Assembly (NCBI GenBank): GCA_002371495.1
Contig: DFIX01000019.1
Coordinates: 30,207-94,206, forward strand
Length of the DNA stretch: 64,000 nt
Direction of reading: 5' to 3'
Source: Eggerthellaceae bacterium UBA3686
Lineage (GTDB): Bacteria > Actinomycetota > Coriobacteriia > Coriobacteriales > Eggerthellaceae
Below, piece by piece: positions 1 through 64,000 of the stretch. Positions within the stretch are counted from its first letter, which is position 1, and the number at the start of each line of letters is the position of its first letter. Position numbers and translations under genes: made by a program. The notes beneath the pieces were generated by a model. It did no database searches. It saw nothing but the letters and a program-made list of their open reading frames with translations, and was not told the origin of the DNA.

Positions 1-1146
1 ATAGGCTGTCTTGGCAGTGCCGGCTGCGATCTTGCGAGCGAGCGCCGCCTCGCGCTGACGCATTGGCGCCACCACGGAATCGTCGATTGTCGCGCCCGAC
101 ATGAGCCTTGGCTTGGCACCGCGCAGTTCGTCACGCAGCTCGACTACGACGCCTTCCTGGTCGAGGGCGCGCTGGCAGACATGGCTGAGCGCATCGAGGA
201 CGAGCCCGAGCAAAGCCACGCGCTCGTCGAATTCCGCCTGTTTGGCACGCTCGACGATGTCGGGACCTGCTTCGCCCGACAGGATTCGCCCAATTTGGTA
301 GTCGGAACGATACTTCTCGAACAGGCTGTAGTAGACCGAGAACTTGTCGGCGATATCTTCGTCACGAAGGAACTGAGCGAACAATTCGCGGTCGCATTTC
401 TTGCCGAGCTGCTCGTAGAGCGTCACCACATCGGCCAAATCTTCCCAACCGCGCGCCGTAACGAAGCTCTTGCCGCCACCCGGCTTGGCCTCGACCAAGT
501 AGAAGCAGTCGGGCTTGGCTTCGAGGAAGGTCGTCACCGCAGGATGCAGGCCCTTTTCGGCAGCATAGCGCTTCCAAGCGTTGTAATCGGGTTCTACGTC
601 AATCTCGCGCAGGCGGTCGAGGGTCACGATGTCGAACTCGTGCACCGATTTGTTGTACTCAGGCGGGTTGCCAGCGCACACGATGACCCAATCTTCGGGG
701 ACCTTATGACGGCCGAATGTCTTGAACTGCAAAAACTGCAGCATGCTGGGATACAGCGTTTCGCTCACGCAATTGATTTCGTCTAAGAACAAGATGCCGC
801 TGCGCTCGCCCGAACGCTCCATATAGTCGTAGATGGCGCTTACGATTTCGCTCATCGTGTATTCCGAGGCCTCGTAGTCGAAGCCCTCGAAGCTGCGATG
901 CACGATACGAGGCAGGCCGAGCGCGCTTTGGCGGGTGTGATGCGTCATCGAATACGATACCACGCCGATTTCGAGCTCTTGGGCAATCTGCTCGATGATG
1001 GCAGTCTTGCCGATACCGGGCGCGCCCACCAAAAAAATCGGACGCTGGCGCGACGGGTCGATGACGTACATGCCCGCATCGTCTCGCTTCAGGTACGCCT
1101 CTACCGTGTCTTTGATCTGCTCTTTGGCTGCAGCGATATTCATCAT
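1..1146 (-). CDS. MoxR-like AAA+ ATPase (AAA_5 type); 3' end runs off the left window edge
   Basis: Absent from the ORF track because no stop lies in the window. The reverse complement from 1146 reads ATG ATG AAT ATC ... = MMNIAAAKEQIKDTVEAYLKRDD.... Hand translation gives Walker A IFLVGAPGIGKTA (around 1005-1038) and Walker B GILFLDEIN. It starts 24 nt downstream of the VWA gene stop on the same strand. Confidence 0.8.
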   Translation of the reverse strand, partial: MMNIAAAKEQIKDTVEAYLKRDDAGMYVIDPSRQRPIFLVGAPGIGKTAIIEQIAQELEIGVVSYSMTHHTRQSALGLPRIVHRSFEGFDYEASEYTMSEIVSAIYDYMERSGERSGILFLDEINCVSETLYPSMLQFLQFKTFGRHKVPEDWVIVCAGNPPEYNKSVHEFDIVTLDRLREIDVEPDYNAWKRYAAEKGLHPAVTTFLEAKPDCFYLVEAKPGGGKSFVTARGWEDLADVVTLYEQLGKKCDRELFAQFLRDEDIADKFSVYYSLFEKYRSDYQIGRILSGEAGPDIVERAKQAEFDERVALLGLVLDALSHVCQRALDQEGVVVELRDELRGAKPRLMSGATIDDSVVAPMRQREAALARKIAAGTAKTAY

Positions 1147-1170
1147 GGTACTGATTGCCCTTTCCCGTTG

Positions 1171-2838
1171 TTACATCCTGCTCGCAAACTTGTTTATGCC
1201 CTCTTCGTCGATGACCACCTTCATCGCCCACGGTGGCACCGATGGCGTATGCGCCTCGCCCGTGTCCATGAACACGAACGCCGTATCGTAATCGGGCGCG
1301 GCCTCTGGGTACTGCCCCAGACCGTCGGTGAAGTAGATAAGCCCCTTCATGTCGGTCAGCTCGCCGCGCTTGCGCAGGCTGTCCACGTAGCCGAACACCG
1401 GGCGAAAGTCGGTCCCGCCCATACCCCGCACGAAGAAGCCGTCCATGAATGCGTCGACATCGGCCAAATCGGTTATCTTCGTATCCGCCTGCACCTTCGC
1501 ATCACATTGAATCACGTGTATGTTGACCGAATGCGCGAAGTCCTCCTGCTTCTTGATTATGCCGAAGGTATGCTCGACAAAGCGCTTCACAAGCTCGCCC
1601 TTGCACGATTCAGACGTATCGATGGCGATGACGAAATCGCGGATGCGCTGCGTCTCTTTGTACTCGAGCGGCTCGACGAGCGGCATGTCGCCGTATAGTT
1701 CGAGACCGTAGGTGTAAAAGACGTAGTCGTACTCGTCGTCGTTGATCTTCATCTCTTCCGAGAGCATGGTGAAGCGTCTGAGAAAATCGGCGTAATCGTA
1801 GCGCTTGCGGTTCGCCACTTTCAGGCTGGCTATGAGCGAGCCCGCCTCGTCCCCCCATTCGGCCGAGAACGTCTCGAGGTTCATCTCGACCTGCTTGGCG
1901 ATTTCTTCCCAATCGCGCTCTTCTTCTGACTTCTGATCGTTGACTTCGCGCTCGTTGTCCTGGGTGTTCGACGAACCGTGCCAGTCACCCGAAACGTTGT
2001 CTTCGGCATCGTCGCCCTCGGCGGTATCTTGCGCATCGGCCGACGAACCCTCGGCGTCTTGGCTCTCGTCGCTCGACTCCTCGCCCTCGTTGTTCTGCAT
2101 CTCCTCGACGTCCTGCTCGGCGGCTTCCGCATCGCCGTCGGCCAGCATTTCGCGCATCTGGTCCTCGGGAGCATCGCCCTCGGCGTCGTCGTCCTGCTGC
2201 GCGAGCTCCTCGACCTCGCCTGGAACCTCTTCGGCCTGACCTTTCGAATACGACGGCCACGCCTCGTGGTTGTCGCGCTCGAAAAGCGCCATGTACTCGG
2301 TGAACTTGTCTTGCGTAAGCCCCAGGTACGTAGTGCCCTGCGGCGCCGTGAGCGCTTTCAGGAACAGCTGGTACAGAGACCCGGGTGCGATTTTGCCACA
2401 CATGAGGCTCAGCTCCGAGAGCGCTCCCCGACGGCTCTTGTCGAGCTCGCTCTCGAAGCGGCCGGCGCACAGCTCCATCGCCACGCTCTCGGCTACGACA
2501 TCACAGGCAAGCCACCAGGCGTCGTGTCGGGGATGATTTTCGTCGAAGGGATGCCTGAAGATGCAGTGCATCACCAAATGCAGGTAGTCTCGCACCTGCT
2601 CGTCGAACGATTCCTCGAAGCGCCCGACTACGGCATAGGGTTCGAAGTACACCTTCTTGCCGTCGGTCGCCATCGGGTAGCGCCCCTGCACATGTACCGC
2701 TTCGGATGGCATGCGCCAAAGCGCCAGGTCAAGGAAACGAAACTTCAACATGAGCGAAACGCGCGATTCCTCGATGATCTCGAGTGCGACCTTTTCGGCC
2801 TGAAGCCAGCGCTGTTGCTTTTCGTCTAGTTGGACCAT
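1171..2838 (-). CDS. VWA-domain protein of the DUF2201 type: N-terminal metallopeptidase-like domain, acidic linker, C-terminal VWA domain
   Basis: 555-aa ORF. MIDAS motif DTSES (FVIAIDTSESC), followed by GGTDF and YFTDG. The N-domain motif LHLVMHCIFRH sits where this family usually has HExxH. A D/E-rich linker of about 125 aa spans roughly 1881-2256. ATG at 2838 lies 9 nt after the LRR gene stop. Confidence 0.8.
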   Translation of the reverse strand: MVQLDEKQQRWLQAEKVALEIIEESRVSLMLKFRFLDLALWRMPSEAVHVQGRYPMATDGKKVYFEPYAVVGRFEESFDEQVRDYLHLVMHCIFRHPFDENHPRHDAWWLACDVVAESVAMELCAGRFESELDKSRRGALSELSLMCGKIAPGSLYQLFLKALTAPQGTTYLGLTQDKFTEYMALFERDNHEAWPSYSKGQAEEVPGEVEELAQQDDDAEGDAPEDQMREMLADGDAEAAEQDVEEMQNNEGEESSDESQDAEGSSADAQDTAEGDDAEDNVSGDWHGSSNTQDNEREVNDQKSEEERDWEEIAKQVEMNLETFSAEWGDEAGSLIASLKVANRKRYDYADFLRRFTMLSEEMKINDDEYDYVFYTYGLELYGDMPLVEPLEYKETQRIRDFVIAIDTSESCKGELVKRFVEHTFGIIKKQEDFAHSVNIHVIQCDAKVQADTKITDLADVDAFMDGFFVRGMGGTDFRPVFGYVDSLRKRGELTDMKGLIYFTDGLGQYPEAAPDYDTAFVFMDTGEAHTPSVPPWAMKVVIDEEGINKFASRM

Positions 2839-2847
2839 GTCTTAATC

Positions 2848-5130
2848 CTACAAATCGAAGTCGAATGCAGCACGGCCGAAGCGGGTGCGTTTCAGCTCGA
2901 GCAGATAGCCGCTCATGGCGGCATCCTGCAACCCGCTTACTGCAACGATAACCGTCTCGATATTATCAGCGTTCAGGTACCCGAAATCGGCAAGGGCTCC
3001 CATAAGGGCGCGATCGTCATGACGCGCCGTGTCAACGCAGATCTCGACTGCATGTTCGCGCAAGGTCCGCTCGAAAAGCGACCGGTTGACGCCTGTCAGC
3101 AAAATGGGGTCTTTGAAGCGCTCGACAATTAACCGAGCCTGCTCGTAGGCCGTCACGCCATCGCCTTTGCGAGCAGTGTAATCATGGGCGTTTGCCAGGC
3201 AGTTGTCGAAGTGCTTCATCATATCGGGCACGTTCACCCAACTCGACCCGCCGAGCGCCAAGCTGATCTCATGAATCGACCGGGCCGTGTCGGGAAACCT
3301 GAACTCGAAGACGGTCCTCCCCTCGAGCGGTTTTTTCAATTCGACCTTGATATGCTCGATGAAAGACCATGTAAGGAGCCCCGACGAACCGATGGTCTTG
3401 AGATTGGGCCCTAGATAAATTGACTTGATGTTACGGCAGTTGCTGAAAGCATACGATTCGATGTGCTTCACGCGCTCGGGTATGGCGACGTCTTCTACCG
3501 AATTGTCGAACAGAATCGCTCGATCGCCGTCCTCGCCCCGCTCGCACAGGATACCCGATTCAACGTAAAAGCGCGTATTAGCCGGGTCAGCAGAGATCTT
3601 CGCAATCGAGGGCGGCTCGACCAGGCGATGTGCACCTGCGGTGACAAATGCGTCGGCTCCTATGCTCTGCAGGGCAGCCGGAATGAAGAGCTCGGTCAGC
3701 GACGAGTCAATAAATGCCTCTTTGCCAATAGCCCTCAACGTCGACGGAAAGGTGACCGAGCGCAGCTTTCTGCAGACCCTGAAAGCGCTGTCGCCAATCT
3801 GCTCGACGCCTTCCGGAACCTCGACTTCCTCTATCGTTTCGTGAAATGCGAAAGCATACGATTCAACGACATGCGTCCCATCAACAATCTTGAACGCAGC
3901 GACAGTCGGATCAATCAGCTGCACGAATCGCAAGTATTCACCGTCTTGTTTGTAGAGTCCACCGTTTCCATCGTAGAAATACAGCGGGTTCTGGCTCGAT
4001 ACCGCAAACGTTGCACCTTCGCCCGTGTATACAACGTTGGTGTTCTGAACGATGCAGTTCCCTATAAAGCGCACCGAAGCAGGCACCACAATTCCTTCGA
4101 GCCCCGAACCGGCAAATGCATAGGCGGCGATACTCTCTAGGCCCGCGTTCAACGTAACGTGAGAAAGCTCCTTGCAATGAAAAAACGAGCGCTCACCAAT
4201 GGTCTTAAGCGAACATCCGCATTCGAGCCTCTTCAAGCCGGTATGCGCGAACGCGTAGTCTTCGAGCACCTCCAAAGAGTCAGGCATTACCACCTGTTCG
4301 AGTTTCAGGACGCCCATACACGCTTTCTTCGCGACCCGCTTGCATCCATTTTGAATTATCAATTTCTTGACCGGACGGGCAAGCGCTATGAGGGTCTTTC
4401 CGTCTTTTGCGTAAAGCGCATCGCCATCGCAATCGATAAATGGATTGTCAGCAGCTACCTCAATGACCTTGAGCTGTGTCTTTTCAAATGCGCCCGGGAG
4501 CACGTTCTTTACGTTTTTGCCGATGATTAGCGTCTGCAAAGAGGGATTCTCGAATACTTCGCCGGTAATCTTCTCGAGCATGCCGGGCAATACGATGGTC
4601 TTGATCTTTGGACACTGCGACAGCCACGTGGCCGAGAATTCGACGACGTCTTTCGGAAAACGGACGTACTCGAGATTCTCATTCATCCTAAAGGCGCACA
4701 GCCCGATTGTTTTAACGCTGTCAGGACATATTATTCGCCGCACCGACCCAAGCTCCGCACATGCATCAGCGCTAATAGCATACACAGGCAGGCCTTCGAT
4801 GCTGCTAGGAATCTCGAGCGTCTCTTCAGCTGTCCTGCAACGCGTGATTCTGACCATGCTTTGGTCGACGATTCTGTAAGTCCATACCGTCTTATCGCCA
4901 CAAGAATAGGTATACGGCTTTGACGAGCGCGCATATTCGAGGTCTCGCAGCCGCTTTGCTTCAGCTTGCTTGCGCTTATACTCGATTTCCATGCGTTCAA
5001 GCTGCTCTTTCGAAGCAGTCACTCCGTCCATTGCGGTCGGCGAAAAACCACCGAACGTAACAGCCAATGTTGCTATCGCAGAAACGCCATCGCCTATAGC
5101 CAAAATACCCTCGCTATAATCGTTAAGCAA
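2848..5130 (-). CDS. BspA-type leucine-rich-repeat protein with no recognisable signal peptide and a helical C-terminal domain
   Basis: 760-aa ORF with repeated ~23-aa LRR_5-like units (e.g. VEVPEGVEQIGDSAFRVCRKLRSVTFPSTLRAIGKEAF). An N-terminal coiled-coil-like stretch reads KEQLERMEIEYKRKQAEAKRL. The track start is TTG and the true start is uncertain. Sample lines are only 47-50% GC. Confidence 0.75.
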   Translation of the reverse strand: MLNDYSEGILAIGDGVSAIATLAVTFGGFSPTAMDGVTASKEQLERMEIEYKRKQAEAKRLRDLEYARSSKPYTYSCGDKTVWTYRIVDQSMVRITRCRTAEETLEIPSSIEGLPVYAISADACAELGSVRRIICPDSVKTIGLCAFRMNENLEYVRFPKDVVEFSATWLSQCPKIKTIVLPGMLEKITGEVFENPSLQTLIIGKNVKNVLPGAFEKTQLKVIEVAADNPFIDCDGDALYAKDGKTLIALARPVKKLIIQNGCKRVAKKACMGVLKLEQVVMPDSLEVLEDYAFAHTGLKRLECGCSLKTIGERSFFHCKELSHVTLNAGLESIAAYAFAGSGLEGIVVPASVRFIGNCIVQNTNVVYTGEGATFAVSSQNPLYFYDGNGGLYKQDGEYLRFVQLIDPTVAAFKIVDGTHVVESYAFAFHETIEEVEVPEGVEQIGDSAFRVCRKLRSVTFPSTLRAIGKEAFIDSSLTELFIPAALQSIGADAFVTAGAHRLVEPPSIAKISADPANTRFYVESGILCERGEDGDRAILFDNSVEDVAIPERVKHIESYAFSNCRNIKSIYLGPNLKTIGSSGLLTWSFIEHIKVELKKPLEGRTVFEFRFPDTARSIHEISLALGGSSWVNVPDMMKHFDNCLANAHDYTARKGDGVTAYEQARLIVERFKDPILLTGVNRSLFERTLREHAVEICVDTARHDDRALMGALADFGYLNADNIETVIVAVSGLQDAAMSGYLLELKRTRFGRAAFDFDL

Positions 5131-5226
5131 ATATGAAATGCATTTACCAGAAAGATTTTGACCCGAGATTCCACTCGGGTCATTATGCAGTTCGTATGTA
5201 CAAGATTAAACCGTGAGAAACACTCG

Positions 5227-5550
5227 TTACTTGCGCAATCTACCAGCTGAGTCAAATTTACGTCGCGGTTCGATTTCATCACCGTAGATGATGCAGTAGC
5301 GCGTGCCCTTTAGAGTAACAATAAGGCTCGCCACGACCGGGGCACCCTCGTTACCGTGGTCGTAAACCTGGTACGTCAGCAGCTCTCGATCGAACATCTC
5401 TTGATACACTGGGTTATTCTCAATCTTGCTCAGCAGCACGTTTGTGGGTTCGCGACCGAGCTCGTCCTGCCGAAGGGCAATGTTATACAGAATGTTTTCC
5501 TGCTCTTCCGAAAGACGTCCTTCAGCCCTGATTTCCTCTTCTGTAGCCAT
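5227..5550 (-). CDS. hypothetical 107-aa protein
   Basis: ATG preceded by GGAAGGTG about 12 nt upstream. No motif recognised. It lies 96 nt upstream of the LRR gene on the same strand, in the same lower-GC stretch. Confidence 0.5.
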   Translation of the reverse strand: MATEEEIRAEGRLSEEQENILYNIALRQDELGREPTNVLLSKIENNPVYQEMFDRELLTYQVYDHGNEGAPVVASLIVTLKGTRYCIIYGDEIEPRRKFDSAGRLRK

Positions 5551-5636
5551 AGGTTTCGCTTCACCTTCCTACTTATTTGACTGCGCCTTATACGCATTCA
5601 TGCAAATGACTTGTATCAGTATAAAGCATATTGCAG

Positions 5637-5664
5637 AAAAAAGGGGGCGGCCTAAGCCGCCCCC
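5637..5664 (-). terminator. Rho-independent terminator closing the Mo-enzyme operon
   Basis: Minus strand reads GGGGGCGGC-TTAG-GCCGCCCCC followed by TTTTTT, 28 nt after the stop of the 93-aa gene. Confidence 0.75.
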
Positions 5665-5691
5665 ATTAAGGCATTGCAATGCCGGTAAATC

Positions 5692-5973
5692 CTACCAAGG
5701 AACCTCGCGGCCCTTGAACTCATGCGGATCCCCGCGCCAGCCGTCGCCTTCCTGAGCATACTCGTTGCCAGAACGCTTCGTGCTGGTGTAACCAGACCAT
5801 GCGCGGGCCATGAACTTGTCCTTGACCCAGAAGATGTTCTGCTTCATCAGCTCAGCAGCGTCGAGCTCATACTCAGCCAGAGCCTCATCCTTGGACTTTC
5901 CAGCAGCAACAGCCTCATTCAGAAGCTTAGCAATCTCGCTGTTGTCAAGCGCCAAAAGCTCTTCACGATCCAT
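5692..5973 (-). CDS. hypothetical 93-aa protein; third gene of the Mo-enzyme operon
   Basis: ORF MDREELLALDNSEIAKLLNEAVAAG...GDGWRGDPHEFKGREVPW. It lies 65 nt downstream of the 119-aa gene and is followed by a strong terminator. No cysteines and no recognised family. Confidence 0.55.
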   Translation of the reverse strand: MDREELLALDNSEIAKLLNEAVAAGKSKDEALAEYELDAAELMKQNIFWVKDKFMARAWSGYTSTKRSGNEYAQEGDGWRGDPHEFKGREVPW

Positions 5974-6038
5974 AGGTGTCCCTCCTTCTTTAGGTGAAGC
6001 CGCCTTTTGACGGCTTCACCAAAGTCTATCACAAACTT

Positions 6039-6398
6039 TTAGAGACGGAACAGAACGGTCGGGCGATCAAATTCCTGCATCTTTGCGAACATCTCGTCAA
6101 GAGTGCCATAGTACATAGATGCGGACTCTTCAACCTGGACAGCAACCGGACGCTGACCAGCCTTGTCGCCGCCAGCTCCCCAGTGCTCAGAGAAGATGGA
6201 CGTCGGGCAAGGAATGTAGAACCATTCCCAAGCGTCGCCCGTGTCACCCTCGCCCTTGCGGAAGGGGCCGACCTGGACTTCCTTGATACCAAACTGCTCG
6301 AGCGGGAGACCCAGTTCTTCCTTGCAGGCAATCTCTGCTGCGTGATTGCCGGAGAAGTAAGTGTAGTCAACGAGCAGGCCGTATTGAGTGTCTGCCAT
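6039..6398 (-). CDS. degenerate, cysteine-depleted ferredoxin-like small subunit of the molybdopterin enzyme
   Basis: 119 aa with only 2 Cys. The N-terminus QYGLLVDYTYFSGNHAAEIACKEE aligns by eye with the canonical beta-subunit start QYGxVIDxxxCIGCxxCxxACKxEN. The C-terminal PVAVQVEESASMYYGTLDE aligns with PACVxxCPxxAxxFGDxxD. It starts 19 nt after the large-subunit stop. Confidence 0.6.
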   Translation of the reverse strand: MADTQYGLLVDYTYFSGNHAAEIACKEELGLPLEQFGIKEVQVGPFRKGEGDTGDAWEWFYIPCPTSIFSEHWGAGGDKAGQRPVAVQVEESASMYYGTLDEMFAKMQEFDRPTVLFRL

Positions 6399-6417
6399 TA
6401 AGATCTTCCCCTTTCGA

Positions 6418-8757
6418 TTAGTCCTCGTCGAGGCTGCGGACGCGCTTCATGTTGCACATGACACCCTTGTAGGGAGCGCCGAAGCCAAGCTTGCCGATGT
6501 TCTGGTGCGGGACCAGCGAGTTGAAGTTGGACTTCCACACGCCGAACAGGTTGGGCTCTTCGCCGTCCTGCTCGGGGTACCACCAACCATGAGCGCAGTT
6601 GATGATGCCGGGCTTCAGAACAGGAGTAATCTCTGCCTTGAAGCGAGCCTCGCCGAACATGTTGTAAACCTCGACCCAGTCGCCCTCGGTGATGCCATAT
6701 TCCTTGGCGGTCTCGGGCGGAATCTGGACCCATGCCCACGGGTCGATCTGACGCAGGGACGGAACCTGACGATGCTCGGAGTGGAAGGAGCTGTAACGAC
6801 GAGAACCGGAGGTGGAGATCAGCGGATAAGCCTCGGCGTCCTGCGGACGGCTGACCTGCGAGTAGTTCGGCTCCTCGTAGTAAGGCAGCGGATCCTCGCC
6901 CCAAGAGGCGTAGAGGATGGAGTTAGCCTCGATCTGGCCGGTGATGGTGTTGAAGCCAGGCTCGCCGTCGAAGCGGAGCAGGCCCTTCTCGTACTTCTTG
7001 TACTCGAAGCCATGAGCACCAGGCTGATACAGACCCTCTTCACGGAGGTCGTTGAAGTCCATGTTCAGCTCAGCAAGCTGATCGCTGAAGAACTTGTCGA
7101 CGGCCTTGTCGAGCTCGGTACGGTCGATGGCAGCGCCATCCTTGTCGCCCGGCATCCACTCGGGATCGAGCCACGGCCACCAAGACGGATTCAGCTTGGA
7201 ACCGAACATCAGGCAGATCTCGATGTCGGACATGCACTCGCCGACCTGCAGGGCCTTGTTCATCGGGCCCATGAACACGGTGTTGCGGCCATAGTGGGTG
7301 AGGACGATGCCGTCATGCTCAGCCCAAGTGGCCATCGGGAGGAAGTAATCGCCAACAGCCATGGCCGTCGGGGTCATCCAGAGGTCCTGGATTACGCAGA
7401 ACTCGATGGACTCGAGCAGCGCCTTGTGCCAACGCTTCGGCTGAGCCGAGCAGGTCGGCGCCAGGAAGTTGGAGCTGTTGAACCAGGCCATACGCAGCTG
7501 ATACGGCTGCTTGGTCTCCATGGTGTTCAGCGTCTCGTCGGGCTGGGTGGTAGCCATGCCGGTGGACAGGCCAGGCCACTGGGCAGCGCCGATACGCTTC
7601 TGCCAAACCTCGTCGTCCATAGCGCCACGCTGCTCCATGCGCCACTTGCCGAGCAGAGCAGACGGAGGACCGAGGGTCAGGCCACCAGGCGAGTCGATCG
7701 AGCCAGCCAGAGCGGCCAGGAGGATCATTGCCTGGGACAGCTGAACGCCGTTCTTGTTCTGGTCAAATGCGAGGCCCCAAGCCCAGCCGATCGGGCGCTC
7801 GGTGCCGATGATATGAGCGACCTTCTCGATGGTCTCGACGGAAACCGTCGTGATCTCGGAGACCTTCTCGACCGGATACTCAGCGGCGCGCTCTTTGAGC
7901 TCGTCGATGCCGAAGATCCAGTTCTCGGCCATCTCATGATCGTACTCGTCGTTCTGGAACATGAGGTTCATAACGCCGAGGGCGAAAGCGGTGTCGGTCT
8001 GCGGACGGACCTGAACATTGATGTTGCCATCATGAGCGCCAACCCAGGTAACACGCGGGTCAACGGAGATGATGTGGGTGCCACGCTTCATCATGTCGAC
8101 GAGGCAGTGACCGAAGAAACCGTCGCCGTTGGAAGGCAGCGGCTCCTTGCCCCAAACAACAACCCACTTGGAAAGCGTGTAACGCGGGTCGTCATAGGAG
8201 CCAGGCAGGTGGCCTGCATAGTCGAGCTCGGGGTAGCCAGCGCCGAGGACATAGTCGGCGATGGAGCAACGAGGACCGTAGCAAGACCAACCAGACTGCG
8301 TGTAGCAGCAGTTCGGCGACTTCAGAACGGAGAACGTCAGAGCATAGTAGTAAATGCATGCCTCACGGCCGGTGCCGCCGAAGCAAACGATGGACTCGGG
8401 GCCGCCATTAGCGGGATCCCAGTAGTAACGAACCTTCTCGACGATGGTCTCGAGGCACTCGTCCCAAGAGGTGCGCTCCCACTTGTCTTTACCACGATCC
8501 TCAACCGCACGCTTCATCGGGTAGATGATGCGGTCAGGATGATGGGTGTACTCACGCAGAGCGAGGTTCAAGGCGTTAACACGGCCCGTGGTGATCGGGT
8601 TGTTATCGTCACCCTCGATACGGATCAGCTTGCCATCCTTGGTGACCACCTTGACGCCGTATCCTACGGGGTGAGATCCCGGAGGAGACCAAGTGTTGGA
8701 ACGGGTGACGATAGTACCGTCGGGCATTTCGGTACGCCACTCCTTGGAATAAGCCAT
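6418..8757 (-). CDS. molybdopterin (bis-MGD) oxidoreductase-family catalytic subunit, acetylene-hydratase / pyrogallol-transhydroxylase / catechol-dehydroxylase-like, cytoplasmic
   Basis: 779 aa from ATG 8757, with AAGGAG 8 nt upstream; the track ORF extends to 8793. Typical family blocks are present: KDGKLIRIEGD, HPDRIIYPMKR, VDPRVTW, and a C-terminal molybdopterin-binding block GDWVEVYN...KPGIINCAHGWW. There is no RR leader and no Cys in the FS0 region. Confidence 0.9.
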   Translation of the reverse strand: MAYSKEWRTEMPDGTIVTRSNTWSPPGSHPVGYGVKVVTKDGKLIRIEGDDNNPITTGRVNALNLALREYTHHPDRIIYPMKRAVEDRGKDKWERTSWDECLETIVEKVRYYWDPANGGPESIVCFGGTGREACIYYYALTFSVLKSPNCCYTQSGWSCYGPRCSIADYVLGAGYPELDYAGHLPGSYDDPRYTLSKWVVVWGKEPLPSNGDGFFGHCLVDMMKRGTHIISVDPRVTWVGAHDGNINVQVRPQTDTAFALGVMNLMFQNDEYDHEMAENWIFGIDELKERAAEYPVEKVSEITTVSVETIEKVAHIIGTERPIGWAWGLAFDQNKNGVQLSQAMILLAALAGSIDSPGGLTLGPPSALLGKWRMEQRGAMDDEVWQKRIGAAQWPGLSTGMATTQPDETLNTMETKQPYQLRMAWFNSSNFLAPTCSAQPKRWHKALLESIEFCVIQDLWMTPTAMAVGDYFLPMATWAEHDGIVLTHYGRNTVFMGPMNKALQVGECMSDIEICLMFGSKLNPSWWPWLDPEWMPGDKDGAAIDRTELDKAVDKFFSDQLAELNMDFNDLREEGLYQPGAHGFEYKKYEKGLLRFDGEPGFNTITGQIEANSILYASWGEDPLPYYEEPNYSQVSRPQDAEAYPLISTSGSRRYSSFHSEHRQVPSLRQIDPWAWVQIPPETAKEYGITEGDWVEVYNMFGEARFKAEITPVLKPGIINCAHGWWYPEQDGEEPNLFGVWKSNFNSLVPHQNIGKLGFGAPYKGVMCNMKRVRSLDED

Positions 8758-9150
8758 ACTGTTACTCCTTTTCTCGTTTACCCTCGGAAACAAAGAGACT
8801 TATACGCCGCGACCTTACGGTTGCATCGCTCTGATCGAACCCGATTAGAATCGGCTCTAGGGGTAAGCCAGCACCTTTCGGATACGTCAGACAGCTAATC
8901 GATTTACCTTACCCTCCCGTTTGCTCGCACCAATCGGCAAGTGGCTGGAATGGTGTTTGCATATTTGGCCAGGTAAATGACGAGCAGCCGAAATTCCTCT
9001 TCGCTTCCCTTTTAATACTGCTGGTACCACTCGCAATCTCATTGGTTTCATCTGGGGCAATGAGCGTAGTAATACCAACGTGCCTATTCTAGCAGCATTG
9101 TGAATCTTGGCAAGCAACGTATTTGCTGATGCCTTAATCTATTTTCAGAA

Positions 9151-9162
9151 TATAAGTGAACA
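9151..9162 (-). promoter_or_regulatory. TGTTCACTTATA element upstream of the Mo-enzyme operon (candidate -10 region or operator)
   Basis: Minus strand reads aaTGTTCACTTATAttc. A near-identical TGTTCACACTTATA occurs on the plus strand at 10606-10619, upstream of the MFS gene. Confidence 0.35.
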
Positions 9163-9213
9163 TTGCACAGTTCGTGCCGTTTTATGACAATTCGTTGCCT
9201 CGATGATATAGAA

Positions 9214-9239
9214 CGGGCCACCTCTGTTGAGGCGGCCCG
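9214..9239 (-). terminator. hairpin downstream of the FKBP gene
   Basis: Minus strand reads CGGGCCGCCTC-AACA-GAGGTGGCCCG followed by TTCTATAT, a weak U tract. Confidence 0.5.
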
Positions 9240-9263
9240 ACATCCTGGTATTTGCAGCTGTAT

Positions 9264-9749
9264 TTATAAGCCGTATTGCGCGGCGAATTCGCTGCCGTCG
9301 TGCTTCACGGGCGGCTTCCAATCACCCTCGGGCTCTTCAACCGAAAGGATTTCGACCTCGAAGGTGAGGTTCTTGCCCGCCAGAGGGTGGTTCATGTCGA
9401 ATGTGACTTCCTTCTCGGTGATGTTTTTAATGGTGACGGGGAACTTCTCGCCGTCGTCACCCGTCATCCAGATGCGCATGCCGATTTCGATGTTCTTCAG
9501 CGGCACCTGCTCGACCGGAACGGCCTCGAGCAACCCGTCGAGGTATTCGCCGTAGCCGTCGTATTCGTTGAGGGTGAACGTCTTCTTCTCGCCGGCCTCC
9601 ATGGTCATGATCTCGCGCTCGAAACCGGGGATGGTCAGATCCATGCCGGTCTGGAACTCCATGGGCTGTTCGGTCTTTGCATAACCGAATACGGTGCCAT
9701 CGTCGAGGGTGCCCGTGTACAGCAGTCGGACAGTCGAGCCAAGTTTCAT
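9264..9749 (-). CDS. FKBP-type peptidyl-prolyl cis-trans isomerase, SlyD-like (FKBP domain with IF-flap insert)
   Basis: 161 aa. Starts VRLLYTGTLDDGTVF and ends ...FDMNHPLAGKNLTFEVEILSVEE, the typical SlyD-type architecture. No His-rich tail. Confidence 0.85.
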   Translation of the reverse strand: MKLGSTVRLLYTGTLDDGTVFGYAKTEQPMEFQTGMDLTIPGFEREIMTMEAGEKKTFTLNEYDGYGEYLDGLLEAVPVEQVPLKNIEIGMRIWMTGDDGEKFPVTIKNITEKEVTFDMNHPLAGKNLTFEVEILSVEEPEGDWKPPVKHDGSEFAAQYGL

Positions 9750-10078
9750 CGTGTCGTCTCCTTCTATTTAATAGCCAATGAGCATACGCTAGCTTAGGCG
9801 AAATCGAACCGATTGTCCATGCAACAAAAAAGGCCGCGATGCGACCTAATAGTCCGGTGGGGTCGAAAGCAAAGCATTCGACCCCACAAAGGACTTACTA
9901 CTATGCGCAACTTTCGTCGCATTTGCACCTTAAGGCAAGTGCTGCCTCGATCTGGCCAGATCATTTTGTGCTCGTCAGTGGATGCCCGCTACATCCGCCC
10001 CTACCAAATGGCTAGGTACCCTGACGAACAGCCAAGTGTTCCCCTATAAGCACCTGACTTGCACTCGAAATACCGAGC

Positions 10079-10333
10079 TTACGCGCCGGGGGCCTTGGGG
10101 GCGCCGGGGGCCTTGGGGGCGCCAGGAGCGCCGGGGGCCTTGGGGGCGCCAGGAGCGCCAGCTGCAGGAGCCGCGCCGGGCAGAGGCTTCTCGCCGTTCA
10201 GGTACGGGGTGAAGTCTTCCTTGCAGAACGGGCACTTGTCAAGCGTAATGCCCGCCATCATCTGGATGGGCTTCCCGCATCCAGGGCACTTCATCGGGCC
10301 GCCGCCGCCAGCATCAGATGGTCTAAAGCACAT
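10079..10333 (-). CDS. small zinc-ribbon protein with a C-terminal (A/G)PGAPK repeat tail
   Basis: 84 aa. ATG at 10333 has AAGGAGG 7 nt upstream. CPGCG...CPFC forms a four-Cys ribbon. The tail reads GAAPAAGAPGAPKAPGAPGAPKAPGAPKAPGA. Confidence 0.6.
   Translation of the reverse strand: MCFRPSDAGGGGPMKCPGCGKPIQMMAGITLDKCPFCKEDFTPYLNGEKPLPGAAPAAGAPGAPKAPGAPGAPKAPGAPKAPGA
10083..10160. repeat. imperfect 18/27-nt tandem repeat encoding the PGAPK tail
   Basis: GCGCCGGGGGCCTTGGGG occurs at 10083-10100 and 10101-10118. A 27-nt variant with a GCGCCAGGA insertion follows. Confidence 0.8.
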
Positions 10334-10568
10334 AAGATTCCTCCTTCATCGGATTTGCTCGAACGAAAAAGACATCGCTCGGGCCTTACTGCGCCACGCG
10401 CCCTGCCCCATTCCAGAGCGTTATGACTTGCTCACATTATAATCAACTTGCAACTATTTTTGCGCGGAACTTTCGCCCCTGTCGGTCAGATGAACGCCAA
10501 AGGCGCCCGAAACCATGCCTTGCTGAGGTTTCGAAGCCTCTGCCCTAGCGGCGTTTGCGCCTACTATA

Positions 10569-10619
10569 TATAAGTGTAAAGCGTGCTCAGAAATTAATTA
10601 ACTCGTGTTCACACTTATA
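10569..10619 (+). promoter_or_regulatory. AT-rich inverted repeat (TATAAGTGT ... ACACTTATA) upstream of the MFS gene; candidate operator or promoter
   Basis: Perfect 9-bp arms at 10569-10577 and 10611-10619 flank an AATTAATT centre. This is the only strongly AT-rich patch in this intergenic region. Confidence 0.35.
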
Positions 10620-10985
10620 GTACGAGCAGCGGCTCTCTGTGTTATTATGCTCTGATGTAGGTTTCGTGAGCGAATGCCTACAAATGAGCGCTTGGCTTAG
10701 GGGTGAAGATTCATCAGGCCTTGCGCATCGTAGAAAGAGAATCGTAGAAAGGAGGATCCCTGCAGTCGTTTCTTCCGTCCCATCGCTTCCACGCGGCGGG
10801 TCCGCTGTTTAGGGGACAGCTTGAATACGGAGGCGTCCGTAAGTCATGAATGCGAATGCGTCCGTGATTTCCCGCCCGCAAGCGCGCAGACGGTATTGCC
10901 ACTGCAGTGAGAGCTGAGGCTCACGGCTTCAAATCAATTGGGGATAGAAGCCGCTTACTTGAATAATCCTTTAAAGGAGGGATTG

Positions 10986-12707
10986 ATGGATAACAAAGAG
11001 TTTACCGTCTCTGAGGTTATCGACTCATTCGGTATCAACGGTCATACCTGGCTGATGTTCATCCTGCTGGGCCTGGCAAACATCTTCGACGGTTATGACT
11101 TCATGGTCATTAACGTCACGAACAGCTACGTCGCAGCCACGTTCTGGCCCGACGCTTTCGCGCTGAACGACGCTGGCAAGATGGCTCTTCAGCCGCAGTA
11201 CTCGGCCCTCATGGGCTCGCTGACCACCTGGGGCCTGCTGGGCATGGTGCTCGGCGGTGCTACCGGCGGCATCCTCTCTGACCGCATTGGTCGTAAGAAG
11301 ATGCTGACCATCGCCGTTCTGTTCTACGGCGTGTTCACCCTGCCGCAGGCGTTCGCTAACGACGTGTACTTCTTCGCAGCGTTCCGTCTGATCGCCGGCT
11401 TCGGCGTCGGCTCCTGCATCCCGGTTGTTACGACCTGCTTCTCTGAGACCATCCCGTCTCAGCACCGTGGCGTGTTCGTGACCTTCGGCATGGCCTTCAT
11501 GGTCGCCGGCTGGGTGCTCGCAGGCCTGATCGGCAACCCGATTGCTTCGAACACCGCTTCGATCATCCCTGGCTTCACCGATGGTGCCATCAAGACCGCA
11601 GCTTCCCTGCGTCCTGACGGAACCGAGGTCATCTTCTGCCAGAACTGGCGCCTTTGCTACCTGATCGGCGCTCTGCCCATCGTGTACGGCATTGCCCTGT
11701 TCTTCCTGATGCATGAAACTCCGCACTGGTACGCCAACAGTGGCCAGAAGGAGAAGGCTTGCCAGGCTCTTATGGACATCGCCCATAAGCATCATGACGA
11801 CAAGGCTCATTACGACGCCAACCTGCTCGTCGTTCCTCCGAAACCTGCAAACGTCGGCCCGAACGTACTGTTCTCCAAGAAGTACATCGTCGCTACCGCT
11901 GCTATTTGGTGCACCTACTTCGTGGGCCAGTTCTGCGTGTACGGCATGAACGCTTGGATTCCGACCTGGTTCCAGGGCGTTGGCTACTCTGCAGCTGACT
12001 CCACGAACCTGCAGACTTGGAACAACTTCGCAGCTATCCTTTCGAACGTGTCCGTAGGCTTCGTCTCTGACCGCATCGGCCGTAAGAAGAACCTCGCCGC
12101 GTCCTGGATTGCCTGCATCGTCGCCATCGTTCTGTGCTCGATGTTCGTCCAGCCCAACAACATGGTGCTGTGCGTCATCCTGATGCTGCTGTTCGGCTTC
12201 TGCCTGAACTACGCCATCACGGCTGTCCAGCCGCTGATGCCCGAGAGCTATCCGACCGCCCTGCGTAACACCGGCGTCGCTTGGTGCCAGGCGTTCGCTC
12301 GCTTCGGTGGTTCCGGCTCCTCCATCGTCCTCGGCGCAATCGCTGGTTCTGCTATGTTCCAGACCGACGGTGCCACCAACTGGTCGATGGTCGTGCTCGT
12401 CCTCATCGTTCCGTTCATCCTCGGCTTCATCTGCACGATCCTGTTCGTGCGCGAGACCGGCGGCAAGACGATGGACCAGCTGGCTGCAGAAGCAACGACC
12501 GAAGACAAGTCCGATACTGGTCAGACTCAGTTCATCATCATGATGATCGTGGCTGCCATCCTCTTCGTCCTCTGCATCGTTTGCCCGCTCGTGGTTAACG
12601 GTTGGTCGAAGAGCCCGATGGCTCTGCCGCTGATGACCATCGGCATGCTGCTCCCGTTCGTCTACTTCTTCATCTTCGCAACTCCGCAGATCAAGAACTC
12701 CAAGTAG
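10986..12707 (+). CDS. MFS transporter, aromatic-acid/H+ symporter-like, with an extra C-terminal membrane module
   Basis: ATG 10986 is preceded by AAAGGAGGG. Duplicated motif A: SDRIGRKKMLT and SDRIGRKKNLA. After the usual end (RETGGKTMDQL) come about 70 further residues with two hydrophobic segments. Confidence 0.9.
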   Translation: MDNKEFTVSEVIDSFGINGHTWLMFILLGLANIFDGYDFMVINVTNSYVAATFWPDAFALNDAGKMALQPQYSALMGSLTTWGLLGMVLGGATGGILSDRIGRKKMLTIAVLFYGVFTLPQAFANDVYFFAAFRLIAGFGVGSCIPVVTTCFSETIPSQHRGVFVTFGMAFMVAGWVLAGLIGNPIASNTASIIPGFTDGAIKTAASLRPDGTEVIFCQNWRLCYLIGALPIVYGIALFFLMHETPHWYANSGQKEKACQALMDIAHKHHDDKAHYDANLLVVPPKPANVGPNVLFSKKYIVATAAIWCTYFVGQFCVYGMNAWIPTWFQGVGYSAADSTNLQTWNNFAAILSNVSVGFVSDRIGRKKNLAASWIACIVAIVLCSMFVQPNNMVLCVILMLLFGFCLNYAITAVQPLMPESYPTALRNTGVAWCQAFARFGGSGSSIVLGAIAGSAMFQTDGATNWSMVVLVLIVPFILGFICTILFVRETGGKTMDQLAAEATTEDKSDTGQTQFIIMMIVAAILFVLCIVCPLVVNGWSKSPMALPLMTIGMLLPFVYFFIFATPQIKNSK

Positions 12708-12751
12708 TTGACGCGCGTAGCGCATTGGCTTATCGATACCGATTTGCCTGC

Positions 12752-12786
12752 AAGGAAGCCCCAGAAATCTGGGGCTTCCTTTTTTC
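12752..12786 (+). terminator. Rho-independent terminator of the MFS gene
   Basis: AAGGAAGCCCCA-GAAATC-TGGGGCTTCCTT followed by TTTTT. Confidence 0.85.
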
Positions 12787-13117
12787 GATTGTCTGCCATT
12801 TGCTGTTACTGTTCGCTCTGGCCTCTCGATCGTCCGCCCAGGTCGGCGGCAGGGCGCTAGAAGATATGACCGATGATTAACCGGTCGGAGCCTCCCTTTC
12901 TGAATGTTCGTGGGTTAGGCCTACAGCTCCTAGCGTTTTTCGTAAATTAGAAGTCAGTAGCGGCGGTTGTCGGCTACGCACCCAGTCGCCGACCTGGTCT
13001 ACTGCGGCCTGAAAAGAAAACATTTGCTGAAGCAGAGCACGAATCGGCTAGCGCGTAGCGACACATTCCCTGATATACTTGGAGAGCTAAACCGCCCTAC
13101 ATACACAGAGGTCTTAT

Positions 13118-13459
13118 ATGGCAAAGATATCCAAAAAGCAACGCTCTGCACTCAGGCAAATTGACGCGCTGGAGGCTAAGCGCAAGCGCGAAATGATACT
13201 GGGACTCGTATCCATCGTCGTCATGGCCGGGCTCATCATCTTATACAACCTGTTTACATATCAACTCGGCATCATCGACCCAGGAAACCAGGTACTTCGC
13301 GCCATCTTGTACACTATCGCCATGGTAATAGCCGGCTACTGCGGCATTATGTTCATGCGCGGTTCGAAGAAGAAACGCGAAATAGACGGCCTACGCCAAA
13401 GTACCGGAATATCGCGCGAGACACTCGAGGCCTGGAAACGCGGAGAGTACAACGAATAG
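13118..13459 (+). CDS. small two-TM membrane protein, hypothetical
   Basis: 113 aa with two hydrophobic stretches (ILGLVSIVVMAGLIILYNLF and AILYTIAMVIAGYCGIMFM) between basic termini. Confidence 0.6.
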   Translation: MAKISKKQRSALRQIDALEAKRKREMILGLVSIVVMAGLIILYNLFTYQLGIIDPGNQVLRAILYTIAMVIAGYCGIMFMRGSKKKREIDGLRQSTGISRETLEAWKRGEYNE

Positions 13460-13486
13460 CGCTTCGTCGCTCCCCTTTTTGCAAAG

Positions 13487-13538
13487 ACAATCGCCTGACA
13501 AGCCGATATCGAACTGATACGTCTTGTCAGGCGATTGT
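13487..13538. terminator. 16-bp stem hairpin between convergent genes
   Basis: ACAATCGCCTGACAAG (13487-13502) pairs with CTTGTCAGGCGATTGT (13523-13538). No strong U tract on either side. Confidence 0.5.
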
Positions 13539-13584
13539 TGTTGCGTTCGAGCGGTTTTTCATGCGCAGCTATAACCGCGCCCTG

Positions 13585-14193
13585 TTATCGTCCTTGCTGG
13601 CGCGCCTCTTCTTCGGCATCTTTCATGGCGAGGATCTCCTCGTAGGTGATGCCCTTGTTGGTGAAGATGCGCCTCTTCCATTTCTCGAGGCCCGTGTACT
13701 CTATGGGTTCGCCTTCGCTTTTTCCCTTGTAGCTTTCCTTAATGGCCATTGCGATTACGCAGCATGCGGCAATGCGTAGCTTCGAGATGTCTTTCACCTT
13801 TATTTCGAGGCAGTGACCGTGGTCGCGGAATTTGACACGCCCAATGCGGACGTCGAGCTTGCCCGTGCCTTCGTTGCGGAAATCGAGCGGTGGGTCCTGA
13901 ATGGAGCCGCAGATATCCCATAGCATGCCCTTGAAGAAGTAATGCTCGAAGATCGTATACGTATGCAACTCGTATTCGTAACGTTCTACGCCCACAAAAT
14001 ACGTGAGCGTATTGGGGTCGAAGCGGATTCGCGCCATTTGCCCGCCCAGTCGGTTATAGATCTCGACGCGGTCGTTTTCCTTTGTCCACGCAGACTTCAC
14101 CGTCAGAAATACATCGCCGTCGGCATACCACAGATTGAAGTCTTCGCGCTTGTCGATAGCATCGACTTGCATGTAAACTCGGTTGTTTCTCAA
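13585..14193 (-). CDS. hypothetical 202-aa protein; possibly a LURP-one/YxjI (tubby-like) fold
   Basis: ORF with an alternating beta-strand-like pattern. WDICGSIQDPPLDFRNEGTGKLDVRIGRV...CLEIKV...LRIAACCVIAMAIKE resembles the YxjI/LOR repeat pattern from memory only. Confidence 0.5.
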   Translation of the reverse strand: MRNNRVYMQVDAIDKREDFNLWYADGDVFLTVKSAWTKENDRVEIYNRLGGQMARIRFDPNTLTYFVGVERYEYELHTYTIFEHYFFKGMLWDICGSIQDPPLDFRNEGTGKLDVRIGRVKFRDHGHCLEIKVKDISKLRIAACCVIAMAIKESYKGKSEGEPIEYTGLEKWKRRIFTNKGITYEEILAMKDAEEEARQQGR

Positions 14194-14302
14194 CAGAAGC
14201 TCCTCGCTCGATTTGACGTTCGTAGATTATACACGGTTTCAGAACCCCGAACGCCACTAGCAAGACGAGCAGCATTCGTGAAATCGTTCTTGCGAAATCG
14301 TT

Positions 14303-15034
14303 TTAGCGCCTGAGTATTACGTAGGCGTTAAGAGCACCGTCGCGACCATCGGCTTCGTAGCGCTCGACCAGCTCGAAATCGTTTGCAACCTCGGCTATGA
14401 GCGCATCGACTTCCTGCACGGTAAAATGATGACAGTAACGCAGGGCGTCGGGGTCGTCTTGCCATCCGAGCAGGTAATCGCCCTCATCAAGCACGGCATC
14501 AATTTTGACGCGGGCGCGCTCGGTGGTCTTCTTGGCCTTGGAGGCGAGCTTGCGGTCGTTCATGAACTGCCAAAACGACAAGCACAAGTATCCGGCGGGC
14601 TTGACCTGCGCACACATCTGCCGCAGGAGCTCGGCGCGCAACTCGTAGCTCGGAACATGGTGCATGAACCCGAAAGCTATCACCAAATCGCATTCGGGCA
14701 CGCTGTTCTCGGCGAAAACGTTTCGATCGCGCATAAGCGCTTCTATGATGTCGGCCTCGATCAGGTTGGCGCCGAGCGAGTCGTCCCAAAGCTCGGGGCA
14801 TGAGTCTACGCAATAACAAAGCGGCACTGAATCTGGATTCGAATCGGCGAGGAAACGCTCGAATCGGAGATTTCCGCAGGCAACGTCAAGGACGGACCCC
14901 GGCGTTTCCGAAATGGCGACCAGATGCTCCCAGCCTGGCCAGGGAACCGTGCGCGTCGCCGAGAAAGAGACCGCATTCTGAGCATAGAAACGCCGGTTGA
15001 TTTCGTTGAGTTCTCGCGCTGATCGAATATCCAT
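14303..15034 (-). CDS. class I SAM-dependent methyltransferase, Trm9/ALKBH8-MTase-like
   Basis: 244 aa from ATG 15034 (track ORF to 15109). INRRFYAQNAVSFSATRTVPWPGWEHLVAISETPGSVLDVACGNLRF matches the Trm9 N-terminal pattern (Y..IA..FS.TR...WP.V..FL...P.GS...D.GCGNGKY). Divergent from the Elp3 gene. Confidence 0.75.
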   Translation of the reverse strand: MDIRSARELNEINRRFYAQNAVSFSATRTVPWPGWEHLVAISETPGSVLDVACGNLRFERFLADSNPDSVPLCYCVDSCPELWDDSLGANLIEADIIEALMRDRNVFAENSVPECDLVIAFGFMHHVPSYELRAELLRQMCAQVKPAGYLCLSFWQFMNDRKLASKAKKTTERARVKIDAVLDEGDYLLGWQDDPDALRYCHHFTVQEVDALIAEVANDFELVERYEADGRDGALNAYVILRR

Positions 15035-15123
15035 GCATCTATTGTATAGCATGCAATTGCGCAAAAGCGTCGAGATGGACTTATTCGGCGCTGTGAAGGC
15101 AAGCAGCACTGCCGATACCGCAT

Positions 15124-16953
15124 TTGGTTTACCATGACATCATGCAACAAGTGATAACGCAAATACTCGACGAGCTCAGGGCCGGCCATACGCTCGACGC
15201 CACGCAAATCGACTCACTTCTGCGCGCGCGTGCGCGCGGCGTGCCAGACGGACGCAAAGCATTCGCCAAGAAGCGGATTCTCCCCTACTACCTGCACGTC
15301 AGGCATTGTGAGCCCGAACTGTTCGAAAGCTGGAACGTCGACGAGCACCTCGACGAGCTGTTCGTAAAGACGATGCAGATGAAGCCCCGCAGGACGGCGT
15401 CAGGCGTTGCCACGATAACGGCCATTACCAAACCGTGGCCCTGTTCGAGCAATTGCATCTACTGCCCGAACGACATCCGCATGCCCAAGAGCTACCTGCA
15501 CGACGAGCCAGCCTGTCAACGGGCCGAGCGCAACTTCTTCGATCCGTACCTGCAGGTCTCGGCGCGTCTTCATGCGCTCGAGCACATGGGACATGCGACC
15601 GACAAAGTCGAGCTCATCGTGCTCGGCGGCACGTGGAGCGATTATGCCCCGGCGTATCGCATATGGTTCGTTCAGAACCTCTTTAGGGCACTAAACGATT
15701 CGCGGGACGAACGCGAGACGCACACACAAATGCTGAAAGCGCGTTACGGCGAGCTCGGGCTCGAAAGCGACCCCGAAGCGCTCAAACACAGGTCCGAGAC
15801 TTGGCAAAAGCGAATTGATGTTGGCGAGATCGACTACAACGAGGCTTTCGACCAACTCTACCGGCAAAGCGCCGCGTGGCGGCGAGCGAGCGAATCGCAA
15901 GTCAGTACGCTCGAGAAATTACAGCACCAGCACGCCTTGAACGAAAACGCCGAGCACCGCGTGGTCGGCTTGGTGGTCGAGACGCGCCCCGACGCCGTGA
16001 CCTGCGAACTGCTGCTAGAACTGCGCCAAATCGGCTGCACCAAGGTCCAGTTGGGCATACAGTCGCTCGATGACGCAATCTTGATGGCCAACGGGCGCCG
16101 CTGCGACGCATCAGCTGCCGAGCGCGCGCTTGGGCTCTGCCGGCTCTTCGGCTTCAAGACCCACGTCCATTTCATGCTGAACCTTTACGGCAGCACGCCC
16201 GAGTCCGACATCGCCGATTACCGGCGACTCGTGAGCGAACCGGGGTTGCTCCCCGACGAGGTGAAGCTCTATCCCTGTGCCCTCGTTGCGGGAACGAAGC
16301 TCGTAGCTTTTCACCAAAGCGGCGCCTGGCAACCATACAGCGAAGACGAGCTGATTTCGGTACTGTGCGCCGATATGGTCGCCACGCCGGCTTACATGCG
16401 CGTCTCACGCATGATACGCGACATTTCGGCCAAAGATATCCTGGTAGGGAACAAAAAGACGAATCTGCGGCAGCTCGTCGAACAGCAGCTCGCCGAAACG
16501 GGCGCTCAGGTGCGCGAGATACGCTACCGCGAAATCGGGACGCGCGATGTTGACCCAACCAAGCTCGAACTCTCGCAAATCGAGTACGAAACCGATCTGA
16601 CAAGCGAGCGTTTCCTTCAGTGGGTGACGCCAGAGGGGCGCATCGCGGGGTTCTTGCGGTTGTCGTTGCCCCATGCGGGCGCATTGGACCGCCTTGGACC
16701 AACGGCACCGCTCCACGAGGGCGAAGCCATGATTCGCGAGGTCCACGTGTACGGCTTTGCCGCCAAAATCGCCAAAGAGGGCACCTCGGCCCAGCACCAC
16801 GGACTCGGAAAAACGCTCGTTGCCACAGCATGCGACATCGCACGCGAACACGGCTACAATCGCATGAACGTAATCAGCGCCGTCGGAACACGCGGCTACT
16901 ACCGCAACCTCGGCTTCGAAGAAGCAGGCCTCTACCAACAAAAGAAGCTGTAA
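15124..16953 (+). CDS. elp3: Elp3-family radical-SAM / GNAT acetyltransferase (tRNA U34 cm5 modification enzyme homologue)
   Basis: KPRRTASGVATITAITKPWPCSSNCIYCP carries the Elp3-type Cx4Cx2C motif. The C-terminal GNAT block reads IREVHVYG...HHGLGKTLVATACDIAREHGYNRMNVISAVGTRGYYRNLGF. The track start is TTG 15124; the first ATG is at 15142. Confidence 0.85.
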   Translation: MVYHDIMQQVITQILDELRAGHTLDATQIDSLLRARARGVPDGRKAFAKKRILPYYLHVRHCEPELFESWNVDEHLDELFVKTMQMKPRRTASGVATITAITKPWPCSSNCIYCPNDIRMPKSYLHDEPACQRAERNFFDPYLQVSARLHALEHMGHATDKVELIVLGGTWSDYAPAYRIWFVQNLFRALNDSRDERETHTQMLKARYGELGLESDPEALKHRSETWQKRIDVGEIDYNEAFDQLYRQSAAWRRASESQVSTLEKLQHQHALNENAEHRVVGLVVETRPDAVTCELLLELRQIGCTKVQLGIQSLDDAILMANGRRCDASAAERALGLCRLFGFKTHVHFMLNLYGSTPESDIADYRRLVSEPGLLPDEVKLYPCALVAGTKLVAFHQSGAWQPYSEDELISVLCADMVATPAYMRVSRMIRDISAKDILVGNKKTNLRQLVEQQLAETGAQVREIRYREIGTRDVDPTKLELSQIEYETDLTSERFLQWVTPEGRIAGFLRLSLPHAGALDRLGPTAPLHEGEAMIREVHVYGFAAKIAKEGTSAQHHGLGKTLVATACDIAREHGYNRMNVISAVGTRGYYRNLGFEEAGLYQQKKL

Positions 16954-17047
16954 TCTGCTCGGCTACTCCGCACGTCCCGCGTAGCTACTGCCGCCTCAGC
17001 AGCATCAACGGCAATCCGAGGACTAGCCCTTATAACTGTTGCGTCCA

Positions 17048-17158
17048 GCGAAAGCGCAGGTGGCAGCACGTGTTCGCTTGGCTTCGGCTTAACCTATATG
17101 GATTATCAGGAACAGTGCCTGCAGAATCGCTCACACATGCTGCCACCTGCGCTTTCGC
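17048..17158 (+). repeat. intergenic hairpin repeat, full copy C1 (orientation A)
   Basis: Outer arms GCGAAAGCGCAGGTGGCAGC (17048-17067) and GCTGCCACCTGCGCTTTCGC (17139-17158). Core: CGCTTGGCTTCGGCTTAACCTATATGGATTATCAGGAACAGTGCCTGCAGAATCGC. Confidence 0.9.
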
Positions 17159-17264
17159 TTGCGCTACAGTTTGGGATTAAGAACTGTGTCGGCGAGACCT
17201 CCGTTTGGTGAGGAGCTCATCGAGTTATGCGGGACAGTCACCGAATGTCCTTTCAGACAATGAA

Positions 17265-17374
17265 GCGTTTCCGCAGGCGGGGGCGTGACTCCGGCGATTC
17301 TGCAGCCACTGTTCCTGTCATTCACATAGGTTAGGCGAAGCCAAGCCGGAGCGCGCTCCCGCCTGCGGAAACGC
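17265..17374 (-). repeat. intergenic hairpin repeat, full copy C2 (orientation B)
   Basis: Arms GCGTTTCCGCAGGCGGG and CCCGCCTGCGGAAACGC. Contains GCGATTCTGCAGCCACTGTTCCTG...CATAGGTTAGGCGAAGCCAAGC, the reverse complement of the C1 core. Confidence 0.9.
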
Positions 17375-17428
17375 GGCGGGATGGCAGAAAAGAGAGTCTA
17401 GCCATAACGTCGTTTCAGGTAGAGCTTG

Positions 17429-18028
17429 CTACAGCGCTTGCTTGATGGCAGCCAGCAGATCGTCGAACTCCTCGAATGCCGCAAGCTCGGGGTGCTCGGC
17501 GCGAATGGCGTCGGTGCTGCGGAACAGGAAGCCTGCCTTCGACGCCAGGATCATGCCCAGATCGTTGTGGCTGTCGCCTGCGGCGATGGTTTCGAATCCC
17601 ATAGCCTGCAGCCCCTTGACCGTCGTGAGCTTCGACTGCTCGCAGCGCATATGGTAGCCGGTAATCGTGCCGTCATCGGCAACTTCGAGCGAGTTGCAGA
17701 ACAACGTCGGCCAGCCGAGCTTCTTCATGAGCGGCTGCGCGAACTGCTCGAAGGTGTCGGAAAGGATGATGGCCTGCGTAGTGGCGCGCAGCTCGTCGAG
17801 GAACTCGCGAGCGCCCGGCAACGGGTCGATCGTCGCGATGACTTCCTGAATCTGCGGAAGACCCAAGCCGTGTTCGTGCAGAATGCCCAGGCGAAACTTC
17901 ATCAGCTTGTCGTAATCGGGCTCGTCGCGCGTCGTGCGCCGCAGCTCGGGTATGCCCGTGGCCTCGGAAAAGGCTATCCAAATCTCGGGTACCAACACGC
18001 CTTCCATATCGAGACACACGATGTTCAC
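17429..18028 (-). CDS. thrH: phosphoserine phosphatase / homoserine phosphotransferase (HAD family, ThrH type)
   Basis: MNIVCLDMEGVLVPEIWIAFSEATGI...ILSDTF...AAGDSHND is closely collinear with Pseudomonas ThrH as I remember it. Confidence 0.8.
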   Translation of the reverse strand: MNIVCLDMEGVLVPEIWIAFSEATGIPELRRTTRDEPDYDKLMKFRLGILHEHGLGLPQIQEVIATIDPLPGAREFLDELRATTQAIILSDTFEQFAQPLMKKLGWPTLFCNSLEVADDGTITGYHMRCEQSKLTTVKGLQAMGFETIAAGDSHNDLGMILASKAGFLFRSTDAIRAEHPELAAFEEFDDLLAAIKQAL

Positions 18029-18157
18029 GACTACCTCCTTCTACGGTGCTTTCCTTACGCATAGATTACAATATTGACGTGGCTGCTGCCACGAATTTAA
18101 CCTTGCCTTTGCAAATACGATTTTGCGGATAACCTCCGCAAGCAGAACGGAGCGACC

Positions 18158-18577
18158 ATGTACGGATTGCAGACCGAAGCAGCATTTGATTCCGCCCATT
18201 TCCTCACCGATTACTACGGCAAGTGCGAGAACCTCCACGGTCACCGCTGGCGCGTCGTCGTCGACCTCGCGCAACCCGAGCTTCAGACCGAGGGAACCAT
18301 GAAAGACATGGTGCTCGATTTCGGCGTCTTCAAGAAGGCCGTGCGGGCAGAAGCAGACCTCCTCGACCACACTTTCCTCGTTGAAGAGGGCTCTCTTAAA
18401 CCCGAGACGATCGCCTGCCTTGAATCCGAGGGTTTTAGCCTGACGGTGCTGCCTTTCCGCACCACGGCCGAAAACCTCGCCCGCTACCTCTTCGACCGCT
18501 TGACCGACCAAGGGTTGCCCATCGCTCAGGTCGAAGTTGACGAAACCCCCAACAACCGCGCCTTTTACCGCGCATAA
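18158..18577 (+). CDS. queD: 6-carboxy-5,6,7,8-tetrahydropterin synthase
   Basis: 139 aa. AAFDSAHFLTDYYGKCENLHGHRWRV contains the PTPS/QueD Cys and His-x-His zinc motif. Confidence 0.85.
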   Translation: MYGLQTEAAFDSAHFLTDYYGKCENLHGHRWRVVVDLAQPELQTEGTMKDMVLDFGVFKKAVRAEADLLDHTFLVEEGSLKPETIACLESEGFSLTVLPFRTTAENLARYLFDRLTDQGLPIAQVEVDETPNNRAFYRA

Positions 18578-18583
18578 GGGCTC

Positions 18584-18619
18584 AGCCAAGCCAAAGCGCG
18601 CCGCTGTCTGCGGAAACGC
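18584..18619 (-). repeat. truncated copy (one end only) of the hairpin repeat
   Basis: AGCCAAGCCAAAGCGCGCCGCTGTCTGCGGAAACGC matches the right end of orientation-B copies. It begins 7 nt after the queD stop. Confidence 0.7.
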
Positions 18620-18682
18620 AACGGGAAACAGCAATGATTACCTCGACGCCCAGACGCAGGGATCGGCGCCGCTTCCAAACCC

Positions 18683-19603
18683 TTACGCGAGCTCGACGTA
18701 GTCGGTTTTCTTGGCAGCTATGCGGACGTTGACTTCCTGGTTCTTCAGCGAGACACGGCTGTGGGGCGGCACGGATTCGGTCAAGAAGGCGCTGCCGGCG
18801 ATGACCGACCCCTCCCCTACGACCGTATCGCCGCCGAGCACGCAGGCGTTGGCGTAGATGGTGACCTTGTCCTCGATGGTCGGGTGGCGACGCACACCGG
18901 CCAGACGCTGTCCTCCGCGCGTCGAGAGGGCGCCCAACGTCACACCCTGGTAAATCTTTACGTAGTTGCCGATCTTGGTGGTTTCGCCGATGACGACGCC
19001 GGTTGCGTGGTCGATGAAGAAATACTCGCCGATTTCGGCGCCTGCATTGATGTCGACGCCGGTACGGCTGTGGGCGTACTCGGTCATGATGCGCGGAATC
19101 AGCGGAACGTCGAGCTGGTACAGCTCGTGCGCGATTCGGTACACCCAGATGGCGAAAAAGCCCGGATACGAGTAGATGACCTCTTCCTTCGACTGCGCCG
19201 CAGGGTCGCCGTCGAATGCAGCCTGAATGTCTTTGTGGAGCATCTTCTGAATGGCGGGCAACTTGCACATCATCTTTTCGCAGACCTCGCGCGAGCGCTC
19301 TTCGATGGCCTCCGCGTCGACTGAACCCCCGTCGCGGAAGCTGAACGCAAGGCAGACCTGCGAGTAGAGCTTCTCTTCGACCTGCAGCACCGTGTTGCCG
19401 ATAAAGTACTTGGCATCGACCGACGTCTGCGCGCCATCGGTGAAATAGCCCGGGAACATGATATTTCGGACGTCCTTCAGGATGGCAATGATGGCGTTGC
19501 GGCTTGGCATGCGGCGCTCAGGCGTCGTGAAGAAGATCTCGTCGCTCGATTCGTACATGCCCTTGATCTCGTCGATGATGTCGTGCAGATCGCATTTTTT
19601 CAT
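18683..19603 (-). CDS. cysE: serine O-acetyltransferase
   Basis: Hexapeptide-repeat core GVDINAGAEIGEYFFIDHATGVVIGETTKIGNYVKIYQGVTLG. Start ATG 19603 is preceded by GAGGTG (track ORF to 19624). Confidence 0.85.
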   Translation of the reverse strand: MKKCDLHDIIDEIKGMYESSDEIFFTTPERRMPSRNAIIAILKDVRNIMFPGYFTDGAQTSVDAKYFIGNTVLQVEEKLYSQVCLAFSFRDGGSVDAEAIEERSREVCEKMMCKLPAIQKMLHKDIQAAFDGDPAAQSKEEVIYSYPGFFAIWVYRIAHELYQLDVPLIPRIMTEYAHSRTGVDINAGAEIGEYFFIDHATGVVIGETTKIGNYVKIYQGVTLGALSTRGGQRLAGVRRHPTIEDKVTIYANACVLGGDTVVGEGSVIAGSAFLTESVPPHSRVSLKNQEVNVRIAAKKTDYVELA

Positions 19604-19659
19604 TGGTGCACCTCGCGGCTTCAATCGGGGCCCGAGTCGTGTCGGGCGCGGCTGACCGG

Positions 19660-21207
19660 TTATTTCATGCCCATTATCGTACGCACGAGCACGTTGTAGC
19701 GCGTAGAAGGCTCTTTCGGCATCTGACTATCGGGTCGAGCGCACACGCTTGCCCTGCTTGCTATGGTTATGGCGGGCGGAGCCTGGATGCGCTTGAAGGA
19801 CGCGCGCGAAATCGACCCCGCGACCCACTGCAGATCGGCTAAAAACGCCTGCGGATCATCGAGGCCGTAGTAGCCTACCCACGGACCGGCCTCGGTGTCG
19901 GCAAGTCGCGTGTCTAGGTAGTTCTGCATGATGTCGCAGCATGCCGCATCGAGGCTGCGCGGGCGCAAAAGCCCATCGCCCAGCAAGCGCGACACGAGCC
20001 AGTCGTGGTAGAACCATTTCATGGGATCGCGTTGCCCGTTCGCGAGCTCAGCCGAGGGGGGCGTTTCCCATACAAGACCGCGTTCGGTCTGCGTTGGCAA
20101 GAGGTTGCTGGGCACGACTTCGGACCCGGTTCGCTCGTTTACGCGACGCGCCAGGTCAAAGAGCTGCACTTTCGTCAAATCGCCTATGGGCGCCAGAGCA
20201 CCGATGGCATCGCCGTACAGCGTTGCATAGCCGAGCGCGCACTCCACGCGGTTTCCGTTGTTCACAACCACGCCGTTTTCGATAGCGGCAAAGGTAGAAA
20301 GCAGGTTTCCGCGAGTGCGGGCCTGCACGTTCTCGAGGATGACGCCCTTCAGGACATCGGTCCCATAGCCGTACTGCAGAAGCGTGTTGCCGAGCGAGAC
20401 AACCAAATCCTCGATGACGCCGTTGCGCAGCGCAATGCCGAGCGCGCTCGCGAGCTGGGCGGCATTCGATTTCGTGGCTTCGGAATTGTAGCGCGTAGCC
20501 ATGTTATAGCCAACAACACGCTCGGGACCCAGGGCAAGGGACAAAAGGCTGGCGGTGATGCTGCTGTCCAGGCCGCCCGAGAGCCCGACGATCCATTTGG
20601 GGCCGAATGGCAGCACGTACGCATCGAAGCGCCTGATCGTCTGCACGAGGCACTCGAGAAGCTTTTCTCCCGGTGGCAGTGTTTGCGCCGCAGGCTCTGA
20701 TTCGGGTGCAGCCGAGAAGTCGACGAGCCGGAATTCCTCTTGGAAGTCGTCGCGCAAACGCATGGTCACCTGCCCGGCGCCGTCGACGACCGAGGAGCCC
20801 CCGTCGAATGCGAGCACCTTCTTGCCCTCCTCGCGCATACCGACGGGCCGCACGACGATGCTGCGCGCCGGCAGCATTCGCTCGTCGGGCATGACCGTAT
20901 ACGGCCGTAAGTCGGCGACGATGCTGAAGTCGCAGCCTTCGCACGCACGCCCGATGCCGATGCGGTACGTCTCGCCGCAAGCATCAAGCACCACCACGTT
21001 GCCGGCAACGTCGATGCGCGAGTCGTTAAGCCCGATAATGCGCACGTCGGACTCGTCGGTCAGCGAGTTGGGCACGACGAGGGCATCGGCCGAGACGTCG
21101 AGCGCGCGCTCGACCATACGGTCGCATGCGGCTTCGTTTCGCGAGGGCTGGCCCTCGACAATTTCGACTTGACCGATGCCGATCTTCAATTTGGAAAGGT
21201 CGCCCAT
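19660..21207 (-). CDS. nadE: NAD+ synthase with a shortened N-terminal CN-hydrolase-like domain
   Basis: PP-loop motif GLSGGLDSS and a conserved synthetase core. The N-terminal ~190 aa resemble a truncated glutaminase domain. Confidence 0.85.
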   Translation of the reverse strand: MGDLSKLKIGIGQVEIVEGQPSRNEAACDRMVERALDVSADALVVPNSLTDESDVRIIGLNDSRIDVAGNVVVLDACGETYRIGIGRACEGCDFSIVADLRPYTVMPDERMLPARSIVVRPVGMREEGKKVLAFDGGSSVVDGAGQVTMRLRDDFQEEFRLVDFSAAPESEPAAQTLPPGEKLLECLVQTIRRFDAYVLPFGPKWIVGLSGGLDSSITASLLSLALGPERVVGYNMATRYNSEATKSNAAQLASALGIALRNGVIEDLVVSLGNTLLQYGYGTDVLKGVILENVQARTRGNLLSTFAAIENGVVVNNGNRVECALGYATLYGDAIGALAPIGDLTKVQLFDLARRVNERTGSEVVPSNLLPTQTERGLVWETPPSAELANGQRDPMKWFYHDWLVSRLLGDGLLRPRSLDAACCDIMQNYLDTRLADTEAGPWVGYYGLDDPQAFLADLQWVAGSISRASFKRIQAPPAITIASRASVCARPDSQMPKEPSTRYNVLVRTIMGMK

Positions 21208-22749
21208 CTAGCGCCTCCTGCCGCTCTGGAACTTCAGGCGCTGAGTCACGTACTCGCGAACGAGCAGGATCAGCAAGATGCTCATGACAATCAGATAGCC
21301 CACCACGGCACCCTCGAGCTTCATCATCGTGGTCATGAGGATGAGCACCAGAAGCGAGAACCCGAACGTGATGAGGTACAAGCCCAGCACCACCTGCTGG
21401 CGGCGCAGGATCGTTATGACCTGGTAGAGGAAGTCGATTGCCGCAGTCACGCCGCCGGCAGCGAGCATGATAAACGACAGCTGCTTCATAGGTGCAAAGT
21501 CAAGGCCGTACATGAAGCTCATAATGGGAATGCCGACCCAGTTCATGAACAGTATGCCGACGACCGTGATGCCCACGATGAGCACCATCATGGCTATGAT
21601 CACCATGTCGAAGCGCGCGCGGCGCGACTCGTCCGCCCAAACGTTCGCGAGTTTGACGAGCAGGGGCTTGTAGATCATCCCGACTGTGATGAGAATCGCC
21701 TGCGCCGGGAAGTACAGCGCGTTGAAATAAAGCTGGTTATCGTAGGGCAACGAAGCACCCTGCATGACGAACTTGGGCATGTTGTCGACGAGCGCGTACA
21801 GGAAAAGCGCCGCGAATACGGGAAAGCATTCCGTGAACAGGAGCTTGACCGAGAGCATGTTGGGCGCCGACGAGCGCGGGGTCTCGAACATGGTCAGCGG
21901 GAACGTTGCGAACGCAAGCGTGCATGCGGCGGCGATCGCCATGGCGACGGCCGCTATGCCCAAATCGCCGGTGATGAGCAATGCGACCGTGAAGAGCAGA
22001 AACGCCGCGACCGAGCGCAACGTCAACGAGATGCCGCCTAAATAGAGCTTGTCGACCTGCTGCAAACGGCCCTCGTACACCTCGCCGAGCGCATCGATGG
22101 CCTTGAACGTGAACACGCCCATGCTCATGACGAACATCTCGCCCGTATAGCCCAGGGCATTGCAGATAACGAGCCCGATAAGCAGCATCACAAGGCACGT
22201 GGCCGCACGGTTTATTTGGTAGTCGGCAAACGAATGGTACTCGTCGAGGTCCGATACCTGGTACGTGCGCACGCCGTAGCTCGCCAGTATGTAGAGCAGG
22301 TTGGCGATGACGAAGGCGAACGAGAACATGCCGGCTCGCTCGACGCCGGCCAGCCACGTGACGACGATGGTCAGAAACGGGAAAACCATGCCCCATGCCG
22401 CGAACCCGATGGTGTTCCATACGAAATCGCGCGACGTACGGCCCGATGCATACTCCTCGTCCTGTCCGGCCAAGTTGCCTTCCGACACAGCGCCGACGAG
22501 CCGGTCGAACCAGTCGTTTATGAACTTGCGGACCGGGTTCTGCTTGCGCGGGCGGTCGGCGAACACCGATTCGCGAACCTCTTCCTCGGCTTGGACGGCG
22601 CCCCGCATCGAACGGCCGCGGTCGTGCACGCTTCCGCTGTCGCGCACCGTGGCGTCGGCCATCTGGTAGCGCGAAGACGACCGAGTGCGTACGGCACCGC
22701 GATGCGCGGCGTTCGCATCGGTTCTGCTTTTCCTTACTTCCCTTGCCAT
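21208..22749 (-). CDS. polytopic membrane protein, MOP/Wzx-like oligosaccharide flippase family; N-terminal basic extension, start uncertain
   Basis: About 12-14 hydrophobic segments. The stop abuts the nadE start (21207/21208). The first ~90 aa are Arg-rich and may be upstream of the true start. Confidence 0.55.
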   Translation of the reverse strand: MAREVRKSRTDANAAHRGAVRTRSSSRYQMADATVRDSGSVHDRGRSMRGAVQAEEEVRESVFADRPRKQNPVRKFINDWFDRLVGAVSEGNLAGQDEEYASGRTSRDFVWNTIGFAAWGMVFPFLTIVVTWLAGVERAGMFSFAFVIANLLYILASYGVRTYQVSDLDEYHSFADYQINRAATCLVMLLIGLVICNALGYTGEMFVMSMGVFTFKAIDALGEVYEGRLQQVDKLYLGGISLTLRSVAAFLLFTVALLITGDLGIAAVAMAIAAACTLAFATFPLTMFETPRSSAPNMLSVKLLFTECFPVFAALFLYALVDNMPKFVMQGASLPYDNQLYFNALYFPAQAILITVGMIYKPLLVKLANVWADESRRARFDMVIIAMMVLIVGITVVGILFMNWVGIPIMSFMYGLDFAPMKQLSFIMLAAGGVTAAIDFLYQVITILRRQQVVLGLYLITFGFSLLVLILMTTMMKLEGAVVGYLIVMSILLILLVREYVTQRLKFQSGRRR

Positions 22750-22767
22750 TCGATCGGATGCGCCCTG

Positions 22768-23193
22768 CTATTCGGCCTCGAGCAGCTCGATCTCGAACGT
22801 CAGGTCCTTACCTGCCAGCTCGTGGTTCATGTCGAAGGTGATGGTCTCGTCGTCTTTGGCCACGACCACGCAGGGCACGGGACGCCCATCGGGGGTCGCA
22901 AGGACGGGGTGCTGGCCGACCTTCAGCTTCTCGGAGCCCGGTAGAGCCTCGAATTGCATCTTGATGATCATCTTTGGGTCGACTTCGCCATAAGCCTCTG
23001 CGGCGGGGATGACCACCGTGATGGTCTGGCCGACCTCCATGTCGCGCACGGCGTTGTCGAAGCCTGGAATCATCTGGCCGCCCATGCAGGTAAACGCAAG
23101 CGGCTCGCCGCGGTCGCGCGACGAGTCGAACTTTGTCCCATCGGCCAGCGTGCCGACGTAATGCACCTTGACCTTCTTGCCTTCGTTGCTCAT
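22768..23193 (-). CDS. FKBP-type peptidyl-prolyl isomerase, SlyD-like (second copy)
   Basis: KVKVHYVGTLADGTKFDSSRDRGEPLAF...MIPGFDNAV...FDMNHELAGKDLTFEIELLEAE. Confidence 0.85.
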   Translation of the reverse strand: MSNEGKKVKVHYVGTLADGTKFDSSRDRGEPLAFTCMGGQMIPGFDNAVRDMEVGQTITVVIPAAEAYGEVDPKMIIKMQFEALPGSEKLKVGQHPVLATPDGRPVPCVVVAKDDETITFDMNHELAGKDLTFEIELLEAE

Positions 23194-23291
23194 GAAAGCT
23201 CCTCGTGTTTCGAAAACCGATTAGTTCGAAGCAAAAGTCTACTACACCCCAGCAGCCAAGACCCGATTCTTAATGAAAAGCACCAATGCAA

Positions 23292-23324
23292 AGCGAGCAC
23301 TTCGCCCTGGGCGAAGTGCTCGCT
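23292..23324 (-). terminator. 15-bp stem hairpin downstream of the ACT-domain gene
   Basis: AGCGAGCACTTCGCC-CTG-GGCGAAGTGCTCGCT. On the minus strand it is followed by TTGCATT. Confidence 0.5.
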
Positions 23325-23428
23325 CGCTTGATTGCCTTGCATGAACGCTTTTTCCTCGAACAACAGGGGCGCTCAAATGTATGGCGACGAGCTACACTCC
23401 CACCGCCATACAAACGTCGCATCCGAGG

Positions 23429-23857
23429 TTAGGCGATGTCTTCCTGCTTGAGCAGCTTGAAGCCTGCCTCCTCGATGGCCTTGGCAGCCGCGGAAGCCTC
23501 TTCGGCACCGCTGATCTTCAGCACATCGCAGGCCATATCGCCGTTTATCGAGAAGCAGTAGCCGTACTCGATGTTCTGATCCAGCTCGTCGAGCGTGGCG
23601 AGCAGGCGCGCCAAGCCGCCCGGCTCGTTGGGCACGCCGATGGCAGCCACTTTCGTCGAGATGGCACGGTAGTCGGCCGCGTTCAGCACGTCGAGTGCGC
23701 GCGCCGGGTCGTCGCAGATGATGCGCACGACGCCGTAGTCGGTCGTGTCGGCGATCACGAGCGATTTCATGTTGATGTTCGCCCATGCGAGCGTGCGGCA
23801 CAGCGCCGCCAGGCGGCCTTCGGAATTCTCGAGGAATACGGTAATCTGATCAATCAT
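23429..23857 (-). CDS. ACT-domain protein
   Basis: 142 aa with two ACT-like halves (ITVFLENSEGRLAALCRTL... and VAAIGVPNEPGGLARLLATL...). Immediately downstream of the PaaK-like ligase, a frequent pairing. Confidence 0.75.
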   Translation of the reverse strand: MIDQITVFLENSEGRLAALCRTLAWANINMKSLVIADTTDYGVVRIICDDPARALDVLNAADYRAISTKVAAIGVPNEPGGLARLLATLDELDQNIEYGYCFSINGDMACDVLKISGAEEASAAAKAIEEAGFKLLKQEDIA

Positions 23858-23858
23858 G

Positions 23859-25166
23859 CTAGTTCACTCCTTCGCGCAGGTCGATGACGCGCTTGGCCTT
23901 GCCTTCCGAGCGCGGAATCGACTTCGGCTCGACGATCCTGACCTTGATGCCGACGGACAACGCCGCTTTGAGCTTGGCCTCGAGCGCTTTCTGCAGGCCT
24001 TCAATCTGACGGATCTCGTCGAAGTCGAAGCCCTGTTCCATTTCGACTTTCAGCGTGACGCGGTCGAGGTGGGCGACCGTCGTGAGCTCGACCTGGTACC
24101 AGCTCGACAGCTCGGGCATCGTCTTCATGACGTCCTCGATCTGCGACGGGAAGACGTTGACGCCGCGGATGATGAGCATGTCGTCGGTGCGGCCGTGCAG
24201 GCGGTCGATGCGCCTGTGCGTGCGCCCGCAAGCACACTCGCCGGGGATGATGCGCGTGATGTCGCGCGTGCGGTAGCGCACCACGGGCGTCGCCTCGCGG
24301 TCGGTCGTGGTCAGCACGAGCTCGCCCCACTCGCCGTCGGGCAGCACTTCTCCGGTCTCGGGATCGATGATCTCGGCGAAGAAATGGTCCTCGGCCAGGT
24401 GAAGGCCGTTCTGCTCCATGCACTCGATTGCCACGCCCGGGCCCATCGTCTCGGTCAGGCCGTACACGTCGAGCACCTTGTAGCTGAGCTTTTTCTCGAG
24501 GTCGGCGCGGAAATTGTCGCTGAATGCCTCGGCGCCGTGAATGCCGACGCGCAGCTTGAAGTCCTTGGCCGGATCGAGCCCCATGGCGATGGCCGTATCG
24601 GCGATGTGCATGGCATATGACGGTGTGCAGCACAGGATGGTCGAGCCCATCTCGCGCAGGATGCGGATCTGGCGCTCGGTATTGCCCGCGCTCATGGGAA
24701 TGGTGGTGCATCCGGCCGAAACGCCGCCGTAATGGGCGCCCAAGCCGCCGGTGAACAGGCCGTAGCCATAGCACACATGCATGATGTCATCTTCGCCGCC
24801 GTCGGCGTACTCAACGCCACGCGCAAAGCAATCGCCCCAAATCTCGAGGTCATGCTCGGTGTATCCGCCCACGGTAGCCACACCGGTCGTGCCGGACGAC
24901 ATATGGATCTCACGCACGTCCTTCATCGGCACGGCGAACATCTTAAACGGATAGTTATCGCGCAGGTCCTGCTTGGTAGTAAACGGAGCCTTGGCAATAT
25001 CGGCGAGGGTTTCAACGGAATACGGATCGAAACCGGCTTCGTCAAAGCGCTCTTTGTAAAACGGTACGTTCTCGTAGCAAGTGACGAGTGTCTTCTTGAC
25101 CCCCTCGAACTGAAGCGCTTCGATCTGGTCATGAGGCAACGTCAGAATGTCCTTCTTTTCGGTCAT
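23859..25166 (-). CDS. paaK: phenylacetate-CoA ligase family (PaaK / coenzyme F390 synthetase-like)
   Basis: PFYKERFDEAGFDP...TKQDLRDNYPF...IHMSSGTTG. ATG 25166 is preceded by AAAGGTG (track ORF to 25181). Confidence 0.85.
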   Translation of the reverse strand: MTEKKDILTLPHDQIEALQFEGVKKTLVTCYENVPFYKERFDEAGFDPYSVETLADIAKAPFTTKQDLRDNYPFKMFAVPMKDVREIHMSSGTTGVATVGGYTEHDLEIWGDCFARGVEYADGGEDDIMHVCYGYGLFTGGLGAHYGGVSAGCTTIPMSAGNTERQIRILREMGSTILCCTPSYAMHIADTAIAMGLDPAKDFKLRVGIHGAEAFSDNFRADLEKKLSYKVLDVYGLTETMGPGVAIECMEQNGLHLAEDHFFAEIIDPETGEVLPDGEWGELVLTTTDREATPVVRYRTRDITRIIPGECACGRTHRRIDRLHGRTDDMLIIRGVNVFPSQIEDVMKTMPELSSWYQVELTTVAHLDRVTLKVEMEQGFDFDEIRQIEGLQKALEAKLKAALSVGIKVRIVEPKSIPRSEGKAKRVIDLREGVN

Positions 25167-25400
25167 CCGCACACCTTTCATGATTGCCCAGGGCGCGTAC
25201 TACCCTGGTTCCACAATTTACGCGAGGCGTATCATACCTCAGAAAACAAACCGCTCCAACGTGGTAAAGCGATTGTTAACGACATTTAGCATTATTTATT
25301 GGTGTTTATCATCGTAATTCAAATAACTCCAGCGCAAAACGAGCCACAGGAGTACCCATGGCTCGTTCCTTCACTCAGTGCACGTTATTTGAGCGTTTCC

Positions 25401-26360
25401 CTACTGCTGCTCCTCAGCTTGCGGCTGCACGGCGGGAGCGTCGGTCACAACTTCCTTCAGCGCGGCGGCGACGCCGGCGAGGCCCTGCATATCGGAAGGG
25501 ATGATGAGCTTGGTGGCCTGCCCACGCGACACTTCCTTCAGGGCTTCGAACGACTGCAGGGTCAGAACCGCGTTGTCCGCGCCGGCCTCTCGCACCATGC
25601 GGATGCCGTCGGCGGTCGCCTGCTGGACGTTGCGAATTGCTTCAGCCTCGCCTTGAGCGTCGAGGATCTGGCGCTGCTTCTCGGCTTCGGCTGCCAGAAT
25701 GACCGTCTGCTTGCGCGCCTCGGCAGCCAGAATCTGGGCCTGCTTGTTGCCCTCGGCGATGGTGATGGCGCTCTGCTTCTGGCCTTCGGCGAGCAGGACC
25801 GCCTCGCGCTTCTCGCGCTCGGCCTTCATCTGCTTTTCCATCGCTTCCTGAATCTGACGCGGCGGGGTGATGTTCTTGACCTCGACGCGATTGACCTTTA
25901 TGCCCCATGCGTCCGTCGCCTCGTCGAGGATCGAGCGCATTTGGGCGTTGATGGTATCGCGGCTGACGAGCGTCGTGTCGAGGTCCATGTCGCCGATGAT
26001 GTTGCGCAGCGTCGTGGCGGTCAGGTTCTCGATGGCCATGATGGGATTCTCGACGCCGTAGCAGTACAGGCGCGGATCCATGACTTTGTAGAAGATGACC
26101 GAGTCGATCGACATCGTGACGTTGTCCTTGGTGATGACGGGCTGCGGCGGGAAATCAGCAACCTGTTCCTTCAACGAGATGTGCGCACGGATGTGGTCGA
26201 TGAAGGGTACTTTCACGTGAAGGCCGTTGCCCCAGGTGGTCAGGTATGACCCAAGGCGCTCGACAACCATGGTTTCGGCCTGCGGAACTATTTTGATGCA
26301 CGAGAGGCATACGAACACGACTATGGCGATGACAACGATGATGGGTACGAGTGCAAACAT
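25401..26360 (-). CDS. SPFH/band-7 (stomatin-like) protein
   Basis: N-terminal TM segment, then IKIVPQAETMVVERLG...; coiled-coil A/E/Q-rich C-terminus. AGGAGG lies upstream of the ATG. Confidence 0.9.
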   Translation of the reverse strand: MFALVPIIVVIAIVVFVCLSCIKIVPQAETMVVERLGSYLTTWGNGLHVKVPFIDHIRAHISLKEQVADFPPQPVITKDNVTMSIDSVIFYKVMDPRLYCYGVENPIMAIENLTATTLRNIIGDMDLDTTLVSRDTINAQMRSILDEATDAWGIKVNRVEVKNITPPRQIQEAMEKQMKAEREKREAVLLAEGQKQSAITIAEGNKQAQILAAEARKQTVILAAEAEKQRQILDAQGEAEAIRNVQQATADGIRMVREAGADNAVLTLQSFEALKEVSRGQATKLIIPSDMQGLAGVAAALKEVVTDAPAVQPQAEEQQ

Positions 26361-26416
26361 GAAAACCTCCTATCGGCTGCTTTTGGCGGTATTGGCGACT
26401 TGCCGACGCGCGGGCC

Positions 26417-26860
26417 TTACACGCGCTCGACGACGAGCTTGATCGATTTCTGGTCGACGACGCGCACCTGCGCGCCCGACGGTATGGCCGAGCCATCCGC
26501 AGAAAGCGCCGTCCAAGTAACGCGGTCGGGTGTCTCGACACGCCCGGTCATAGCTTCGGGGTCAATCGGCTCGACGACCACGGCGGTCGTGCCGATGAAC
26601 GTCTGCTCGTGCGACTCGCCATGTTTGCGGTACTTCAGCACGACGGGCCTCAGCAGCGCCAGGCTTGCGAGCGACACAACCAGAAACGCCACGAGCTGCA
26701 CGACCATCGAGCCGCCGAAGAAGCCGATGAAGAACGCGACGATGCCCCCGATGACGAACCAGACGGTTATCAGGCTCACCGACACCGCCTCGATGACTGC
26801 CGCGACGACGGCGACTATCAGCCAAATGTAAGGGCTTGCGAAAACCGAGCCGATGTCCAT
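26417..26860 (-). CDS. NfeD-family membrane protein
   Basis: Three hydrophobic segments, then an OB-like C-terminus (GTTAVVVEPIDPEAMTGRVETPDRVTWTALSADG...VRVVD). ATG 26860 is preceded by AAAGGAGG. Classic NfeD-SPFH pair. Confidence 0.8.
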   Translation of the reverse strand: MDIGSVFASPYIWLIVAVVAAVIEAVSVSLITVWFVIGGIVAFFIGFFGGSMVVQLVAFLVVSLASLALLRPVVLKYRKHGESHEQTFIGTTAVVVEPIDPEAMTGRVETPDRVTWTALSADGSAIPSGAQVRVVDQKSIKLVVERV

Positions 26861-27029
26861 GCGTCCTCCTTTCTTTCCCCACGAGTATAGCAAACCCCGC
26901 ACCTGCCCGCCTCATCGTCCTGCCCGATGTTGTGCGTTTGTAATTACGCTCGCACCAAGCTGTTTGCGTCCCGTCGCAGTTGCGCATGATATAGCCTCGA
27001 TGAATTGAGTCCCAACCGCCCAATCCCAC

Positions 27030-27072
27030 CGCGTTTCTGATGGTGGGGGCGCGCTCCGGCTTGGCTTCGCCT
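27030..27072 (+). repeat. truncated left half of the hairpin repeat
   Basis: GCGTTTCTGATGGTGGGGGCGCGCTCCGGCTTGGCTTCGCCT aligns with the left half of copy C5. Confidence 0.7.
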
Positions 27073-27174
27073 ACGGAGACGCGATGGGACGGATCGACAA
27101 GACGATGAACGGCAAACTCTAGGGTATGATACGGAACATAAAGTATCTGGGCAGCAAACGCGCGAGGTGACGTC

Positions 27175-27975
27175 ATGGGCGACAACGATCAGCAGCCGAA
27201 CCAAACGGCAGAGCGCATTACGTACACGACTCCTGCGGGCATCGAGGTCGAGGTGCCGATTTACCGCGCAGGCATGCCCGAGGTATTCGTGGCGCTACAG
27301 CCTCCTTCGGCGCAACCCTACATCATGGCTGCACGCGACATGCCCGTAAACGACATCATCCAGTTCTTCGGCCCGCGCGTTCACGTCGTCGAAGAACTGC
27401 GCACCGACATGCTCAAGCGCTATTCCAAAGGATCGTACGGCAAATGCCGCTACCAAACAGGCGACGTCGCCTACGTCATGGGACGTCCCTTCCAACTGCG
27501 CGTGTACCCGCTCGGCGAGCGCAAACTGAAGAGTTCGGCGCGCGGTCGCGCCACCGCCAAGTTCTCGCTTGCAGCCGATGTCAGCCTGATCACCCTCTAC
27601 GTCGTACACCCAAAAAACTACGACGAGGCGAAACTCGCCTTCAACGGCTATGCCGAACAGGTGCTGTTGCGCAACGCAACGGGCCTCGTGCGCGATTTCA
27701 GCGCCGTGGCCATGCCCGGGATCACTCCGCCTACCGTGCGGATGCGCGCGATGCGCGGACGCTGGTCAAGCAACGAAGCCGGGGCGCTCTGGCTCTCGAC
27801 CGACCTGATCCCATACCCACCCGACTGCCTCGTGTACACGATCATGTTGGAGCTGCGTAAGATCAAGACAATAAGCGACGAGGAGTTCCAAGCGTACTTC
27901 GAACGCGTGCTACCCGGATGGAAAGCAGCGGCGCAAATGCTTACCGAACGCGCCGAGCCCTACAGTCTGCAATAA
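27175..27975 (+). CDS. YgjP/DUF45-like protein with a degenerate metalloprotease motif
   Basis: VRMRAMRGRWSSN aligns with the family block IRxMKxRWGSC. DCLVYTIMLELRKIKTISDEEFQAYFERVLPGWK aligns with DYVxVHELxHLxxxNHSxxFWxxVxxxxPDYK. Both His of HExxH are absent. Confidence 0.65.
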   Translation: MGDNDQQPNQTAERITYTTPAGIEVEVPIYRAGMPEVFVALQPPSAQPYIMAARDMPVNDIIQFFGPRVHVVEELRTDMLKRYSKGSYGKCRYQTGDVAYVMGRPFQLRVYPLGERKLKSSARGRATAKFSLAADVSLITLYVVHPKNYDEAKLAFNGYAEQVLLRNATGLVRDFSAVAMPGITPPTVRMRAMRGRWSSNEAGALWLSTDLIPYPPDCLVYTIMLELRKIKTISDEEFQAYFERVLPGWKAAAQMLTERAEPYSLQ

Positions 27976-28012
27976 TAGCCCTAGACCCAGCACATGCCGA
28001 GAGGGAGAATCT

Positions 28013-28804
28013 ATGTCCAAGCATACGTTCACGTTCATGGGCTCGGGCGCCGGTTGCGGCGTGCCGGCCTTCTTCTGCGATTGCCCCGCTTGCAAGGAAG
28101 CACGCGAAAACCCGCGCGCTCGCCGCGGTGACTGCGGCGTCATGGTCAGCGGCACGACCCGCACGCTCATCGACACCCCGCCCGATATCCGCCAGTACTT
28201 CATTCGCGAGAACGTGAGTCATATCGATAATCTGATCTTCACGCATTGGCACTACGATCACGTAGGCGGCCTCGGCGAGCTTGAATACATGGTGCAACTG
28301 CTAACAAAGACGCAGCTTCCGACCTACGCGAGCCCCTATACGCTGGCAAGCATCGGCAAGGAATTCGAATACATGATGTATTGCCTGGCCACACAGGAAT
28401 GGAACCCGTTCGAAGAGCTCGAGCTGGACGGCGTGAAGTACACGGCCCTGCCCGTCACCCACGCCCCGGGAACGTACGGTTACCTGATCGAGACCGGCGA
28501 AACGAGCCTGTTCTACGCCTCCGACACCGGCAAGCTCCCGCCCGAGACGGCTGAACGCGTGCGCGGCGTCGACATCTTGGCCATGGACGCGACGTACTGG
28601 AAGGAAAACGGCTACCCGCAGTCACATCATTCGGTCCAGGAGACGATCGAGGAAGGGCTCGAACTCGACGCCGGCAAGATTTACTTGACGCATATGTGCA
28701 TGCACTACTCCGAGCCCATCACGCTCGCCGAGCTCGAAGACTACCTGGAGCAGTACGACGGCCGCGTCGAACCGGCCGCCGACGGCTTGTCGTTCGAAAT
28801 CTAG
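28013..28804 (+). CDS. MBL-fold metallo-hydrolase, PhnP-like
   Basis: N-terminal Cys cluster CGVPAFFCDCPAC and metallo-beta-lactamase motif THWHYDHVGG. Confidence 0.8.
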   Translation: MSKHTFTFMGSGAGCGVPAFFCDCPACKEARENPRARRGDCGVMVSGTTRTLIDTPPDIRQYFIRENVSHIDNLIFTHWHYDHVGGLGELEYMVQLLTKTQLPTYASPYTLASIGKEFEYMMYCLATQEWNPFEELELDGVKYTALPVTHAPGTYGYLIETGETSLFYASDTGKLPPETAERVRGVDILAMDATYWKENGYPQSHHSVQETIEEGLELDAGKIYLTHMCMHYSEPITLAELEDYLEQYDGRVEPAADGLSFEI

Positions 28805-28833
28805 GGCATTTCGAGCTGTTTAACCGTCCCACC

Positions 28834-28942
28834 GCGTTCCCGCAGGCGGGGCGCGCTCCGGCTTGGCTTCGGCTAAACCTATATGTATCGCAGGAACAGT
28901 GCCTGCAGAATCGCCGGAGTCACGCCCCGCCTGCGGAAACGC
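28834..28942 (+). repeat. hairpin repeat, full copy C5 (orientation A)
   Basis: Arms GCGTTCCCGCAGGCGGGG and CCCCGCCTGCGGAAACGC. Core: GCTTGGCTTCGGCTAAACCTATATGTATCGCAGGAACAGTGCCTGCAGAATCGC. Confidence 0.9.
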
Positions 28943-29042
28943 TTCGATGACTCGGGATGGCAATTCGAGTCGCTTTCCCCAAATTGGGACAACATAGCGA
29001 AAGCAATAAGCGACAGTCGAGTTGGCGCCCTGGGTTAACGAA

Positions 29043-29154
29043 GCGTTTCCGCTGGTGGGGGCGTGACTCCGGCGATTCTGCAGGCACAAACTTCCTAAAT
29101 ACGCTTAGGTTTAGCCGAAGCCAAGCCGGAGCGCGCCCCCACCAGCGGAAACGC
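29043..29154 (-). repeat. hairpin repeat, full copy C6 (orientation B)
   Basis: Arms GCGTTTCCGCTGGTGGGGG and CCCCCACCAGCGGAAACGC. Core present in reverse orientation. Confidence 0.9.
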
Positions 29155-29260
29155 GGTGGGACGGGCCGCGGACCAAAGCAAACGCCTAATTCGCAAAAGA
29201 AAGCGTCCCGCCTAGGATGGACGGGACGCTTGGCTTAGGGCCTACTTGGCGATTGCGGCG

Positions 29261-31333
29261 TTAGTTGCCTGCGGCACGTGCTGCTTGGTACTCGTCGACG
29301 AGCTTCTTCTGAACGTCGGCGGGCGCCTGCTCGTAGCCGTTGATCTCGATGGTGTAGGAACCCTGGCCGCGGGTCATCGAGCGCAGGTCGCGCGTGTAGT
29401 TGACGACCTCGGCATACGGAGCGCGCATGATGATGACGGTCTCGCCGGCATCTGCAGCGTCGGTACCGACGATGCGGCCACGACGGGTCGAGATGTCGCC
29501 CATGACGGCGCCTGCGAACTCGTCGGTAACGTTGACGCGCAAGTCGGCCATCGGCTCGAGGATGACCGGGTTGGCCTTCTCGCAGCAAGCACGGAAGCCG
29601 ATGCGCGCTGCGGTCTTGAACGCCATTTCGTTAGAGTCGACCGAGTGGTACGAGCCGTCGAAAACGGTGCACTTGATGTCGACCATCGGGTAGCCAGCCA
29701 AGAAGCCTTCGGCCATCGAATCCTGAACGCCCTTGTCGACAGCCGGGATCAGGCCGCCCGGGATGGCACCGCCCTTGATCTCGTCCACAAACTCGTAGCC
29801 CATACCCGGATTGGGCTCGAGGCGCAGCCAGCAGTCGCCGAACTGGCCGGAACCGCCGGTCTGCTTCTTGTGGCGACCCTGGGCCTCGGCCTTGTTGCGG
29901 ATGGTCTCGCGGTACGGGATGCGCACCGGGATGAGCTTGGCCTCGACATTGGAGGTGTCCTTCAGGCGGATGAGCAGCGTGTTGATCTGCTCGTCGCCCA
30001 TGGCGTTGATGATGGTCTGGTGCGTCTCCTCGTCGCGGCGGATCTGGATCGTGGGGTCGGTCTCGGCGGCCTTGGCCAGGAACGTGCCCAGCTTGTCCTC
30101 TTCCTTCTTGTTGACGGCCTCGATGGCGACCGGGTACTGGGGAATCGGGAACGGGATGGGGGCGATGGCAATGCTGCCGCTTGCCGAGAGCGTGTCGCTG
30201 GGGCGCGCGTCGTCGAGCTTCGGGATGATGATGATGTCGCCGGCCTTGGCGGATTTGACCTCGGTCGACTCCTTGCCCATCATGACGAGCAGCTTGCCGA
30301 TGCGGTCCTTGTCGCCGGTGCGGGAGTTGATGAGGTCCATGCCTGGCTCGAGGGTGCCGGTGAGCACCTTGATGTAGGACAGGCGGCCGACGAAGGCGTC
30401 GGACGTGGTCTTGAACACGAAACCGGCCGGCTCGCCGCCCTCGTCGATGTGGATCTTGTCCTCGCCGTTGGCCAGCACGTAGGCGGCGTGCTCGCGCGGA
30501 TGCGGGAAGAAGGTCGCGATGTCTTCCATGAGGCCCTGGATGCCCTGCTTGATGATGGTGGAGCCGGTGTACACGGGAACGAAAAGACCCTGGTTGATGG
30601 CATCGTGGATGCACTTCTCGACCTCTTCTTGGGTAATCTCTTCGCCCTCGAGGTACTTCATCATGACTTCTTCGTCGGCCTCGGCCACAGCGTCGATCAG
30701 GCGCTCGCGGGCGCTATCGGCGCGCTCTTGATACTCGGCCGGGATTTCCTCGACGCGCTCGACCATGCCGCCCTTGTCGAAGTAACGAGCCTTCATGTTG
30801 ACGACGTCGATGAGGCCCTCGAAATCTGCCTGCTGGCCGATCGGCAGCGTAACGGGCGACAGGCGCTTGCCGAAGCGCGCATGCAGCAGCGCCATAGCCG
30901 CGCCGAAGTCAGCGTTCTCGCGGTCGATGTGGTTGATGAAGACCGAGCGCGAGATGTTCATCTTCTCGGCTTCTTTCCACAGCTTCGTGGTCATGACCTG
31001 CGGACCGTCGACGGCGTCGACAACGAACATGGCCATCTCGGCGGCATACATCGTGGCGATGGTGTCGCCGATGAAGTCGGGGTGCCCCGACGTGTCGAGC
31101 AGGTTGATCTTGTAGTCCTTGTAGGGAATCGGTGCGATGGAAGTGCTGATGGTGAACTTGCGCCGGATCTCCTCGGCATCGTAGTCGAGGTAGGACTTGC
31201 CGTCGTGGGTCGTTCCCATGCGGGGCGTGCGACCGCTGACGTGCAGCATCGCCTCTGCGAGCGAAGTCTTGCCGGCGCCATCTTGGCCGACGAGCACGAT
31301 GTTGCGCACATGTTCAGGAATAGGTGCAGCCAT
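29261..31333 (-). CDS. elongation factor G family GTPase (EF-G paralogue, EF-G2-like)
   Basis: G1 motif VGQDGAGKTSL, DTSGHPDF, and NHIDRENADF (NKxD-like). Full five-domain length of 690 aa from ATG 31333 (track ORF to 31378). Confidence 0.85.
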   Translation of the reverse strand: MAAPIPEHVRNIVLVGQDGAGKTSLAEAMLHVSGRTPRMGTTHDGKSYLDYDAEEIRRKFTISTSIAPIPYKDYKINLLDTSGHPDFIGDTIATMYAAEMAMFVVDAVDGPQVMTTKLWKEAEKMNISRSVFINHIDRENADFGAAMALLHARFGKRLSPVTLPIGQQADFEGLIDVVNMKARYFDKGGMVERVEEIPAEYQERADSARERLIDAVAEADEEVMMKYLEGEEITQEEVEKCIHDAINQGLFVPVYTGSTIIKQGIQGLMEDIATFFPHPREHAAYVLANGEDKIHIDEGGEPAGFVFKTTSDAFVGRLSYIKVLTGTLEPGMDLINSRTGDKDRIGKLLVMMGKESTEVKSAKAGDIIIIPKLDDARPSDTLSASGSIAIAPIPFPIPQYPVAIEAVNKKEEDKLGTFLAKAAETDPTIQIRRDEETHQTIINAMGDEQINTLLIRLKDTSNVEAKLIPVRIPYRETIRNKAEAQGRHKKQTGGSGQFGDCWLRLEPNPGMGYEFVDEIKGGAIPGGLIPAVDKGVQDSMAEGFLAGYPMVDIKCTVFDGSYHSVDSNEMAFKTAARIGFRACCEKANPVILEPMADLRVNVTDEFAGAVMGDISTRRGRIVGTDAADAGETVIIMRAPYAEVVNYTRDLRSMTRGQGSYTIEINGYEQAPADVQKKLVDEYQAARAAGN

Positions 31334-31557
31334 AACTAACCACCATCTTTCATCCAAGGGCCATGCCCATTTACACACATGCAGTCAGTGTAGCGCAAAA
31401 CTACGACAAAAGACCCGTGATACCGACGATAAGGCTTATCGCCCATCGCCCAAATGCTTAGACGCTGATTGCCGATTGACTACCACTTTGGGCAAGCACC
31501 AATTCAGGCAGACCTAAATGCTCAAAAGATGGTTAACCCCTCTTTACGTATCGTCCC

Positions 31558-31664
31558 GCGAAAGGCCTGGTGGCACGCGCTCGCTTGGCTTCGCCTAACC
31601 TATATGGATTTACAGGAACAGTGGCTGCAGAATCTCTCACGCATGCCACCACCAGGCCTTTCGC
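31558..31664 (+). repeat. hairpin repeat, full copy C7 (orientation A)
   Basis: Arms GCGAAAGGCCTGGTGGCA and TGCCACCACCAGGCCTTTCGC. Core: CGCTTGGCTTCGCCTAACCTATATGGATTTACAGGAACAGTGGCTGCAGAATCTC. Confidence 0.9.
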
Positions 31665-31699
31665 TTGCAAGACAGATTGGCCAAGACGACCGTGACGGC

Positions 31700-31720
31700 A
31701 AAAGCGGTCAGACCCTTTTC
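31700..31720. terminator. short palindromic terminator (AAAAGCGGTCAGACCCTTTTC) just downstream of pepC
   Basis: GGTC-A-GACC core flanked by A and T runs, 11 nt from the pepC stop. Confidence 0.55.
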
Positions 31721-31730
31721 GCATCGCGCA

Positions 31731-33080
31731 TTATGCGAGCGCGCCCATGGGATCCCAGGGGTCGAGCACGATGGGCTCGAGAGTTTCGAACGCTTCGCGC
31801 TGCTCGGCCGTCAGATATTTCTTGTCGACGACGACTTGGTAGATGTACTCGTCGAACCAGGCATCGGTCAGCGAGTCAAAGCCGTCCTTGGCGCGGTCCT
31901 TGCCCCAGCTGTTCTCGACCTTCCAAAGAGTCGAGTTGCCGGCCGCATCGAAGTTGACGCCCTCGAGGACCATCGCGTGGGTCATCATGGACTCGCCGTA
32001 GTCGAGGCGAGCCGCTTTGTCGAAGCCGGCCATAATGTCGAACCCGAAAAGCCCATCGACGTCGAGAGCATCGAGGTCCATCATGCCGTCGGCGCTCACG
32101 AACGATTGGTCGACATCGCAGCCGAACCAGACCGGATAATCGTCCTTCAGCTGCGCGATCGCTGCCGCCTTCAGGTCCTTAGGCTCGAGGTTCAGGTACT
32201 TCACTCCCCCAGCCTCGATGACGTTGCCCAAGCGAGCAACCGTATAGGTGCGCTGGTACGGCTTGTCGGCCGTCGGTGCCGAGATGAGCGAAACGTAGTC
32301 GTCGATGTTCACGCCGACGGCCTCGTCGAAGAACTCCTGGGGCGTATAGGTACCAGACAGCACGAGCTTGTCGTCCTTGTCGCGCAGGCGCACGTCGAAG
32401 GTCGCGGGCGGCTGTCCCAGGCAGATGTTCAACAGTGTCTGCACATTGCCCATCATCTGCTTCTTCTGATCGCGCAGCTCGTCGATGCTTGCACCGTCGC
32501 CGTGGGCTGCGCGCATTTGGCGGGCGCACGAGCGCAGGTAGCGCGTCAGGTAAGCGTCCAGGTCGCCCGTGTTCGAGGAGCAGCTGGTCTCGGGCATGGC
32601 CTCCTTGGGCACGACGCCGTACTTCTTCACCAATGCGGCGAACATGTCCCATTGCCCACCATCACCTACCGGATCTGCCAGCAAAAACGCCATGAGGCGC
32701 CCGTCCAGGGGCTCGTCGAGCGTGTCGATAACGTTCTCGAGGAACCAGTTGGCTTTCTCGAGCTTGTCCCAGTACAGCGGGTATGCCTGCGAGAACTCGT
32801 AATTTGCCAGATTGAACTTTCGCATGGTGCGAATGCGGAAAGTATTCAGCGCCGCGAACATCCAACAGCGCCCCGAACGCTTCTGGTCGGTGCGCTCGCC
32901 CTGCTTCACCTCGATGTCGAACGTGCCCGTATTCAGCGCCACGGCCTCAGGCACGCGTGCCACGGCGCGCACTCCCTGCGCCGTAACGGCGTTCTTGGCT
33001 ATGAGCGACGCCCTGTCTGCGAGGAACTCCTCGTTCACCTGCGCGATATCGTCCCATGTGACCGAAACCATCTGATCCAT
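31731..33080 (-). CDS. pepC: aminopeptidase C (bleomycin-hydrolase-type C1 cysteine peptidase)
   Basis: Active-site block QKRSGRCWMFAALN. 449 aa from ATG 33080, with GGTGAGGAG upstream (track ORF to 33167). Confidence 0.85.
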   Translation of the reverse strand: MDQMVSVTWDDIAQVNEEFLADRASLIAKNAVTAQGVRAVARVPEAVALNTGTFDIEVKQGERTDQKRSGRCWMFAALNTFRIRTMRKFNLANYEFSQAYPLYWDKLEKANWFLENVIDTLDEPLDGRLMAFLLADPVGDGGQWDMFAALVKKYGVVPKEAMPETSCSSNTGDLDAYLTRYLRSCARQMRAAHGDGASIDELRDQKKQMMGNVQTLLNICLGQPPATFDVRLRDKDDKLVLSGTYTPQEFFDEAVGVNIDDYVSLISAPTADKPYQRTYTVARLGNVIEAGGVKYLNLEPKDLKAAAIAQLKDDYPVWFGCDVDQSFVSADGMMDLDALDVDGLFGFDIMAGFDKAARLDYGESMMTHAMVLEGVNFDAAGNSTLWKVENSWGKDRAKDGFDSLTDAWFDEYIYQVVVDKKYLTAEQREAFETLEPIVLDPWDPMGALA

Positions 33081-33134
33081 GCGTAACTCCTCACCTAAAC
33101 TGCACCACGTTTTAACCCCGTCATTGTAAGCCAG

Positions 33135-33172
33135 AAAATGTGAAAAGGGGTCTGACCCTTTTTTCACATTTT
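33135..33172. terminator. 38-bp near-perfect palindrome / bidirectional terminator
   Basis: AAAATGTGAAAAGGGGTC-T-GACCCTTTTTTCACATTTT, between the amidohydrolase stop (33235) and the pepC start. Confidence 0.65.
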
Positions 33173-33234
33173 GTTAAAGGAAAGGACCCGCAAGCAGGTC
33201 CTTTCACGATTGCTCTTGGAAATGCGTCCGCCCG

Positions 33235-34545
33235 TTATGCGCCCTGCTCGGCGAGCTCGGACTGAATACGGACGGTGCGCGCGGCCACTTCTGCCTTCAC
33301 GCGGTCGATGTCGATCGTGGGCCAAGCGCCGTCGCGGTAGACCACGCGGCCATCGCACATGGTCAGCACGACATCGGAGCCGTGGCCTGCGTACACGACG
33401 TTGGTCAGCATGTCGTTGACGGGACACCACGACGGCCCCGACACGTCGAGCACGGCGAGGTCTGCCCTAAAGCCCTCTTTCAGAAGGCCGCAATCTTCGC
33501 GCCCCTGGGCGATGGCACCGGCTCGCGTGGCGGCGTTGAATGCCTGCTTGGGTGTGACTGCGGTAGGATCCAGGTCGTGGCCCTTGGGAAGCATTGCCGT
33601 GAGGTACATGTCTTGGAACATATCGTGGTTGTTGTTGGAGGCCATGCCGTCGGTACCGAGCGCAACGTTCACGCCGGCCTCGAGCAGCTTTGCAATTGGC
33701 GCGAAACCGCTCGCGAGCTTCATGTTCGACGCCGGGTTGTGCGCGACCGTCACGCCCTTCTTCGCCATGAGCGCGATGTCGTCGTCATCGACCCACACGC
33801 AGTGGGCAGCCACGAAGGGCACCTCGAACGCCCCAAGCGAATCGAGCCACTGGACAGGCGACTTGCCGTCGTGGCGGTTGCGGCAGTCCTCGACTTCGGA
33901 CTTGGTCTCGGACACGTGAACGTGCAGCCGCGTATTGTGCTCGCGCGCCCAATCGAAGACGCTCTTGGCCGTGACGTCGTTGTTCGTGTATTCGGCATGA
34001 ATGCAGCCTTCGAACTTGATGCGGCCTTCGCCCATGCCGTCGATGTTTGCGATACCGTCTTCCATTTCAGCGAATACGGGGTATTCCTGTATGGGCTTGG
34101 GCTCGAACGCCAAAGGCGAGGTGCACAGGTTGGCCTTCATGCCCGCATCGTCGACCGCGCGGGCACGGTCGGGGCTGAAATAGTACATGTCCGAGAAGCT
34201 CACGCAGCCGTAGCGCGCCATCTCGGCGCACGAGAGCAGCGTTGCCCAGTAATTGTCGTCGCCGTTCATCTTGCCTTCGAACGGCCAGCACTTCTGCTCG
34301 AGCCACGCCTGCAGCGGCAGGTTCTCGGCGTATCCGCGCAAAAGCGTCATAGGTGCATGGCTGTGGGCGTTGTACAGGGCTGGAATCAGGAGCTTTTCCT
34401 TGCCTTCGTACACCTCGCCGTACTCATCGGCGTCGGCAGGCTCGGATTCGCCTACATAAGAGATGGTATCGTCCTTGGTGCCTACCCAGCAGTTCTGACG
34501 GTAATCGAAGTTCTCGTCGATTATGCCAATGTTCTTGAACAGCAT
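33235..34545 (-). CDS. amidohydrolase-superfamily deaminase (MTA/SAH deaminase-like, MtaD/chlorohydrolase group)
   Basis: LLIPALYNAHSHAPMTLLRGY (HxH metal motif) and ...HVHVSET...; 436 aa. Confidence 0.75.
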   Translation of the reverse strand: MLFKNIGIIDENFDYRQNCWVGTKDDTISYVGESEPADADEYGEVYEGKEKLLIPALYNAHSHAPMTLLRGYAENLPLQAWLEQKCWPFEGKMNGDDNYWATLLSCAEMARYGCVSFSDMYYFSPDRARAVDDAGMKANLCTSPLAFEPKPIQEYPVFAEMEDGIANIDGMGEGRIKFEGCIHAEYTNNDVTAKSVFDWAREHNTRLHVHVSETKSEVEDCRNRHDGKSPVQWLDSLGAFEVPFVAAHCVWVDDDDIALMAKKGVTVAHNPASNMKLASGFAPIAKLLEAGVNVALGTDGMASNNNHDMFQDMYLTAMLPKGHDLDPTAVTPKQAFNAATRAGAIAQGREDCGLLKEGFRADLAVLDVSGPSWCPVNDMLTNVVYAGHGSDVVLTMCDGRVVYRDGAWPTIDIDRVKAEVAARTVRIQSELAEQGA

Positions 34546-34709
34546 TCAGATCGCTCCTTCTTTTCGGGATTGACTCAAACGGATTATAAGACAGAGTCAT
34601 ACATGTTTCATCGAGAATGCGGCGCGAGCATGCAGGCGCTGCAACTGATACCGGCGTTGCTGTGCTATGATGCGCAACGGTCAAAACATCCAAGAGGGAG
34701 GTATTTGAA

Positions 34710-35564
34710 ATGGCTGAACAACTAGACTGCGGAGGCGCCTGCAGTGGCTGCAGCGTCGAGGGCTGCGGTTCGCGTACCGAACCGCCCAAACCGACCGCGC
34801 GCACGAACGTCAAGCACATCGTAGGCGTCGTGTCGGGCAAGGGCGGCGTGGGCAAATCGCTCGTAACGAGCCTGCTCGCCGCCGAGCTCAACCGCAAGGG
34901 TTACAAGGTCGGCATCCTCGACGCCGACGTCACGGGTCCGTCGATCCCGAGGACCTTCGGTGTCAGGGGCCACGTGACTGCCGACGCCGACGGCATCAAC
35001 CCGGCGCTGACCGACAGCGGCATCAAGGTGATGTCGGTCAACCTCATGCTTCCGCAGGAAGACATGCCCGTTGCTTGGCGCGGACCGGTCATCACCGGCA
35101 TCCTGAACCAATTCCGCGACGAAACCAATTGGGAAGACGTCGACTACCTGCTGCTCGACATGCCTCCGGGAACCTCCGACGTGTTCCTGACGGTCATGCA
35201 GCAGTTCCCGCTGGACGGCATCATCACGGTATCGGCTCCGCAGGAACTCGTGGCCATGATCGTCGGCAAGGCCGTCAACCTCGCGCACAGCATGGACGTG
35301 TCGGTCCTGGGCCTGGTCGAGAACATGGCCTACTTCAAGTGCGACGAGTGCGGCAAGGAGCATTGGATCTTCGGCGAGCCGCAGGGCAAGGCCGTTGCCA
35401 AGCGCTACCAGATCCCGTCGTTCGCCACGCTGCCGATCGACCCGAAGTTCGCGCTGCTCTGCGACGAGGGCAAGGTCGAAGACTACGACATAGCCGGCGC
35501 CCTCGACCCGATCATCGCACAGATCGAGGCCGTCGCCGCCCGCAAGGACGCCGCCGCCGAATAG
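34710..35564 (+). CDS. mrp: Mrp/NBP35/ApbC-family iron-sulfur cluster carrier ATPase
   Basis: Deviant Walker A VVSGKGGVGKS. N-terminal Cys-rich CGGACSGCSVEGCG. Also FKCDECGKEHWIFG. Confidence 0.85.
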   Translation: MAEQLDCGGACSGCSVEGCGSRTEPPKPTARTNVKHIVGVVSGKGGVGKSLVTSLLAAELNRKGYKVGILDADVTGPSIPRTFGVRGHVTADADGINPALTDSGIKVMSVNLMLPQEDMPVAWRGPVITGILNQFRDETNWEDVDYLLLDMPPGTSDVFLTVMQQFPLDGIITVSAPQELVAMIVGKAVNLAHSMDVSVLGLVENMAYFKCDECGKEHWIFGEPQGKAVAKRYQIPSFATLPIDPKFALLCDEGKVEDYDIAGALDPIIAQIEAVAARKDAAAE

Positions 35565-35771
35565 CCACCGCGCGCAAACGTGCATGCGAAAGGACCCGTA
35601 CGCGGGTCCTTTCCTTTTGGGGCCACGCTCCCCGCCCGCCAACCCGCCAAGTCTGCGCATGTGCAGAATAACCAAGTCGGTAAATGAAGGGAGTCTCCCC
35701 AATTCACGTACCGCCCCGCGAAGGGCCTGGTGACGGCAACAAGGGAGAGTCGCGTATTTGCTGAAGACGAA

Positions 35772-35951
35772 GCGAAAGCGCAGGTGGGGGCGTGACATCG
35801 GCGATTCTGCAGGGCCGAGCGCCCGGAAAACGAGCCGGTGGCTCGTTTTCAGCGAGGCCGGGCAAGCTTTAGCTTGCCCCCGTACATATTTAAGGAGCCG
35901 TCAAGGTTGATGCGAAGCCAAGCCGATACGCGCCCCCACCTGCGCTTTCGC
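35772..35951 (-). repeat. long (180-nt) variant of the hairpin repeat, copy C9
   Basis: Arms GCGAAAGCGCAGGTGGGGG and CCCCCACCTGCGCTTTCGC. The apical segment is replaced by about 100 nt carrying two hairpins (AAAACGAGCC-GGT-GGCTCGTTTT and GGGCAAGCT-TT-AGCTTGCCC). Confidence 0.9.
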
Positions 35952-36101
35952 GAACGATTGGCCCGACCATGCAGGGCGGTGCGTAAATTGGGATAGCCCT
36001 CTATTTGGCTATGTGCCGTGCTCGTGCTTTCGCATGCGGACCCGGACGCAAAAGAAAAGGGCTGGTTGCCCGGCCCTTTCGTATTCGTATGTAGTTGATT
36101 G

Positions 36102-36404
36102 CTATTCGGGCTTGACCGAAGCGTAGAACTCAGCCTGGTCGAACAGGTCAAGAATCGATTTGTTTGCTTCGCCAAAGGGCAAAGACAGGAATTCGCTCAG
36201 AGTCGGGACGAGTTCGCTGCAGTCGACGTAATGGTCTTTCTCGTTCTTCTTCGACGTATCCTGCACGCGCCAATAACGATCGTTAACGTCGGTCAGGTAA
36301 TAGCTGGCACCGTTTACGTCCATATAGACGGAGTGATTGGCATGCAAGTACGTCTTGAGCTCGTCTGCGGTGATATCGAGCTTCTCCTCGGCTTTCATTC
36401 CCAT
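36102..36404 (-). CDS. hypothetical 100-aa protein
   Basis: ORF only; no motif recognised. Confidence 0.45.
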   Translation of the reverse strand: MGMKAEEKLDITADELKTYLHANHSVYMDVNGASYYLTDVNDRYWRVQDTSKKNEKDHYVDCSELVPTLSEFLSLPFGEANKSILDLFDQAEFYASVKPE

Positions 36405-36540
36405 GGCGACCCCCTTAGGTCTTGTCGGTTACGCTTGTTCCATCATAGCAATAAGCGCGCGCGTTGACGCCAAGAATTGCGAACAGTTCATGCTTCCTGC
36501 ACTGCCTGCATTACTTGCGTTGCCGTTTAGGTCTCGGCAG

Positions 36541-36676
36541 CCCAGATTAGTGGCGGGGTGCGTAGCCGCTTGCGCAGCCACTGACTGCAAACATGCAAAA
36601 AGGAAGCAAAGAGGAGTATCCTCTTTGCTTCCTAAACGCGAGGAGCTGTAGGCCTTGCTCCCTGCCGCTGAGCTGG
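36541..36676 (-). repeat. subfamily-2 hairpin repeat (GCTGCGCAAGCGGCTACGCACCC module) with an embedded terminator
   Basis: The reverse complement aligns with 46878-46979: shared GGGTGCGTAGCCGCTTGCGCAGC and AAACGCGAG(C/G)AGCTG(A/T)AGGCCT. Confidence 0.7.
36596..36633 (-). terminator. Rho-independent terminator of the ROK kinase gene
   Basis: Minus strand reads AGGAAGCAAAGAGG-ATACT-CCTCTTTGCTTCCT followed by TTTTTG. Confidence 0.8.
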
Positions 36677-36755
36677 TCGAACGAGCGAGAGGCTTTCGAG
36701 GTGCCAACCTGGACTATCTCCCTGGGATAACCGCGGCCCATTGGTATCCCGCTAC

Positions 36756-37754
36756 CTACAGCCCGAAATCCGGGTCGAGCCAATCGCGCTCGTTGCCATC
36801 GCGGATGCGTTCTTCCATGGCATAGCGCGCGGCACCGTAGATTCCCGCATCGCCCAAAAGCGAAGCGCAACGGATATCGGTCTGCGAACAGGCCTCGAGG
36901 CTGTAGGTGGCAAACGACGCCTTCAGGTCGTCGAGGAACACGTCGGCCCCCGACGAAAGCCCGCCGCCAAGCAGGATGACCTGCGGGTCGATTACGCAGG
37001 CGACCTGCGCCAGCGCAAACCCGAGCCTGTCGGACATGACCTTGAAGGCCTGGATTGCACACGGGTCGCCCGCGCGGGCCGCCTTGCACACCGTAAGGGC
37101 ATCGGAGTCGTTTTCGGGCACGAGCTCGAGGGCCGCCTCGCCGTAGCGCCCCGAGGCCACCCACTCGCGATAGGTCTGCACCACGCCGCGCGCCGAAGCA
37201 TACTGCTCGACGCAGCCGGCACGGCCGCACTTGCAGGGGCGCCCGCTGGGCACGACAGTCATGTGCCCGACTTCGCCCGCAGCGCCGTGCCCGCCCGAGA
37301 CCACGCGCCCGTCCACGACGAAACCCGAGCCCACGCCCGTGCCGAGCGTCACGAGCAGGGCCGATGCGGCGTTCTCGCCGGCGCCCATCCACAGCTCGCC
37401 GAGTGCGGCCGCGTTGGCGTCGTTGAGGACCTTGATGGTCAACTTGGGAAACTGCCGCTGCAGGCATTCGATGAACAGCGCCCAGTCGACCTCGACGTTG
37501 GGCGTTTGGCCCACTCCGTCGGCGACGATGCCGGGCACGGCCAGCCCCACGCCGCCGACCTCGGACGAATAGACGCCCATGCCGTGCACGAAATCGCCGA
37601 TTTCAGCAGCGAAGGAGCGGCATGACGCCTTGTCGGAGAGCACACGCGTGGGAATGCTCCCCTTTCCCGAAAGATTGCCCGCCTCGTCGACGAGGCCGAC
37701 CTTCACGGCGTTGCCGCCGAAGTCGATTCCTAAGAAGAGCTTGTCGGACTGCAT
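36756..37754 (-). CDS. ROK-family sugar kinase (glucokinase-like)
   Basis: LGIDFGGNAVKVGLVD, GTGVGSG, and zinc motif GHMTVVPSGRPCKCGRAGCVEQY. ATG 37754 is preceded by AAGGAAGGAG (track ORF to 37871). Confidence 0.8.
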   Translation of the reverse strand: MQSDKLFLGIDFGGNAVKVGLVDEAGNLSGKGSIPTRVLSDKASCRSFAAEIGDFVHGMGVYSSEVGGVGLAVPGIVADGVGQTPNVEVDWALFIECLQRQFPKLTIKVLNDANAAALGELWMGAGENAASALLVTLGTGVGSGFVVDGRVVSGGHGAAGEVGHMTVVPSGRPCKCGRAGCVEQYASARGVVQTYREWVASGRYGEAALELVPENDSDALTVCKAARAGDPCAIQAFKVMSDRLGFALAQVACVIDPQVILLGGGLSSGADVFLDDLKASFATYSLEACSQTDIRCASLLGDAGIYGAARYAMEERIRDGNERDWLDPDFGL

Positions 37755-37818
37755 AGTCGCTCCTTCCTTTGCATGCAATGCAAGACGCAAGCGGACCCGA
37801 TTGTCCGAGGCCGCCCGT

Positions 37819-38646
37819 TTAGCGACCGCCCTTGCGAATGCCCATCTGCTCGTGCCGCGTTCGAACGGCATACACGATAAGCGCCACCCCTATGATGACG
37901 AGCGGCACCGACAGCACCTGGCCCATCGTCAGCCATCCGCCGTACAGATACCCGATTTGCGCATCGGGCTGGCGCACGAACTCCACCGCGAAACGCGCGA
38001 TTCCGTACAGGACTAGAAACGTGCCGATGAACGTGCCGCGCGGACGGGGCGGCACCTTGCGCGACAGCATATACAGCACGACGAACAGCACCAGCCCCTC
38101 GAGCACGGCCTCGTAGAGCTGGGACGGATGGCGCGGCATGCTGCCCGCGGCCCCGCCGAAGACGACGCCCCACGGCGCATCGGTGACCGCGCCCCACAGC
38201 TCGCCGTTGACGAAATTCGCGCAGCGGCCGAAGAACAGTCCTATGGGAGCTGCGATAGCGCCCAGGTCAGCAAGGGTCAGATACGGAATGGACGTCATGC
38301 GCGCGGCAACCACGCCACCCAGAAGCGCGCCGACGAGCCCGCCGTGGAAGCTCATGCCGCCCTGGTTGAACGCGAACAGCTCGAGCGGATGCTCGAAATA
38401 GTAGCCGTTGCCGTACACCAGGCAATACCCCAGGCGCGCGCCCGCGATGATGCCGACGATGACGCAGCAGATGATGGTCAGCAGCGCATCTTCGTCGAAG
38501 CGGATCTTCCAGCGTTTGGCGGTGCGCCAGATGATCGCGCCCGCGCAGACGAAGCCCAGCACGTAGGCCAGGCCGTACCACCTAACAGACAAGGGCCCGA
38601 TGGAGAAAGCCACCGGGTCCAAGGTTTGGTAAAGATCGTTCAGCAT
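37819..38646 (-). CDS. lgt: prolipoprotein diacylglyceryl transferase
   Basis: SIGPLSVRWYGLAYVLGF, GGMSFHGGLVG, FGRCANFVNGELWG and HPSQLYEA are the signature Lgt blocks. Confidence 0.9.
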   Translation of the reverse strand: MLNDLYQTLDPVAFSIGPLSVRWYGLAYVLGFVCAGAIIWRTAKRWKIRFDEDALLTIICCVIVGIIAGARLGYCLVYGNGYYFEHPLELFAFNQGGMSFHGGLVGALLGGVVAARMTSIPYLTLADLGAIAAPIGLFFGRCANFVNGELWGAVTDAPWGVVFGGAAGSMPRHPSQLYEAVLEGLVLFVVLYMLSRKVPPRPRGTFIGTFLVLYGIARFAVEFVRQPDAQIGYLYGGWLTMGQVLSVPLVIIGVALIVYAVRTRHEQMGIRKGGR

Positions 38647-38684
38647 TTTTCAGCTAAACCTGTATCGGAAGCGCCTTGCGAGCG

Positions 38685-38921
38685 CTATTGCTGGTCGGCA
38701 GGTACGACCGCCGTCACGCCGGGCACGCGCTCCTTCAGGATGCGCTCGATGCCGTTTGCCAGCGTCAGCTCGGAAAGCGGACAGCCCTTGCAGGCGCCGG
38801 TCAGCTCGACGACGACCGTGCCCTCGTCGCGCACGTCGATCAGCTTCACGTCGCCGCCGTCGGCGATCAGGCTCGGGCGAATGAGGTCGAGAACCGCAGC
38901 CACATCGTTTTTGTCTACCAT
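38685..38921 (-). CDS. NifU-like (Nfu C-terminal domain) Fe-S assembly protein
   Basis: 78 aa. LIADGGDVKLIDV...VELTGACKGCPLS carries the CxxC motif. Confidence 0.8.
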   Translation of the reverse strand: MVDKNDVAAVLDLIRPSLIADGGDVKLIDVRDEGTVVVELTGACKGCPLSELTLANGIERILKERVPGVTAVVPADQQ

Positions 38922-38985
38922 TTGAATCTCCTTATCATCTGTTTTATCTTCGCGACGATTCTACCAGATTGGCACGTGCGGAACC

Positions 38986-40692
38986 TTACGAAACGGGTTT
39001 GTAGTCATAACCGATGATGAGCAGCACGTCGGCGTTGAACGAGTAGTACATGTCGCCCTCGACCGTGCGGCCCATGCCGAGCGCCTCGATGACGGCGGCC
39101 GCGCGCTCCTCGCCGAGCTTCCGCTCGGTGGCATCGGCTTCCTCCTGGGCCTTCTGGGCTGCCTTCTGGGACTTCTCGCTCGCCTGAGCACCATCGTCCT
39201 CGGTTCCGAGGTCGCCCGCAAGCTGCGCGGCATCGGTTTGCTGGGCGTCGCCGCCTTCGATTATGTTGCCCTCCTCGTCATAGACCGGCTCGGCTGGCTC
39301 GGTTGCCTTCGCGGGAGTGTTGCGGGTCTTGTAGATCACGAGCGTCTCGTCGTAGACCTGCTGCTCGGCGTTTCCCACGTCGGCGATACGGAAGCCCTGC
39401 GCGTCGAGCGCCTCGGCGGTCGTCTTGGCCGCGCCCACGATGTCGGTGCCGTTTACGATCTCGACGGTAAAGCTCTTTGGGTCTGCTGCGACCGTTGGCG
39501 CCTGCTCGCTTTGCTCTCCGTCGGAGCTCGCGCCGCCCGCCACGGTTTCGAAGTCGGCGGCCTTGCTGACGAAAAGCTCGCCGTTGTCGCCCACGATGTC
39601 GGACGACACGGTGAAATAGCCCGGCACGACCGTGCTCGTGACGTTTGCCTCGCCGATTTCGCCGACCCAGCGCGCGAAGTCCTCGAAATCGCCTAGCGAA
39701 AGGTCGGTTTGGAAGAACTCGTCGATTGCCTCGACGTCGGCGGCGAACCCGCGCTCTGACGATACGAGGCGCATAAGCAGCAGCTTCAGGAAATCAGCCT
39801 GGTTCTGGGCCTGGTCGGTCTTGCCCATCTTGAGGTTGCTCGCCCGCAGGTACGTCAGCGCGCCGGGCCCGTTGAGCGTGTAGGTGCCGAGCGGATAGTA
39901 GACATCGCCCGCTTTGGGGTCGTCGATAATCTGGTTGAAGGTCACATCGAGGCCGCCCAGAGCGTCGACGATGCCCGCGATGCCCGATTCCTCGACCTTG
40001 ATGTAATGGTTGACGTCGATCTTTGCATAGGATTCGACCGCCGATATCAGCGAAGCGTCACCGGCAAGGGCCATATCGCCCAGACGGCGCGTGTCGTTGT
40101 CGACCGTCACCTTGAGCGCTGCGGGAATGTTCATGAGCGCGAGCTTCCCGCCTGCACGGTCCTCCTTCGCGAGCACGATCATGTCGGGCCCAGCCTGCTC
40201 GAGCGGCTCCGCGACGGCGCCGAGCTCGACGGCGACCAAAGTGTAGGAAGGCTCGTCGGCCTTGGCGGCGCTGAGCGCGCTTGCAGCATCGGAGTTGCGC
40301 AGGGCCATCTGGGACCCGATGGAGCCCCTGAACGCCAACGTACCTGCGCCGATTGCCACCGCGACGACGACGAGGGCGGCCACCAGGAAAACGCCGATGC
40401 GCTTAAGGCGCGCGCGGCGCTGCAGCGACTCGACGTAGCGGCGCTGCTGCGAGCGCCTGCGGTATGCCGCCTGGTCCTCGCCGCTCGTGGCGGTCGGCAT
40501 GAACGTGTCGACCTGGCTCTGGGAGGCACGTGCGCCGTAGCGCGCCGCCTTGTACGTAGCCTGGCGCGACTGCGATGCCCCGCGGGCCGCAACGCTCGCG
40601 CGGTCGACGTGCGTGCCGATCGTGGCGTCGGTGACCTTCTTGGCCGTTTTGCGCGAACGCGCACGCGGGCGATTGGCTGAATGCTGGGCCAT
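38986..40692 (-). CDS. LCP (LytR-CpsA-Psr) family protein with a C-terminal LytR_C domain; several canonical catalytic residues substituted
   Basis: Basic N-terminus and one TM segment (IGVFLVAALVVVAVAIGAG). LCP core ...IDVNHYIKVEESGIAGIVDALGGLDV.... C-terminal TVEIVNGTDIVGAAKTTAEALDAQGFRIADVGNA. Confidence 0.75.
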   Translation of the reverse strand: MAQHSANRPRARSRKTAKKVTDATIGTHVDRASVAARGASQSRQATYKAARYGARASQSQVDTFMPTATSGEDQAAYRRRSQQRRYVESLQRRARLKRIGVFLVAALVVVAVAIGAGTLAFRGSIGSQMALRNSDAASALSAAKADEPSYTLVAVELGAVAEPLEQAGPDMIVLAKEDRAGGKLALMNIPAALKVTVDNDTRRLGDMALAGDASLISAVESYAKIDVNHYIKVEESGIAGIVDALGGLDVTFNQIIDDPKAGDVYYPLGTYTLNGPGALTYLRASNLKMGKTDQAQNQADFLKLLLMRLVSSERGFAADVEAIDEFFQTDLSLGDFEDFARWVGEIGEANVTSTVVPGYFTVSSDIVGDNGELFVSKAADFETVAGGASSDGEQSEQAPTVAADPKSFTVEIVNGTDIVGAAKTTAEALDAQGFRIADVGNAEQQVYDETLVIYKTRNTPAKATEPAEPVYDEEGNIIEGGDAQQTDAAQLAGDLGTEDDGAQASEKSQKAAQKAQEEADATERKLGEERAAAVIEALGMGRTVEGDMYYSFNADVLLIIGYDYKPVS

Positions 40693-40696
40693 GGCG

Positions 40697-42022
40697 CTAC
40701 GCTTCCGAGCTCACGCGGACGGTGCCGCGATGGTTGCGGTACGGAAGCTCGCGGCTGACGTCGGCCCCGAGCGAGCAGAGCTTGCCCACGTAGTTCTCGT
40801 AGCCGCGGTCGATGTGGCCGATCTTGTGGATGCGCGTCTCGCCCTCGGCCACGATGCCCGCCAGCACGAGCGCGGCTCCTGCGCGCAAATCGGTCGAAGA
40901 GACCGGAGCGCCCTGCAGCTTGCGACCGCCGCGCACGATGGCGTGATGGTCCTCGATGACGATCTCGGCGCCCATGCGCGCAAGCTCGGCGGCAAACATG
41001 AAACGGTTCTCGAAGACGTTCTCGGTGATGACCGACGTGCCCTTGGCGCACGCCGCCAGCAACATGAACTGGGCCTGTAAATCGGTAGGGAACCCCGGAT
41101 GCGGCAGGGTCTGTATCTCGACTGGGCGCAACGGCTCGGTGCGGCTGACCGTGACCGAATCGACCGACTCCTCGACGGTGCAGCCCATCTCGCGCAGCTT
41201 CTCGATGGCCATGCGCAGGTACTCGGGACTTATGCCCTTGACGGTCAGCGGACCGCCCGTCAGCGCCCCTCCCGCCAGGAAGGTCCCGGCCTCGATGCGG
41301 TCGCCCACCGTCGTGTGCTCGCAGGCATGCATCGACTCGAGCGGCACGCCCTTTATCGTGATGATCGACGAGCCTGCATCGCTGATGCAGGCGCCCATCG
41401 CGTTGAGCATGTTGGCCAAATCGACGATCTCGGGCTCGCGGGCTGCGTTGGCCATGATCGTGGTTCCTTCGGCGACGACGGCCGCCATCATCAGGTTCTC
41501 GGTGGCGCCAACGCTCGGGAAGTCGAGCACCACGTGCGCGCCTTTCAACCCGTTGGGCGCATCGGCCATGAGGTAGCCGTGATCGATCGAGAACTCGACA
41601 CCCAGCGACTCGAGGCCGCGCAGGTGCATGTCGATCTTGCGCGCACCGATCTGGCATCCGCCTGGCATGGCCACGAAAGCGCGACCGAACCGCCCGATGA
41701 GCGGCCCGAGCACCGAGATGCTCGCGCGCATCTTCGACACCAGCTCGTAAGGCGTCTCGTACGAGTCGACCTCGGTCGTGTCGACGATCAGCGTATGGTC
41801 GTCGTAACCCTTCCCATCGCGCTGGACTTCGGCACCGAGCACTTCGAGCACCTCGCTCATGACTTCGATGTCCGAGATGATAGGCACGTTGTGTATGACG
41901 CACCTGCCCCGCGCCAGAATCGCGGCGGCTATGAGCTTGAGCGCCGAGTTCTTGGCGCCCGCAACTTCAACCGTGCCCGACAACGTGTTGTTGCCGCGCA
42001 CGACGATTATTTCCTTGGCCAT
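40697..42022 (-). CDS. murA: UDP-N-acetylglucosamine 1-carboxyvinyltransferase
   Basis: LSGTVEVAGAKNSALKLIAAAIL and PGGCQIGARKIDMHL (active-site Cys). 441 aa, collinear with MurA. Confidence 0.95.
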   Translation of the reverse strand: MAKEIIVVRGNNTLSGTVEVAGAKNSALKLIAAAILARGRCVIHNVPIISDIEVMSEVLEVLGAEVQRDGKGYDDHTLIVDTTEVDSYETPYELVSKMRASISVLGPLIGRFGRAFVAMPGGCQIGARKIDMHLRGLESLGVEFSIDHGYLMADAPNGLKGAHVVLDFPSVGATENLMMAAVVAEGTTIMANAAREPEIVDLANMLNAMGACISDAGSSIITIKGVPLESMHACEHTTVGDRIEAGTFLAGGALTGGPLTVKGISPEYLRMAIEKLREMGCTVEESVDSVTVSRTEPLRPVEIQTLPHPGFPTDLQAQFMLLAACAKGTSVITENVFENRFMFAAELARMGAEIVIEDHHAIVRGGRKLQGAPVSSTDLRAGAALVLAGIVAEGETRIHKIGHIDRGYENYVGKLCSLGADVSRELPYRNHRGTVRVSSEA

Positions 42023-42193
42023 GCGGCTCCCCCATTTGTAATTGGAAAACGATATTCAAGTATACAAGCCTCAGGGCTCCAAGCACCCCACCTGCACGCG
42101 CTCTGCACGGTTTCTATCGAACTTCTGCAGCACACGCGTGACAGCGTTCGTAGCCCTGTCGCACAATATTGGCAAAAGCAACGGACACGTCCC

Positions 42194-42303
42194 GCGAATG
42201 CGCAGGTGGCGACGCGCCTTCGCTTGGCTTCGCTTAACTTTTGAATGTTTGAAAGCTTGTAGCTGCAGAATCGCTCAGGTCACGCCGCCACCTGCGCATT
42301 CGC
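42194..42303 (+). repeat. hairpin repeat copy C11 (orientation A, alternative apical module)
   Basis: Arms GCGAATGCGCAGGTGGCG and CGCCACCTGCGCATTCGC. Core CGCTTGGCTTCGCTTAAC, then TTTTGAATGTTTGAAAGCTTGTAGCTGCAGAATCGC. Confidence 0.85.
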
Positions 42304-42411
42304 TTGCGCCTCTTTCTGGCAGCAGGGTCTGCTGAGGCAATAAGCTCATTGCCCGCGCGAGAAACGGTAGCGCATTGCCGCAGCATTTGCTGAAGCCAGC
42401 AAGTAACGCGA

Positions 42412-42522
42412 GCGAACGGCCTGGTGGCAGCATGTGTGAGCGATTCTGCAGGCACTGTTCCTGAAAATTCGCATAGGTTTAGCCGAAGCCAAGCGAACAC
42501 GTGCTGCCACCAGGCCGTTCGC
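42412..42522 (-). repeat. hairpin repeat copy C12 (orientation B)
   Basis: Arms GCGAACGGCCTGGTGGCAGCA and TGCTGCCACCAGGCCGTTCGC. The core is nearly identical to the reverse complement of C1. Confidence 0.9.
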
Positions 42523-42632
42523 GGGACGTGGCAAACACGTGCTGCCACCAGGCCGTTCGCGGGACGGCACATGCACATCCACCTGCGCATTCGCGGGACG
42601 TGGCAAACACGTGCTGCCACCAGGCCGTTCGC
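42523..42632. repeat. three tandem solo repeat ends (C12-type, C11-type, C12-type)
   Basis: GGGACGTGGCAAACACGTGCTGCCACCAGGCCGTTCGC occurs at 42523-42560 and again at 42595-42632. GGGACGGCACATGCACATCCACCTGCGCATTCGC lies between them. Confidence 0.85.
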
Positions 42633-42685
42633 GGGACGGCACACAACAAGCTGTTGTTCTTGCGTAGAATGATCACACGGTCTAG

Positions 42686-43522
42686 TTAGCCGATCTCGCG
42701 GACGATTTCGGTGACGAGCTTGCAGAAATCGCCTTGGCGGCGCTGCGCAACCTCGAAGACCTCTTCATCGGAAGGCGATGCCCCTTCGATGCCGCAGGCC
42801 ATGTTCGAGCACAGCGATATGCCGAGCACCCGCATGCCCACGTGGCGTGCCGCGATGACCTCCTCGACCACGCTCATGGCAACCGTATCGGCACCCCACG
42901 CCTTGAAGGCGCGGATCTCGGCCGGCGTCTCGAAGCTCGGGCCGAGCAGACCCAGGTAAACGCCCATCTGAACCGGGATACGCTCGCGATTAGCCACTTT
43001 GGAGGCAATGGTGCGCAGCTCGGGGTCGTACGCGTCCTTCATGCTGAAGAATCTGAACGCGATTTCATCTGGTTCGGTACCCTCGACCGGGTTGCGGCCC
43101 GTGAAATTAATGTGGTCGGTCATGATGCAGAAATCGCCGACGGAATACGATTCGTTTATGGCGCCAGCCGCATTGGTCGTGATGAGCGTGCACACGCCGA
43201 TGCGGTGCATGAGCCAAATCGGAAAGGCAACCTCTTGGGCGGAGTTGCCCTCGTAGCCGTGCAGGCGGCCCTGCATGGCGATGACGCACGCGCCGGCAAG
43301 CTCGCCGCACACGAAGCGACCCACGTGGCTCGTCGCCGTCGAGCGCTTCATGTGGGGAACGTCGCCGAAGGGCACGTACACCGCATCCTGCACCTGTTCG
43401 GCCAAAGGGCCGAGGCCCGAGCCCAGGACGATGCCGATTTTCGGCTTGCGGCCCTGCAGTTTCGACTCCAGAACCTGCGCTGCTTCTTCCAACTGCTCTT
43501 TCAGGGTTTTATGTTCGTTCAT
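42686..43522 (-). CDS. punA: purine nucleoside phosphorylase (trimeric PunA type)
   Basis: IGIVLGSGLG, HVGRFVCGEL, MQGRLHGYEG and TNAAGAIN. Confidence 0.85.
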   Translation of the reverse strand: MNEHKTLKEQLEEAAQVLESKLQGRKPKIGIVLGSGLGPLAEQVQDAVYVPFGDVPHMKRSTATSHVGRFVCGELAGACVIAMQGRLHGYEGNSAQEVAFPIWLMHRIGVCTLITTNAAGAINESYSVGDFCIMTDHINFTGRNPVEGTEPDEIAFRFFSMKDAYDPELRTIASKVANRERIPVQMGVYLGLLGPSFETPAEIRAFKAWGADTVAMSVVEEVIAARHVGMRVLGISLCSNMACGIEGASPSDEEVFEVAQRRQGDFCKLVTEIVREIG

Positions 43523-43573
43523 GGTGCCCTTTCGCCCTCGTTGTTACACGAAACATATAGTAGCGCATGTCAA

Positions 43574-44125
43574 CTACCAGATGCCACGCTTTGCGAAAGT
43601 CTCGTCTCCGCGCCAATGCACGAGCTGGCCTGTTGCCCGCGTGGCCACGAGGTCGAGGATGCGCTGGTTCGAAGAGCCGCGGAACCGCGCCGTGATGTCC
43701 TTCTGGGCTTCGACGTAGGGCCCATCGACCAGCACGTCGATGCAGGCGAGCATGCGCTCGGTGACCTCGGTGTGCCGCGGGCTTTGCGGATCGACGAGGT
43801 CCTCGTACGCATCGCCGGTGTAGGACCAGATGGTCTTATGCGGAAAACACGACTTGACCAGCTCGAGGAACTCGACCAGTGCGCGCTGGTTGCCTGGCTC
43901 GAACGGCTCGCCGCCCAGAAGCGTCAGCCCGTCGACGTAATCGGGTTCTAGGCTCTGAAGGATACGCTCGGCCACCTCGTCGGTAAACGGCTCACCATAC
44001 GAGAAATCCCACGTTTCGGGCTGGAAGCATCCTTTGCAACGATGGGTGCATCCCGACACGAACAGCGTCGTGCGCACGCCTTCCCCATCAGCGATATCGC
44101 AATACTTGATGTTTCCGAAGTTCAT
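43574..44125 (-). CDS. nrdG: anaerobic ribonucleoside-triphosphate reductase activating protein
   Basis: Radical-SAM motif VSGCTHRCKGCFQPETW and N-terminal DIADGEGVRTTLF. Confidence 0.9.
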   Translation of the reverse strand: MNFGNIKYCDIADGEGVRTTLFVSGCTHRCKGCFQPETWDFSYGEPFTDEVAERILQSLEPDYVDGLTLLGGEPFEPGNQRALVEFLELVKSCFPHKTIWSYTGDAYEDLVDPQSPRHTEVTERMLACIDVLVDGPYVEAQKDITARFRGSSNQRILDLVATRATGQLVHWRGDETFAKRGIW

Positions 44126-44398
44126 ATCGTGGCTCCCAATAGCACCGGACGATTAAAGCCGCACAGGAAATTGCGCGGAAGAGACTTGCTTCACCTTACC
44201 TTGGCCCGGTCACGACCCGTCGCAACGTCCTAAAAGCCAATGCGAGCGTTGCAGTCAGCGAGGGCGCTTCTGGCGAGCGCAGTTGCCCCGCCTTTTCGGC
44301 GACGCGCACGCTGGTACACGAACCGAAAACAAGGGGCAAATGCACCGCCGGAATCGGCCGCAGCGTCGGCCTGTAGGCCGTTCGTAGAACGACCTACG

Positions 44399-46621
44399 CT
44401 ACAGATGCAGAACGCGGTCTTTGATCTCTTCGGTGCGGCCTTGGTTCCAGTACTGGGTACCGATGTAGCCGCAGGTACGGCGTGCGACGTTCATCGTATC
44501 TTGGTTGCGGTTGCCGCAGCTGGGGCATTCCCACACGAGCTTGCCGTCGTCCTCGACGATGGCGATCTCGCCGTCGAAGCCGCATTTCTGGCAGTAGTCC
44601 GACTTGGTGTTCAGCTCGGCGTACATGATGTTGTCGTAGATGAACTGCATGACGCGGATGACTGCCTGCAGGTTGTCCTGCATATCGGGCACCTCGACGT
44701 AGCTGATCGCGCCACCCGGCGAGAGCTTCTGGAACTCGGACTCGAACTTGAGCTTCTGGAAAGCGTCGATCTCTTCGGTGACGTGCACGTGGTAGCTGTT
44801 GGTGATGTAGCCCTTGTCGGTGATGCCCTTGATGATGCCGAAGCGGCGCTGCAGAGCCTTTGCGAACTTGTAGGTCGTCGACTCGAGCGGCGTGCCGTAC
44901 AGCGAGTAGTCGATGTTTTCGGCAGCTTTCCATTCTGCGCACTTGTCGTTCATGTGTTGCATGACGGCCAGCGCGAACGGCGTGGCTTCTTTGTCGGTGT
45001 GGCTGTGGCCCGTCATGTACTTGACGCATTCGTACAGGCCAGCGTAGCCCAAGCTGATCGTGGAGTACCCGCCGTAGAGCAGCTTGTCGATGGTCTCGCC
45101 CTTGTTCAGGCGCGCGAGCGCACCATACTGCCAAAGGATCGGGGCCGCGTCCGAAAGCGTGCCGCGCAGGCGCTCGTGACGGCAGCGCAGCGCGCGGTGG
45201 CAGAGCTCGAGGCGCTCGTCGAAGATCTCCCAGAACTTCTGCATGTCGCCGTAGCTCGAAAGCGCCACGTCAGGAAGGCTGATCGTAACGACGCCCTGGT
45301 TGAAGCGGCCGTAATACTTCGGCTTGCCCGGCTCGTAGTTGCCGGCGCGGGCGACGTTGTCATAGCCGTTGCCCGAGCGGTCGGGGGTCAGAAACGAACG
45401 GCAGCCCATGCAGGTGTAGGTATCGCCCTCGCCCACTTCTTCGCCCTTCGAGAGCTTGTACTCGCGCATTTTCTTCTCGGAGATATAGTCGGGCACCATG
45501 CGCTTGGCGGTGCATTTGGCCGCAAGCTTGGTCAGGTAGAAGTAGCGCGAGTCCTCGTGCACGTTGTCTTCCTCGAGCACGTAGATGAGCTTGGGGAATG
45601 CCGGGGTGATCCAAACGCCGGCCTCGTTTTTCACGCCCTCGTAGCGCTGGCGCAGCATTTCCTCGATGATGAGGGCCAGATCTTGCTTCTGCTGGTCGTC
45701 CTTGGCTTCGTTCAGGTACATGAACACCGTGATGAATGGCGCCTGGCCGTTGGTCGTCATGAGCGTGACCACCTGGTACTGGATGGTCTGCACGCCGCGG
45801 CGGATCTCGTCGCGCACGCGCGCCTCGACAACCTCGTTGAGCTTGTCGGCCGAGGGCTCGAAACCAAACGCGTTCATCTCCTCGATGACGTTGCGTCGAA
45901 TCTTCTGGCGGCTGATGTCGACAAACGGCGCCAGGTGCGTCAGGCTGATGGACTGTCCGCCGTACTGGCAACTGGCGACCTGGGCGATGATCTGCGTGGC
46001 GATGTTGCAAGCGGTCGAGAAGCTGTGCGGCTTCTCGATCATCGTGCCCGAGATGACCGTGCCGTTCTGCAGCATGTCCTCGAGGTTGACCAAGTCGCAG
46101 TTGTGCATGTGCTGTGCAAAGTAGTCGGAATCGTGGAAATGTATGATGCCCTGCGTGTGCGCCTCGACGACGTCGGCCGGCAGCAGGTTGCGCATGGTCA
46201 GGTCCTTCGAGACCTCGCCGGCCATGTAGTCTCGCTGCACCGAGACGACGGTGGGGTTCTTGTTGGAGTTTTCTTGCTTGACTTCCTCGTTGTTCGACTC
46301 GATGAGGGCCAGAATCTGATCGTCGGTCGTGTTCTTGTGACGCTTCTGATTTTGCAGGTAGCGGTAGATGATGTACTTGCGAGCGACCTCGAAGCGGTCG
46401 AGGCGCATGATCTCGTCCTCGACCATATCTTGCACTTCCTCGACTGAGACGGTATGGCCCGCGCGCTCGCATTCGTCGGCGACATTGGCCGATGCGTACA
46501 TGATCTGACGCTCGGTCAGGCGGTCGGCCTCGGCAACTTCGGCGTTGGCCTTGGCGATGGCCGACGAGATCTTATTTATATCGAAGGCTACTTCGCTGCC
46601 GTTGCGCTTGATAATCTTCAT
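44399..46621 (-). CDS. nrdD: anaerobic ribonucleoside-triphosphate reductase
   Basis: N-terminal ATP-cone (MKIIKRNGSEVAFDINKI), C-terminal zinc ribbon (CQKCGF...CPSCGN) and glycyl-radical motif RRTCGYIG. Confidence 0.95.
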   Translation of the reverse strand: MKIIKRNGSEVAFDINKISSAIAKANAEVAEADRLTERQIMYASANVADECERAGHTVSVEEVQDMVEDEIMRLDRFEVARKYIIYRYLQNQKRHKNTTDDQILALIESNNEEVKQENSNKNPTVVSVQRDYMAGEVSKDLTMRNLLPADVVEAHTQGIIHFHDSDYFAQHMHNCDLVNLEDMLQNGTVISGTMIEKPHSFSTACNIATQIIAQVASCQYGGQSISLTHLAPFVDISRQKIRRNVIEEMNAFGFEPSADKLNEVVEARVRDEIRRGVQTIQYQVVTLMTTNGQAPFITVFMYLNEAKDDQQKQDLALIIEEMLRQRYEGVKNEAGVWITPAFPKLIYVLEEDNVHEDSRYFYLTKLAAKCTAKRMVPDYISEKKMREYKLSKGEEVGEGDTYTCMGCRSFLTPDRSGNGYDNVARAGNYEPGKPKYYGRFNQGVVTISLPDVALSSYGDMQKFWEIFDERLELCHRALRCRHERLRGTLSDAAPILWQYGALARLNKGETIDKLLYGGYSTISLGYAGLYECVKYMTGHSHTDKEATPFALAVMQHMNDKCAEWKAAENIDYSLYGTPLESTTYKFAKALQRRFGIIKGITDKGYITNSYHVHVTEEIDAFQKLKFESEFQKLSPGGAISYVEVPDMQDNLQAVIRVMQFIYDNIMYAELNTKSDYCQKCGFDGEIAIVEDDGKLVWECPSCGNRNQDTMNVARRTCGYIGTQYWNQGRTEEIKDRVLHL

Positions 46622-46748
46622 GGCTCCCCCTGCTCCTTTTCTACGGCGATTAGCGATTTCGGTGTTCTTCGTTAGGGTTAGGGCCCGCAGGCTCGTGATT
46701 CAACGAGCCTTATGATACGACAACAATTCACGTTTTGATGTGAAATCT

Positions 46749-46764
46749 ATACAATATCTTGTAT
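46749..46764. promoter_or_regulatory. candidate NrdR box upstream of nrdD
   Basis: ATACAATATCTTGTAT matches 13 of 16 positions of the remembered NrdR consensus acaCwAtATaTwGtgt. A weaker palindrome TTCACGTTTTGATGTGAA at 46727-46744 lies 21 bp centre-to-centre away. Confidence 0.4.
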
Positions 46765-46877
46765 GTAGTTTGCAATAAGTTACCTACTTCTTGTGTTTTT
46801 GCAGGTCATCCATATATTCGGCGAACGGGCCTGTTTGCATTAGAAGCTACCATGCGCACGGGCCTTCCACTCGCCCG

Positions 46878-46979
46878 CCCGGCTCAACGGCAGGGCGCTA
46901 GGCCTTCAGCTGCTCGCGTTTTAGAATGTTTGAGATTTGTAGCTGCGCAAGCGGCTACGCACCCTTCCGTTGAGCCGGG
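46878..46979 (+). repeat. subfamily-2 hairpin repeat
   Basis: Arms CCCGGCTCAACGGCAGGGCG and CGCACCCTTCCGTTGAGCCGGG. Apical TTAGAATGTTTGAGATTTGTAGCTGCGCAAGCGGCTACGC resembles the C11 apical module. Confidence 0.75.
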
Positions 46980-47224
46980 CTACCCTGGATTGGCCAATAA
47001 CCGTTAGACTGCAAGAAGGGCACGCATCCCTTAGGATCTTGCAATTCTCCTTTATGTTTGACGAAAGGGGATGGTCCTCTTTTTCGTCGTTTGCGTCGCT
47101 ATCTGCAAAACTGCGAAGCGTACCTGCGCGGCGTTCTCGCAATCTTCTTTTAGATTGTGTACAATCTTTTCCAAAAGGAAGCAGTCGTGATTGCCGTCTG
47201 AACTGGCGGCTGATTGGAGCGAAC

Positions 47225-48154
47225 ATGGAAGAGAAGACGTACGACGTAATCATAATCGGCGCTGGTCCAGCGGGTCTGACCGCCGGGCTCTACGCCGCCC
47301 GCGGTGGGCTGAGCGCTCTTGCCATCGAACGCATAACGCCTGGTGGGCAGCTAGCACAGACCGACAAGGTCGAAAACTACCCCGGCTTTCCGCAGGGCGC
47401 CGAGGGTTGGCAGCTTGCTTACGACATGCAGATGCAGGCCGAGTCATTCGGCCTTGAAATCGCGACCGACGACATCGTATCGGTCGATTTCACGGCAGAG
47501 CCCAAGAAGCTCGTCGCCGCTTCGGGCAACGTCTACTACGCGCGCAGCGTCGTCATCGCCTCTGGCGCGCGGCCGCGCAAGCTCGGCACACCCGGCGAGG
47601 GCGAGCTTGCCGGTAAGGGAGTTTCGTATTGCGCTACCTGTGACGGCAACTTCTTCCGCGGCAAGGACGTAGCGGTTGTCGGCGGCGGCAACACGGCGGC
47701 GGGCGATGCGATCTACCTCGCTCGCATCTGCAGCAAGGTCTATCTGGTGCATCGCCGCGACGAGCTGCGCGCCACAAAGGTCTACCACGACCGTCTCGCC
47801 GAAACCGGCAACGTCGAGTTCGTGTGGAACTCGGTTTCGCAGCGCATCGAGCCCAACGAGAACGGCACCGTCGGCGCGCTCGTCGTCACCGACAAGAACA
47901 CGGGCGTTGAGCGCACGCTCGACTGCTCCGCCGTGTTCGTGGCCGTGGGCACCGAGCCAAACACCGATTTCCTGGCGGGTGCAGTCGAGCTCGACGAGGC
48001 GGGCTACGTCGTCTCGGACGAGTCGGGCCGCACGAGCGCTCCCGGCGTCTTCGCCGCCGGCGACGTGCGCACCAAGGCGCTGCGCCAGGTGGTCACGGCC
48101 GTCTCGGACGGCGCTCAAGCTGCCGAGAACGCGGCCGAATACTTGGCACTGTAA
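47225..48154 (+). CDS. trxB: thioredoxin-disulfide reductase
   Basis: YDVIIIGAGPAGLTAGLYAAR, redox-active CATCDG, second Rossmann motif VVGGGNTAAGDA. First plausible ATG is 47225 (track ORF from 46970 is an upstream extension). Confidence 0.9.
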   Translation: MEEKTYDVIIIGAGPAGLTAGLYAARGGLSALAIERITPGGQLAQTDKVENYPGFPQGAEGWQLAYDMQMQAESFGLEIATDDIVSVDFTAEPKKLVAASGNVYYARSVVIASGARPRKLGTPGEGELAGKGVSYCATCDGNFFRGKDVAVVGGGNTAAGDAIYLARICSKVYLVHRRDELRATKVYHDRLAETGNVEFVWNSVSQRIEPNENGTVGALVVTDKNTGVERTLDCSAVFVAVGTEPNTDFLAGAVELDEAGYVVSDESGRTSAPGVFAAGDVRTKALRQVVTAVSDGAQAAENAAEYLAL

Positions 48155-48223
48155 GAAGGCTCGGATTCCACTGCGGCAAAACATAGCTCAGCCCCACCAC
48201 TGCGGGGGCAGCCTAAACTGCGT

Positions 48224-48240
48224 AAAGGGGTCTGACCCCT
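48224..48240. terminator. short palindrome AAAGGGGTCTGACCCCT downstream of trxB
   Basis: Same GGGGTC-T-GACCCC core as at 33147-33158. It lies 70 nt after the trxB stop. Confidence 0.45.
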
Positions 48241-48256
48241 ATATCCCTACGACGTA

Positions 48257-48436
48257 GCGAAAGCGCAGGTGGGGACGTGACATCGGCGATTCTGCAGGGC
48301 CGAGCGCCCGGAAAACGAGCCGGTGGCTCGTTTTCAGCGAGGCCGGGCAAGCTTTAGCTTGCCCCCGTACATATTTAAGGAGCCGTCAAGGTTGATACGA
48401 AGCCAAGCCGATGCGCGTCCCCACCTGCGCTTTCGC
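48257..48436 (-). repeat. long (180-nt) variant of the hairpin repeat, copy C10
   Basis: Nearly identical over its whole length to 35772-35951, with only a few substitutions visible by eye. Confidence 0.9.
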
Positions 48437-48555
48437 GGACAATCGGCTCGACCGTGCAGGCTTGATACCAAATAAGGGAGACTCCCCCTTTTGCGCATTT
48501 TGAGCTGCCCCGGGAAGCGGCGCATGCCGCACCGCTGCTTTGTCGTCGTGAGCGG

Positions 48556-49656
48556 TTAGGCTTTCCTCACATACACGCTGTAATACCCAGCAGCATCCTT
48601 CACGGTCGTGGTCATGCGCTGTTCTTCGCGATACCCCAAGCTCGCAAGCAGGTCGGTCCAGCTCGGCGCCGTAATGCCGTTGTAGTAGTCGCTAAGGTTC
48701 GACCCTCTTCTCGTGACGACGTTGCCTTGGGCGTCGACGTACTTGTAGCCGTTCGCGGTCAACGTGGCGTAACCGAACTGATCGAGTATGGGATAGTTGG
48801 CGGATTGAGCGTACGTCATCGTCACGGCGGGACTGTACAGCGCTATATCAGGCGACGCCTTCGTGCCGTAGCTTCCGCCCTTGAGCAGGATGCGCGCATT
48901 CTTCGAGGCAATGTTTACGCCGCACCCGTAATGCATGAACTGGCCCCTGTAGTTGTTGGCGCCCGCACGCACCCACGGATTGCCCGTCGCGTAAAGCCTC
49001 GAGCTACCGAAGAGCGCCACGCCGTTGCCGATGCTTTGCACCTTGCTCTTGCCTTGCAAGTAGCATTTCGCATTGCCGTACAGCATGATGGCAGAGGTGA
49101 TATCCGAGCGGAACTCGGTAGCATTGTCCACGACGCTGCCGCTTTTCAGGTAGAACTTGCCCTTGCCTTGCACGACGACGGCCGCAGTCTCGGTGGAGTA
49201 CAGAATGCCCTTGCCCTTTTTGTTGGACGTCTTCAGCACGACGGTGCCCTTCTTGATGTAAAGCGGGCTTACCGTACGCAGGGGCACGCCCTTGTATGCG
49301 GTCTTCACCTTCTTGCCGTTCAGGTCGATGGTGTACTTCTTGTTCTTGGATATGGTCAGGTAGTATTTCTCGCTCGGCAACGTGATGTTTCTCATGACCT
49401 TGAAGTTGCCGCCCTTGTATTTCGATATGTTTCTCCACTGAGTTGCGGTCCTGATCTTTATGACCTTCGTCTTCTTCGCCTGGGTCTTGACGGAAACCGC
49501 CTTCTCGGCCGGGGCCGCGGCAGCAGAGCCGGCTTTCAGGCTTGCAGCCAATGCAGGCGCCGGGAAGGCGAATGAAAGGCAAAGCGCAAGACAGGCCAGC
49601 GCGGCAACCCCAATACCTATGACTCTTGCAGATAACACCCTTGTCCGTGAAGCCAT
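48556..49656 (-). CDS. secreted Lys-rich protein, hypothetical (possible beta-helix)
   Basis: Signal peptide IGIGVAALACLALCLSFAFPAPALAAS. Repeated G-x-x-K/Y-L-x-G-x-S turns (GKGKFYLKSGS, GNAKCYLQGKS, NARILLKGGS). Sample line is 48% GC. Confidence 0.7.
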   Translation of the reverse strand: MASRTRVLSARVIGIGVAALACLALCLSFAFPAPALAASLKAGSAAAAPAEKAVSVKTQAKKTKVIKIRTATQWRNISKYKGGNFKVMRNITLPSEKYYLTISKNKKYTIDLNGKKVKTAYKGVPLRTVSPLYIKKGTVVLKTSNKKGKGILYSTETAAVVVQGKGKFYLKSGSVVDNATEFRSDITSAIMLYGNAKCYLQGKSKVQSIGNGVALFGSSRLYATGNPWVRAGANNYRGQFMHYGCGVNIASKNARILLKGGSYGTKASPDIALYSPAVTMTYAQSANYPILDQFGYATLTANGYKYVDAQGNVVTRRGSNLSDYYNGITAPSWTDLLASLGYREEQRMTTTVKDAAGYYSVYVRKA

Positions 49657-49751
49657 ATGAGCACCTTCCTTCCTTATGGAAACCGAAAAACGCGGACCTG
49701 CGCTGTTTGCGTAAGCCCGCGCATTTCATATGCAGAGCTGGAACAGCGCGC

Positions 49752-50579
49752 CTACCGGATCTTGAAATTTTTCTGGTACATGCCCGTGTAGCCGCCCCAG
49801 GTGGCATTACGGTATCCGTAGACCGCGACGTTCCACTTGTTCTTCGTTGGGTAGCTATAGGTCGAGCGCTTGGCCGACGTTACCGAGTAGGTCTTCTTGC
49901 CCTTCTTGACCTTGAACTTCTTGCCGTTGATCCAGATGAACTTGGTCTTGGGCAGCTTCTTGAACGTAACGGTCGTCTTTACCTTGTAGGTGTAGAAGTT
50001 CACCGAGCCCCAGTAGATGACGTAGCCAAACACGTGCTGTTTGTGCTTCTTGACGTTTATGGCCTTGACCTTGACTGACTTGATGGCGGGTTTGCCCTTG
50101 GGACCGGTCTTGAAGGTGAAGGTCTTGGAATAGCCGCTGCGCGTCGTGAAGTTGTACAGATACAGCCCGTTTGCGTTGGGCTCGTAGTAAAGACGCGCTA
50201 CATACGTCTTGTTCGGCTTCAGGCCCTTGATCCTGTAACCATTGCTTTCTTGCAGGTTCATCCAGCCCGAAGTCTTCCATTTGGTGCTGCCCTTGGCCCG
50301 ATACTCCATGTACAAGACGCAACCGCCTTTATAGGCAGGAGTCGGATCGAAGTCGAGGTACGTCGAGTAGACCTGGTACATCGACGCCTTGTTAACCGGC
50401 ACGGCGTCGATCTGGCCTGGCGTAAGGCTCTGAGCCATCAGCATGCCACTCGAGGCGGAACCGCTTTCGGCAGCGTAGGCAGCGGTACCCGAAAGCGATA
50501 CCAGGGCAGCGCTTGCAGCCAGCGTCAGAATCAAGACGAGAACCTTCTGCGTAAGGCCCAGTTTTACGGTCTTGCCCAT
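49752..50579 (-). CDS. secreted Lys-rich protein with an FN3-like domain, hypothetical
   Basis: ATG 50579 is preceded by GGGGAGC (track ORF to 50714). Signal peptide [29 protein letters not shown]3-like [43 protein letters not shown]. Confidence 0.7.
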
Positions 50580-51009
50580 GGTTGCTCCCCTTTCCCGCCT
50601 TTTCGGCGCGAAACGGATGATCCGCCCGCATCCGAAGCGGCGCCTCGCCACGCGCCATACGTCTGCAATTCGTGGAATGCCAACGTCAACTATACCCGAA
50701 TTCGTCCGCGTCAATGGCGTAACTCAGTTGTCAGTTCGTCAACTTTTGGCTCTTCAGCATGACATGTTGGCAAGTGCATGTTGGACAAGCATTCGTCAGC
50801 CGGTGCTCCCACGATGCGCGCACATTATGCGGAAACGGTCAACGTCCGCGAAACCGCAGCACACGATGGTAGAATCGCCGTATGAAATCGATGCGTACAA
50901 CGTTCTATTAGCGCACAGCGCCCAGGGCGCTTCTTTTCGTGCGCCCGATTCCCAACGCCGCAATACGCATCTAATCCCTTTCCCACAACCATATATGGAG
51001 GAACCAACC

Positions 51010-52092
51010 ATGGCAGATACCAGCATGCGCGACAAGCTCGAGAAGATCATCGAAGCCTATGAGGAACTGCAGGCCAAGATGGGCGACCCGGCCGTGCTCG
51101 CCGACCAGAAGGAATACAACCGCCTTGCCAAGGAGTACGCCAACCAGGGCCCGCTCGTCAAGCAGGCGCGCATCTACGTGCAGGACGAGGACGACCTTGC
51201 CGAGGCGAAGGAAATGCTCGACGACCCCGACATGAAGGAGTTCGCGCAGGAAGAGATCGCCCGCATCGAGGCCGAGCTTCCCGGCATCGAGGAAGAGATC
51301 AAGTTCATGCTGATCCCGGCCGACCCCGCCGACGAAAAGGACATCATCGTCGAAATCCGCGGCGGTGCGGGCGGCGACGAGGCCAAGATCTTCGCAGGCG
51401 ACCTGTTCAAGATGTACGAGCGTTTCGCCGCCGAGCACAAGTGGAAGATCGAGCTGCTCGACGTCATGCCCTCCGAAGCTGGCGGCTACTCCGAAATATC
51501 GTTCAAGGTCAAGGGCGACAAGGTCTATTCGCTCATGAAGTTCGAATCGGGCGTGCACCGCGTGCAGCGCGTCCCCAAGACCGAGAGCCAGGGACGTATC
51601 CACACTTCCACCGCCACGGTGGCAGTCCTGCCCGAGGCCGACGAGGTCGAAGTCGAAATCAAGAACGAGGACCTGCGCATCGACGTGTACCGCGCCGGCG
51701 GCCCGGGCGGCCAGTGCGTCAACACCACCGACTCGGCCGTGCGCATCACGCACCTGCCCACCGGGCTCGTCGTGCAGTCGCAGGACCAAAAGTCGCAGCT
51801 GCAGAACAAGATCGCGGCCATGGCCGTCCTGCGTGCCCGCCTGTACGAGAAGATGCTTGCCGAGCAGCGCGAGGCAGAAGGCGCCGAACGTCGCGCGCAG
51901 GTCGGCACCGGCGACCGCTCCGAGAAGATCCGTACCTACAACGGCCCGCAGGACCGCGTGACCGACCACCGCATCGGCTACAACGGCACCTACAACGGTG
52001 TACTGCTCGGCTCGGGCGGCGCCGGCCTCGGCGAGCTGATCACGGCGCTGCAGGCCGCCGACCGTGCCAAGAAGCTCGAGCAGGCGGTGTAG
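51010..52092 (+). CDS. prfA: peptide chain release factor 1
   Basis: ATG 51010 is preceded by GGAGG. PKT tripeptide in [14 protein letters not shown] and GGQ motif in [19 protein letters not shown]. Confidence 0.95.
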
Positions 52093-52185
52093 AAACCAAA
52101 GAGGACCCGTTACCGTCCTCGACGCTTCGTTGCTCGATTAAGTACGTTCGCGCTTTAACACCTTCAAACCAGCTTAGGAGCTCCC

Positions 52186-53316
52186 ATGGCCGACGAAACT
52201 TGGACTGTCAAGCGGATTCTCGAGTGGGTCGAGGGTTACCTTGCGCAGCACGGCGACGAGAGCCCGCGCGTATCGGCGCAATGGCTCGTCGGCGAGGCGC
52301 TCGGAGTGTCGCGTATGCAGCTGTTCCTGGATGCAGAGCGCCCGCTGACCCAAGACGAGCGCGCGGTTCTGCGCGATTGGACGCGCCGGCGCGGCGCGGG
52401 CGAGCCGCTGCAGTACATCACCGGCGAGACGGCTTTCCGCCACATCACGGTCAAGGTGCGCAAGGGGGTCCTCATTCCCCGGCCCGAAACCGAGGTCCTG
52501 GTAAGCGAAGCGCTGTCGCTTCTGCCAGCAGCGCCCAAGCCCCAAGATGCTCACGACGATGCGCTTCTGGCCCTTGCTGAGCGGCTCACGGCGGAGCGCA
52601 GTTCCGAAGAGAACGACGAAACCACAGGGATCGGAGCCGTCAGCAACGACGCTCATAGCGAAGCGGTCTCCGACGGCGCCGGCGGTACGAGCCCTGATTC
52701 GCCTGGCAACGGCGCGCATGGCACTGAATATGGCGAAGGCTTCATTGCTTCCAGCGCAGATTCCGATGCTGCTAATTCCGCCCAAAAAGCTGAAAGGTCG
52801 CAGCTGACCGTGGTCGACCTTTGCACGGGAACCGGCTGCATTGCGTGCTCGATTGCCTACGAGCATCCGCTGACGCACGTGTACGCGACCGACATCGCAT
52901 CCGAAGCTGTAGCGCTGGCGCACGAGAACGTGTGCGCCCTCGACTTGCAGGATCGCGTCGAAGTGCTGGAGTGTGACCTCGGCTCGGGCGTTCCCCAGGA
53001 TGCGCTTGGCAGCATCGACCTGGTCATCTCGAACCCGCCCTACGTGCCGACCGAGGTCATGGGCCGCATCCCCTCGGAAGTCGCCCACTTCGAGCCCGCG
53101 CTCGCGCTCGACGGCGGTCCCGACGGACTCGACGTGTTCCGCAGGATCCTTGCCTGGAGCGCCGAGGCACTCGCCCCTGGCGGCGCCTTGGCCGTCGAGC
53201 TCCACGAGACCTGCCTCGACCAGGCTGCCGAGCTCGCGCGCGAGGCCGGCTTTGCCGACGTGCGCATTGCCCGCGACCTCGCCGACCGACCCCGCATCCT
53301 TACCGCCCGCAAATAG
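52186..53316 (+). CDS. prmC: release-factor glutamine N5-methyltransferase with a ~90-aa low-complexity insertion
   Basis: EPLQYITGETAFR, VDLCTGTGCIA and NPPY (DLVISNPPYVP). Immediately downstream of prfA. Confidence 0.9.
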   Translation: MADETWTVKRILEWVEGYLAQHGDESPRVSAQWLVGEALGVSRMQLFLDAERPLTQDERAVLRDWTRRRGAGEPLQYITGETAFRHITVKVRKGVLIPRPETEVLVSEALSLLPAAPKPQDAHDDALLALAERLTAERSSEENDETTGIGAVSNDAHSEAVSDGAGGTSPDSPGNGAHGTEYGEGFIASSADSDAANSAQKAERSQLTVVDLCTGTGCIACSIAYEHPLTHVYATDIASEAVALAHENVCALDLQDRVEVLECDLGSGVPQDALGSIDLVISNPPYVPTEVMGRIPSEVAHFEPALALDGGPDGLDVFRRILAWSAEALAPGGALAVELHETCLDQAAELAREAGFADVRIARDLADRPRILTARK

Positions 53317-53341
53317 CTGGCCAATCGCCCCCGAGGCTTCG

Positions 53342-56300
53342 TCAGCGTACGCTTACCTTCACTTTCTTGTACACGCCGTTATGGGCGTAGGCGTACACGT
53401 AGCAGGCGCCTCGTCCGACGCCCCTGATCTTGCCCTCGCCGTTGACGCTCGCCACCGAGGCGTTGGTGCTCAGGTAGCGCAGCGTGGCGGCATGCGCCTC
53501 GGACATGAGCTCCTTGCGCTTGTCGAGCTTGACGACACGCGCCTTCAGCTGGAACGTGCGGCCTTTCGCAAGCGATATGCTGGTCCTGTTCACCGAAACG
53601 CCCTTTGCGTTGGTGCAGTACCTGGTGCTGCCAGAGGTGTAGGCATGCACGAGGGAGCTTGTTTTCACGTAGACCTTCTTAGTTCCCACGATGACGTAGG
53701 CCCTCACACGTGCCTTGTAAGCCGTGCCGGCCCTGAAGCCCGCCTTCTTCCACGAAAGCGTAGAGCCGGCCTTCACGGTTGCGACCTTCTTGGGATACAG
53801 CACCTTGCCGTCGTGGTTGCACCGCGAGAGCATGACGTCATAGCCGTCGGCTCCGGCGACCTCGTTCCAGCTTATGGCCAGGCCGCGATTGCCCCGGGCT
53901 TTGATCTTCGCGAGCAGCGCGGCGTACTTCCTTGCCTTCGACGCGTACGTCGCCTTGTAGGTGGTCGGTTTGGTTACCTTCTTGACAGCGGGCGCCCATC
54001 CCTTGAAGGTGTAGGCGCGAAGCGCGCTGGCGGCACGCTTCGGGGTCTTGCCCGTGTACGTGGGCATTTGCCCGTAGGCGACTTCCGCGCTTTGCAGCAC
54101 GGTGCCGTCGTAGTTGACGAACTTCACCGTGTACTTGTTCACGGTCTCGGCGAACAGCGGCCGGTAGGTCGTGACCGAGCCCTCCACGATGCCGCCGTCC
54201 CAGCCGGCGAACTTGTAGGAGTACTTCACCGTGGCATGTTTAACAGGAGTTTTCCCATCGTAGGCGGGAGGCTTCTGTCCTTCGACGTAGGTTTTCTCCT
54301 GCAGCAAGGTCCCGTCGCCGTCGAGCCACCTTACGGTGGGAATCCCCTTGATGGCAAAGTCGCCCTTGGCCACGGCCACATCGTAGTTTTTATTGGCAAC
54401 GTACACGGCATCGAGCACGCCTCTGTAGGTGCCGGGCGCTTCGTCGCTGTTCGTGCGGACGTAGCGGACCTCGCCCAGGTCGCCTTCGGCCACGAGCCCC
54501 TCCACCGAGCCAGTGAAGGCCGGGTCGGCCGTGCCTTGGACTTTTGAAGCGCTATTAACCGTGATCGTGGCTTTGGCTGCCCCGATCGTGAGCGCGCCCG
54601 GCACGTAGACGATGGCGTAGTCGTCCTCCACTCTGCTCGAGCCTCTCGTAACGGCGGCATTGCCCGCAGTCAGATCGTAGCTGCCGACATCCTTCCCCTG
54701 GCCGTTGAGCACGACGCTCACGAGCACGTCTCCTTCCCGCAAGCCCTCGACCTTGACCTTTTCGGCAATCTCGGCTGGATCTTCGTAGACCGTGTCACCC
54801 TCTCCCTGGGTTTGTCCGTTGTAGGTGAAAGGCTGCGGCAAGGCCGTTATCGTGAGCCGGGGCTTGGGCGAGACGTGCGCAAAGATGTCGGCCTTGTCCT
54901 GTACGCAAATCATTTGCTTTGCTGCGGACGGGTCGGGGTCCCAGACCGGCTTCACCCCGACGGCGGTGTAGCCATCGAAGCGGTAGCCCTCGGCAACGGT
55001 TGTCTTTATATTCAGGTAGCCGCCGTCGCGTGCGATCACCGTGTTGGGCGCGCCCGCAACCGGTTCTCCACCGCTGAGCTCGACGTCGTTGAAATCGGCA
55101 TAGGCGGGATCCTTCGTCAGGCTGACGGTGCAGAAGTCGAACACGGCAGTGGCCGCGTTCTCCTTCCCGTAATTGATGTACGCGGCGGCTTTCGGATACC
55201 CGGGCGAGGCAAACTGAAGCATGTAGTCACCCTGAGGAAGCTGTCCCGGTCCCGTTCCCGGTGCGGATGCGTACGATGGGTCGAAGACGTATATGCCATG
55301 CTTGTATTCGATAGGAACCGAAAACGTCGCGCCGTCCTGAACCAGCGTGAAACAATCCTTCAAGTCCTCCTGCGGCGCGCCGTCCTTCGTCACCGTGACG
55401 ACGATCTGGCCGTTGTACACCCACTCAGCGGTTATGACCGAGTTGGCTACGTTCCCGTCAGCGTCGGGCGCGCCGCACAGGTTGCAGTACTCCTCGCCGT
55501 CCTCGTAGAACGATCCGAACCCGGTGCCGAACCACCCGTGCAACGTCATCCCGCCGGAATCCCAGCCGAAATCGCTGTCGGAATAAGGATAGAGCCTGAC
55601 GGGTCGGTCGAAGTACGCCGTCTGGATGTGCTTCTGACTCCCCGCATCGTCCGACCAGTACTCGATCGTGTAGGGCTTCCCCCACCACTGCGCGTAGAGC
55701 GTCACCGCACCGCCGTCCTTTGTCAGGCCCTGCACCTCTTCCTTGTCGGCGTAAGGCGTCCCCGTGCCGTCCGCCTTGGAGTTCCAGCCCGTGAACTCAT
55801 ACCCGGGCAGGAAGTATCCGTTCGTGCTGAGCGCCTTCGTCTCGTCGTAGGCAAAGCTCTGATCCTCCATGGTCCCCGAACACGCCGTGGACGCGCTCGC
55901 CGGCACGTTGGCGTCGAAGCACACGGAGTAGTTGGGGTTCTTGATGGTGAAATCGCCCTTGACCACGCTCACGTCGTAATTCGGATTGGCGGCGTACACG
56001 GCGTCGAGCACGCCTCTGTAGGTGCCTTGCGCCTCGTCATCGTTCGTGCGGACGTAGCGGACCTCGCCCAGATCGCCCACGTCCACGAGCCCCTCCGCCG
56101 TGCCGGTAAAGATTGGGTCTGGCTCGCCCTGGGCTTTGGAAGCGCTCTCGACCGTGATGGTCGCCAGCTTCGGCGTTATCCGAAACTCCACTGGGCACGT
56201 GCCCATACAACCGGGCCCGATGCCCGTCACCGTACCGTGCGCCGTGCCCACATTCCTGTTGTCCTGCCATGTAACCGTGTAGTCCCTGCCCTGCACAAGC

Positions 56301-58984
56301 TGGGCTTCGCCCACCGACACCTTCAGCGCAGGCGCGATATCCGCACCCGTGAACGTTTGATCGGATACCGCCTCTACCGTAGCCTGGGAGATGTCAGCCT
56401 GAACGATCTTGAAGCTGGCCTCCTTCGAGCCCGTAAGCCACGCGCAGTCTTTCACGGGCGTGAGCGTCATCGTGGCCGCGCCCACGTCCGTGTTGTTCTC
56501 ATACCCATCTGAATCGACCTTGTAGTCCACGCCCAAGTCGAGCGGCACGGTATATTCCTTGCCGCCGCGGTCGAGCAGCATCACCTCGCTGGGAACCGGC
56601 GTCACCGCTTGGCCCGTATACACCTGGTCGGGTACTTTCACCTGCGTTTTATCCAGATCGGCTGGTTTGATGGTAAACGTGAAGGTCTTCTTGCCCTGGA
56701 AGTTGCCCTTGCCCTCTATCGTGATCGTCGCCTTATCGCTCGCCATCTTGTTGTGCTCGTATCCGGCGATCGTGTAATCCCGGTCCTTTATGAGATTGTA
56801 TATATGACCGCTGTTGTCCGGCACGTCTTGCAGGAAGTCATATGCTCCGAGCCGTGCATAGAAACCGGGATCGGGTTCCCAATTCCTGTTGTCCCAGACG
56901 CAGGCAGGCGAGATATCCATCATCTGCACGCCGTCCATGTTCGACTTGACGATTTCGTATTCGATGATCCGGTACCCCGTGAAATAGGGGGCGTTGCCTG
57001 TCACCACGACCTTCTGCGTACCCACCGACGTGCAGTCATAACCCAGCAACGGCTCTACCGTGAGATTGCCGTCCTCGCCCCCGACAGGATCGGTCCTCAA
57101 CCAACGCGTAGCGGTCACTTCGGGGATGGCCTGCTCGCCGGTCCAGTTCTCGACGGCACTCCAGTTCAGCTTGACGTCGTTTGCCTCCTTGGTATGCGTT
57201 GCCTCGTCGCCGATGGCGACCGGCACGTATTCCCGGTCGCTTGCGGGAAGCGCTATGGGATAGAACTGCGGATCGCCGAGGATATGGGGCTCGAACCAGG
57301 AGTAATCCGCGGTCGACCCGTACGTGACCTTGAACTTGAACGTGTCTCTGGCCTGGTTGACTATCCATCGTTCAAAGAAATCGCTATCCGAGGGAGGCTT
57401 GAAGGCACCGCTCGAATTCGGCATCCGCATGGCCTTGATGGCCATGTGCTTGCCGTGATCGCAGCTGAATGCCTGCGCATCGATGTTTTGCAGCGAGTCG
57501 GACAGATTCACGGTTTCGAGCTTGAGGCAGTTGTAGAAAGCGTGGTGCCCAATGGTCGTAACGCCTTCGGGCAACGTTACCTCCGTCAAGCTCGTGCACC
57601 CGCTGAACGCTTCGCTTTCGATGGTGCTGAGCGATGTCGTGTTGAAGCTGACGCTCGAAAGCGAAGTGCACCCCTTGAACGCGCTCGAGCAAAGCTCTTT
57701 CACGCTGGCTGGAAACTCTATTTTCTTCAGGGCAGTACATCCCTTGAAGGCCTCGCTGCCGATGTGGTTGATTTTCGTATCGCTCGGAAACCTCACCTCG
57801 GTGAGCAACGTTTTGTCCAGAGCGGCAAAGTCGGCTATTCTCGTGACCGAGCGATACCCTATTTTCGCGGGCACCGTCACGGCCCTGTGCTTGGACGAGG
57901 GGACGATGCGGTTGATCGCGATGGCATCGCCGCCCTGGGTGACGAAATAGGTCATATACGCCATGCCCTTCGTCCAGCCGGCGTATTTCATGTCGGACTC
58001 GGACGGGTCGACGCCTGCATCATGTGTGGGAAAGATCATCAACTCGAGGGCGCTGCAGCCTTCGAACACATCGGATTTCTGCACTTGCGGGAGCGCCTTG
58101 CCATAGACCACGACCTTGAGCGACGTGCAGTTCGCAAACGCCTTATCGCCGATCGCGCCAACATGGTCGGGCAAACACACTTCTTCGAGAGCGGCGCACC
58201 CGTCAAAGGCGTGCAAGCTTATGATCGAGATGTCCGAACCCCTGAACCGAAGGGAGGCGACGCTCTTGCAGTTAGAGAACGCGTACAACCCTATCCACTG
58301 CAAGGAAGCCGGCAGCTCGAGGCTCTCGAGCGATTCGCAGTTCAGAAACGCGTTGATCCCGATGTGGTCCAGCTTGCTGGCCGGCGGGATGTTGGCTTGT
58401 TTGAGGCTTGTGCAATCGGCGAACGCGTCGTTCCCGATCGTTCCGACGCTCGCGGGGATATCCACCGCTTCGAGCGCCGTGCAACCCTGGAAGCAAGACG
58501 TCGGGATCACGCCGAGCTCCTCCACTGCCGTGAGGTCCACGTACGTCAGGCTCGTGCAGTTCTCGAACGCATTTTCGCCCAGGCTAACCACCGACGAGGG
58601 GAAGGTCACTTTGGTAATCTGCGTATTGCCCTTGAAGACCTCGTTGGCGACTCCTCCCACGCGATGGCCGTCTATGGTCTCGGGAATGTTTATTTGGGTG
58701 ACGCCGTCTTTTAGGGCGTAGCCGGTAATGGTGGCATCTCCGGACAGGTCCTCTACGTAGGTCCACGTCACGTCCGGATCGGCCGCGGCCGCTATCCGCC
58801 CCGTCGTCAAGGGAGGTTCCGCTGCCGCAGCAGTCAGCCTAAGCGCCGGTGCGCCAAGCGCGAGCAGCACTAAGAGCACCATGCCAACGATGGCCAGCAG
58901 AAACCGGCTACCGCCTCGCGGGAGGCGAGCTGGCGCTTCGGCTCCGTTTCTCTTTGCTGGGCACAGGACAAACAACGTGCTCAT
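53342..58984 (-). CDS. giant (1880-aa) cell-surface protein: signal/anchor, BspA-type LRRs, MBG domains, Listeria-Bacteroides (Flg_new) repeats, FN3, C-terminal Big_2
   Basis: N-terminal hydrophobic segment FLLAIVGMVLLVLLALGAPAL. Many LRR_5 units (e.g. IPASVGTIGNDAFADCTSLKQANI). Two MBG-like units (...GEVRYVRTN(D/S)DEA.GTYRGVLDAVY.AN.NYDV...). Flg_new-like units (GYEFTGWNSKADGTGTPY...VTLYAQW). Big_2-like end (VSVNRTSISLAKGRTFQLKARV...). No LPxTG. Confidence 0.85.
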   Translation of the reverse strand: MSTLFVLCPAKRNGAEAPARLPRGGSRFLLAIVGMVLLVLLALGAPALRLTAAAAEPPLTTGRIAAAADPDVTWTYVEDLSGDATITGYALKDGVTQINIPETIDGHRVGGVANEVFKGNTQITKVTFPSSVVSLGENAFENCTSLTYVDLTAVEELGVIPTSCFQGCTALEAVDIPASVGTIGNDAFADCTSLKQANIPPASKLDHIGINAFLNCESLESLELPASLQWIGLYAFSNCKSVASLRFRGSDISIISLHAFDGCAALEEVCLPDHVGAIGDKAFANCTSLKVVVYGKALPQVQKSDVFEGCSALELMIFPTHDAGVDPSESDMKYAGWTKGMAYMTYFVTQGGDAIAINRIVPSSKHRAVTVPAKIGYRSVTRIADFAALDKTLLTEVRFPSDTKINHIGSEAFKGCTALKKIEFPASVKELCSSAFKGCTSLSSVSFNTTSLSTIESEAFSGCTSLTEVTLPEGVTTIGHHAFYNCLKLETVNLSDSLQNIDAQAFSCDHGKHMAIKAMRMPNSSGAFKPPSDSDFFERWIVNQARDTFKFKVTYGSTADYSWFEPHILGDPQFYPIALPASDREYVPVAIGDEATHTKEANDVKLNWSAVENWTGEQAIPEVTATRWLRTDPVGGEDGNLTVEPLLGYDCTSVGTQKVVVTGNAPYFTGYRIIEYEIVKSNMDGVQMMDISPACVWDNRNWEPDPGFYARLGAYDFLQDVPDNSGHIYNLIKDRDYTIAGYEHNKMASDKATITIEGKGNFQGKKTFTFTIKPADLDKTQVKVPDQVYTGQAVTPVPSEVMLLDRGGKEYTVPLDLGVDYKVDSDGYENNTDVGAATMTLTPVKDCAWLTGSKEASFKIVQADISQATVEAVSDQTFTGADIAPALKVSVGEAQLVQGRDYTVTWQDNRNVGTAHGTVTGIGPGCMGTCPVEFRITPKLATITVESASKAQGEPDPIFTGTAEGLVDVGDLGEVRYVRTNDDEAQGTYRGVLDAVYAANPNYDVSVVKGDFTIKNPNYSVCFDANVPASASTACSGTMEDQSFAYDETKALSTNGYFLPGYEFTGWNSKADGTGTPYADKEEVQGLTKDGGAVTLYAQWWGKPYTIEYWSDDAGSQKHIQTAYFDRPVRLYPYSDSDFGWDSGGMTLHGWFGTGFGSFYEDGEEYCNLCGAPDADGNVANSVITAEWVYNGQIVVTVTKDGAPQEDLKDCFTLVQDGATFSVPIEYKHGIYVFDPSYASAPGTGPGQLPQGDYMLQFASPGYPKAAAYINYGKENAATAVFDFCTVSLTKDPAYADFNDVELSGGEPVAGAPNTVIARDGGYLNIKTTVAEGYRFDGYTAVGVKPVWDPDPSAAKQMICVQDKADIFAHVSPKPRLTITALPQPFTYNGQTQGEGDTVYEDPAEIAEKVKVEGLREGDVLVSVVLNGQGKDVGSYDLTAGNAAVTRGSSRVEDDYAIVYVPGALTIGAAKATITVNSASKVQGTADPAFTGSVEGLVAEGDLGEVRYVRTNSDEAPGTYRGVLDAVYVANKNYDVAVAKGDFAIKGIPTVRWLDGDGTLLQEKTYVEGQKPPAYDGKTPVKHATVKYSYKFAGWDGGIVEGSVTTYRPLFAETVNKYTVKFVNYDGTVLQSAEVAYGQMPTYTGKTPKRAASALRAYTFKGWAPAVKKVTKPTTYKATYASKARKYAALLAKIKARGNRGLAISWNEVAGADGYDVMLSRCNHDGKVLYPKKVATVKAGSTLSWKKAGFRAGTAYKARVRAYVIVGTKKVYVKTSSLVHAYTSGSTRYCTNAKGVSVNRTSISLAKGRTFQLKARVVKLDKRKELMSEAHAATLRYLSTNASVASVNGEGKIRGVGRGACYVYAYAHNGVYKKVKVSVR

Positions 58985-58987
58985 CGC

Positions 58988-61900
58988 TTACACCTCCTCG
59001 CCTTCCTGTGCGCTGCGGACTTCGCGCTCGTTAAGCAGACGGCGGGCCGAGTAGCCGGCGGCGAGGGCGGCCGCGCCGGCCGCCGCAAGGGCAAACGGTC
59101 CCAGCGGCGCCAGTTCGTCGCCCGTTTTCGGGCTGTTTCCCCTGGTCTCGACCGTGCCGCCACCCGAGCCTCCGCCCGAGCCGCCACCCGTGCCGCCACC
59201 GCCATCGTCCTTGTCATCCGGGTCGTCCGGGTTATCAGGCTCATCCGGGTCGTCCGGGTCATCGGGGCTCGGCGTGGTGCTCACCTGCTCTGCCGGGTCG
59301 TACACCGCACCCTTGCCCTGAGCGCTGTTCACAATCGAAACACCCCCCTGTTTGGCCACGTAATAGTGATGCACGCCGTCTGCAAGGGCACGCACCACAA
59401 GGCCGTTCTCCTCCACGGTGAAGTCGACGGGCACAGTCTCCATCGCGGCTTGCGCCCGCAAACCGGGAGCCGTCATCTTCGGCGTCCAGGCATTGGCTAT
59501 GCGCAAGATAATGGTCTTGTCTCCTTCCCAATTACTGGGAATCTTGAACTCAGCCGGATACGAGATCTTCTTGCCGGGCATCAACATGCCCTTCTTCTCT
59601 TCGGCGGAAAGCTGCGGGGTTTCCGACGCCGTGTGTCCCCAGCCCATATGAGCTGCGGTAAGCGCTATCTTCGACGGCTCGATCTCGCCCACCTGCACCG
59701 TGTCGACCACCTTTCCGCCATCGTCGGGGTCGAGCATCTGCACTTCGAAGCCGCCGATGATGAGGTTTCCGTGATTGCGGATGTCCATCGAGAACGACGC
59801 GGTGTGGCCGGCGCACACGAAGGCAACCGTCGGCACGAAGGCCTCGATCTCCGCCGACAGGACGTTGGGCACGCCGATGTAATGAATGTCTGCCAGACTT
59901 TTGTCCGCGTCGGTGATGTGGGTGGCTACGAACGCGCTCGTCTCGTCTTCCAGGCTCAGGACCTCGAAATGGTCGATGGGATGGTCAACTTCGCAGAAGG
60001 GGAAGTCCTCGCAGAACTTACCGTTCATCAGCCGCGATGCCATGATATGGCGTATGGTGTCGTCGCCTGTCCCGGTAACGGTGCTGCTCGTGAAAGTGGC
60101 CTTGGGGTTGCTGTCCTTCCTGTCGCGGTACGCCTCGTAGTAGAAAAGGTAATCGCCGCTGGGGCTGACGCAGAACGATGCGCCCTTGATCCCCGCCGCG
60201 TCCACCTGCTGTGCGGTGAAGCGCTTCTGGTCTTTCGCAAGCGGATCGAACGAACCCTGGTACAGATGGTAATCGGTCTCGGAGGACTTCTGCGAGGACG
60301 GGCGCTCCTTGACGTACAGGAACGTCCCGTGCTGTGGCCAGGGCTGTATTTCGGGCAGCTTGTCCGCGCTCTCGATGCAATGCGTTATCTTGAGCTGGCT
60401 GAAATCGCCGCCTGGCGGGATGGTCGCCGTGCACACGTCGTAGCCCTGCTGATGATTCACCAGAAGGGTGAGCAGCGCATCGTATTTCTCTGCGACCGCA
60501 TTGCCTGCCACGCCGGTCATGCCGAACACGTCGGCGGCCAGCGTCACGCTGGGATCTTCCTTCAAATCCTTCGGGAACGACAGGTAATCGCCGCGCATGT
60601 AGCAATGCCCCACGCAGAACGTAACCGAAGCGCCGGTCGATGCCAGCCCGTTCGCGCTGCCGGAGCTGCGGCGCAAGAAAGCGTAGGCCAAGGAGCCGCT
60701 TGCGCCGTGGGGTGCGAACCCGTCGACGATGCACGGGCTGCACACCATGTGCTCCTCGTTCTCGTTGAACGCGAGCTTGGCGTCGGTTTTGTCGTTCGCG
60801 CTCACGCCGCGCACCATGACTTCGAGCACTTCGAGGTTTGCGTTGATGGCCAGAACCGCGACGGTGCACTGGGAAGCAGCTTGGTGGAAGGACGTGCTAT
60901 CGCCTTCAGGACGCAAGCCGCCGGTGACGATGAGGCAGGCCTCGGCGTCTTGGGCCCACTTCTTGCTGCCCGAACGGACCACGATGTCGAACTCGTAGTC
61001 GTATATCTTTATGCGCGGCAGGTCGCGGTTGCCCGTGCCGTATTCGAGGACCTTCGGCTCGCCCCACGTTTGCGTCGCATCGTCGAACCTCGACCCCACC
61101 ACGCGGCTGCGGCAATAGCTTCCGCCCTCGGCTTCGGGATACTTGACGGTCGCCACGCGGAACAGGTAGAGCGCGCCGCCTATGGAAACCACGCGCTGAC
61201 GCGGATCGCTGTGGATACCCTTGTAGATGATGGAGTTCACCTTGGGAACGACGCCGTCGTGCAGCCCAACGCCCCCGACACCCGCAGGCCCGCACGGCTC
61301 GCCGGTGGTCTTGCCGGCCACGACGTCGTATTCGTATTCCCGCGGCACGCCCAGCGCGAAGCCGAGCAGCGGATCGCCCTCGAAGCGGGAAGCGCTCCGC
61401 ACGTCTATCGTCGCAGCCATGAGCGCTGTGGCGGCAGCGCCGGCGTTAGGGCCTGAAGCCCCGGCAGCTGCCGGCGCGTCGCCCGAGCTGCTGGCGGGAG
61501 CGAGCGCCGCGATCGTGTCGGATGTCATCTCGCCGAAATAGAACGTGTTGGCGCCTTCGCAATCTACCAGCTCGGTGGTTATCTCGCCGTCCTCGCCCAC
61601 CACGGCCTTGGGCATCTTGCCCACGAACGCATAGGTCGGCGCGCCCACGCCCGCCACGTTGGCTTCGCGCCTGAAAACCCCGGTTACGCCGTCGACCGGC
61701 ACGAAATGAGCGCTGTGGGTTGCCTTGAAGGCTTCGAACTCGTCATCGGTAAGCGCGCTCACGTCAAGCGCGCTCGCGTCGTTTCCGCCGGACTTGCGCG
61801 CATCCGCCTCGCGCGAGCCCGTCATCATGGCATCGGTAGTCGCAACCGCATCGGCAAAGGGGTCTTCGAGGTTGCCCTTCAAGAGGGTCCCTTCGTTGTC

Positions 61901-63952
61901 GAAGATGTGCGAATGGCGCAACGTCCCGTCCTTCTGCGTCAGCCTGAACCGTGGCGGGATGCCTTCCCAGGCATCGTCGCCCGTCAGCGCATCCGCAACC
62001 GCTCCCTTCGTCTCCCAGCTATCGTACCAACCGGGGTCCGAGTAGCTATAGATCTGCCCCGAAAGCTTGAACAGCAGCACCTGAAGCACGACCTCCAAAA
62101 GGATGGTGACGCCGACGGTGGTGTGCGGGTCGGTATTGTCGTCGCCGCCCTTCTCCTTCCATCCGAAATAGATGGGAAACGCAAAGGAGGCGTCGAACGA
62201 GAGCGAGAAAAGGCCCCGGTAGCCGATGCCCAAGCTGACCGCGAGGATGAACTTCAGGAACAGGCCCGCAGACATGTTCACATTCCAGCCCATCTTGGCA
62301 AAGTCGATTTCCTTCACGGTCCTTTCCGACTTATACGCCCCCGCCACGTTGAAGCAGCCCAGGGCGGTCATGCCGAGCGTTACCGACAGGTATGCGGGGA
62401 ACGGCCCGAGCGTGAATTCCTGGGTGATGGTGCCGGAGATGCTGAAGCCGAGCTCCACCGTGCCTTCGCCCGAAAAGCTGCTCCAATCCTTGCCGAACCC
62501 ATCCCAATTGAGGAGAAGCGCCAAGCGGAAAATGATGTTGAGGTCGCAGTTGAGGAAGGGCTTGGAAGCCCCCTTGGCCTGCGGCATCTTGTCGTTTTCG
62601 TCGCCAGGGGCGTGCACCTCCTGCATCTCGACCTCTTTGCCGGCATTCTTCTTCGTTTCCAGATCTTCCTGTTTCCTGGCGAGCTCGTTGCGGAAACGGC
62701 TGAGCATATTTCCCTTGTGGTCTTTCTTCCAGTTGTCCTTGGGAGCCCAGCCGCCTTCGTCGGCGACCATCCGCACATCGGTTCCAAAGCCGATGGAGGT
62801 CGTCACGATCGTGGTCGAGATCTGCACCGGGGGAAACACATCCAGCACGGTGAAGCCCAACCCGTTGAAGCACGGCCACTTCTTCTTGTCTTGGGCCTCC
62901 GTCTTGAAGCTGAACGCGGCATTCGGGTTCGTGGTGAGGGGCAGGATGGGCTTTCCGACCGTCGCCTCGTCGAACGGCGTATCCTCGATGAGCATCTCGA
63001 GGTCATTCTGATACGATTTGCCCCCATAGGTCAGCGTGATGCGTATGATGACGTCGTCCTTTGTAATGCAATCAGCATGCCGGGCGTTCAGGAAATAACC
63101 CTCGAACGTGCACGTGGCCAGCCCCGATTTGGAATCGTAGCTCGCAGTGACGCTCCGCTTCTTCAGCACCACCGTTTTCTTGTCTGCGGCATCGAGGACC
63201 TCCATCGACACTCCCACATCGGATACCGCGCCCTTTATGCGCACGGCTATGACGTGCTTGTCCTCGTTCACCTTGCTGCGCAGGAACGTGAGCTTGGAGT
63301 AGTGGATGTCCCAGTCGTCGAACGTGCAGCGCTCCATGTACACGTCGGCAGAATCGGCCTTGTGCGTGCCGATGATGTAGCCGTAGGATCCTTCCAGGCA
63401 CACGCGGCCGGTCGAGAAGTCGCGCATCTTCACGCGCGCATCCTCGGTGGTCACGCCCATCTCGCAATTTGCGCGGTAGACGCCGTCGGTGCCGAGCGTC
63501 GGGAACGCAAGCTCCCGGATCGAGAGGATAACCTTGCCCTCCTCGTCGGTCTGGCCCGATACCGTCTTGCCGTTATAGAGCGAATTCAGGGTGACGGTGG
63601 CGTTTTCGACGGGTTTTGCCTTGTCCTGGATTTCCTTTTCGTCGAGATTCGACAAACCCGACACATCCAGTATCTGGATGCCGACCTCATCGGCGCCGAC
63701 CACCTTGAACGAAAACGAGCCGGACCATATGTTGTTGCTCGCGGCGTAGGCGCGCTGAGCGCCGAGTTGGCCAACGCCTGCGAAGAGCACGCCGCCGCGC
63801 TCCTTGGGAAGCATCATCATGCCAGCCGCCGCGAGCGCCGATGCGAAAAGGCCGCCGAGCATCGCGCGGCGCGACAGCATGGGCAAGCCCGTCGCCTCGT
63901 TTATCGAAGGCTCCTCGGATGCCGGCTCGGGCGGGCTAGCTTTAAACGCCAC
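58988..63952 (-). CDS. giant (at least 1654-aa) secreted protein with a twin-arginine-type leader and a C-terminal SPKTG sorting signal; start uncertain
   Basis: LSRRAMLGGLFASALAAAG...AQRAYAAS (Tat-like). The C-terminus has D/P- and G-rich linkers, then SPKTGD (59117-59134), a hydrophobic stretch and RR. The frame stays open upstream to the window edge (64000). The track start is GTG 63952; an ATG at 63880 directly precedes the RR motif. Confidence 0.8.
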   Translation of the reverse strand: MAFKASPPEPASEEPSINEATGLPMLSRRAMLGGLFASALAAAGMMMLPKERGGVLFAGVGQLGAQRAYAASNNIWSGSFSFKVVGADEVGIQILDVSGLSNLDEKEIQDKAKPVENATVTLNSLYNGKTVSGQTDEEGKVILSIRELAFPTLGTDGVYRANCEMGVTTEDARVKMRDFSTGRVCLEGSYGYIIGTHKADSADVYMERCTFDDWDIHYSKLTFLRSKVNEDKHVIAVRIKGAVSDVGVSMEVLDAADKKTVVLKKRSVTASYDSKSGLATCTFEGYFLNARHADCITKDDVIIRITLTYGGKSYQNDLEMLIEDTPFDEATVGKPILPLTTNPNAAFSFKTEAQDKKKWPCFNGLGFTVLDVFPPVQISTTIVTTSIGFGTDVRMVADEGGWAPKDNWKKDHKGNMLSRFRNELARKQEDLETKKNAGKEVEMQEVHAPGDENDKMPQAKGASKPFLNCDLNIIFRLALLLNWDGFGKDWSSFSGEGTVELGFSISGTITQEFTLGPFPAYLSVTLGMTALGCFNVAGAYKSERTVKEIDFAKMGWNVNMSAGLFLKFILAVSLGIGYRGLFSLSFDASFAFPIYFGWKEKGGDDNTDPHTTVGVTILLEVVLQVLLFKLSGQIYSYSDPGWYDSWETKGAVADALTGDDAWEGIPPRFRLTQKDGTLRHSHIFDNEGTLLKGNLEDPFADAVATTDAMMTGSREADARKSGGNDASALDVSALTDDEFEAFKATHSAHFVPVDGVTGVFRREANVAGVGAPTYAFVGKMPKAVVGEDGEITTELVDCEGANTFYFGEMTSDTIAALAPASSSGDAPAAAGASGPNAGAAATALMAATIDVRSASRFEGDPLLGFALGVPREYEYDVVAGKTTGEPCGPAGVGGVGLHDGVVPKVNSIIYKGIHSDPRQRVVSIGGALYLFRVATVKYPEAEGGSYCRSRVVGSRFDDATQTWGEPKVLEYGTGNRDLPRIKIYDYEFDIVVRSGSKKWAQDAEACLIVTGGLRPEGDSTSFHQAASQCTVAVLAINANLEVLEVMVRGVSANDKTDAKLAFNENEEHMVCSPCIVDGFAPHGASGSLAYAFLRRSSGSANGLASTGASVTFCVGHCYMRGDYLSFPKDLKEDPSVTLAADVFGMTGVAGNAVAEKYDALLTLLVNHQQGYDVCTATIPPGGDFSQLKITHCIESADKLPEIQPWPQHGTFLYVKERPSSQKSSETDYHLYQGSFDPLAKDQKRFTAQQVDAAGIKGASFCVSPSGDYLFYYEAYRDRKDSNPKATFTSSTVTGTGDDTIRHIMASRLMNGKFCEDFPFCEVDHPIDHFEVLSLEDETSAFVATHITDADKSLADIHYIGVPNVLSAEIEAFVPTVAFVCAGHTASFSMDIRNHGNLIIGGFEVQMLDPDDGGKVVDTVQVGEIEPSKIALTAAHMGWGHTASETPQLSAEEKKGMLMPGKKISYPAEFKIPSNWEGDKTIILRIANAWTPKMTAPGLRAQAAMETVPVDFTVEENGLVVRALADGVHHYYVAKQGGVSIVNSAQGKGAVYDPAEQVSTTPSPDDPDDPDEPDNPDDPDDKDDGGGGTGGGSGGGSGGGTVETRGNSPKTGDELAPLGPFALAAAGAAALAAGYSARRLLNEREVRSAQEGEEV

Positions 63953-64000
63953 GTCGATTGGCCCGAAATCGTCATCTTCAAACAGCGGATCAGCGAAATA

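Follow-up and report, generated by a model that had tools for sequence, protein, structure and literature searches.

Does a pair of divergent genes in an Eggerthellaceae bacterium, UBA3686, encode a bacterial version of the mcm5U wobble-uridine pathway? The mcm5U modification is built by Elp3 and Trm9 in eukaryotes and some archaea, and bacterial Elp3 is regarded by specialists as a curiosity. The window analysed here (the whole 64,000-nt stretch of DNA, GCA_002371495.1 DFIX01000019.1:30207-94206) contains an Elp3 gene and a methyltransferase gene in the following arrangement.

14303..15034, minus strand: Trm9-like class I SAM methyltransferase, 243 aa, predicted tRNA cm5U34 carboxyl O-methyltransferase
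15035..15141, no strand: divergent intergenic region, 107 bp, presumably with both promoters within
15142..16953, plus strand: Elp3 gene, 603 aa from ATG, homologue of the radical-SAM plus GNAT tRNA U34 carboxymethyl synthase

The full Elp3 ORF runs from 15124 to 16953, and its in-frame TTG start would give 609 aa; the ATG at 15142 is favoured by gene callers and by homologues beginning MxQ(I/V), and an entry identical to the 603-aa product was found in a public protein collection. The methyltransferase ORF occupies 14303-15109 on the minus strand with its true start at the ATG at 15034 (MDIRS..., 243 aa), and its product is identical to a public protein (P0001). The two genes thus lie head-to-head across 107 bp (89 bp with the TTG start), in keeping with the spacing of 90-110 bp given by an earlier, sequence-only reading, which had also placed Elp3 on the plus strand and the divergent methyltransferase on the minus strand; the strings it quoted (RTASGVA...KPWPCSSNCIYCP, FSATRTVPWPGW, and PGSVLDVACGN) are all found in the translations. 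A strict sigma-70 consensus scan of the 107-bp region produced no promoter match, so promoters there are presumptive, and a search near the pair for tRNA genes, Rfam elements, and consensus promoters found none.

We propose, with a probability of roughly 0.7 based on homology and conserved linkage, that the pair encodes a bacterial Elp3/Trm9 wobble-uridine pathway in which Elp3 would make cm5U34 and the methyltransferase would convert it to mcm5U; the pair is then most likely a new bacterial member of an already known pathway. As a stand-alone enzyme, Elp3 would draw on its radical-SAM cluster and acetyl-CoA to carboxymethylate U34 at C5, so that a subset of tRNAs acquires cm5U. Such cm5U-forming activity has been demonstrated for archaeal Elp3, and we infer it for the window Elp3 from conserved catalytic residues. 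The 243-aa methyltransferase would use SAM to esterify the cm5U carboxyl; the product would be mcm5U34, or mcm5s2U34 where a thiolase is active too. By analogy with the roles proposed for the corresponding residues of yeast Trm9, the carboxylate would be positioned by R28 and H126, with N236, H125, and W155 holding the uracil.

The Elp3 gene product scores 392 bits against TIGR01211 (cut-off 350; model positions 38-522 of 522) and matches the crystallized Dehalococcoides mccartyi Elp3 (DmcElp3; PDB 5l7j) with an E-value of 5e-81, its best solved relatives being Elp3 structures; these two results exclude a chance pattern and confirm the predicted protein as a bona fide Elp3, as the sequence-only reading had held. 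Its Pfam domains are Radical_SAM, Radical_SAM_C, and Acetyltransf_1, the last of these (PF00583, E 3.2e-6, residues 485-598) being the C-terminal GNAT domain expected from that reading. The features of the protein are listed below.

15142..15381, plus strand: N-terminal extension of ~80 aa, basic-rich, preceding the KPRRTASGV core; D. mccartyi Elp3 is without it
15442..15465, plus strand: radical-SAM [4Fe-4S] motif CSSNCIYC, CX3CX2C, with C107, C111, and C114 (609-aa numbering)
15700..15918, plus strand: radical-SAM domain insertion of ~73 aa, residues 193-265; D. mccartyi Elp3 is without it
16495..16545, plus strand: linker at the Zn-Cys position, with V463, E465, and Y468 (VREIRYRE) instead of three Cys
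16576..16950, plus strand: GNAT/KAT domain with the acetyl-CoA motif QHHGLG and conserved E539 and Y592

Like DmcElp3 (5L7J, 6IA6), the reference enzyme among bacterial Elp3s, the window Elp3 is a two-domain enzyme with a CX3CX2C motif and the same acetyl-CoA pocket residues. C107, C111, and C114 align ungapped with DmcElp3 C23, C27, and C30 at the same spacing (C-SSN-C-IY-C), which is the canonical CX3CX2C; the Cx4Cx2C spacing given earlier was a miscount. In the alignment, the pocket residues K77, K193, E386, and Y441 of DmcElp3 correspond to K161, K345, E539, and Y592. The window Elp3 differs from DmcElp3 in three respects. The alignment to 5l7j begins only at query residue 87, after the N-terminal extension, which is kept in Collinsella and Senegalimassilia Elp3; in archaeal Elp3 a basic N-terminus is required to bind tRNA (PMC6367351). 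The alignment falls into two segments, with query residues 193-265 standing opposite chain residues 109-113, and this 73-aa insertion is also present in two other Coriobacteriia Elp3s that we read. Finally, the Zn-binding Cys triad is absent (KCRCIRCRE in DmcElp3, VREIRYRE here), as it is from Collinsella and Senegalimassilia Elp3; the three Zn-binding Cys of bacterial and archaeal Elp3 are a subgroup trait, not a family-defining one (PMC6367351). Judged from its sequence, the window Elp3 is thus atypical in lacking the Zn triad and carrying the 73-aa insertion.

Family databases say little about the methyltransferase. Pfam assigns only the generic Methyltransf_23/25/11 domains, and the sole NCBIfam match is to trans-aconitate methyltransferase, whose score of 16.7 bits falls short of the cut-off of 320; NCBIfam gave no CmoA, CmoM, UbiE, or UbiG assignment, and Pfam and NCBIfam together returned no Trm9-specific family. 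We built an HMM from 35 sequences of the methyltransferase family and searched it against 177,635 PDB sequences. The top match was Trm9 (5cm2_Z, E 1.7e-5), and the best non-Trm9 PDB chain scored 25 bits, where this HMM gives full-length yeast Trm9s 29-42 bits; UbiG fell under Trm9 at 20 bits (E 0.003), and nothing under the name CmoA or CmoM came up at E up to 1. Profile-profile alignment of the family with 20 yeast Trm9s by hhalign covered 217 columns, beginning in the N-terminal helix and reaching the C-terminus (probability 98.4%, E 9e-15), and alignment with a single Trm9 sequence gave E 1.3e-12, as compared to 0.038 and 0.27 for single PrmC and FtsJ-type methyltransferase controls. The relationship is remote, at ~23-26% identity. 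On this evidence the protein is most likely a divergent Trm9, and the grouping with small-molecule methyltransferases that might have told against the sequence-only reading was not seen.

Three other searches did not single out Trm9, and the first two count against the assignment. In the reverse direction, a yeast Trm9 HMM scored the window methyltransferase at 25.6 bits and the non-Trm9 PDB chains 1ve3 and 3ege at ~35 bits, and so does not separate the family from these chains; for this reason we rely on the conservation of individual residues and on the hhalign comparisons, which included controls. (In its alignment to Trm9, which stops before the R241 and N271 positions, 1ve3 is without the Trm9 functional residues.) The AF2 model of the methyltransferase (pLDDT 94.8) has a Rossmann-type strand order, and Foldseek on this model, which returned 759 matches at E ≤0.001 with Trm9 fifth, does not tell class I methyltransferases apart; the best matches were uncharacterized or natural-product methyltransferases, led by 3sm3, an uncharacterized Methanosarcina enzyme. 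Single-sequence phmmer against the PDB was uninformative, with spurious tyrosine phosphatases on top and Trm9 at E 0.21.

The Trm9-specific residues lie at these sites.

14930..14965, minus strand: N-terminal Trm9 signature FSATRTVPWPGW, in which F24, R28, and W32 correspond to ScTrm9 F25, R29, and W33
14657..14662, minus strand: HH dyad H125-H126, corresponding to ScTrm9 H115-H116
14429..14464, minus strand: beta-hairpin W191...R199-Y200-C201-H202, corresponding to ScTrm9 W168...R241-Y242-Y243-H244 with Cys for Tyr243
14327..14329, minus strand: N236, corresponding to ScTrm9 N271 and present in 262 of 264 family members

Alanine mutants of ScTrm9 at R29, D72, H116, W145, W168, R241, Y243, and N271 give zymocin resistance (PMC4678810). 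Seven of these eight residues correspond to R28, D77, H126, W155, W191, R199, and N236, each present in 262-264 of the 264 family members. The eighth, Y243, is replaced by Cys201 in 263 of 264; the ScTrm9 Y243A mutant retains ~10% of wild-type specific activity and is zymocin resistant. By both hhalign and MAFFT, the N-terminal signature aligns with the yeast HFSQTRYKPWP motif, P31-W32-P33 falling on the Trm9 PWP and Y17, F24, and R28 on Y18, F25, and R29 of the ScTrm9 N-terminal helix; Y17, F24, R28, and W32 are each found in 264/264 members, in line with the earlier claim of a Trm9/ALKBH8 signature at this N-terminus. Motif I (LDVACGN) is present, and D77, at the end of beta2 like ScTrm9 D72, is likewise found in 264/264. 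The ScTrm9 H115-H116 dyad has been proposed to position the carboxylate and uracil, and N271 to read O2 and N3 of U34 (PMC4678810). In an alignment of yeast Trm9 with methyltransferases from Coriobacteriia and from Dehalococcoidia, H125, H126, W155, W191, R199, and N236 are invariant, and the AF2 model places the hairpin strands at 186-191 and 194-202.

With the eukaryotic Trm9/ALKBH8 methyltransferase domain, a tRNA (carboxymethyluridine34-5-O)-methyltransferase (5CM2, Yarrowia lipolytica Trm9-Trm112), the window enzyme shares the class I SAM fold, the N-terminal helix with (H/S)FSxTRxxPWP, the HH dyad, the W of the ‘WALEQ’ region, the W...RY(Y/C)H hairpin, and the C-terminal Asn. Besides its low identity, its invariant Cys for Y243, its bacterial host, and its going uncalled as Trm9 by Pfam and NCBIfam, it differs in an 11-13-aa insertion in the beta3-beta4 loop, in a helical insertion (~residues 158-180, between W155 and W191) ahead of the hairpin, and in having no Trm112 gene found nearby. 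Trm112 is needed by eukaryotic and archaeal Trm9 and buttresses the beta3-beta4 loop. Trm112p (PF03966) had no match in the small or unannotated ORFs at 10079-10333, 13118-13459, and 13585-14193, and no Zn-knuckle ORF was found in the window between 12.7 and 18.2 kb.

The two genes are linked in other Elp3-bearing bacteria as well, which agrees with the sequence-only reading: 68 of 80 species-level Coriobacteriia loci have Elp3 ≤10 kb from the methyltransferase, and 5 of 6 Dehalococcoidia loci show a similar pair. In at least 38 of the Coriobacteriia loci the two genes are immediate, divergent neighbours, and in one they share a strand, 9 bp apart. Contig ends cut 8 of the 12 Coriobacteriia loci without Elp3, leaving 4/80 that have no Elp3 despite ≥3 kb of flank on each side. 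Other window neighbours recur in 0-15 of the 80 loci, which, all coming from one class, are not independent. The gene at 13585-14193, downstream of the methyltransferase and without a family match, was considered as a module member and rejected, being present in 3/80 loci only. The Senegalimassilia lineage has a gene for a cysteine desulfurase directly upstream of the methyltransferase.

The Dehalococcoidia counterpart, which lies divergently beside Elp3 in these 5 loci, that of D. mccartyi among them, is a methyltransferase of 216-224 aa. The D. mccartyi protein aligns with Trm9 at hhalign E 2.9e-13, and the two Dehalococcoidia sequences that we read both contain a VPW...RYY(H/R) motif. The Coriobacteriia and Dehalococcoidia enzymes resemble each other only weakly (hhalign E 3.9e-4) and belong to different subfamilies: the Dehalococcoidia partner keeps Tyr at the Y243 position where Coriobacteriia have Cys, whereas the window enzyme keeps the eukaryote-like FSxTRxxPWP that Dehalococcoidia have lost. 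A conserved 72-aa Zn-ribbon protein is also encoded next to the Dehalococcoidia genes. Among archaea, the Elp3 and Trm9 genes of Sulfolobus solfataricus are clustered (PMC2584109), and there too a stand-alone Elp3, without Elp1, 2, 4, 5, and 6, is found with a Trm9-family methyltransferase; however, archaeal Trm9 works with Trm112, as in Haloferax volcanii, and the archaeal cluster has been reported in one genus, whereas the bacterial pair is class-wide (PMC2584109, PMC6144793).

A more detailed version of the proposal, which we hold tentatively at slightly less than even odds, is that Coriobacteriia make mcm5(s2)U of the eukaryote/archaea type with a stand-alone Elp3, which lacks the Zn site and carries a clade-specific insertion, and a self-sufficient Trm9, in which an enlarged beta3-beta4 loop stands in for Trm112. 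In Dehalococcoidia a second version would have diverged independently, with the 72-aa Zn-ribbon neighbour possibly in the Trm112 role. If true, no mcm5U pathway would precede it in Bacteria, and its Trm9 would be the first to act independently of Trm112.

The departures from the known enzymes also allow that the methyltransferase is tied to Elp3 but makes something other than mcm5U, acting on another atom, another Elp3-derived intermediate, or a sulfur derivative to give an undescribed wobble modification. The invariant Cys at the Y243 position, the family-specific insertions in the beta3-beta4 loop and between W155 and W191, the atypical Elp3, and the position of the Senegalimassilia cysteine desulfurase gene could all be read in this way, and the chemistry of the yeast pathway is itself not fully settled, with ncm5U reported to build up in trm9 mutants (PMC3110198). 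We nonetheless consider a different product unlikely: the carboxylate residues (R28, H126, and R199) and uracil residues (H125, N236, and W155) are all kept, which points to substrate and chemistry being unchanged.

Less probable still is an unrelated methyltransferase that acts on small molecules or proteins and sits beside Elp3 through gene order handed down within one class, or through a promoter region in common, rather than through a joint pathway. The generic domain assignments, the Foldseek ranking, the failure of the Trm9 HMM to single out the window protein, and the drawing of all 80 loci from a single class are compatible with such an enzyme, but the linkage outlasts rearrangements that scramble all other neighbours (68/80 versus 0-15/80), analogous pairs occur in another phylum and in archaea, the Trm9-specific residues outside SAM binding are invariant, and control class I methyltransferases reach only E 0.04 or worse. 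It would be a greater surprise yet if the Elp3 homologue did not modify tRNA here, being instead a protein or other-RNA acetyltransferase or a radical-SAM enzyme, and the pair had a different target. DmcElp3 is reported to be very weakly active in vitro and to lack in vivo support (PMC7663514), and the window protein departs from DmcElp3 at the Zn site and in its insertion; against this, all catalytic residues and the basic N-terminal extension are present, and the partner resembles a tRNA U34 methyltransferase.

The Elp3/Trm9 pathway that we favour would have the same role, modification of C5 of U34, as MnmE/MnmG (cmnm5U) and CmoA/CmoB/CmoM (mcmo5U), but with unrelated enzymes and different chemistry; CmoM also methyl-esterifies a carboxyl group on the U34 side chain. 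MnmE and MnmG have been reported absent from Actinobacteria, and no mnmE, mnmG, mnmA, or thiolase gene was found among the window ORFs scanned. Given that report, the pair may be the source of the xm5U34 side chain in Coriobacteriia, filling the gap from MnmE/MnmG loss. We found no report of bacterial mcm5U, bacterial Trm9, or mcm5U in Coriobacteriia in the searchable literature.

The pair predicts mcm5U in culturable gut actinobacteria of the class Coriobacteriia, making both the in vivo role of bacterial Elp3 and the U34 state of their Lys, Glu, and Gln tRNAs directly testable. In an exhaustive representative search the methyltransferase family comprises at least 1,618 clusters at 50% identity; the 150 matches listed are all core members, so more distant relatives do not come into view. 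The family, which at present bears just the label ‘class I SAM-dependent methyltransferase’, would gain an annotation, and a small, possibly partner-free Trm9 would be on offer for mechanistic work. Rather than an oddity, Elp3 is a standard gene in this large class, whose culturable members inhabit human and animal guts, and it is accompanied by what is probably a dedicated Trm9-type partner. Carriers of Elp3 include Slackia heliotrinireducens, Senegalimassilia anaerobia, Collinsella tanakaei, Enorma, Olegusella, Parafannyhessea, and Adlercreutzia. In Collinsella, genes for an HTH membrane protein and a second uncharacterized protein, which look unrelated to the pathway, lie between Elp3 and the methyltransferase.

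The pair consists of two divergent genes with 107 bp between their ATG starts:

14303-15109, minus strand: ORF of a Trm9-like class I SAM methyltransferase (MT), 268 codons, with the real start at ATG 15034 (243 aa)
15124-16953, plus strand: Elp3 ORF, 609 codons; ATG 15142 gives 603 aa, the exact product of public gene callers

The MT start was placed at ATG 15034 because homologues begin MD..TA... and because the resulting 243-aa product is identical to a public protein (P0001). This divergent arrangement had been proposed in a sequence-only reading of the same DNA, and its observation is confirmed: the arrangement is present and every sequence string it quoted is found in the window. Its Cx4Cx2C spacing for the radical-SAM cysteines needs correction to CX3CX2C (C-SSN-C-IY-C). 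The window is chromosomal DNA of the class Coriobacteriia with a G+C content of ∼58-60%, and close relatives of both proteins all come from Coriobacteriales, Eggerthellaceae, Collinsella, Slackia, Senegalimassilia or similar taxa.

On the plus strand lies an Elp3 gene, as previously named: its product scores 392 bits against the curated NCBI model TIGR01211 (cut-off, 350), and Pfam finds Radical_SAM, Radical_SAM_C, and GNAT domains. Its closest solved relatives are Dehalococcoides mccartyi Elp3 (DmcElp3; E 5e-81), Methanocaldococcus infernus Elp3, and yeast, mouse or human Elp3. Residue-by-residue alignment with DmcElp3 shows the three cluster cysteines retained, along with all four pocket residues singled out by Lin et al. 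(PMC6367351); DmcElp3 K77, K193, E386, and Y441 are K161, K345, E539, and Y592 here (numbering of the 609-aa, TTG-start ORF). Compared to DmcElp3, the window protein has a basic-rich N-terminal extension of ∼80 aa and a ∼73-aa insertion in the radical-SAM domain (window 15700-15918); in archaeal Elp3, an N-terminus that is extended and basic has an important role in binding tRNA (PMC6367351). Whereas bacterial and archaeal Elp3 proteins with a Zn site have three Zn-binding Cys, V, E, and Y occupy those positions here (window 16495-16545). All three departures from DmcElp3 recur in the Elp3 of Collinsella and Senegalimassilia.

Pfam and NCBIfam identify the MT only as a "class I methyltransferase", as do NCBI names for its homologues. 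When a profile of our 35-sequence MT family alignment was searched against 177,635 PDB sequences, Yarrowia lipolytica Trm9 (5cm2_Z) was best, by a margin of ∼2 bits (27.5 versus 25.2). As a Trm9 query we used a Saccharomyces cerevisiae Trm9 (ScTrm9) sequence, whose residue numbers match Letoquart et al. wherever checkable and which matches 5cm2_Z at E 4e-71; with it we fetched source-named yeast Trm9 proteins, of which 20 were aligned. Comparison of the two alignments by hhalign gave a probability of 98.4% (E 9e-15) over 217 columns, beginning at the N-terminal helix and ending at the last strand. With single-sequence targets, Trm9 was matched at E 1.3e-12, compared to E 0.038 for the PrmC of the window and E 0.27 for an FtsJ-type methyltransferase from Slackia, both serving as controls. 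Full-length yeast Trm9s score 29-42 bits under the MT family profile (HMMER). In the opposite direction the test is weak: under the yeast Trm9 profile the window MT scores 25.6 bits, and two PDB chains not known to be Trm9, 1ve3 and 3ege, score ∼35 bits. With an AF2 model of the MT (pLDDT 94.8), Foldseek ranked Trm9 fifth, with a target-normalised TM-score of 0.72 that is the highest among the chains listed.

The discriminating test was made at the residue level, on the basis of the mutagenesis by Letoquart et al. of conserved ScTrm9 surface residues (PMC4678810). Alanine at R29, D72, H116, W145, W168, R241, Y243, or N271 led to zymocin resistance and to abolished or strongly reduced activity; R29 and H116 were proposed to position the cm5U carboxylate, H115 and N271 to read the uracil, W145 to stack on it, and Y18 and F25 to cover SAM (PMC4678810). 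In our joint alignment of Coriobacteriia MTs, their Dehalococcoidia partners and short yeast Trm9s, the invariant columns are R28, D77, H125, H126, W155, W191, R199, Y200, and N236 (MT numbering), with further ones at motif I, D95, D116, G148, and E208. Those Trm9-type residues are unchanged in 262-264 of 264 MT family members, and Cys takes the place of ScTrm9 Y243 in 263. In the printed part of its alignment 1ve3, an equal scorer on the Trm9 HMM, is without the TR..PWP motif, the HH dyad and both Trp; 3ege, likewise in the printed part, retains SQTR and HH. The residue conservation argues that the MT is a true, if remote, member of the Trm9 family, with a predicted active site that is that of Trm9 except for one Tyr-to-Cys change, and the earlier Elp3 plus Trm9-like interpretation is supported to the limit of computation.

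When GTDB species were scanned with one genome each, at least 586 MT relatives were retrieved, and the best 80 loci were examined. All 80 are from Coriobacteriia, including a few contigs in mis-binned MAGs, and identity to the window proteins in these loci is 35-47% for the MT and 47-62% for Elp3. Elp3 lies within 10 kb of the MT in 68 of the 80: the pair is divergent and adjacent in at least 38, tblastn matches are 0.4-3 kb apart in 21 more (artefacts of truncated alignments at loci L013 and L032, one or two inserted genes at others), and Elp3 is elsewhere in the flank in 9. Among the 12 negative loci, 8 end at contig edges, and in the other 4 there is no Elp3, with flanks of at least 3 kb on each side. 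Other window neighbours (MFS transporter, ThrH, QueD, CysE, NadE, and three genes or ORFs that match no family) are found again in 0-15 of the 80 loci, as against 68 for Elp3; the pair has therefore been kept together amid reshuffled surroundings. In Slackia heliotrinireducens the divergent pair occurs again, in another gene context.

Some loci depart from the common form. In an uncultured Coriobacteriaceae MAG (L068:2664-4969), one strand carries both MT and Elp3, with 9 bp between the tblastn matches, an operon-like rather than divergent arrangement. In the Senegalimassilia lineage (L026:8641-9834, plus strand), a 397-aa class V aminotransferase/cysteine desulfurase-like gene lies between Elp3 and MT. 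Such a gene is directly upstream of the MT, on the same strand, also at L016, L017, L034, L062, L043, and L047, and at L043 it still adjoins the MT though Elp3 is not within 10 kb; its product could supply the Elp3 Fe-S cluster or a 2-thiolation step (mcm5s2U). Six contigs (L020, L038, L047, L050, L058, and L067) with a Coriobacteriia-type MT, four of them also with Elp3, carry the bin titles Oscillibacter, Bacteroidaceae, Butyrivibrio, Prevotella, and Alloprevotella, most likely through binning contamination rather than horizontal transfer.

Beyond Coriobacteriia, we queried with a DmcElp3 sequence rebuilt from the PDB alignment. In five of six Dehalococcoidia contigs, D. mccartyi included, Elp3 and an MT of 216-224 aa are divergent neighbours; since wider gene order is shared, these five loci amount to about one extra observation. 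The hairpin of the two MTs translated reads LVPW...KRYYRLY in D. mccartyi and YVPW...YRYYHLF in a relative, and the D. mccartyi MT matches the Trm9 profile at E 2.9e-13. Mutual resemblance of the Coriobacteriia and Dehalococcoidia MT subfamilies is weak (E 3.9e-4), and of the two it is the Coriobacteriia form that retains the eukaryote-like N-terminal motif. Clustered Elp3 and Trm9 genes have been described in Sulfolobus solfataricus by Grosjean et al. (PMC2584109). Conserved neighbours of the Dehalococcoidia pair also include QueH and a GNAT gene.

As judged from sequence, the catalytic residues of Elp3 and the MT are retained and the genes kept together. From family knowledge, Elp3 would use radical chemistry and acetyl-CoA to form cm5U34, which the Trm9-like MT would methyl-esterify to mcm5U34; we put the probability of this cm5U-to-mcm5U assignment at about 0.7. 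If the absence of MnmE/MnmG reported for Actinobacteria holds in this genome, the pair would fill the resulting gap in xm5U34 chemistry.

Trm112 is a small Zn-knuckle protein, and a search for a Trm112-like gene near the pair found none. The β3-β4 loop of the MT contains an 11-13-aa insertion specific to the family, modelled with short helices at 96-101 and 106-109; in Trm9 this loop is buttressed by Trm112 (PMC4678810). Speculatively, the insertion may free the MT from Trm112. Dehalococcoidia have a conserved gene of ∼72 aa just past the Trm9-like MT (L086:3423-3650 and L089:2967-3185, both minus strand), with 70-72-aa equivalents in L087, L090, and L091. The two translated, L086 and L089, encode a CPxC...CWKC zinc-ribbon protein that has no Trm112p Pfam match and might be a functional analogue of Trm112. 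The window itself has a zinc-ribbon ORF, with no family match and no Trm112p match, and an ORF overlapping it:

10079-10333, minus strand: small ORF, CPGC...CPFC zinc ribbon, then a Pro/Ala/Gly-rich (APGAPK-like) repeat tail
10059-10442, plus strand: overlapping ORF with a similar low-complexity repeat on the opposite strand

For eukaryotes the Elp3/Trm9 pathway is textbook, and some archaea have been proposed to use it. Elp3 itself is already known from bacteria, where NCBI assigns the name automatically. The searchable literature yielded no report of a bacterial Trm9, of a conserved bacterial Trm9-Elp3 pairing, of Coriobacteriia as named Elp3 carriers, or of mcm5U in bacteria. On that basis we regard the pair as an addition from bacteria to an established pathway. 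Its variant features are a Cys at the Tyr243 position, insertions in loops, an Elp3 that lacks the Zn site, and the lack of a visible Trm112. A 2020 review limits bacterial Elp3 to Dehalococcoides and finds in vivo evidence lacking (PMC7663514). The role of bacterial Elp3 in vivo, a question of long standing, now comes down to a simple experiment on cultured gut bacteria.

Two genes follow Elp3:

17429-18028, minus strand: ThrH-type phosphoserine phosphatase gene, between Elp3 and the QueD gene
18158-18577, plus strand: QueD/6-pyruvoyl-tetrahydropterin synthase family gene, 1.2 kb downstream of Elp3

QueD performs a precursor step for queuosine, another tRNA wobble modification; its proximity is probably coincidental, because it is near the pair in just 4 of the 80 loci. 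Farther away are:

2848-5130, minus strand: third LRR adhesin-like ORF
53342-58984, minus strand: giant ORF, 1,880 aa
58988-63952, minus strand: giant ORF in tandem with the preceding one, 1,654 aa
50572-52092, plus strand: prfA (RF1), 506 aa as listed
52186-53316, plus strand: prmC, paired with prfA, encoding the control class I methyltransferase

The 1,654-aa ORF has zero Pfam matches. BspA-type leucine-rich repeats with MBG and Big_2 domains point to a surface adhesin type for the predicted 1,880-aa product. The PCRF domain of prfA does not begin until residue 161, which makes an internal true start probable.

Follow-up and report, generated by a model that had tools for sequence, protein, structure and literature searches.

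A family of hairpin mobile repeats with a conserved internal bubble, apparently undescribed, from gut Eggerthellaceae

We describe a family of hairpin repeats of about 110 bases from gut Eggerthellaceae that apparently has not been described before and that behaves as a transposable element, because copies in other genomes are flanked by 8–9-bp target duplications and because close relatives have empty sites at positions where a copy is found. The two halves of each copy form one long imperfect palindrome, the arms of which vary from copy to copy yet stay complementary to each other, and in the middle of which two short boxes, BoxL GCTTGGCTTCG and BoxR CTGCAGAATCGC, are nearly invariant and do not pair over their whole length. 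The explanation that we consider probable is that of a MITE-like transposable element, non-autonomous and restricted to Eggerthellaceae, whose arms are kept complementary by concerted evolution at the DNA level.

Copies in the window and the structure of the hairpin

The window, by which we mean the whole stretch of 64 kb that was analysed, holds nine full copies, seven of about 110 nt and two of 180 nt, in addition to fragments and members of a related second family (Table 1). These had been listed in a first-pass annotation, and they were borne out both by reading of the sequence and by a covariance-model scan; the model, for which seven of the copies had been aligned, gave 118–141 bits for those seven and 85–88 bits for the 180-nt variants. 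The two short fragments in that list are real, each consisting of a left arm plus BoxL, and the stretch at 42523–42632, which had been counted as a full copy, is instead composed of tandem solo right arms with GGGACG after each. The core consensus that had been given for all copies, …AACCTATATG…CAGGAACAGTG…, applies to some of them, but the copy at 42194 and the 180-nt variants have another apex; the two hairpins that had been called a subfamily belong to a second family, which is related but has different boxes. Exact BoxL matches at positions 513 and 6480 lie inside coding sequence, have no arms and were set aside as chance occurrences.

Table 1. Hairpin repeats and associated features in the window; strand + means BoxL GCTTGGCTTCG followed by BoxR CTGCAGAATCGC
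Position	Feature	Strand	Remarks
17048-17158	full copy, 111 nt	+	arms 26-28 nt, start GCGAAAGCGCAGGTGGCAGC; BoxL 17076-17086; BoxR 17119-17130
17265-17374	full copy, 110 nt	-	arms GCGTTTCCGCAGGCGGG
18584-18619	truncated copy	-	left arm and degraded BoxL
27030-27072	truncated copy	+	left arm and exact BoxL (27059-27069); divergent genes on either side
28834-28942	full copy	+	30 nt past the stop of the Lactamase_B gene
28943-29042	spacer, 100 nt		between converging copies; itself an imperfect palindrome, DNA fold z = -3.4
29043-29154	full copy	-	downstream of the EF-G-like gene and of that gene's own terminator hairpin
31558-31664	full single copy	+	between peptidase C1 and EF-G-like genes; BoxR with one change, CTGCAGAATCTC
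35772-35951	180-nt variant	-	repeat unit 35755-35975; 88-nt module in place of the apex, holding a bidirectional terminator-like hairpin
36541-36676	second-family copy	-	terminator-like hairpin at the apex
42194-42303	full copy	+	different apex, TTAACTTTTGAATGTTTGAAAGCTTGTAG; covarying pair CGCTT/GTAGC
42412-42522	full copy	-	converging with 42194-42303
42523-42632	tandem solo arms	-	CGTCCC before each arm on this strand; not a full copy
46878-46979	second-family member	+	arms CCCGGCTCAACGG; boxes GCTAGGCCTTCAG… / …GCTGCGCAAGCGGC
48257-48436	second 180-nt variant	-	93% identical to 35755-35975

All window copies are intergenic and lie amid housekeeping genes, the neighbours encoding an ELP3-like radical-SAM protein, a HAD hydrolase, a metallo-beta-lactamase-fold protein, an EF-G paralogue, peptidase C1, Mrp/ParA, EPSP synthase, purine nucleoside phosphorylase, NrdD/NrdG and thioredoxin reductase. 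The EF-G paralogue has a best identity of at most 93% in the protein collection, and of about 75% when the comparison is with named genera (Xiamenia and Rubneribacter, for example), which makes the host an uncultured lineage of Eggerthellaceae. Three pairs of copies are arranged head-in (-> <-) with spacers of 100–108 nt; that of the 17048–17158 and 17265–17374 pair measures 106 nt, that of the 42194–42303 and 42412–42522 pair measures 108 nt and is partly palindromic, and two of the three spacers are palindromic to some extent.

BoxL and BoxR stand opposite one another and form an asymmetric bubble within the long hairpin. G1 and C2 of BoxL pair with G11 and C12 of BoxR, TTGG of BoxL faces AATC of BoxR in a 4x4 internal loop, and above this loop CT pairs with AG, followed by a T·C mismatch, a C-G pair and one or two bulged BoxR bases; beyond the bulge come a short helix of arbitrary sequence and a variable apex. 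A 2x2 TC/TC loop usually follows beneath the boxes, and under it the basal stem begins, which measures from 16 to more than 70 bp. In every true copy the arms match at 16–71 positions, the arm sequence not being conserved across subfamilies, and each window copy folds with z = -5 to -8.5 relative to shuffled sequences. At least four types of apex occur with identical boxes: a short, AT-rich one; GCGAAA-(perfect hairpin)-TTTCTTG, which resembles a bidirectional intrinsic terminator and in which the hairpin sequence varies with its pairing kept; CACCCATG…; and an 88-nt module containing AAAACGAGCC-ACCG-GGCTCGTTTT, which the window and a distant MAG share at about 97% identity. Readings of the boxes as a promoter, an IHF site, a hairpin ribozyme or a kink-turn were considered by eye and gave no fit.

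BoxL is intact in all nine full window copies and BoxR in eight of the nine, the exception being the copy at 31558, which makes one change in 207 box positions. The invariance of the boxes in loci fetched from other genomes is partly built in, since the scan demanded exact boxes, and the unbiased evidence consists of the nine window copies, a few additional copies found with models, and the very fact that the window's boxes led to armed hairpins in at least 14 further species. Two rare box variants, both with compensating changes, were found with a second model: at L042 2098–2231 the G1-C12 pair has become C-G, and at L019 7414–7542 one base has been gained in both strands of the loop. Although they lie between homogenising stems, the boxes have remained non-complementary and almost free of change, and this argues for purifying selection on the asymmetry itself.

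Arms in other genomes and the origin of their complementarity

We scanned one genome per species with the pattern GCTTGGCTTCG-N25-55-CTGCAGAATC and obtained at least 72 loci. Among the matches listed, at least 50 loci from at least 14 Eggerthellaceae/Coriobacteriia assemblies have long complementary arms without exception, and 22 matches lie in unrelated phyla, none of which has arms (22/22), in keeping with the 10 or so chance matches to be expected by our own estimate. The carriers are MAGs of ruminant, mouse and other samples, and Adlercreutzia sp. ZJ304. Elements are 99–220 nt long and non-coding, with no ORF, and one MAG has at least 25 loci. The arms in other genomes are unlike those of the window and often unlike each other, yet they are complementary within each copy, and across species only BoxL and BoxR are common in sequence. 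The view of the first-pass annotation, that of hairpins whose non-palindromic core is fixed and whose stems co-vary, is supported, the pattern being far more marked than the window alone could show.

Within a single MAG, a subfamily has common terminal repeats, GTTRCTGCCCAYGG…. In the MAG with the longest arms, these are perfect over 53–71 bp and unique within about 0.6 Mb of loci; their inner 20 nt or so (CGGGGAGAGGGGATTCGG) are common to the copies, and the outer 30–60 nt are copy-specific and perfectly palindromic. Identical-protein look-ups aimed at strain-level empty sites led to contigs that all end inside the repeats, and the repeat is of practical concern in that it breaks metagenome assemblies of gut Eggerthellaceae. 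The statement that no named family could be recognised agrees with our searches: Rfam 15 had no match to the whole window at the gathering score, gave only spurious miRNA-precursor hairpins at E <= 10 and had no match to the 180-nt variant; collections of phages, plasmids and IMG/VR gave no match, or chance matches without arms; and a search of the literature by sequence and by taxon plus repeat terms found no description, which does not prove absence.

The pairing of the arms was then evaluated in alignments. With seven copies, both-sided changes are present in 17 of 36 pairs and one-sided changes in none of the basal-stem pairs, a few cells being mismatched or gapped; together with the folding z scores above, this bears out the complementarity of the arms. 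With 45 forward-strand copies, standard pairs fill 94.8% of cells, compared with 67.0 ± 0.7% after shuffling and 39–49% when the partner is slid by 1–3 columns; double changes are found in all 21 basal-stem pairs, mostly with all four Watson-Crick types, and the covariation score is 0.64 vs 0.15. The signal thus grows, and does not shrink, when more copies are included, a point on which the first-pass annotation had said its proposal could fail. The helix just apical to the boxes covaries as well (GGC/GCC, GGGC/GCCC, GGAC/GTCC, GAGC/GCTC, GACC/GGTC and GCGC/GCGC).

Another way in which it could have failed is that the copies are recent duplicates of a few progenitors, their complementarity being simply inherited. 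L014 and L040 contain an orthologous copy, with the same two genes on each side and flanks that are 84–87% identical, and of the differences between their arms, five substitutions and one indel are mirrored, vs three or four changes that are not. Since these mirrored changes have arisen after the species split, arm complementarity is not merely a legacy of few progenitors.

Complementarity of this kind could be maintained in RNA, and we weighed the possibility that the repeat is a cis-acting structured RNA, the hairpin of which would present the BoxL/BoxR loop to an RNA-binding protein or an RNase and would serve as an insulator, stabiliser, processing site or terminator module, with its stems under compensatory selection at the RNA level and its mobility incidental. 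This possibility, which we regard as rather unlikely, is in accord with the strictly intergenic location of the copies, many of which lie just past stop codons and between convergent genes, and with helices broken by fixed non-canonical loops, which are typical of protein-binding RNA motifs. In tandem-gene contexts, 20 copies are in sense and 8 in antisense orientation (crude gene calls; binomial p ~0.04 by our own calculation), an excess that hints at some transcript-level effect. Also in its favour, the boxes are kept in the orthologous L014/L040 copies with arms and apex diverged by 25–50%, but this retention is subject to the ascertainment mentioned above. Terminator-like hairpins in some subfamilies likewise speak for it; these are limited to certain apical inserts and a few copies, such as that of L023, which ends in a T-run, and the window copies are followed by TTGCG or TTCG with no T-run and do not qualify as intrinsic terminators.

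The same terminator-like hairpins speak against a structured RNA in several subfamilies, where they lie between the boxes and would end transcripts coming from either side before the second arm, thus truncating them ahead of BoxR. Nor do the mismatches point to RNA: in the arms, the forward strand has 32 of the G·T type and the reverse strand 42, with another 23 of the transversion type, so that most are transitions and there is no strand bias; nor does G·U exceed other non-pairs in the 45-copy alignment, or A·C on either strand. When forward and reverse folding energies were compared for the core or the apex, the arms being left aside, neither strand was consistently favoured. About 10 of roughly 50 copies sit between divergent genes, perfect stems of 50–70 bp far exceed what an RNA needs and would be substrates of RNase III, and the lack of a genuine Rfam match extends to E <= 10.

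On the basis of the absence of wobble bias on either strand, the internal terminators and the perfect arms of 53–71 bp, the complementarity of the stems is better explained by a process at the DNA level than by selection on RNA. During replication, intramolecular template switching is an established route by which imperfect inverted repeats that lie close together become more perfect (quasipalindrome mutagenesis). Template switching, or regeneration of one arm from the other, would produce mirrored changes, and mirrored indels too, without selection. The earlier proposal of selection on a hairpin presenting a specific core accordingly stands as to the fixed core and the co-varying stems, but is not supported as to selection in RNA. 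If this is true, the family is also a warning that strong covariation alone does not mean RNA function when the pairing partners form a DNA palindrome. Long hairpins and built-in terminators between core genes could alter operon expression.

Mobility and the mode of transposition

Target duplications of 8–9 bp are clear in at least eight copies from three assemblies (CAMOTA, JAFRGA and JAFRJC), with matches of 8/8 in L013, 9/9 in L014, 8/9 in L008, 7/8 in each of L061, L066, L005 and L025, and 10/12 in L040. Copies of the GTTRCTGCCCAYGG subfamily, which belongs to one MAG, have direct repeats immediately next to the palindrome, namely CCCGATTG (8/8), GATAGCAT / GATGGCAT (7/8), ACCACGCG / GCCACGCG (7/8) and AACACGGC / AGCACGGC (8/9 as a 9-mer). 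The alignment extended the duplication of L014 to CATCTGAAG (9/9) and that of its orthologue L040 to 10/12, and the duplications of L005 and L014 lie 5–9 nt outside the palindrome. The background per offset is 5e-5 for 8/8 and 5.6e-4 for at least 7/8, and a symmetric-offset scan of all copies found at least 7/8 in 17% of copies vs 2% of controls and added L005 and L025 to the list; three of the ten symmetric-offset matches (L002, L041 and one offset of L040) were left out because of GC-rich palindromic arms or inconsistent offsets.

Empty sites were found by comparison of gene order. Two genes of the window are 9 nt apart at the position where L014 and L040 carry a copy; in L082, whose EF-G is 92% identical, the EF-G gene directly adjoins the Lactamase_B gene, whereas in the window 456 nt with two copies lie between them; and L094, a 93% relative, has the same gene order without the copy at 31558. 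The intergenic DNA at these sites is too diverged for boundaries to be placed exact to the base. The first-pass annotation had called the repeat the opposite of a classical MITE, a view that does not hold for copies elsewhere, which have target duplications, termini that are common within a subfamily (GTTRCTGCCCAYGG) and empty sites in relatives.

Because the duplications flank the outermost ends of the palindrome, it is the whole element, one long imperfect palindrome, that would be inserted as a unit into intergenic DNA. The same location bears on another reading, in which only a central module of about 55–100 nt is mobile and targets the centres of palindromes that are already in place, for instance terminators or other repeats, the outer arms being host sequence. 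Copies that share the inner part of their arms and have unique outer parts, as in the MAG with the longest arms, would suit such a module, as would copies ending in a terminator-like T-run (L023). We rejected insertion into pre-existing hairpins and hold this reading to be most improbable, for the duplications of L013, L061, L008, L066 and L005 are at the outermost palindrome ends, the empty sites of relatives are free of any hairpin, and no module-free versions of the arms were found in our searches.

In the transposable element that we favour, the mobilising enzyme would be supplied in trans, and the 8–9-bp target duplications point to a DDE-type transposase making staggered cuts. The constraint on sequence would be limited to the 23-nt asymmetric module of BoxL opposite BoxR; in a folded strand or an extruded cruciform, the boxes would form short helices with the fixed 4x4 loop, the T·C mismatch and the bulge of 1–2 nt, and this bubble may be the recognition site for the mobilising enzyme or for a host protein. 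The stems would be free of sequence information and would drift fast, their complementarity being kept by concerted evolution of the inverted arms, perhaps through template switching or gene conversion inside the palindrome, or because one arm is made anew from the other at transposition.

The termini differ between copies each of which has duplications, which is odd for a DDE transposase that recognises termini. Also counting against the explanation that we favour are the nine window copies, which show no clear target duplication, and the duplications of L005 and L014, which lie outside the palindrome.

We also considered, with little confidence, a more specific mode, in which the enzyme would read only the 23-nt bubble and cut at the base of any palindrome around it, one arm being re-copied by fold-back synthesis at each transposition. 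If true, it would explain at once the unique perfect arms of 50–70 bp, the unconserved termini and the 8–9-bp duplications, and such bubble-guided, structure-guided transposition would be a mode not described for bacterial elements.

With regard to a source of the enzyme, no transposase is encoded in the 64-kb window, and about 0.5 Mb of related loci yielded no autonomous element with matching ends, no recurrent protein, no boxes that stand alone or far apart, and no long unit bounded by BoxL and BoxR. The partner that had been suggested is of RAYT/IS200 type, and the corresponding reading is a REPIN-like single-stranded DNA hairpin moved by a Y1 (HUH) transposase that reads the structure and the bubble. 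Its attractions are the architecture of a hairpin with variable, structure-preserving segments, as in REPINs (PMC3337134), the converging pairs and tandem solo arms, which recall REP clusters, and the window copies, which share short asymmetric flanks (5' CGTCCC and 3' TT(G/C)) and of which none of the nine has an evident clear target duplication. Genes of the PF01797 Y1_Tnp family, of 283–309 aa, are moreover common in related Eggerthellaceae metagenome contigs, and one lies just upstream of EF-G in L082, near the position corresponding to 31558 of the window.

The Y1_Tnp genes in L082 and L085–L093 are flanked by another REP-like hairpin, CCCCGCGGGAAATCGGTTTCCCGCGGGG, and those loci hold no box element; conversely, there is no Y1 gene in the window or in loci L001–L072, and CCCCGCGGGAAATCGGTTTCCCGCGGGG is absent from the window. 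The element ends are unconserved, unlike those of REPs. Transposition of the IS200/RAYT type is not known to make target duplications, and 8–9-bp duplications are present in at least eight copies of the box element. Because of these duplications and of the different repeat beside the Y1 genes, a RAYT mechanism is unlikely for the box elements, the suggested partner has to be given up for them, and we judge the REPIN-like reading as a whole to be very improbable. An exact BoxR 12-mer within the L082 Y1_Tnp gene is not conserved in homologues and was dismissed as a chance match.

Comparison with known systems

Like attC sites of integrons, which are recognised as folded single strands, conserve structure over sequence and depend on extrahelical or unpaired bases, the box element combines a variable sequence with a constant fold. 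In attC, the basal R''/R' boxes are conserved, the apex varies, and sites stand in one orientation in cassette arrays beside an integrase, none of which applies to the box element: its basal stem is variable, and its copies occur in both orientations, scattered among housekeeping genes with no integrase. ERIC/IRU sequences of enterobacteria are likewise imperfect intergenic palindromes, of about 127 bp, that are conserved across genera and occupy different positions in different species. ERIC is conserved over its whole length, and in the box element only 23 nt are conserved; the sequences of the two are unrelated.

REPINs and the REP-RAYT system (Bertels & Rainey; PMC3337134) resemble the box element in their hairpin doublets, their copy-specific segment that preserves the hairpin, their inverted pairs and their clusters, and it has been suggested that they work as hairpins of single-stranded DNA or RNA. 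Although the spacer of a REPIN is different in each copy, it folds in all of them (PMC3337134). REPINs have conserved REP motifs at both ends and a variable hairpin at the apex, whereas the box element has internal boxes that are not one motif used twice; its ends lack conserved REPs, the RAYT-like genes of its relatives are not flanked by it, and target duplications accompany copies in other genomes.

The closest resemblance is to MITEs (Correia/CREE, RUP, MITEAba12), which are small, non-coding, multi-copy and intergenic, with terminal inverted repeats, and which share with the box element insertion polymorphism between related genomes and subfamilies with common termini; 8–9-bp duplications, another feature of MITEs, are clear in at least eight copies of the box element from three assemblies and evident in none of the nine window copies. 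The box element is short, non-coding and multi-copy, has terminal inverted repeats and shows insertion polymorphism, and a cognate autonomous IS with matching ends was found neither in the window nor in the 0.5 Mb or so of related loci. It is unlike MITEs in having arms that are perfect over more than 50 bp and no known parent IS. In classical MITEs, the terminal repeats recognised by the transposase are conserved and the interior decays, whereas in the box element the termini are wholly different from one genome to another and often from copy to copy, and a non-palindromic middle of 23 nt is conserved. It is thus a MITE-like palindromic repeat, atypical in which part is conserved, and works most like a MITE. 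If the explanation that we favour is true, the logic of small transposons is reversed here, the ends varying freely and an internal non-palindromic bubble carrying the specificity, and the family would be a natural test case both for the recognition of folded DNA by an enzyme and for the concerted evolution of close inverted repeats.

Module and solo-arm array within the element family

The two 180-nt variants of the box element (the intergenic hairpin repeat with conserved BoxL and BoxR and variable, complementary arms) carry at their apex an 88-nt module adjoining BoxR. The window's version of this module and its counterpart in a distant MAG share about 97% identity, with the arms around them differing completely. 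Within the module there is a perfect, bidirectional terminator-like hairpin; a search of Rfam gave no match to the module. Solo right arms of the element are also found in a tandem array, each of them followed by GGGACG, and this array, which adjoins the full copy at 42412-42522, looks like the product of slippage or of partial duplication.

Repeat features in the window and in related contigs
Feature	Location	Details
88-nt module	window 35800-35885, 48285-48370; L066 (MAG) 4222-4308	adjoins BoxR
Solo right-arm tandem array	window 42523-42632	period 38/72 nt
Second hairpin family	window 46878-46979, 36541-36676, 12797-12860	boxes GCTAGGCCTTCAGCTGCTCGCG … GCTGCGCAAGCGGCTACGC
Terminator-like hairpin	window 31692-31722, 33135-33165, 48215-48245	recurrent; AAAGGGGTCTGACCCCTTT
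9-nt-period tandem repeat	window 10083-10172	GCGCCGGGGGCCTTGGGGGC…; inside ORF 10059-10442
225-nt internal repeat	window 54347-54571, 55940-56164	81% identity; inside 1880-aa ORF 53342-58984
RAYT-like PF01797 Y1 transposase genes	L082 2464-3393; L085-L093	283-309 aa; related Eggerthellaceae contigs

Consequence for metagenome assemblies

Four short-read contigs of the same strain (L073 and L076-L078), identical or nearly identical to window 17347-28869, have their ends within elements, and the repeats therefore fragment metagenome assemblies.

Other repeats and a REP-like system in relatives

The second hairpin family resembles the box element in architecture and differs from it in its boxes; among its three sites in the window, one copy bears an apical terminator-like hairpin and one other is a fragment. 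Terminator-like hairpins of the recurrent type lie downstream of several window genes. In a relative, about 900 nt of intergenic DNA 3' of the EF-G gene (L081, 6040-6960) consists of other nested palindromic repeats. Hairpin repeats seem to be unusually abundant in these Eggerthellaceae genomes. Within coding frames, the 9-nt tandem repeat would, if translated, give a Gly/Pro-rich, collagen-like stretch.

Each of the RAYT-like genes, including the one upstream of the EF-G gene in L082, is flanked by a REP-like hairpin, CCCCGCGGGAAATCGGTTTCCCGCGGGG, and the genes and this hairpin together are a REP/RAYT system of Eggerthellaceae that is distinct and probably undescribed.

Follow-up and report, generated by a model that had tools for sequence, protein, structure and literature searches.

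A giant cell-surface protein family of the Coriobacteriia with a predicted Tat leader and a relaxed LPxTG-type sorting signal

The window (the whole 64-kb stretch of DNA that was analysed) carries at one end a gene for a protein of 1,673 residues (~175 kDa). This gene belongs to a family of giant cell-surface proteins of fixed architecture found across the class Coriobacteriia. With a probability of roughly two in three, its product is exported by the twin-arginine (Tat) translocase, anchored to the cell wall by a sortase and employed, most likely, as a regulated adhesin or surface scaffold. An exhaustive search placed the family members, of 1,400-1,800 aa, in about 190 clusters at 50% identity, and a genome scan located over 570 loci in Collinsella, Atopobiaceae, Slackia and Coriobacteriales; the relatives from named taxa recovered by the genome scan all belong to the Coriobacteriia (Collinsella, Slackia and Atopobiaceae). 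Conservation was read from an alignment of 18 homologues, down to 23% identity, and a second indexed homologue search using this alignment returned the same 18 proteins. The full-length family counts given below come from 140 representatives and the sorting-motif counts from 117.

The gene is read from the minus strand and runs off the edge of the window:

58988..64000, minus strand: CDS of the giant protein, with 1,670 codons inside the window followed by the stop codon at 58988-58990

As the first-pass annotation had stated, the frame is open from this stop codon up to the window edge at 64000. The true start is an ATG 9 nt past that edge, and a 99%-identical contig (protein P0001, locus L001) supplies the missing codons M-A-T; the full protein thus begins with MAT followed by YFADPL. 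On L001, from which the start was read, the full gene occupies 5348-10345 and the reverse-complemented window starts at 5357. The true ATG has a GAAAGGA RBS 5 nt upstream and stands 13 nt after the stop of the preceding gene. An internal ATG at 63880 was considered as the start and rejected: the 43 residues upstream of it are kept as protein, the RBS of the upstream ATG is better placed, and the homologue P0012 has no Met at this position. Since the true ATG lies beyond the window, the twin arginines are preceded by 46 residues that form a conserved acidic extension; they are residues 47-48 of the full 1,673-aa protein and R44/R45 in the ORF numbering, which is used below. Rfam and tRNA scans of the window gave no matches.

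The leader is made up of four consecutive parts:

63881..64000, minus strand: acidic N-terminal extension (n-region), (MAT)YFADPLFEDDDFGPID...GLP, before the twin-arginine motif
63857..63877, minus strand: twin-arginine motif L-S-R-R-A-M-L, RR codons at 63866-63871
63809..63865, minus strand: leader h-region AMLGGLFASALAAAGMMML, ORF aa 46-64
63743..63808, minus strand: conserved spacer PKERGGVLFAGVGQLGAQR ending in A-Y-A, the latter at 63743-63751

The extension is translated, as its conservation at the protein level shows, MATY.A.P..DDD.GPID being kept in P0001-P0009 and in P0012. It is clade-specific, and the position of RR across the family varies from 2 to 69, with a median of 16.5. The stretch MLSRRAMLGG begins at 63880, and R44 and R45 are invariant across the 18 aligned homologues, even at 23% identity. 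Together with the equally invariant D1628, Y1650, R1653 and R1654 of the C-terminus, they show that the features did not arise by chance. A family consensus, [ILV]-[ST]-R-R-x-F-[LVFI], is found in 131 of the 140 full-length representatives; RR is present in all 131 by selection, S/T precedes it at -1 in 125 and F follows at +2 in 106. An A-x-A site occurs in 125 of these 131 motif-bearing members, at a median of 31 residues past RR, and D/E comes directly after it in 76 members. In the window protein, signal-peptidase cleavage is predicted after A86 (AYA/A); P65, G69 and A86 are invariant in the homologue alignment and A84 is nearly so. Among 30 family N-termini scanned, 12 match TIGR01409 (best E 5.4e-4) and seven match PF10518 (best E 2.5e-4).

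At the family level, these features add up to what is, as judged from sequence, a textbook Tat leader. For the window protein, too, a Tat leader whose n-region is long remains the reading, because motif, h-region and A-x-A site are all conserved. It had been called Tat-like in the first-pass annotation, and the call is borne out far more strongly by the family than by the window sequence alone. The same annotation had held that an upstream start making the RR motif internal would count against Tat; the motif is indeed internal by 46 residues, but the conservation just described leaves the Tat reading in place. Among the observations that count against a Tat route are the distance of RR from the start, the spacing of A-Y-A, which at 41 residues past RR is the longest in the family, and the size of the passenger, which at ~175 kDa would, to our knowledge, equal or exceed the largest Tat cargoes. 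Coriobacteriia are known to use Tat for the molybdoenzymes of Eggerthellaceae.

The leader could instead be a Sec-type signal peptide or signal anchor, its two arginines being the ordinary n-region charge of an arginine-rich, high-GC genome, and high GC is known to favour Arg over Lys (PMC10924467). The window motif has M where the Tat consensus has F (L-S-R-R-A-M-L-G against S/T-R-R-x-F-L-K), its N-terminus matches neither TIGR01409 nor PF10518 at E<=1, and its h-region is fairly hydrophobic, with a Kyte-Doolittle mean of 1.81 over 19 residues. Plain Sec leaders are moreover found in distant family members, so the passenger would be exportable in an unfolded state. Charge alone, however, would not fix S/T at -1 (125/131), RR, F at +2 (106/131) and a hydrophobic residue at +3, which together constitute the Tat consensus, and a Sec-type leader is considered very unlikely. 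An uncleaved N-terminal signal anchor was also considered and found unlikely, given the conserved A-x-A followed by D/E.

At the other end of the protein, a repetitive stalk leads into a short motif, a hydrophobic helix and a charged tail:

59135..59281, minus strand: D/P-rich, then G-rich stalk, encoded by tandem repeats, column identity 0.26
59117..59134, minus strand: sorting motif S-P-K-T-G-D, SPKTG being aa 1623-1627 in ORF numbering
59051..59113, minus strand: C-terminal transmembrane helix LAPLGPFALAAAGAAALAAGY, A/G-rich, column identity 0.69, Y1650 invariant
58991..59050, minus strand: cytoplasmic tail SARRLLNEREVRSAQEGEEV, with the family motif S-x-R-R-x-x-N-E-R-E followed by acidic residues

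The elements described in the first reading of the window, SPKTGD at 59117-59134, a hydrophobic segment, RR and a charged tail of 18 residues (R1653 to V1670), are all present. RR comes right after the helix and is followed by 16 more residues that are net acidic and strongly conserved. The D/P-rich and G-rich linkers had likewise been seen correctly and prove to be tandem DNA repeats, of period 9 at 59213-59267 and period 12 at 59152-59200. Stalk length differs between strains, the G-rich part of the window protein being 8 aa longer than that of the 99%-identical P0001. Sortase substrates that span the wall typically have a proline/glycine stalk ahead of the sorting motif. In a scan of 30 family C-termini, which included the 60-residue C-terminus of the window protein, 12 matched PF00746 (best E 1.3e-6) and eight matched TIGR01167; the full-length window protein gave no match to an LPXTG-anchor HMM at E<=1. 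Assignment of the C-terminus as a tripartite sortase-type sorting signal is supported.

The nature of the pentapeptide is best judged from the family. P, T and G of SPKTG match LPxTG, with S in place of L. Among the 117 representatives, position 1 is occupied by L in 51 (44%), T in 19, A in nine, I in eight, V in seven, S in six (5%) and P in one; position 2 is P in 88 and A in 29, and T, G and D are found at positions 4, 5 and 6 in 103, 91 and 111, giving a family motif x-[P/A]-x-T-G-D. No column of the signal is less conserved than position 1, which has 22% identity over the 18 homologues. The A at position 2 of class E-type motifs is absent from the window protein, which has P, and is present in the 29 representatives just mentioned and in the LAGTGD of the Collinsella homologues found by genome scan. 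Surface proteins encoded nearby at related loci carry HPATGD and SPSAGD signals, and a relaxed first position is therefore a habit of the lineage.

The signal had initially been labelled as C. difficile-type, (S/P)PxTG, which would make SPKTG the substrate mark of a dedicated sortase with the specificity of C. difficile SrtB. SPKTG is literally among the motifs cut by that enzyme (PMC4155245, PMC5569036), and it is shared by the two closest homologues of the window protein. The motif has already become GPKTG or TPRTG at 73-80% identity, however, and five further variants (GAKTG, GAGTG, VAKMG, SAKTG and TPKTG) appear at 58-66%. The lineage is Coriobacteriia rather than Clostridia, and no sortase gene adjoins the giant gene in any examined locus. 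With S in only 6/117 and P in 1/117 at position 1, a SrtB-like specificity is scarcely credible. The label is unsupported because the family motif is x-[P/A]-x-T-G-D, with L at 44%, S at 5% and LAGTGD in Collinsella; SPKTG is one drift state of LPxTG/LAxTG and not a speciality of C. difficile.

A different question is whether the signal is cut at all. The protein could be exported, by Tat or otherwise, and then remain uncut by sortase as a tail-anchored membrane protein, with a helix and tail that are themselves functional, touching for instance a partner in the membrane or cytoplasm, and with xPxTGD as a relic or a sequence serving another purpose. The tail speaks for this: column identity over aa 1651-1662, which cover the S-x-R-R-x-x-N-E-R-E motif, is 0.77 against 0.60 for the whole protein, and Y1650, R1653 and R1654 are invariant in the 18 homologues, as is D1628. 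Tails of the family are long (median 17 aa over the 140 representatives) and acidic, whereas canonical LPATGD substrates encoded at the same loci in Collinsella have a short RRRNR as their tail. The pentapeptide is free to vary at position 1, the homologue P0010 has lost T-G altogether, with AKKDD in place of xPxTG, and tail anchors inserted by Tat are an established class (PMC10924467). Yet T, G and D are kept upstream of the helix in 88%, 78% and 95% of the 117 representatives, which would be pointless in a plain anchor; the 12/30 C-termini matching the LPXTG-anchor HMM and the proline/glycine stalk ahead of the motif, as in wall-spanning sortase substrates, also argue for sorting. An uncut tail anchor is regarded as unlikely, with a real though minor chance of being correct. 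It counts against sorting that the tail which a sortase would discard outconserves the whole protein, an odd property for a throw-away signal.

Between the two signals lies a series of mostly beta-rich regions:

62981..63688, minus strand: two tandem beta-sandwiches, macroglobulin (MG)/CarboxypepD_reg-like, ORF aa 105-340
62021..62551, minus strand: unassigned amphipathic beta module of seven strands of 19-26 residues, ORF aa 484-660
61511..62020, minus strand: conserved, poorly modelled region, PRFRLTQxDGxxRH ... MPKAVVxxDGxIxTELVDCEGxNTFYF
61391..61510, minus strand: variable low-complexity linker, A/S/G-rich in the window, column identity 0.38
59891..61279, minus strand: beta-propeller-like all-beta domain containing SPSGDYLFYYEAY, ORF aa ~908-1370
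59486..59863, minus strand: Ig-like beta-sandwich, the unit earlier described as CARDB-like, ORF aa ~1380-1505

In the AF2 model of the N-terminal part, the two sandwiches have pLDDT values of about 70-89, and Foldseek matches them to the pilin SpaA, A2ML1 and complement MG domains. HMM matches to bMG3 were obtained in 11 of 18 members and to CarboxypepD_reg in 10 of 18; the window protein itself reaches E=0.09 for CarboxypepD_reg. The AF2 model of the C-terminal part has a pLDDT of 72.5 and a pTM of 0.72. Its propeller, the best-conserved large region of the protein (column identity 0.69), gave sialidase, integrin-alpha and DPP8/9 as top Foldseek matches, with E from 3e-9 to 1e-5 and TM-scores of just 0.2-0.38. 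The Ig-like sandwich corresponds to strands 510-635 of the same model, and architectures combining a propeller with Ig domains occur among the Foldseek matches. The domains proposed in the first-pass annotation, a carboxypeptidase-regulatory-like unit, PD40/beta-propeller-like strings and a CARDB-like unit, thus agree with the AF2 folds, but their HMM backing is weak, and neither PD40 nor CARDB was matched in the window protein or the family members scanned. It was confirmed that the greater part of the protein falls into no assigned family, Pfam and NCBIfam searches of the full protein giving nothing above cut-off. The linker of P0014-P0016 holds a long acidic insert.

The seven-strand module is the family-defining core. 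Its strands (E399-575 of the N-part model) coincide with the stretch that most of the remote members match (profile positions about 6-205 in the exhaustive search), and its family-averaged hydropathy alternates with period 2. Profile search and Foldseek against PDB and BFVD gave no PDB sequence or fold match to the module, and Foldseek of the N-part model against the same databases returned generic Ig/MG sandwiches only. A match of this part to an inverse autotransporter (probability 0.63, TM 0.10) was weak and was distrusted. When PDB sequences were searched with profiles of the whole family and of the mid-region, only noise was returned, colicin E1 at E 0.059 being followed by matches at E>0.4. 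The stretches aa 574-602 and 625-651 were considered as internal transmembrane helices, a reading rejected on the strength of the period-2 family hydropathy and the strands modelled by AF2. The protein accordingly combines a Tat-like leader with a single transmembrane helix at the extreme C-terminus and no other membrane helices, which matches the tail-anchored class described for Streptomyces (PMC10924467).

The surroundings of the gene bear on its possible role:

53342..58984, minus strand: downstream gene for a 1,880-aa BspA-type LRR / MBG_2 / Flg_new / Big_2 surface protein

This gene begins 3 nt past the stop of the giant gene, and the two appear to be translationally coupled; the copy in the window has no C-terminal anchor. 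At five other loci (L002-L005, L086/L087), the gene is likewise paired with one for a giant LRR or Flg_new protein. Within the clade, the giant gene is clustered on one strand with genes for an ECF sigma factor, small two-helix membrane proteins and a PrsW protease. PrsW was considered as a dedicated sorting enzyme and rejected, the PrsW/ECF cluster being absent from Collinsella and P0018 loci that keep the same signal. Neither tatA/tatC nor a sortase gene was found among the scanned genes of the 64-kb window or in the flanks, 10 kb from the giant gene, of eight related loci (L001-L005, L086-L088).

These neighbours also enter a further reading, in which the long-strand module (aa 484-660) is a membrane-active or lipid-binding, barrel-like element and the retained tail couples the giant ectodomain to the small membrane proteins, the PrsW protease and the ECF sigma factor, making the protein a surface sensor/effector. 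This is quite unlikely; were it true, the protein would be exported folded and would rank with the largest known Tat cargoes.

According to the preferred reading of Tat export and sortase anchoring, the precursor would bear a long Tat signal peptide consisting of the acidic n-extension, S-R-R-A-M-L, the A/G-rich h-region, the spacer and A-Y-A, and would be exported by the twin-arginine translocase. The A/G-rich C-terminal helix may hold the protein transiently in the membrane, leaving the RR-plus-acidic tail in the cytoplasm, and the leader would be removed by cleavage after A-Y-A. A sortase would cleave S-P-K-T-G between T and G and join the protein to peptidoglycan; we infer that this enzyme is most likely a housekeeping (class E-like) actinobacterial sortase that is little selective at position 1. 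The displayed protein would present, in order, the two macroglobulin-like beta-sandwiches, the long-strand beta module, the beta-propeller, the Ig-like domain and the D/P-G stalk of variable length. Co-transcription with the BspA-type leucine-rich-repeat protein is probable, and the protein would most likely act as a regulated adhesin or surface scaffold, a role suggested solely by fold types and neighbours.

If this holds, Tat-dependent sortase substrates would reach from soil actinomycetes into the Coriobacteriia and, with Collinsella, into a genus common in the human gut. They would also come to include cargoes of ~175 kDa, a test of how large a protein the Tat translocase can carry. The work also defines a widespread, unannotated family of giant surface proteins, whose clusters are candidates for adhesion to host or matrix, and the motif series x-[P/A]-x-T-G-D offers natural variants with which the specificity of Coriobacteriia sortases can be probed.

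Several known systems resemble the window protein in part. Haloarchaeal Tat substrates with PGF-CTERM signals are processed by archaeosortase and receive a lipid anchor. They share export in the folded state and the processing of a C-terminal tripartite signal; they differ in belonging to another domain of life, in their unrelated enzyme and in having a lipid anchor rather than a link to peptidoglycan. BspA-type LRR and Listeria-Bacteroides-repeat (Flg_new) gut adhesins are likewise giant multi-domain surface proteins, one of them being encoded directly downstream, but the giant protein has neither LRR nor Flg_new repeats and is built around the long-strand beta module and the propeller.

The substrates of C. 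difficile SrtB (CD2831, CD3392 and others) have an identical pentapeptide, SPKTG, and a tripartite signal (PMC4155245, PMC5569036). They belong to another phylum, however; the orthologues of the window protein do not conserve S at position 1, and this protein has a predicted Tat rather than Sec leader and a long acidic tail. LAxTG is the pattern of actinobacterial class E sortases, such as SrtE1/2 of Streptomyces (PMC5148588). Their substrates are similar in being actinobacterial and in their A at position 2, which is tolerated in 29/117 representatives and found in the LAGTGD of Collinsella, whereas the window motif has P at position 2 and S at position 1.

The closest parallel is provided by Tat-dependent, tail-anchored sortase substrates. 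In 2024, Tat leaders and C-tail anchors were verified in four predicted sortase substrates of Streptomyces (PMC10924467). Like the window protein, these proteins (for example the SCO1860 family with LAETG and Streptomyces proteins with LPXTG) come from the same phylum and combine a twin-arginine leader with one A/G-rich helix at the C-terminus and an LPxTG/LAxTG-type motif just ahead of it, and SCO1860 has a long n-region able to hide its leader from predictors (PMC10924467). The combination of Tat and sortase, at first thought unusual, has thus been overtaken by natural actinobacterial cases, and an unprecedented export route with a C. difficile-type signal can no longer be claimed. Coriobacteriia go unmentioned in that study, and its proteins appear, by the main-text annotations (peptidases, HtaA-domain proteins), to be of ordinary size, with short basic tails of the form RRRxx (PMC10924467). 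The window protein differs from them in its ~175 kDa, its conserved RR-plus-acidic tail of 18 residues, its relaxed first motif position and a passenger family without a Pfam or NCBIfam model. What is still unusual about it is its size, the well-conserved tail YSxRRxxNERE and the module of seven long amphipathic beta-strands.

The giant gene of UBA3686 is here read as encoding a surface protein that is exported by Tat, is processed by sortase and belongs to a Coriobacteriia-wide family, with a probable role as adhesin or scaffold controlled by an ECF sigma factor; we assign this reading a probability of about 0.68. The gene is a single open frame on the minus strand, running from the window edge (64000) down to the stop codon at 58988-58990. 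The sequence features that the first-pass annotation had listed for the protein were all found where it had placed them; together with the stalk repeats and the downstream gene they are:

starts 63880, minus strand: MLSRRAMLGG, leader of the giant protein (RR codons 63866-63871)
minus strand, in the leader: AQRAYA/AS, signal-peptidase-type site
59205-59267, minus strand: D/P-rich stalk, 9-nt tandem DNA repeat, 6.1 copies
59152-59200, minus strand: G-rich stalk, 12-nt tandem DNA repeat, 4.1 copies
59117-59134, minus strand: SPKTGD, C-terminal sorting motif
minus strand, C-terminus: A/G-rich hydrophobic segment, then RR and tail (18 residues together)
53342-58984, minus strand: 1,880-aa BspA-type LRR / MBG_2 / Flg_new / Big_2 protein, 3 nt past the giant-gene stop

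The start, which the same annotation had left open at the window edge, was located on L001, a contig that reaches past this edge and carries P0001, a metagenome protein 99% identical to the giant protein. In L001 coordinates the window (reverse complement) begins at 5357 and the gene at 5348; hence, the true N-terminus is M-A-T followed by the window's YFADPL, and the full protein has 1,673 residues, with RR at residues 47-48 (44-45 in the window-edge numbering used below). The true ATG lies 5 nt past GAAAGGA and 13 nt past the point where the preceding gene stops. Homologues down to 46% identity keep the 43-residue acidic extension at the protein level (MATY.A.P..DDD.GPID), and the internal-start Met is absent in one homologue having this extension. 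The G-rich linker is 8 residues shorter in P0001, so stalk length differs among nearly identical strains, and slippage of the repeats is the presumed cause. Tandem repeats also occur elsewhere in the window: perfect 18-nt and 27-nt GC-rich units (GCGCCGGGGGCCTTGGGG...) at 10083-10159, where no gene was called with confidence, upstream of an MFS transporter gene (10938-12707), and a 38-nt unit (3.9 copies, 76% matches) at 42496-42638, flanked by a MurA-like gene (40697-42022) and a purine/uridine phosphorylase-family gene (42686-43522).

The proposal of a Tat-like leader was supported by the homologues. R44 and R45 are invariant in an 18-sequence alignment, and RR followed by a hydrophobic stretch was found in 131 of 140 full-length family representatives. 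Among these 131, the preceding residue is S in 92 and T in 33, position +2 is F in 106 and position +3 is L, V, F or I, which is the S/T-R-R-x-F-L Tat consensus. An A-x-A site follows RR in 125 of the 131 (median spacing 31 residues), directly followed by D or E in 76. A separate scan of 30 family N-termini put TAT_signal_seq (12 matches, best E 5.4e-4) and PF10518 (7 matches) at the top. The giant protein's own leader is divergent, with M for F, A-Y-A 41 residues past RR and KER charges splitting the hydrophobic region, and its HMM scan gave no match. Collinsella members begin M-L-D-R-R-S-L-L, so the long n-extension is specific to the giant protein's clade. From these comparisons of sequence we conclude that the family uses Tat leaders and that the giant gene inherits one; Tat dependence of its export is what we infer. 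Export of the giant protein by Sec is very improbable given this consensus; its support includes a few distant members with Sec-type leaders and lysine-rich tails. P0131 and one other profile-search representative, probably from Firmicutes, have classic Sec-type leaders (MKKILTVLLLVALL...) and short lysine/arginine-rich tails (VPVTGD...IRKKKEKK), and Sec apparently serves elsewhere to export the same passenger architecture.

The sorting signal had been read as C. difficile-type, SPKTG being a motif of C. difficile SrtB (PMC4155245, PMC5569036). This was not supported: position 1 is variable, and is S in only 6 of 117 representatives (L 51, T 19, A 9, I 8, V 7). Position 2 is P in 88 and A in 29, and T, G and D occupy positions 4, 5 and 6 in 103, 91 and 111. 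In the 18 homologues the pentapeptide is SPKTG, GPKTG, TPRTG, GAKTG, GAGTG, VAKMG, SAKTG, TPKTG, APGTG, APRTG, LPKTA, LPQTS, AAKTG or LPNTG, one having none (AKKDD instead); column identities are 0.22, 0.67, 0.61, 0.89 and 0.78, and 1.0 for the next D. Collinsella orthologues carry LAGTGD; actinobacterial class E sortases have LAxTG as their motif (PMC5148588). At a related locus, two surface proteins downstream of the giant gene carry HPATGD and SPSAGD, which indicates that the lineage is generally relaxed at the first position. Scanned alone, C-termini matched Gram_pos_anchor in 12 of 30 (best E 1.3e-6) and LPXTG_anchor in 8 of 30. SPKTG is here one drift state of an LPxTG/LAxTG-type signal, and a dedicated C. 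difficile-like sortase serving it is highly implausible. No tat or sortase genes are among the genes of the 64-kb window.

A protein that stays permanently tail-anchored, without sortase cleavage, is an unlikely but more serious alternative. Its main support is that the tail, which a sortase would discard, is highly conserved: the segment S-x-R-R-x-x-N-E-R-E has a column identity of 0.77 against 0.60 for the whole protein, and Y1650, R1653 and R1654 are invariant. The family tail (median 17 residues) is acidic past RR, unlike the short RRRNR end of canonical LPATGD proteins at the same Collinsella loci. Sortase processing, with the sorting signal described, remains the preferred reading.

An indexed search gave only 18 relatives, all unnamed, lacking Pfam domains and 1,537-1,670 aa long. 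When species-representative genomes were scanned, more than 570 loci emerged, nearly all in Collinsella at about 25% identity, the remainder in Atopobiaceae, Slackia and unclassified Coriobacteriales. Residues 470-830, used for an exhaustive profile search (clusters at 50% identity), returned 190 clusters at E<=1e-3 and 111 at E<=1e-10, with members nearly all of 1,400-1,800 aa and matched at the same relative position. These proteins form a fixed-architecture family without a curated model.

The protein was modelled in two parts with AlphaFold2 and the 18-sequence alignment. The C-terminal part (aa 871-1600; pLDDT 72.5, pTM 0.72) comprises an all-beta propeller-like domain, whose best Foldseek matches are sialidase, integrin-alpha and DPP8/9 propellers at low TM-scores, and then an Ig-like sandwich. 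The N-terminal part (aa 86-860; pLDDT 60) begins with two beta-sandwiches matching pilin and macroglobulin domains (Foldseek), in agreement with weak bMG3/CarboxypepD_reg matches in 10-11 of 18 members, followed by a stretch that is poorly modelled and contains one long helix, and by seven strands of 19-26 residues each (aa 484-660). In the latter region family-averaged hydropathy alternates with period 2, so the two hydrophobic peaks are amphipathic strands; internal membrane helices were ruled out. This module is the core common to remote members in the profile search, and has no match in PDB or BFVD.

On related contigs a conserved cluster precedes the giant gene beyond the window (L001 2419-5334, same strand), encoding in order an ECF sigma factor, a two-helix membrane protein of 122 aa that overlaps the sigma-factor stop, a polytopic protein of 217 aa, a member of the PrsW intramembrane protease family and a paralogue (121 aa) of the 122-aa protein. 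Both small membrane proteins begin MRST[DE]ERM, have no Pfam match and look like anti-sigma candidates. This order is kept in relatives down to 35% identity and is not kept at the loci of the homologue P0018 or at a Collinsella aerofaciens locus, which has a LuxR-type regulator and a two-component system ahead of the gene. Downstream, the 1,880-aa LRR protein ends in its Big_2 domain, with no C-terminal anchor or sorting signal in UBA3686; its counterpart at loci of the homologue P0006 (L002 14980-20379) ends HPATGD, helix and YSFKRNERRD, and the anchor has been lost or exchanged from strain to strain.

A second BspA-type LRR protein (760 aa; 2848-5130, minus strand) is followed first by a VWA-like DUF2201 protein (1171-2838, minus) and then by a MoxR-like AAA ATPase that the window edge truncates (1-1146, minus). 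Between this LRR gene and a molybdopterin oxidoreductase gene (6418-8793, minus), which has no twin-arginine leader at its called N-terminus, sits a stretch (4001-6400) with GC 0.51 against about 0.60 elsewhere and only short, doubtful ORFs. Two proteins have no Pfam match: one of 366 aa with a signal-peptide-like N-terminus (48556-49656, minus) and one of 513 aa with a C-terminal hydrophobic helix and RRR (21208-22749, minus). Otherwise the window carries housekeeping genes (PrmC, RF1, a thioredoxin-reductase-like protein, NrdD/NrdG, MurA, an LCP protein, Lgt, EF-G and others).

What stands out in the giant protein is its size as a Tat cargo, its conserved tail and a beta module without an assigned family. 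The route itself, which the first-pass annotation had called unusual, has precedent. In a 2024 search for Tat-dependent tail-anchored proteins, whose authors state that natural Tat-dependent sortase substrates had not been described earlier, reporter fusions verified the Tat leaders and C-terminal helices of four predicted Streptomyces sortase substrates (PMC10924467). The authors concluded that such substrates may be plentiful among actinobacteria; Coriobacteriia were not mentioned. With these four cases the combination of Tat and sortase is already a known kind, and the giant family would share the route of the Streptomyces substrates as a very large member.
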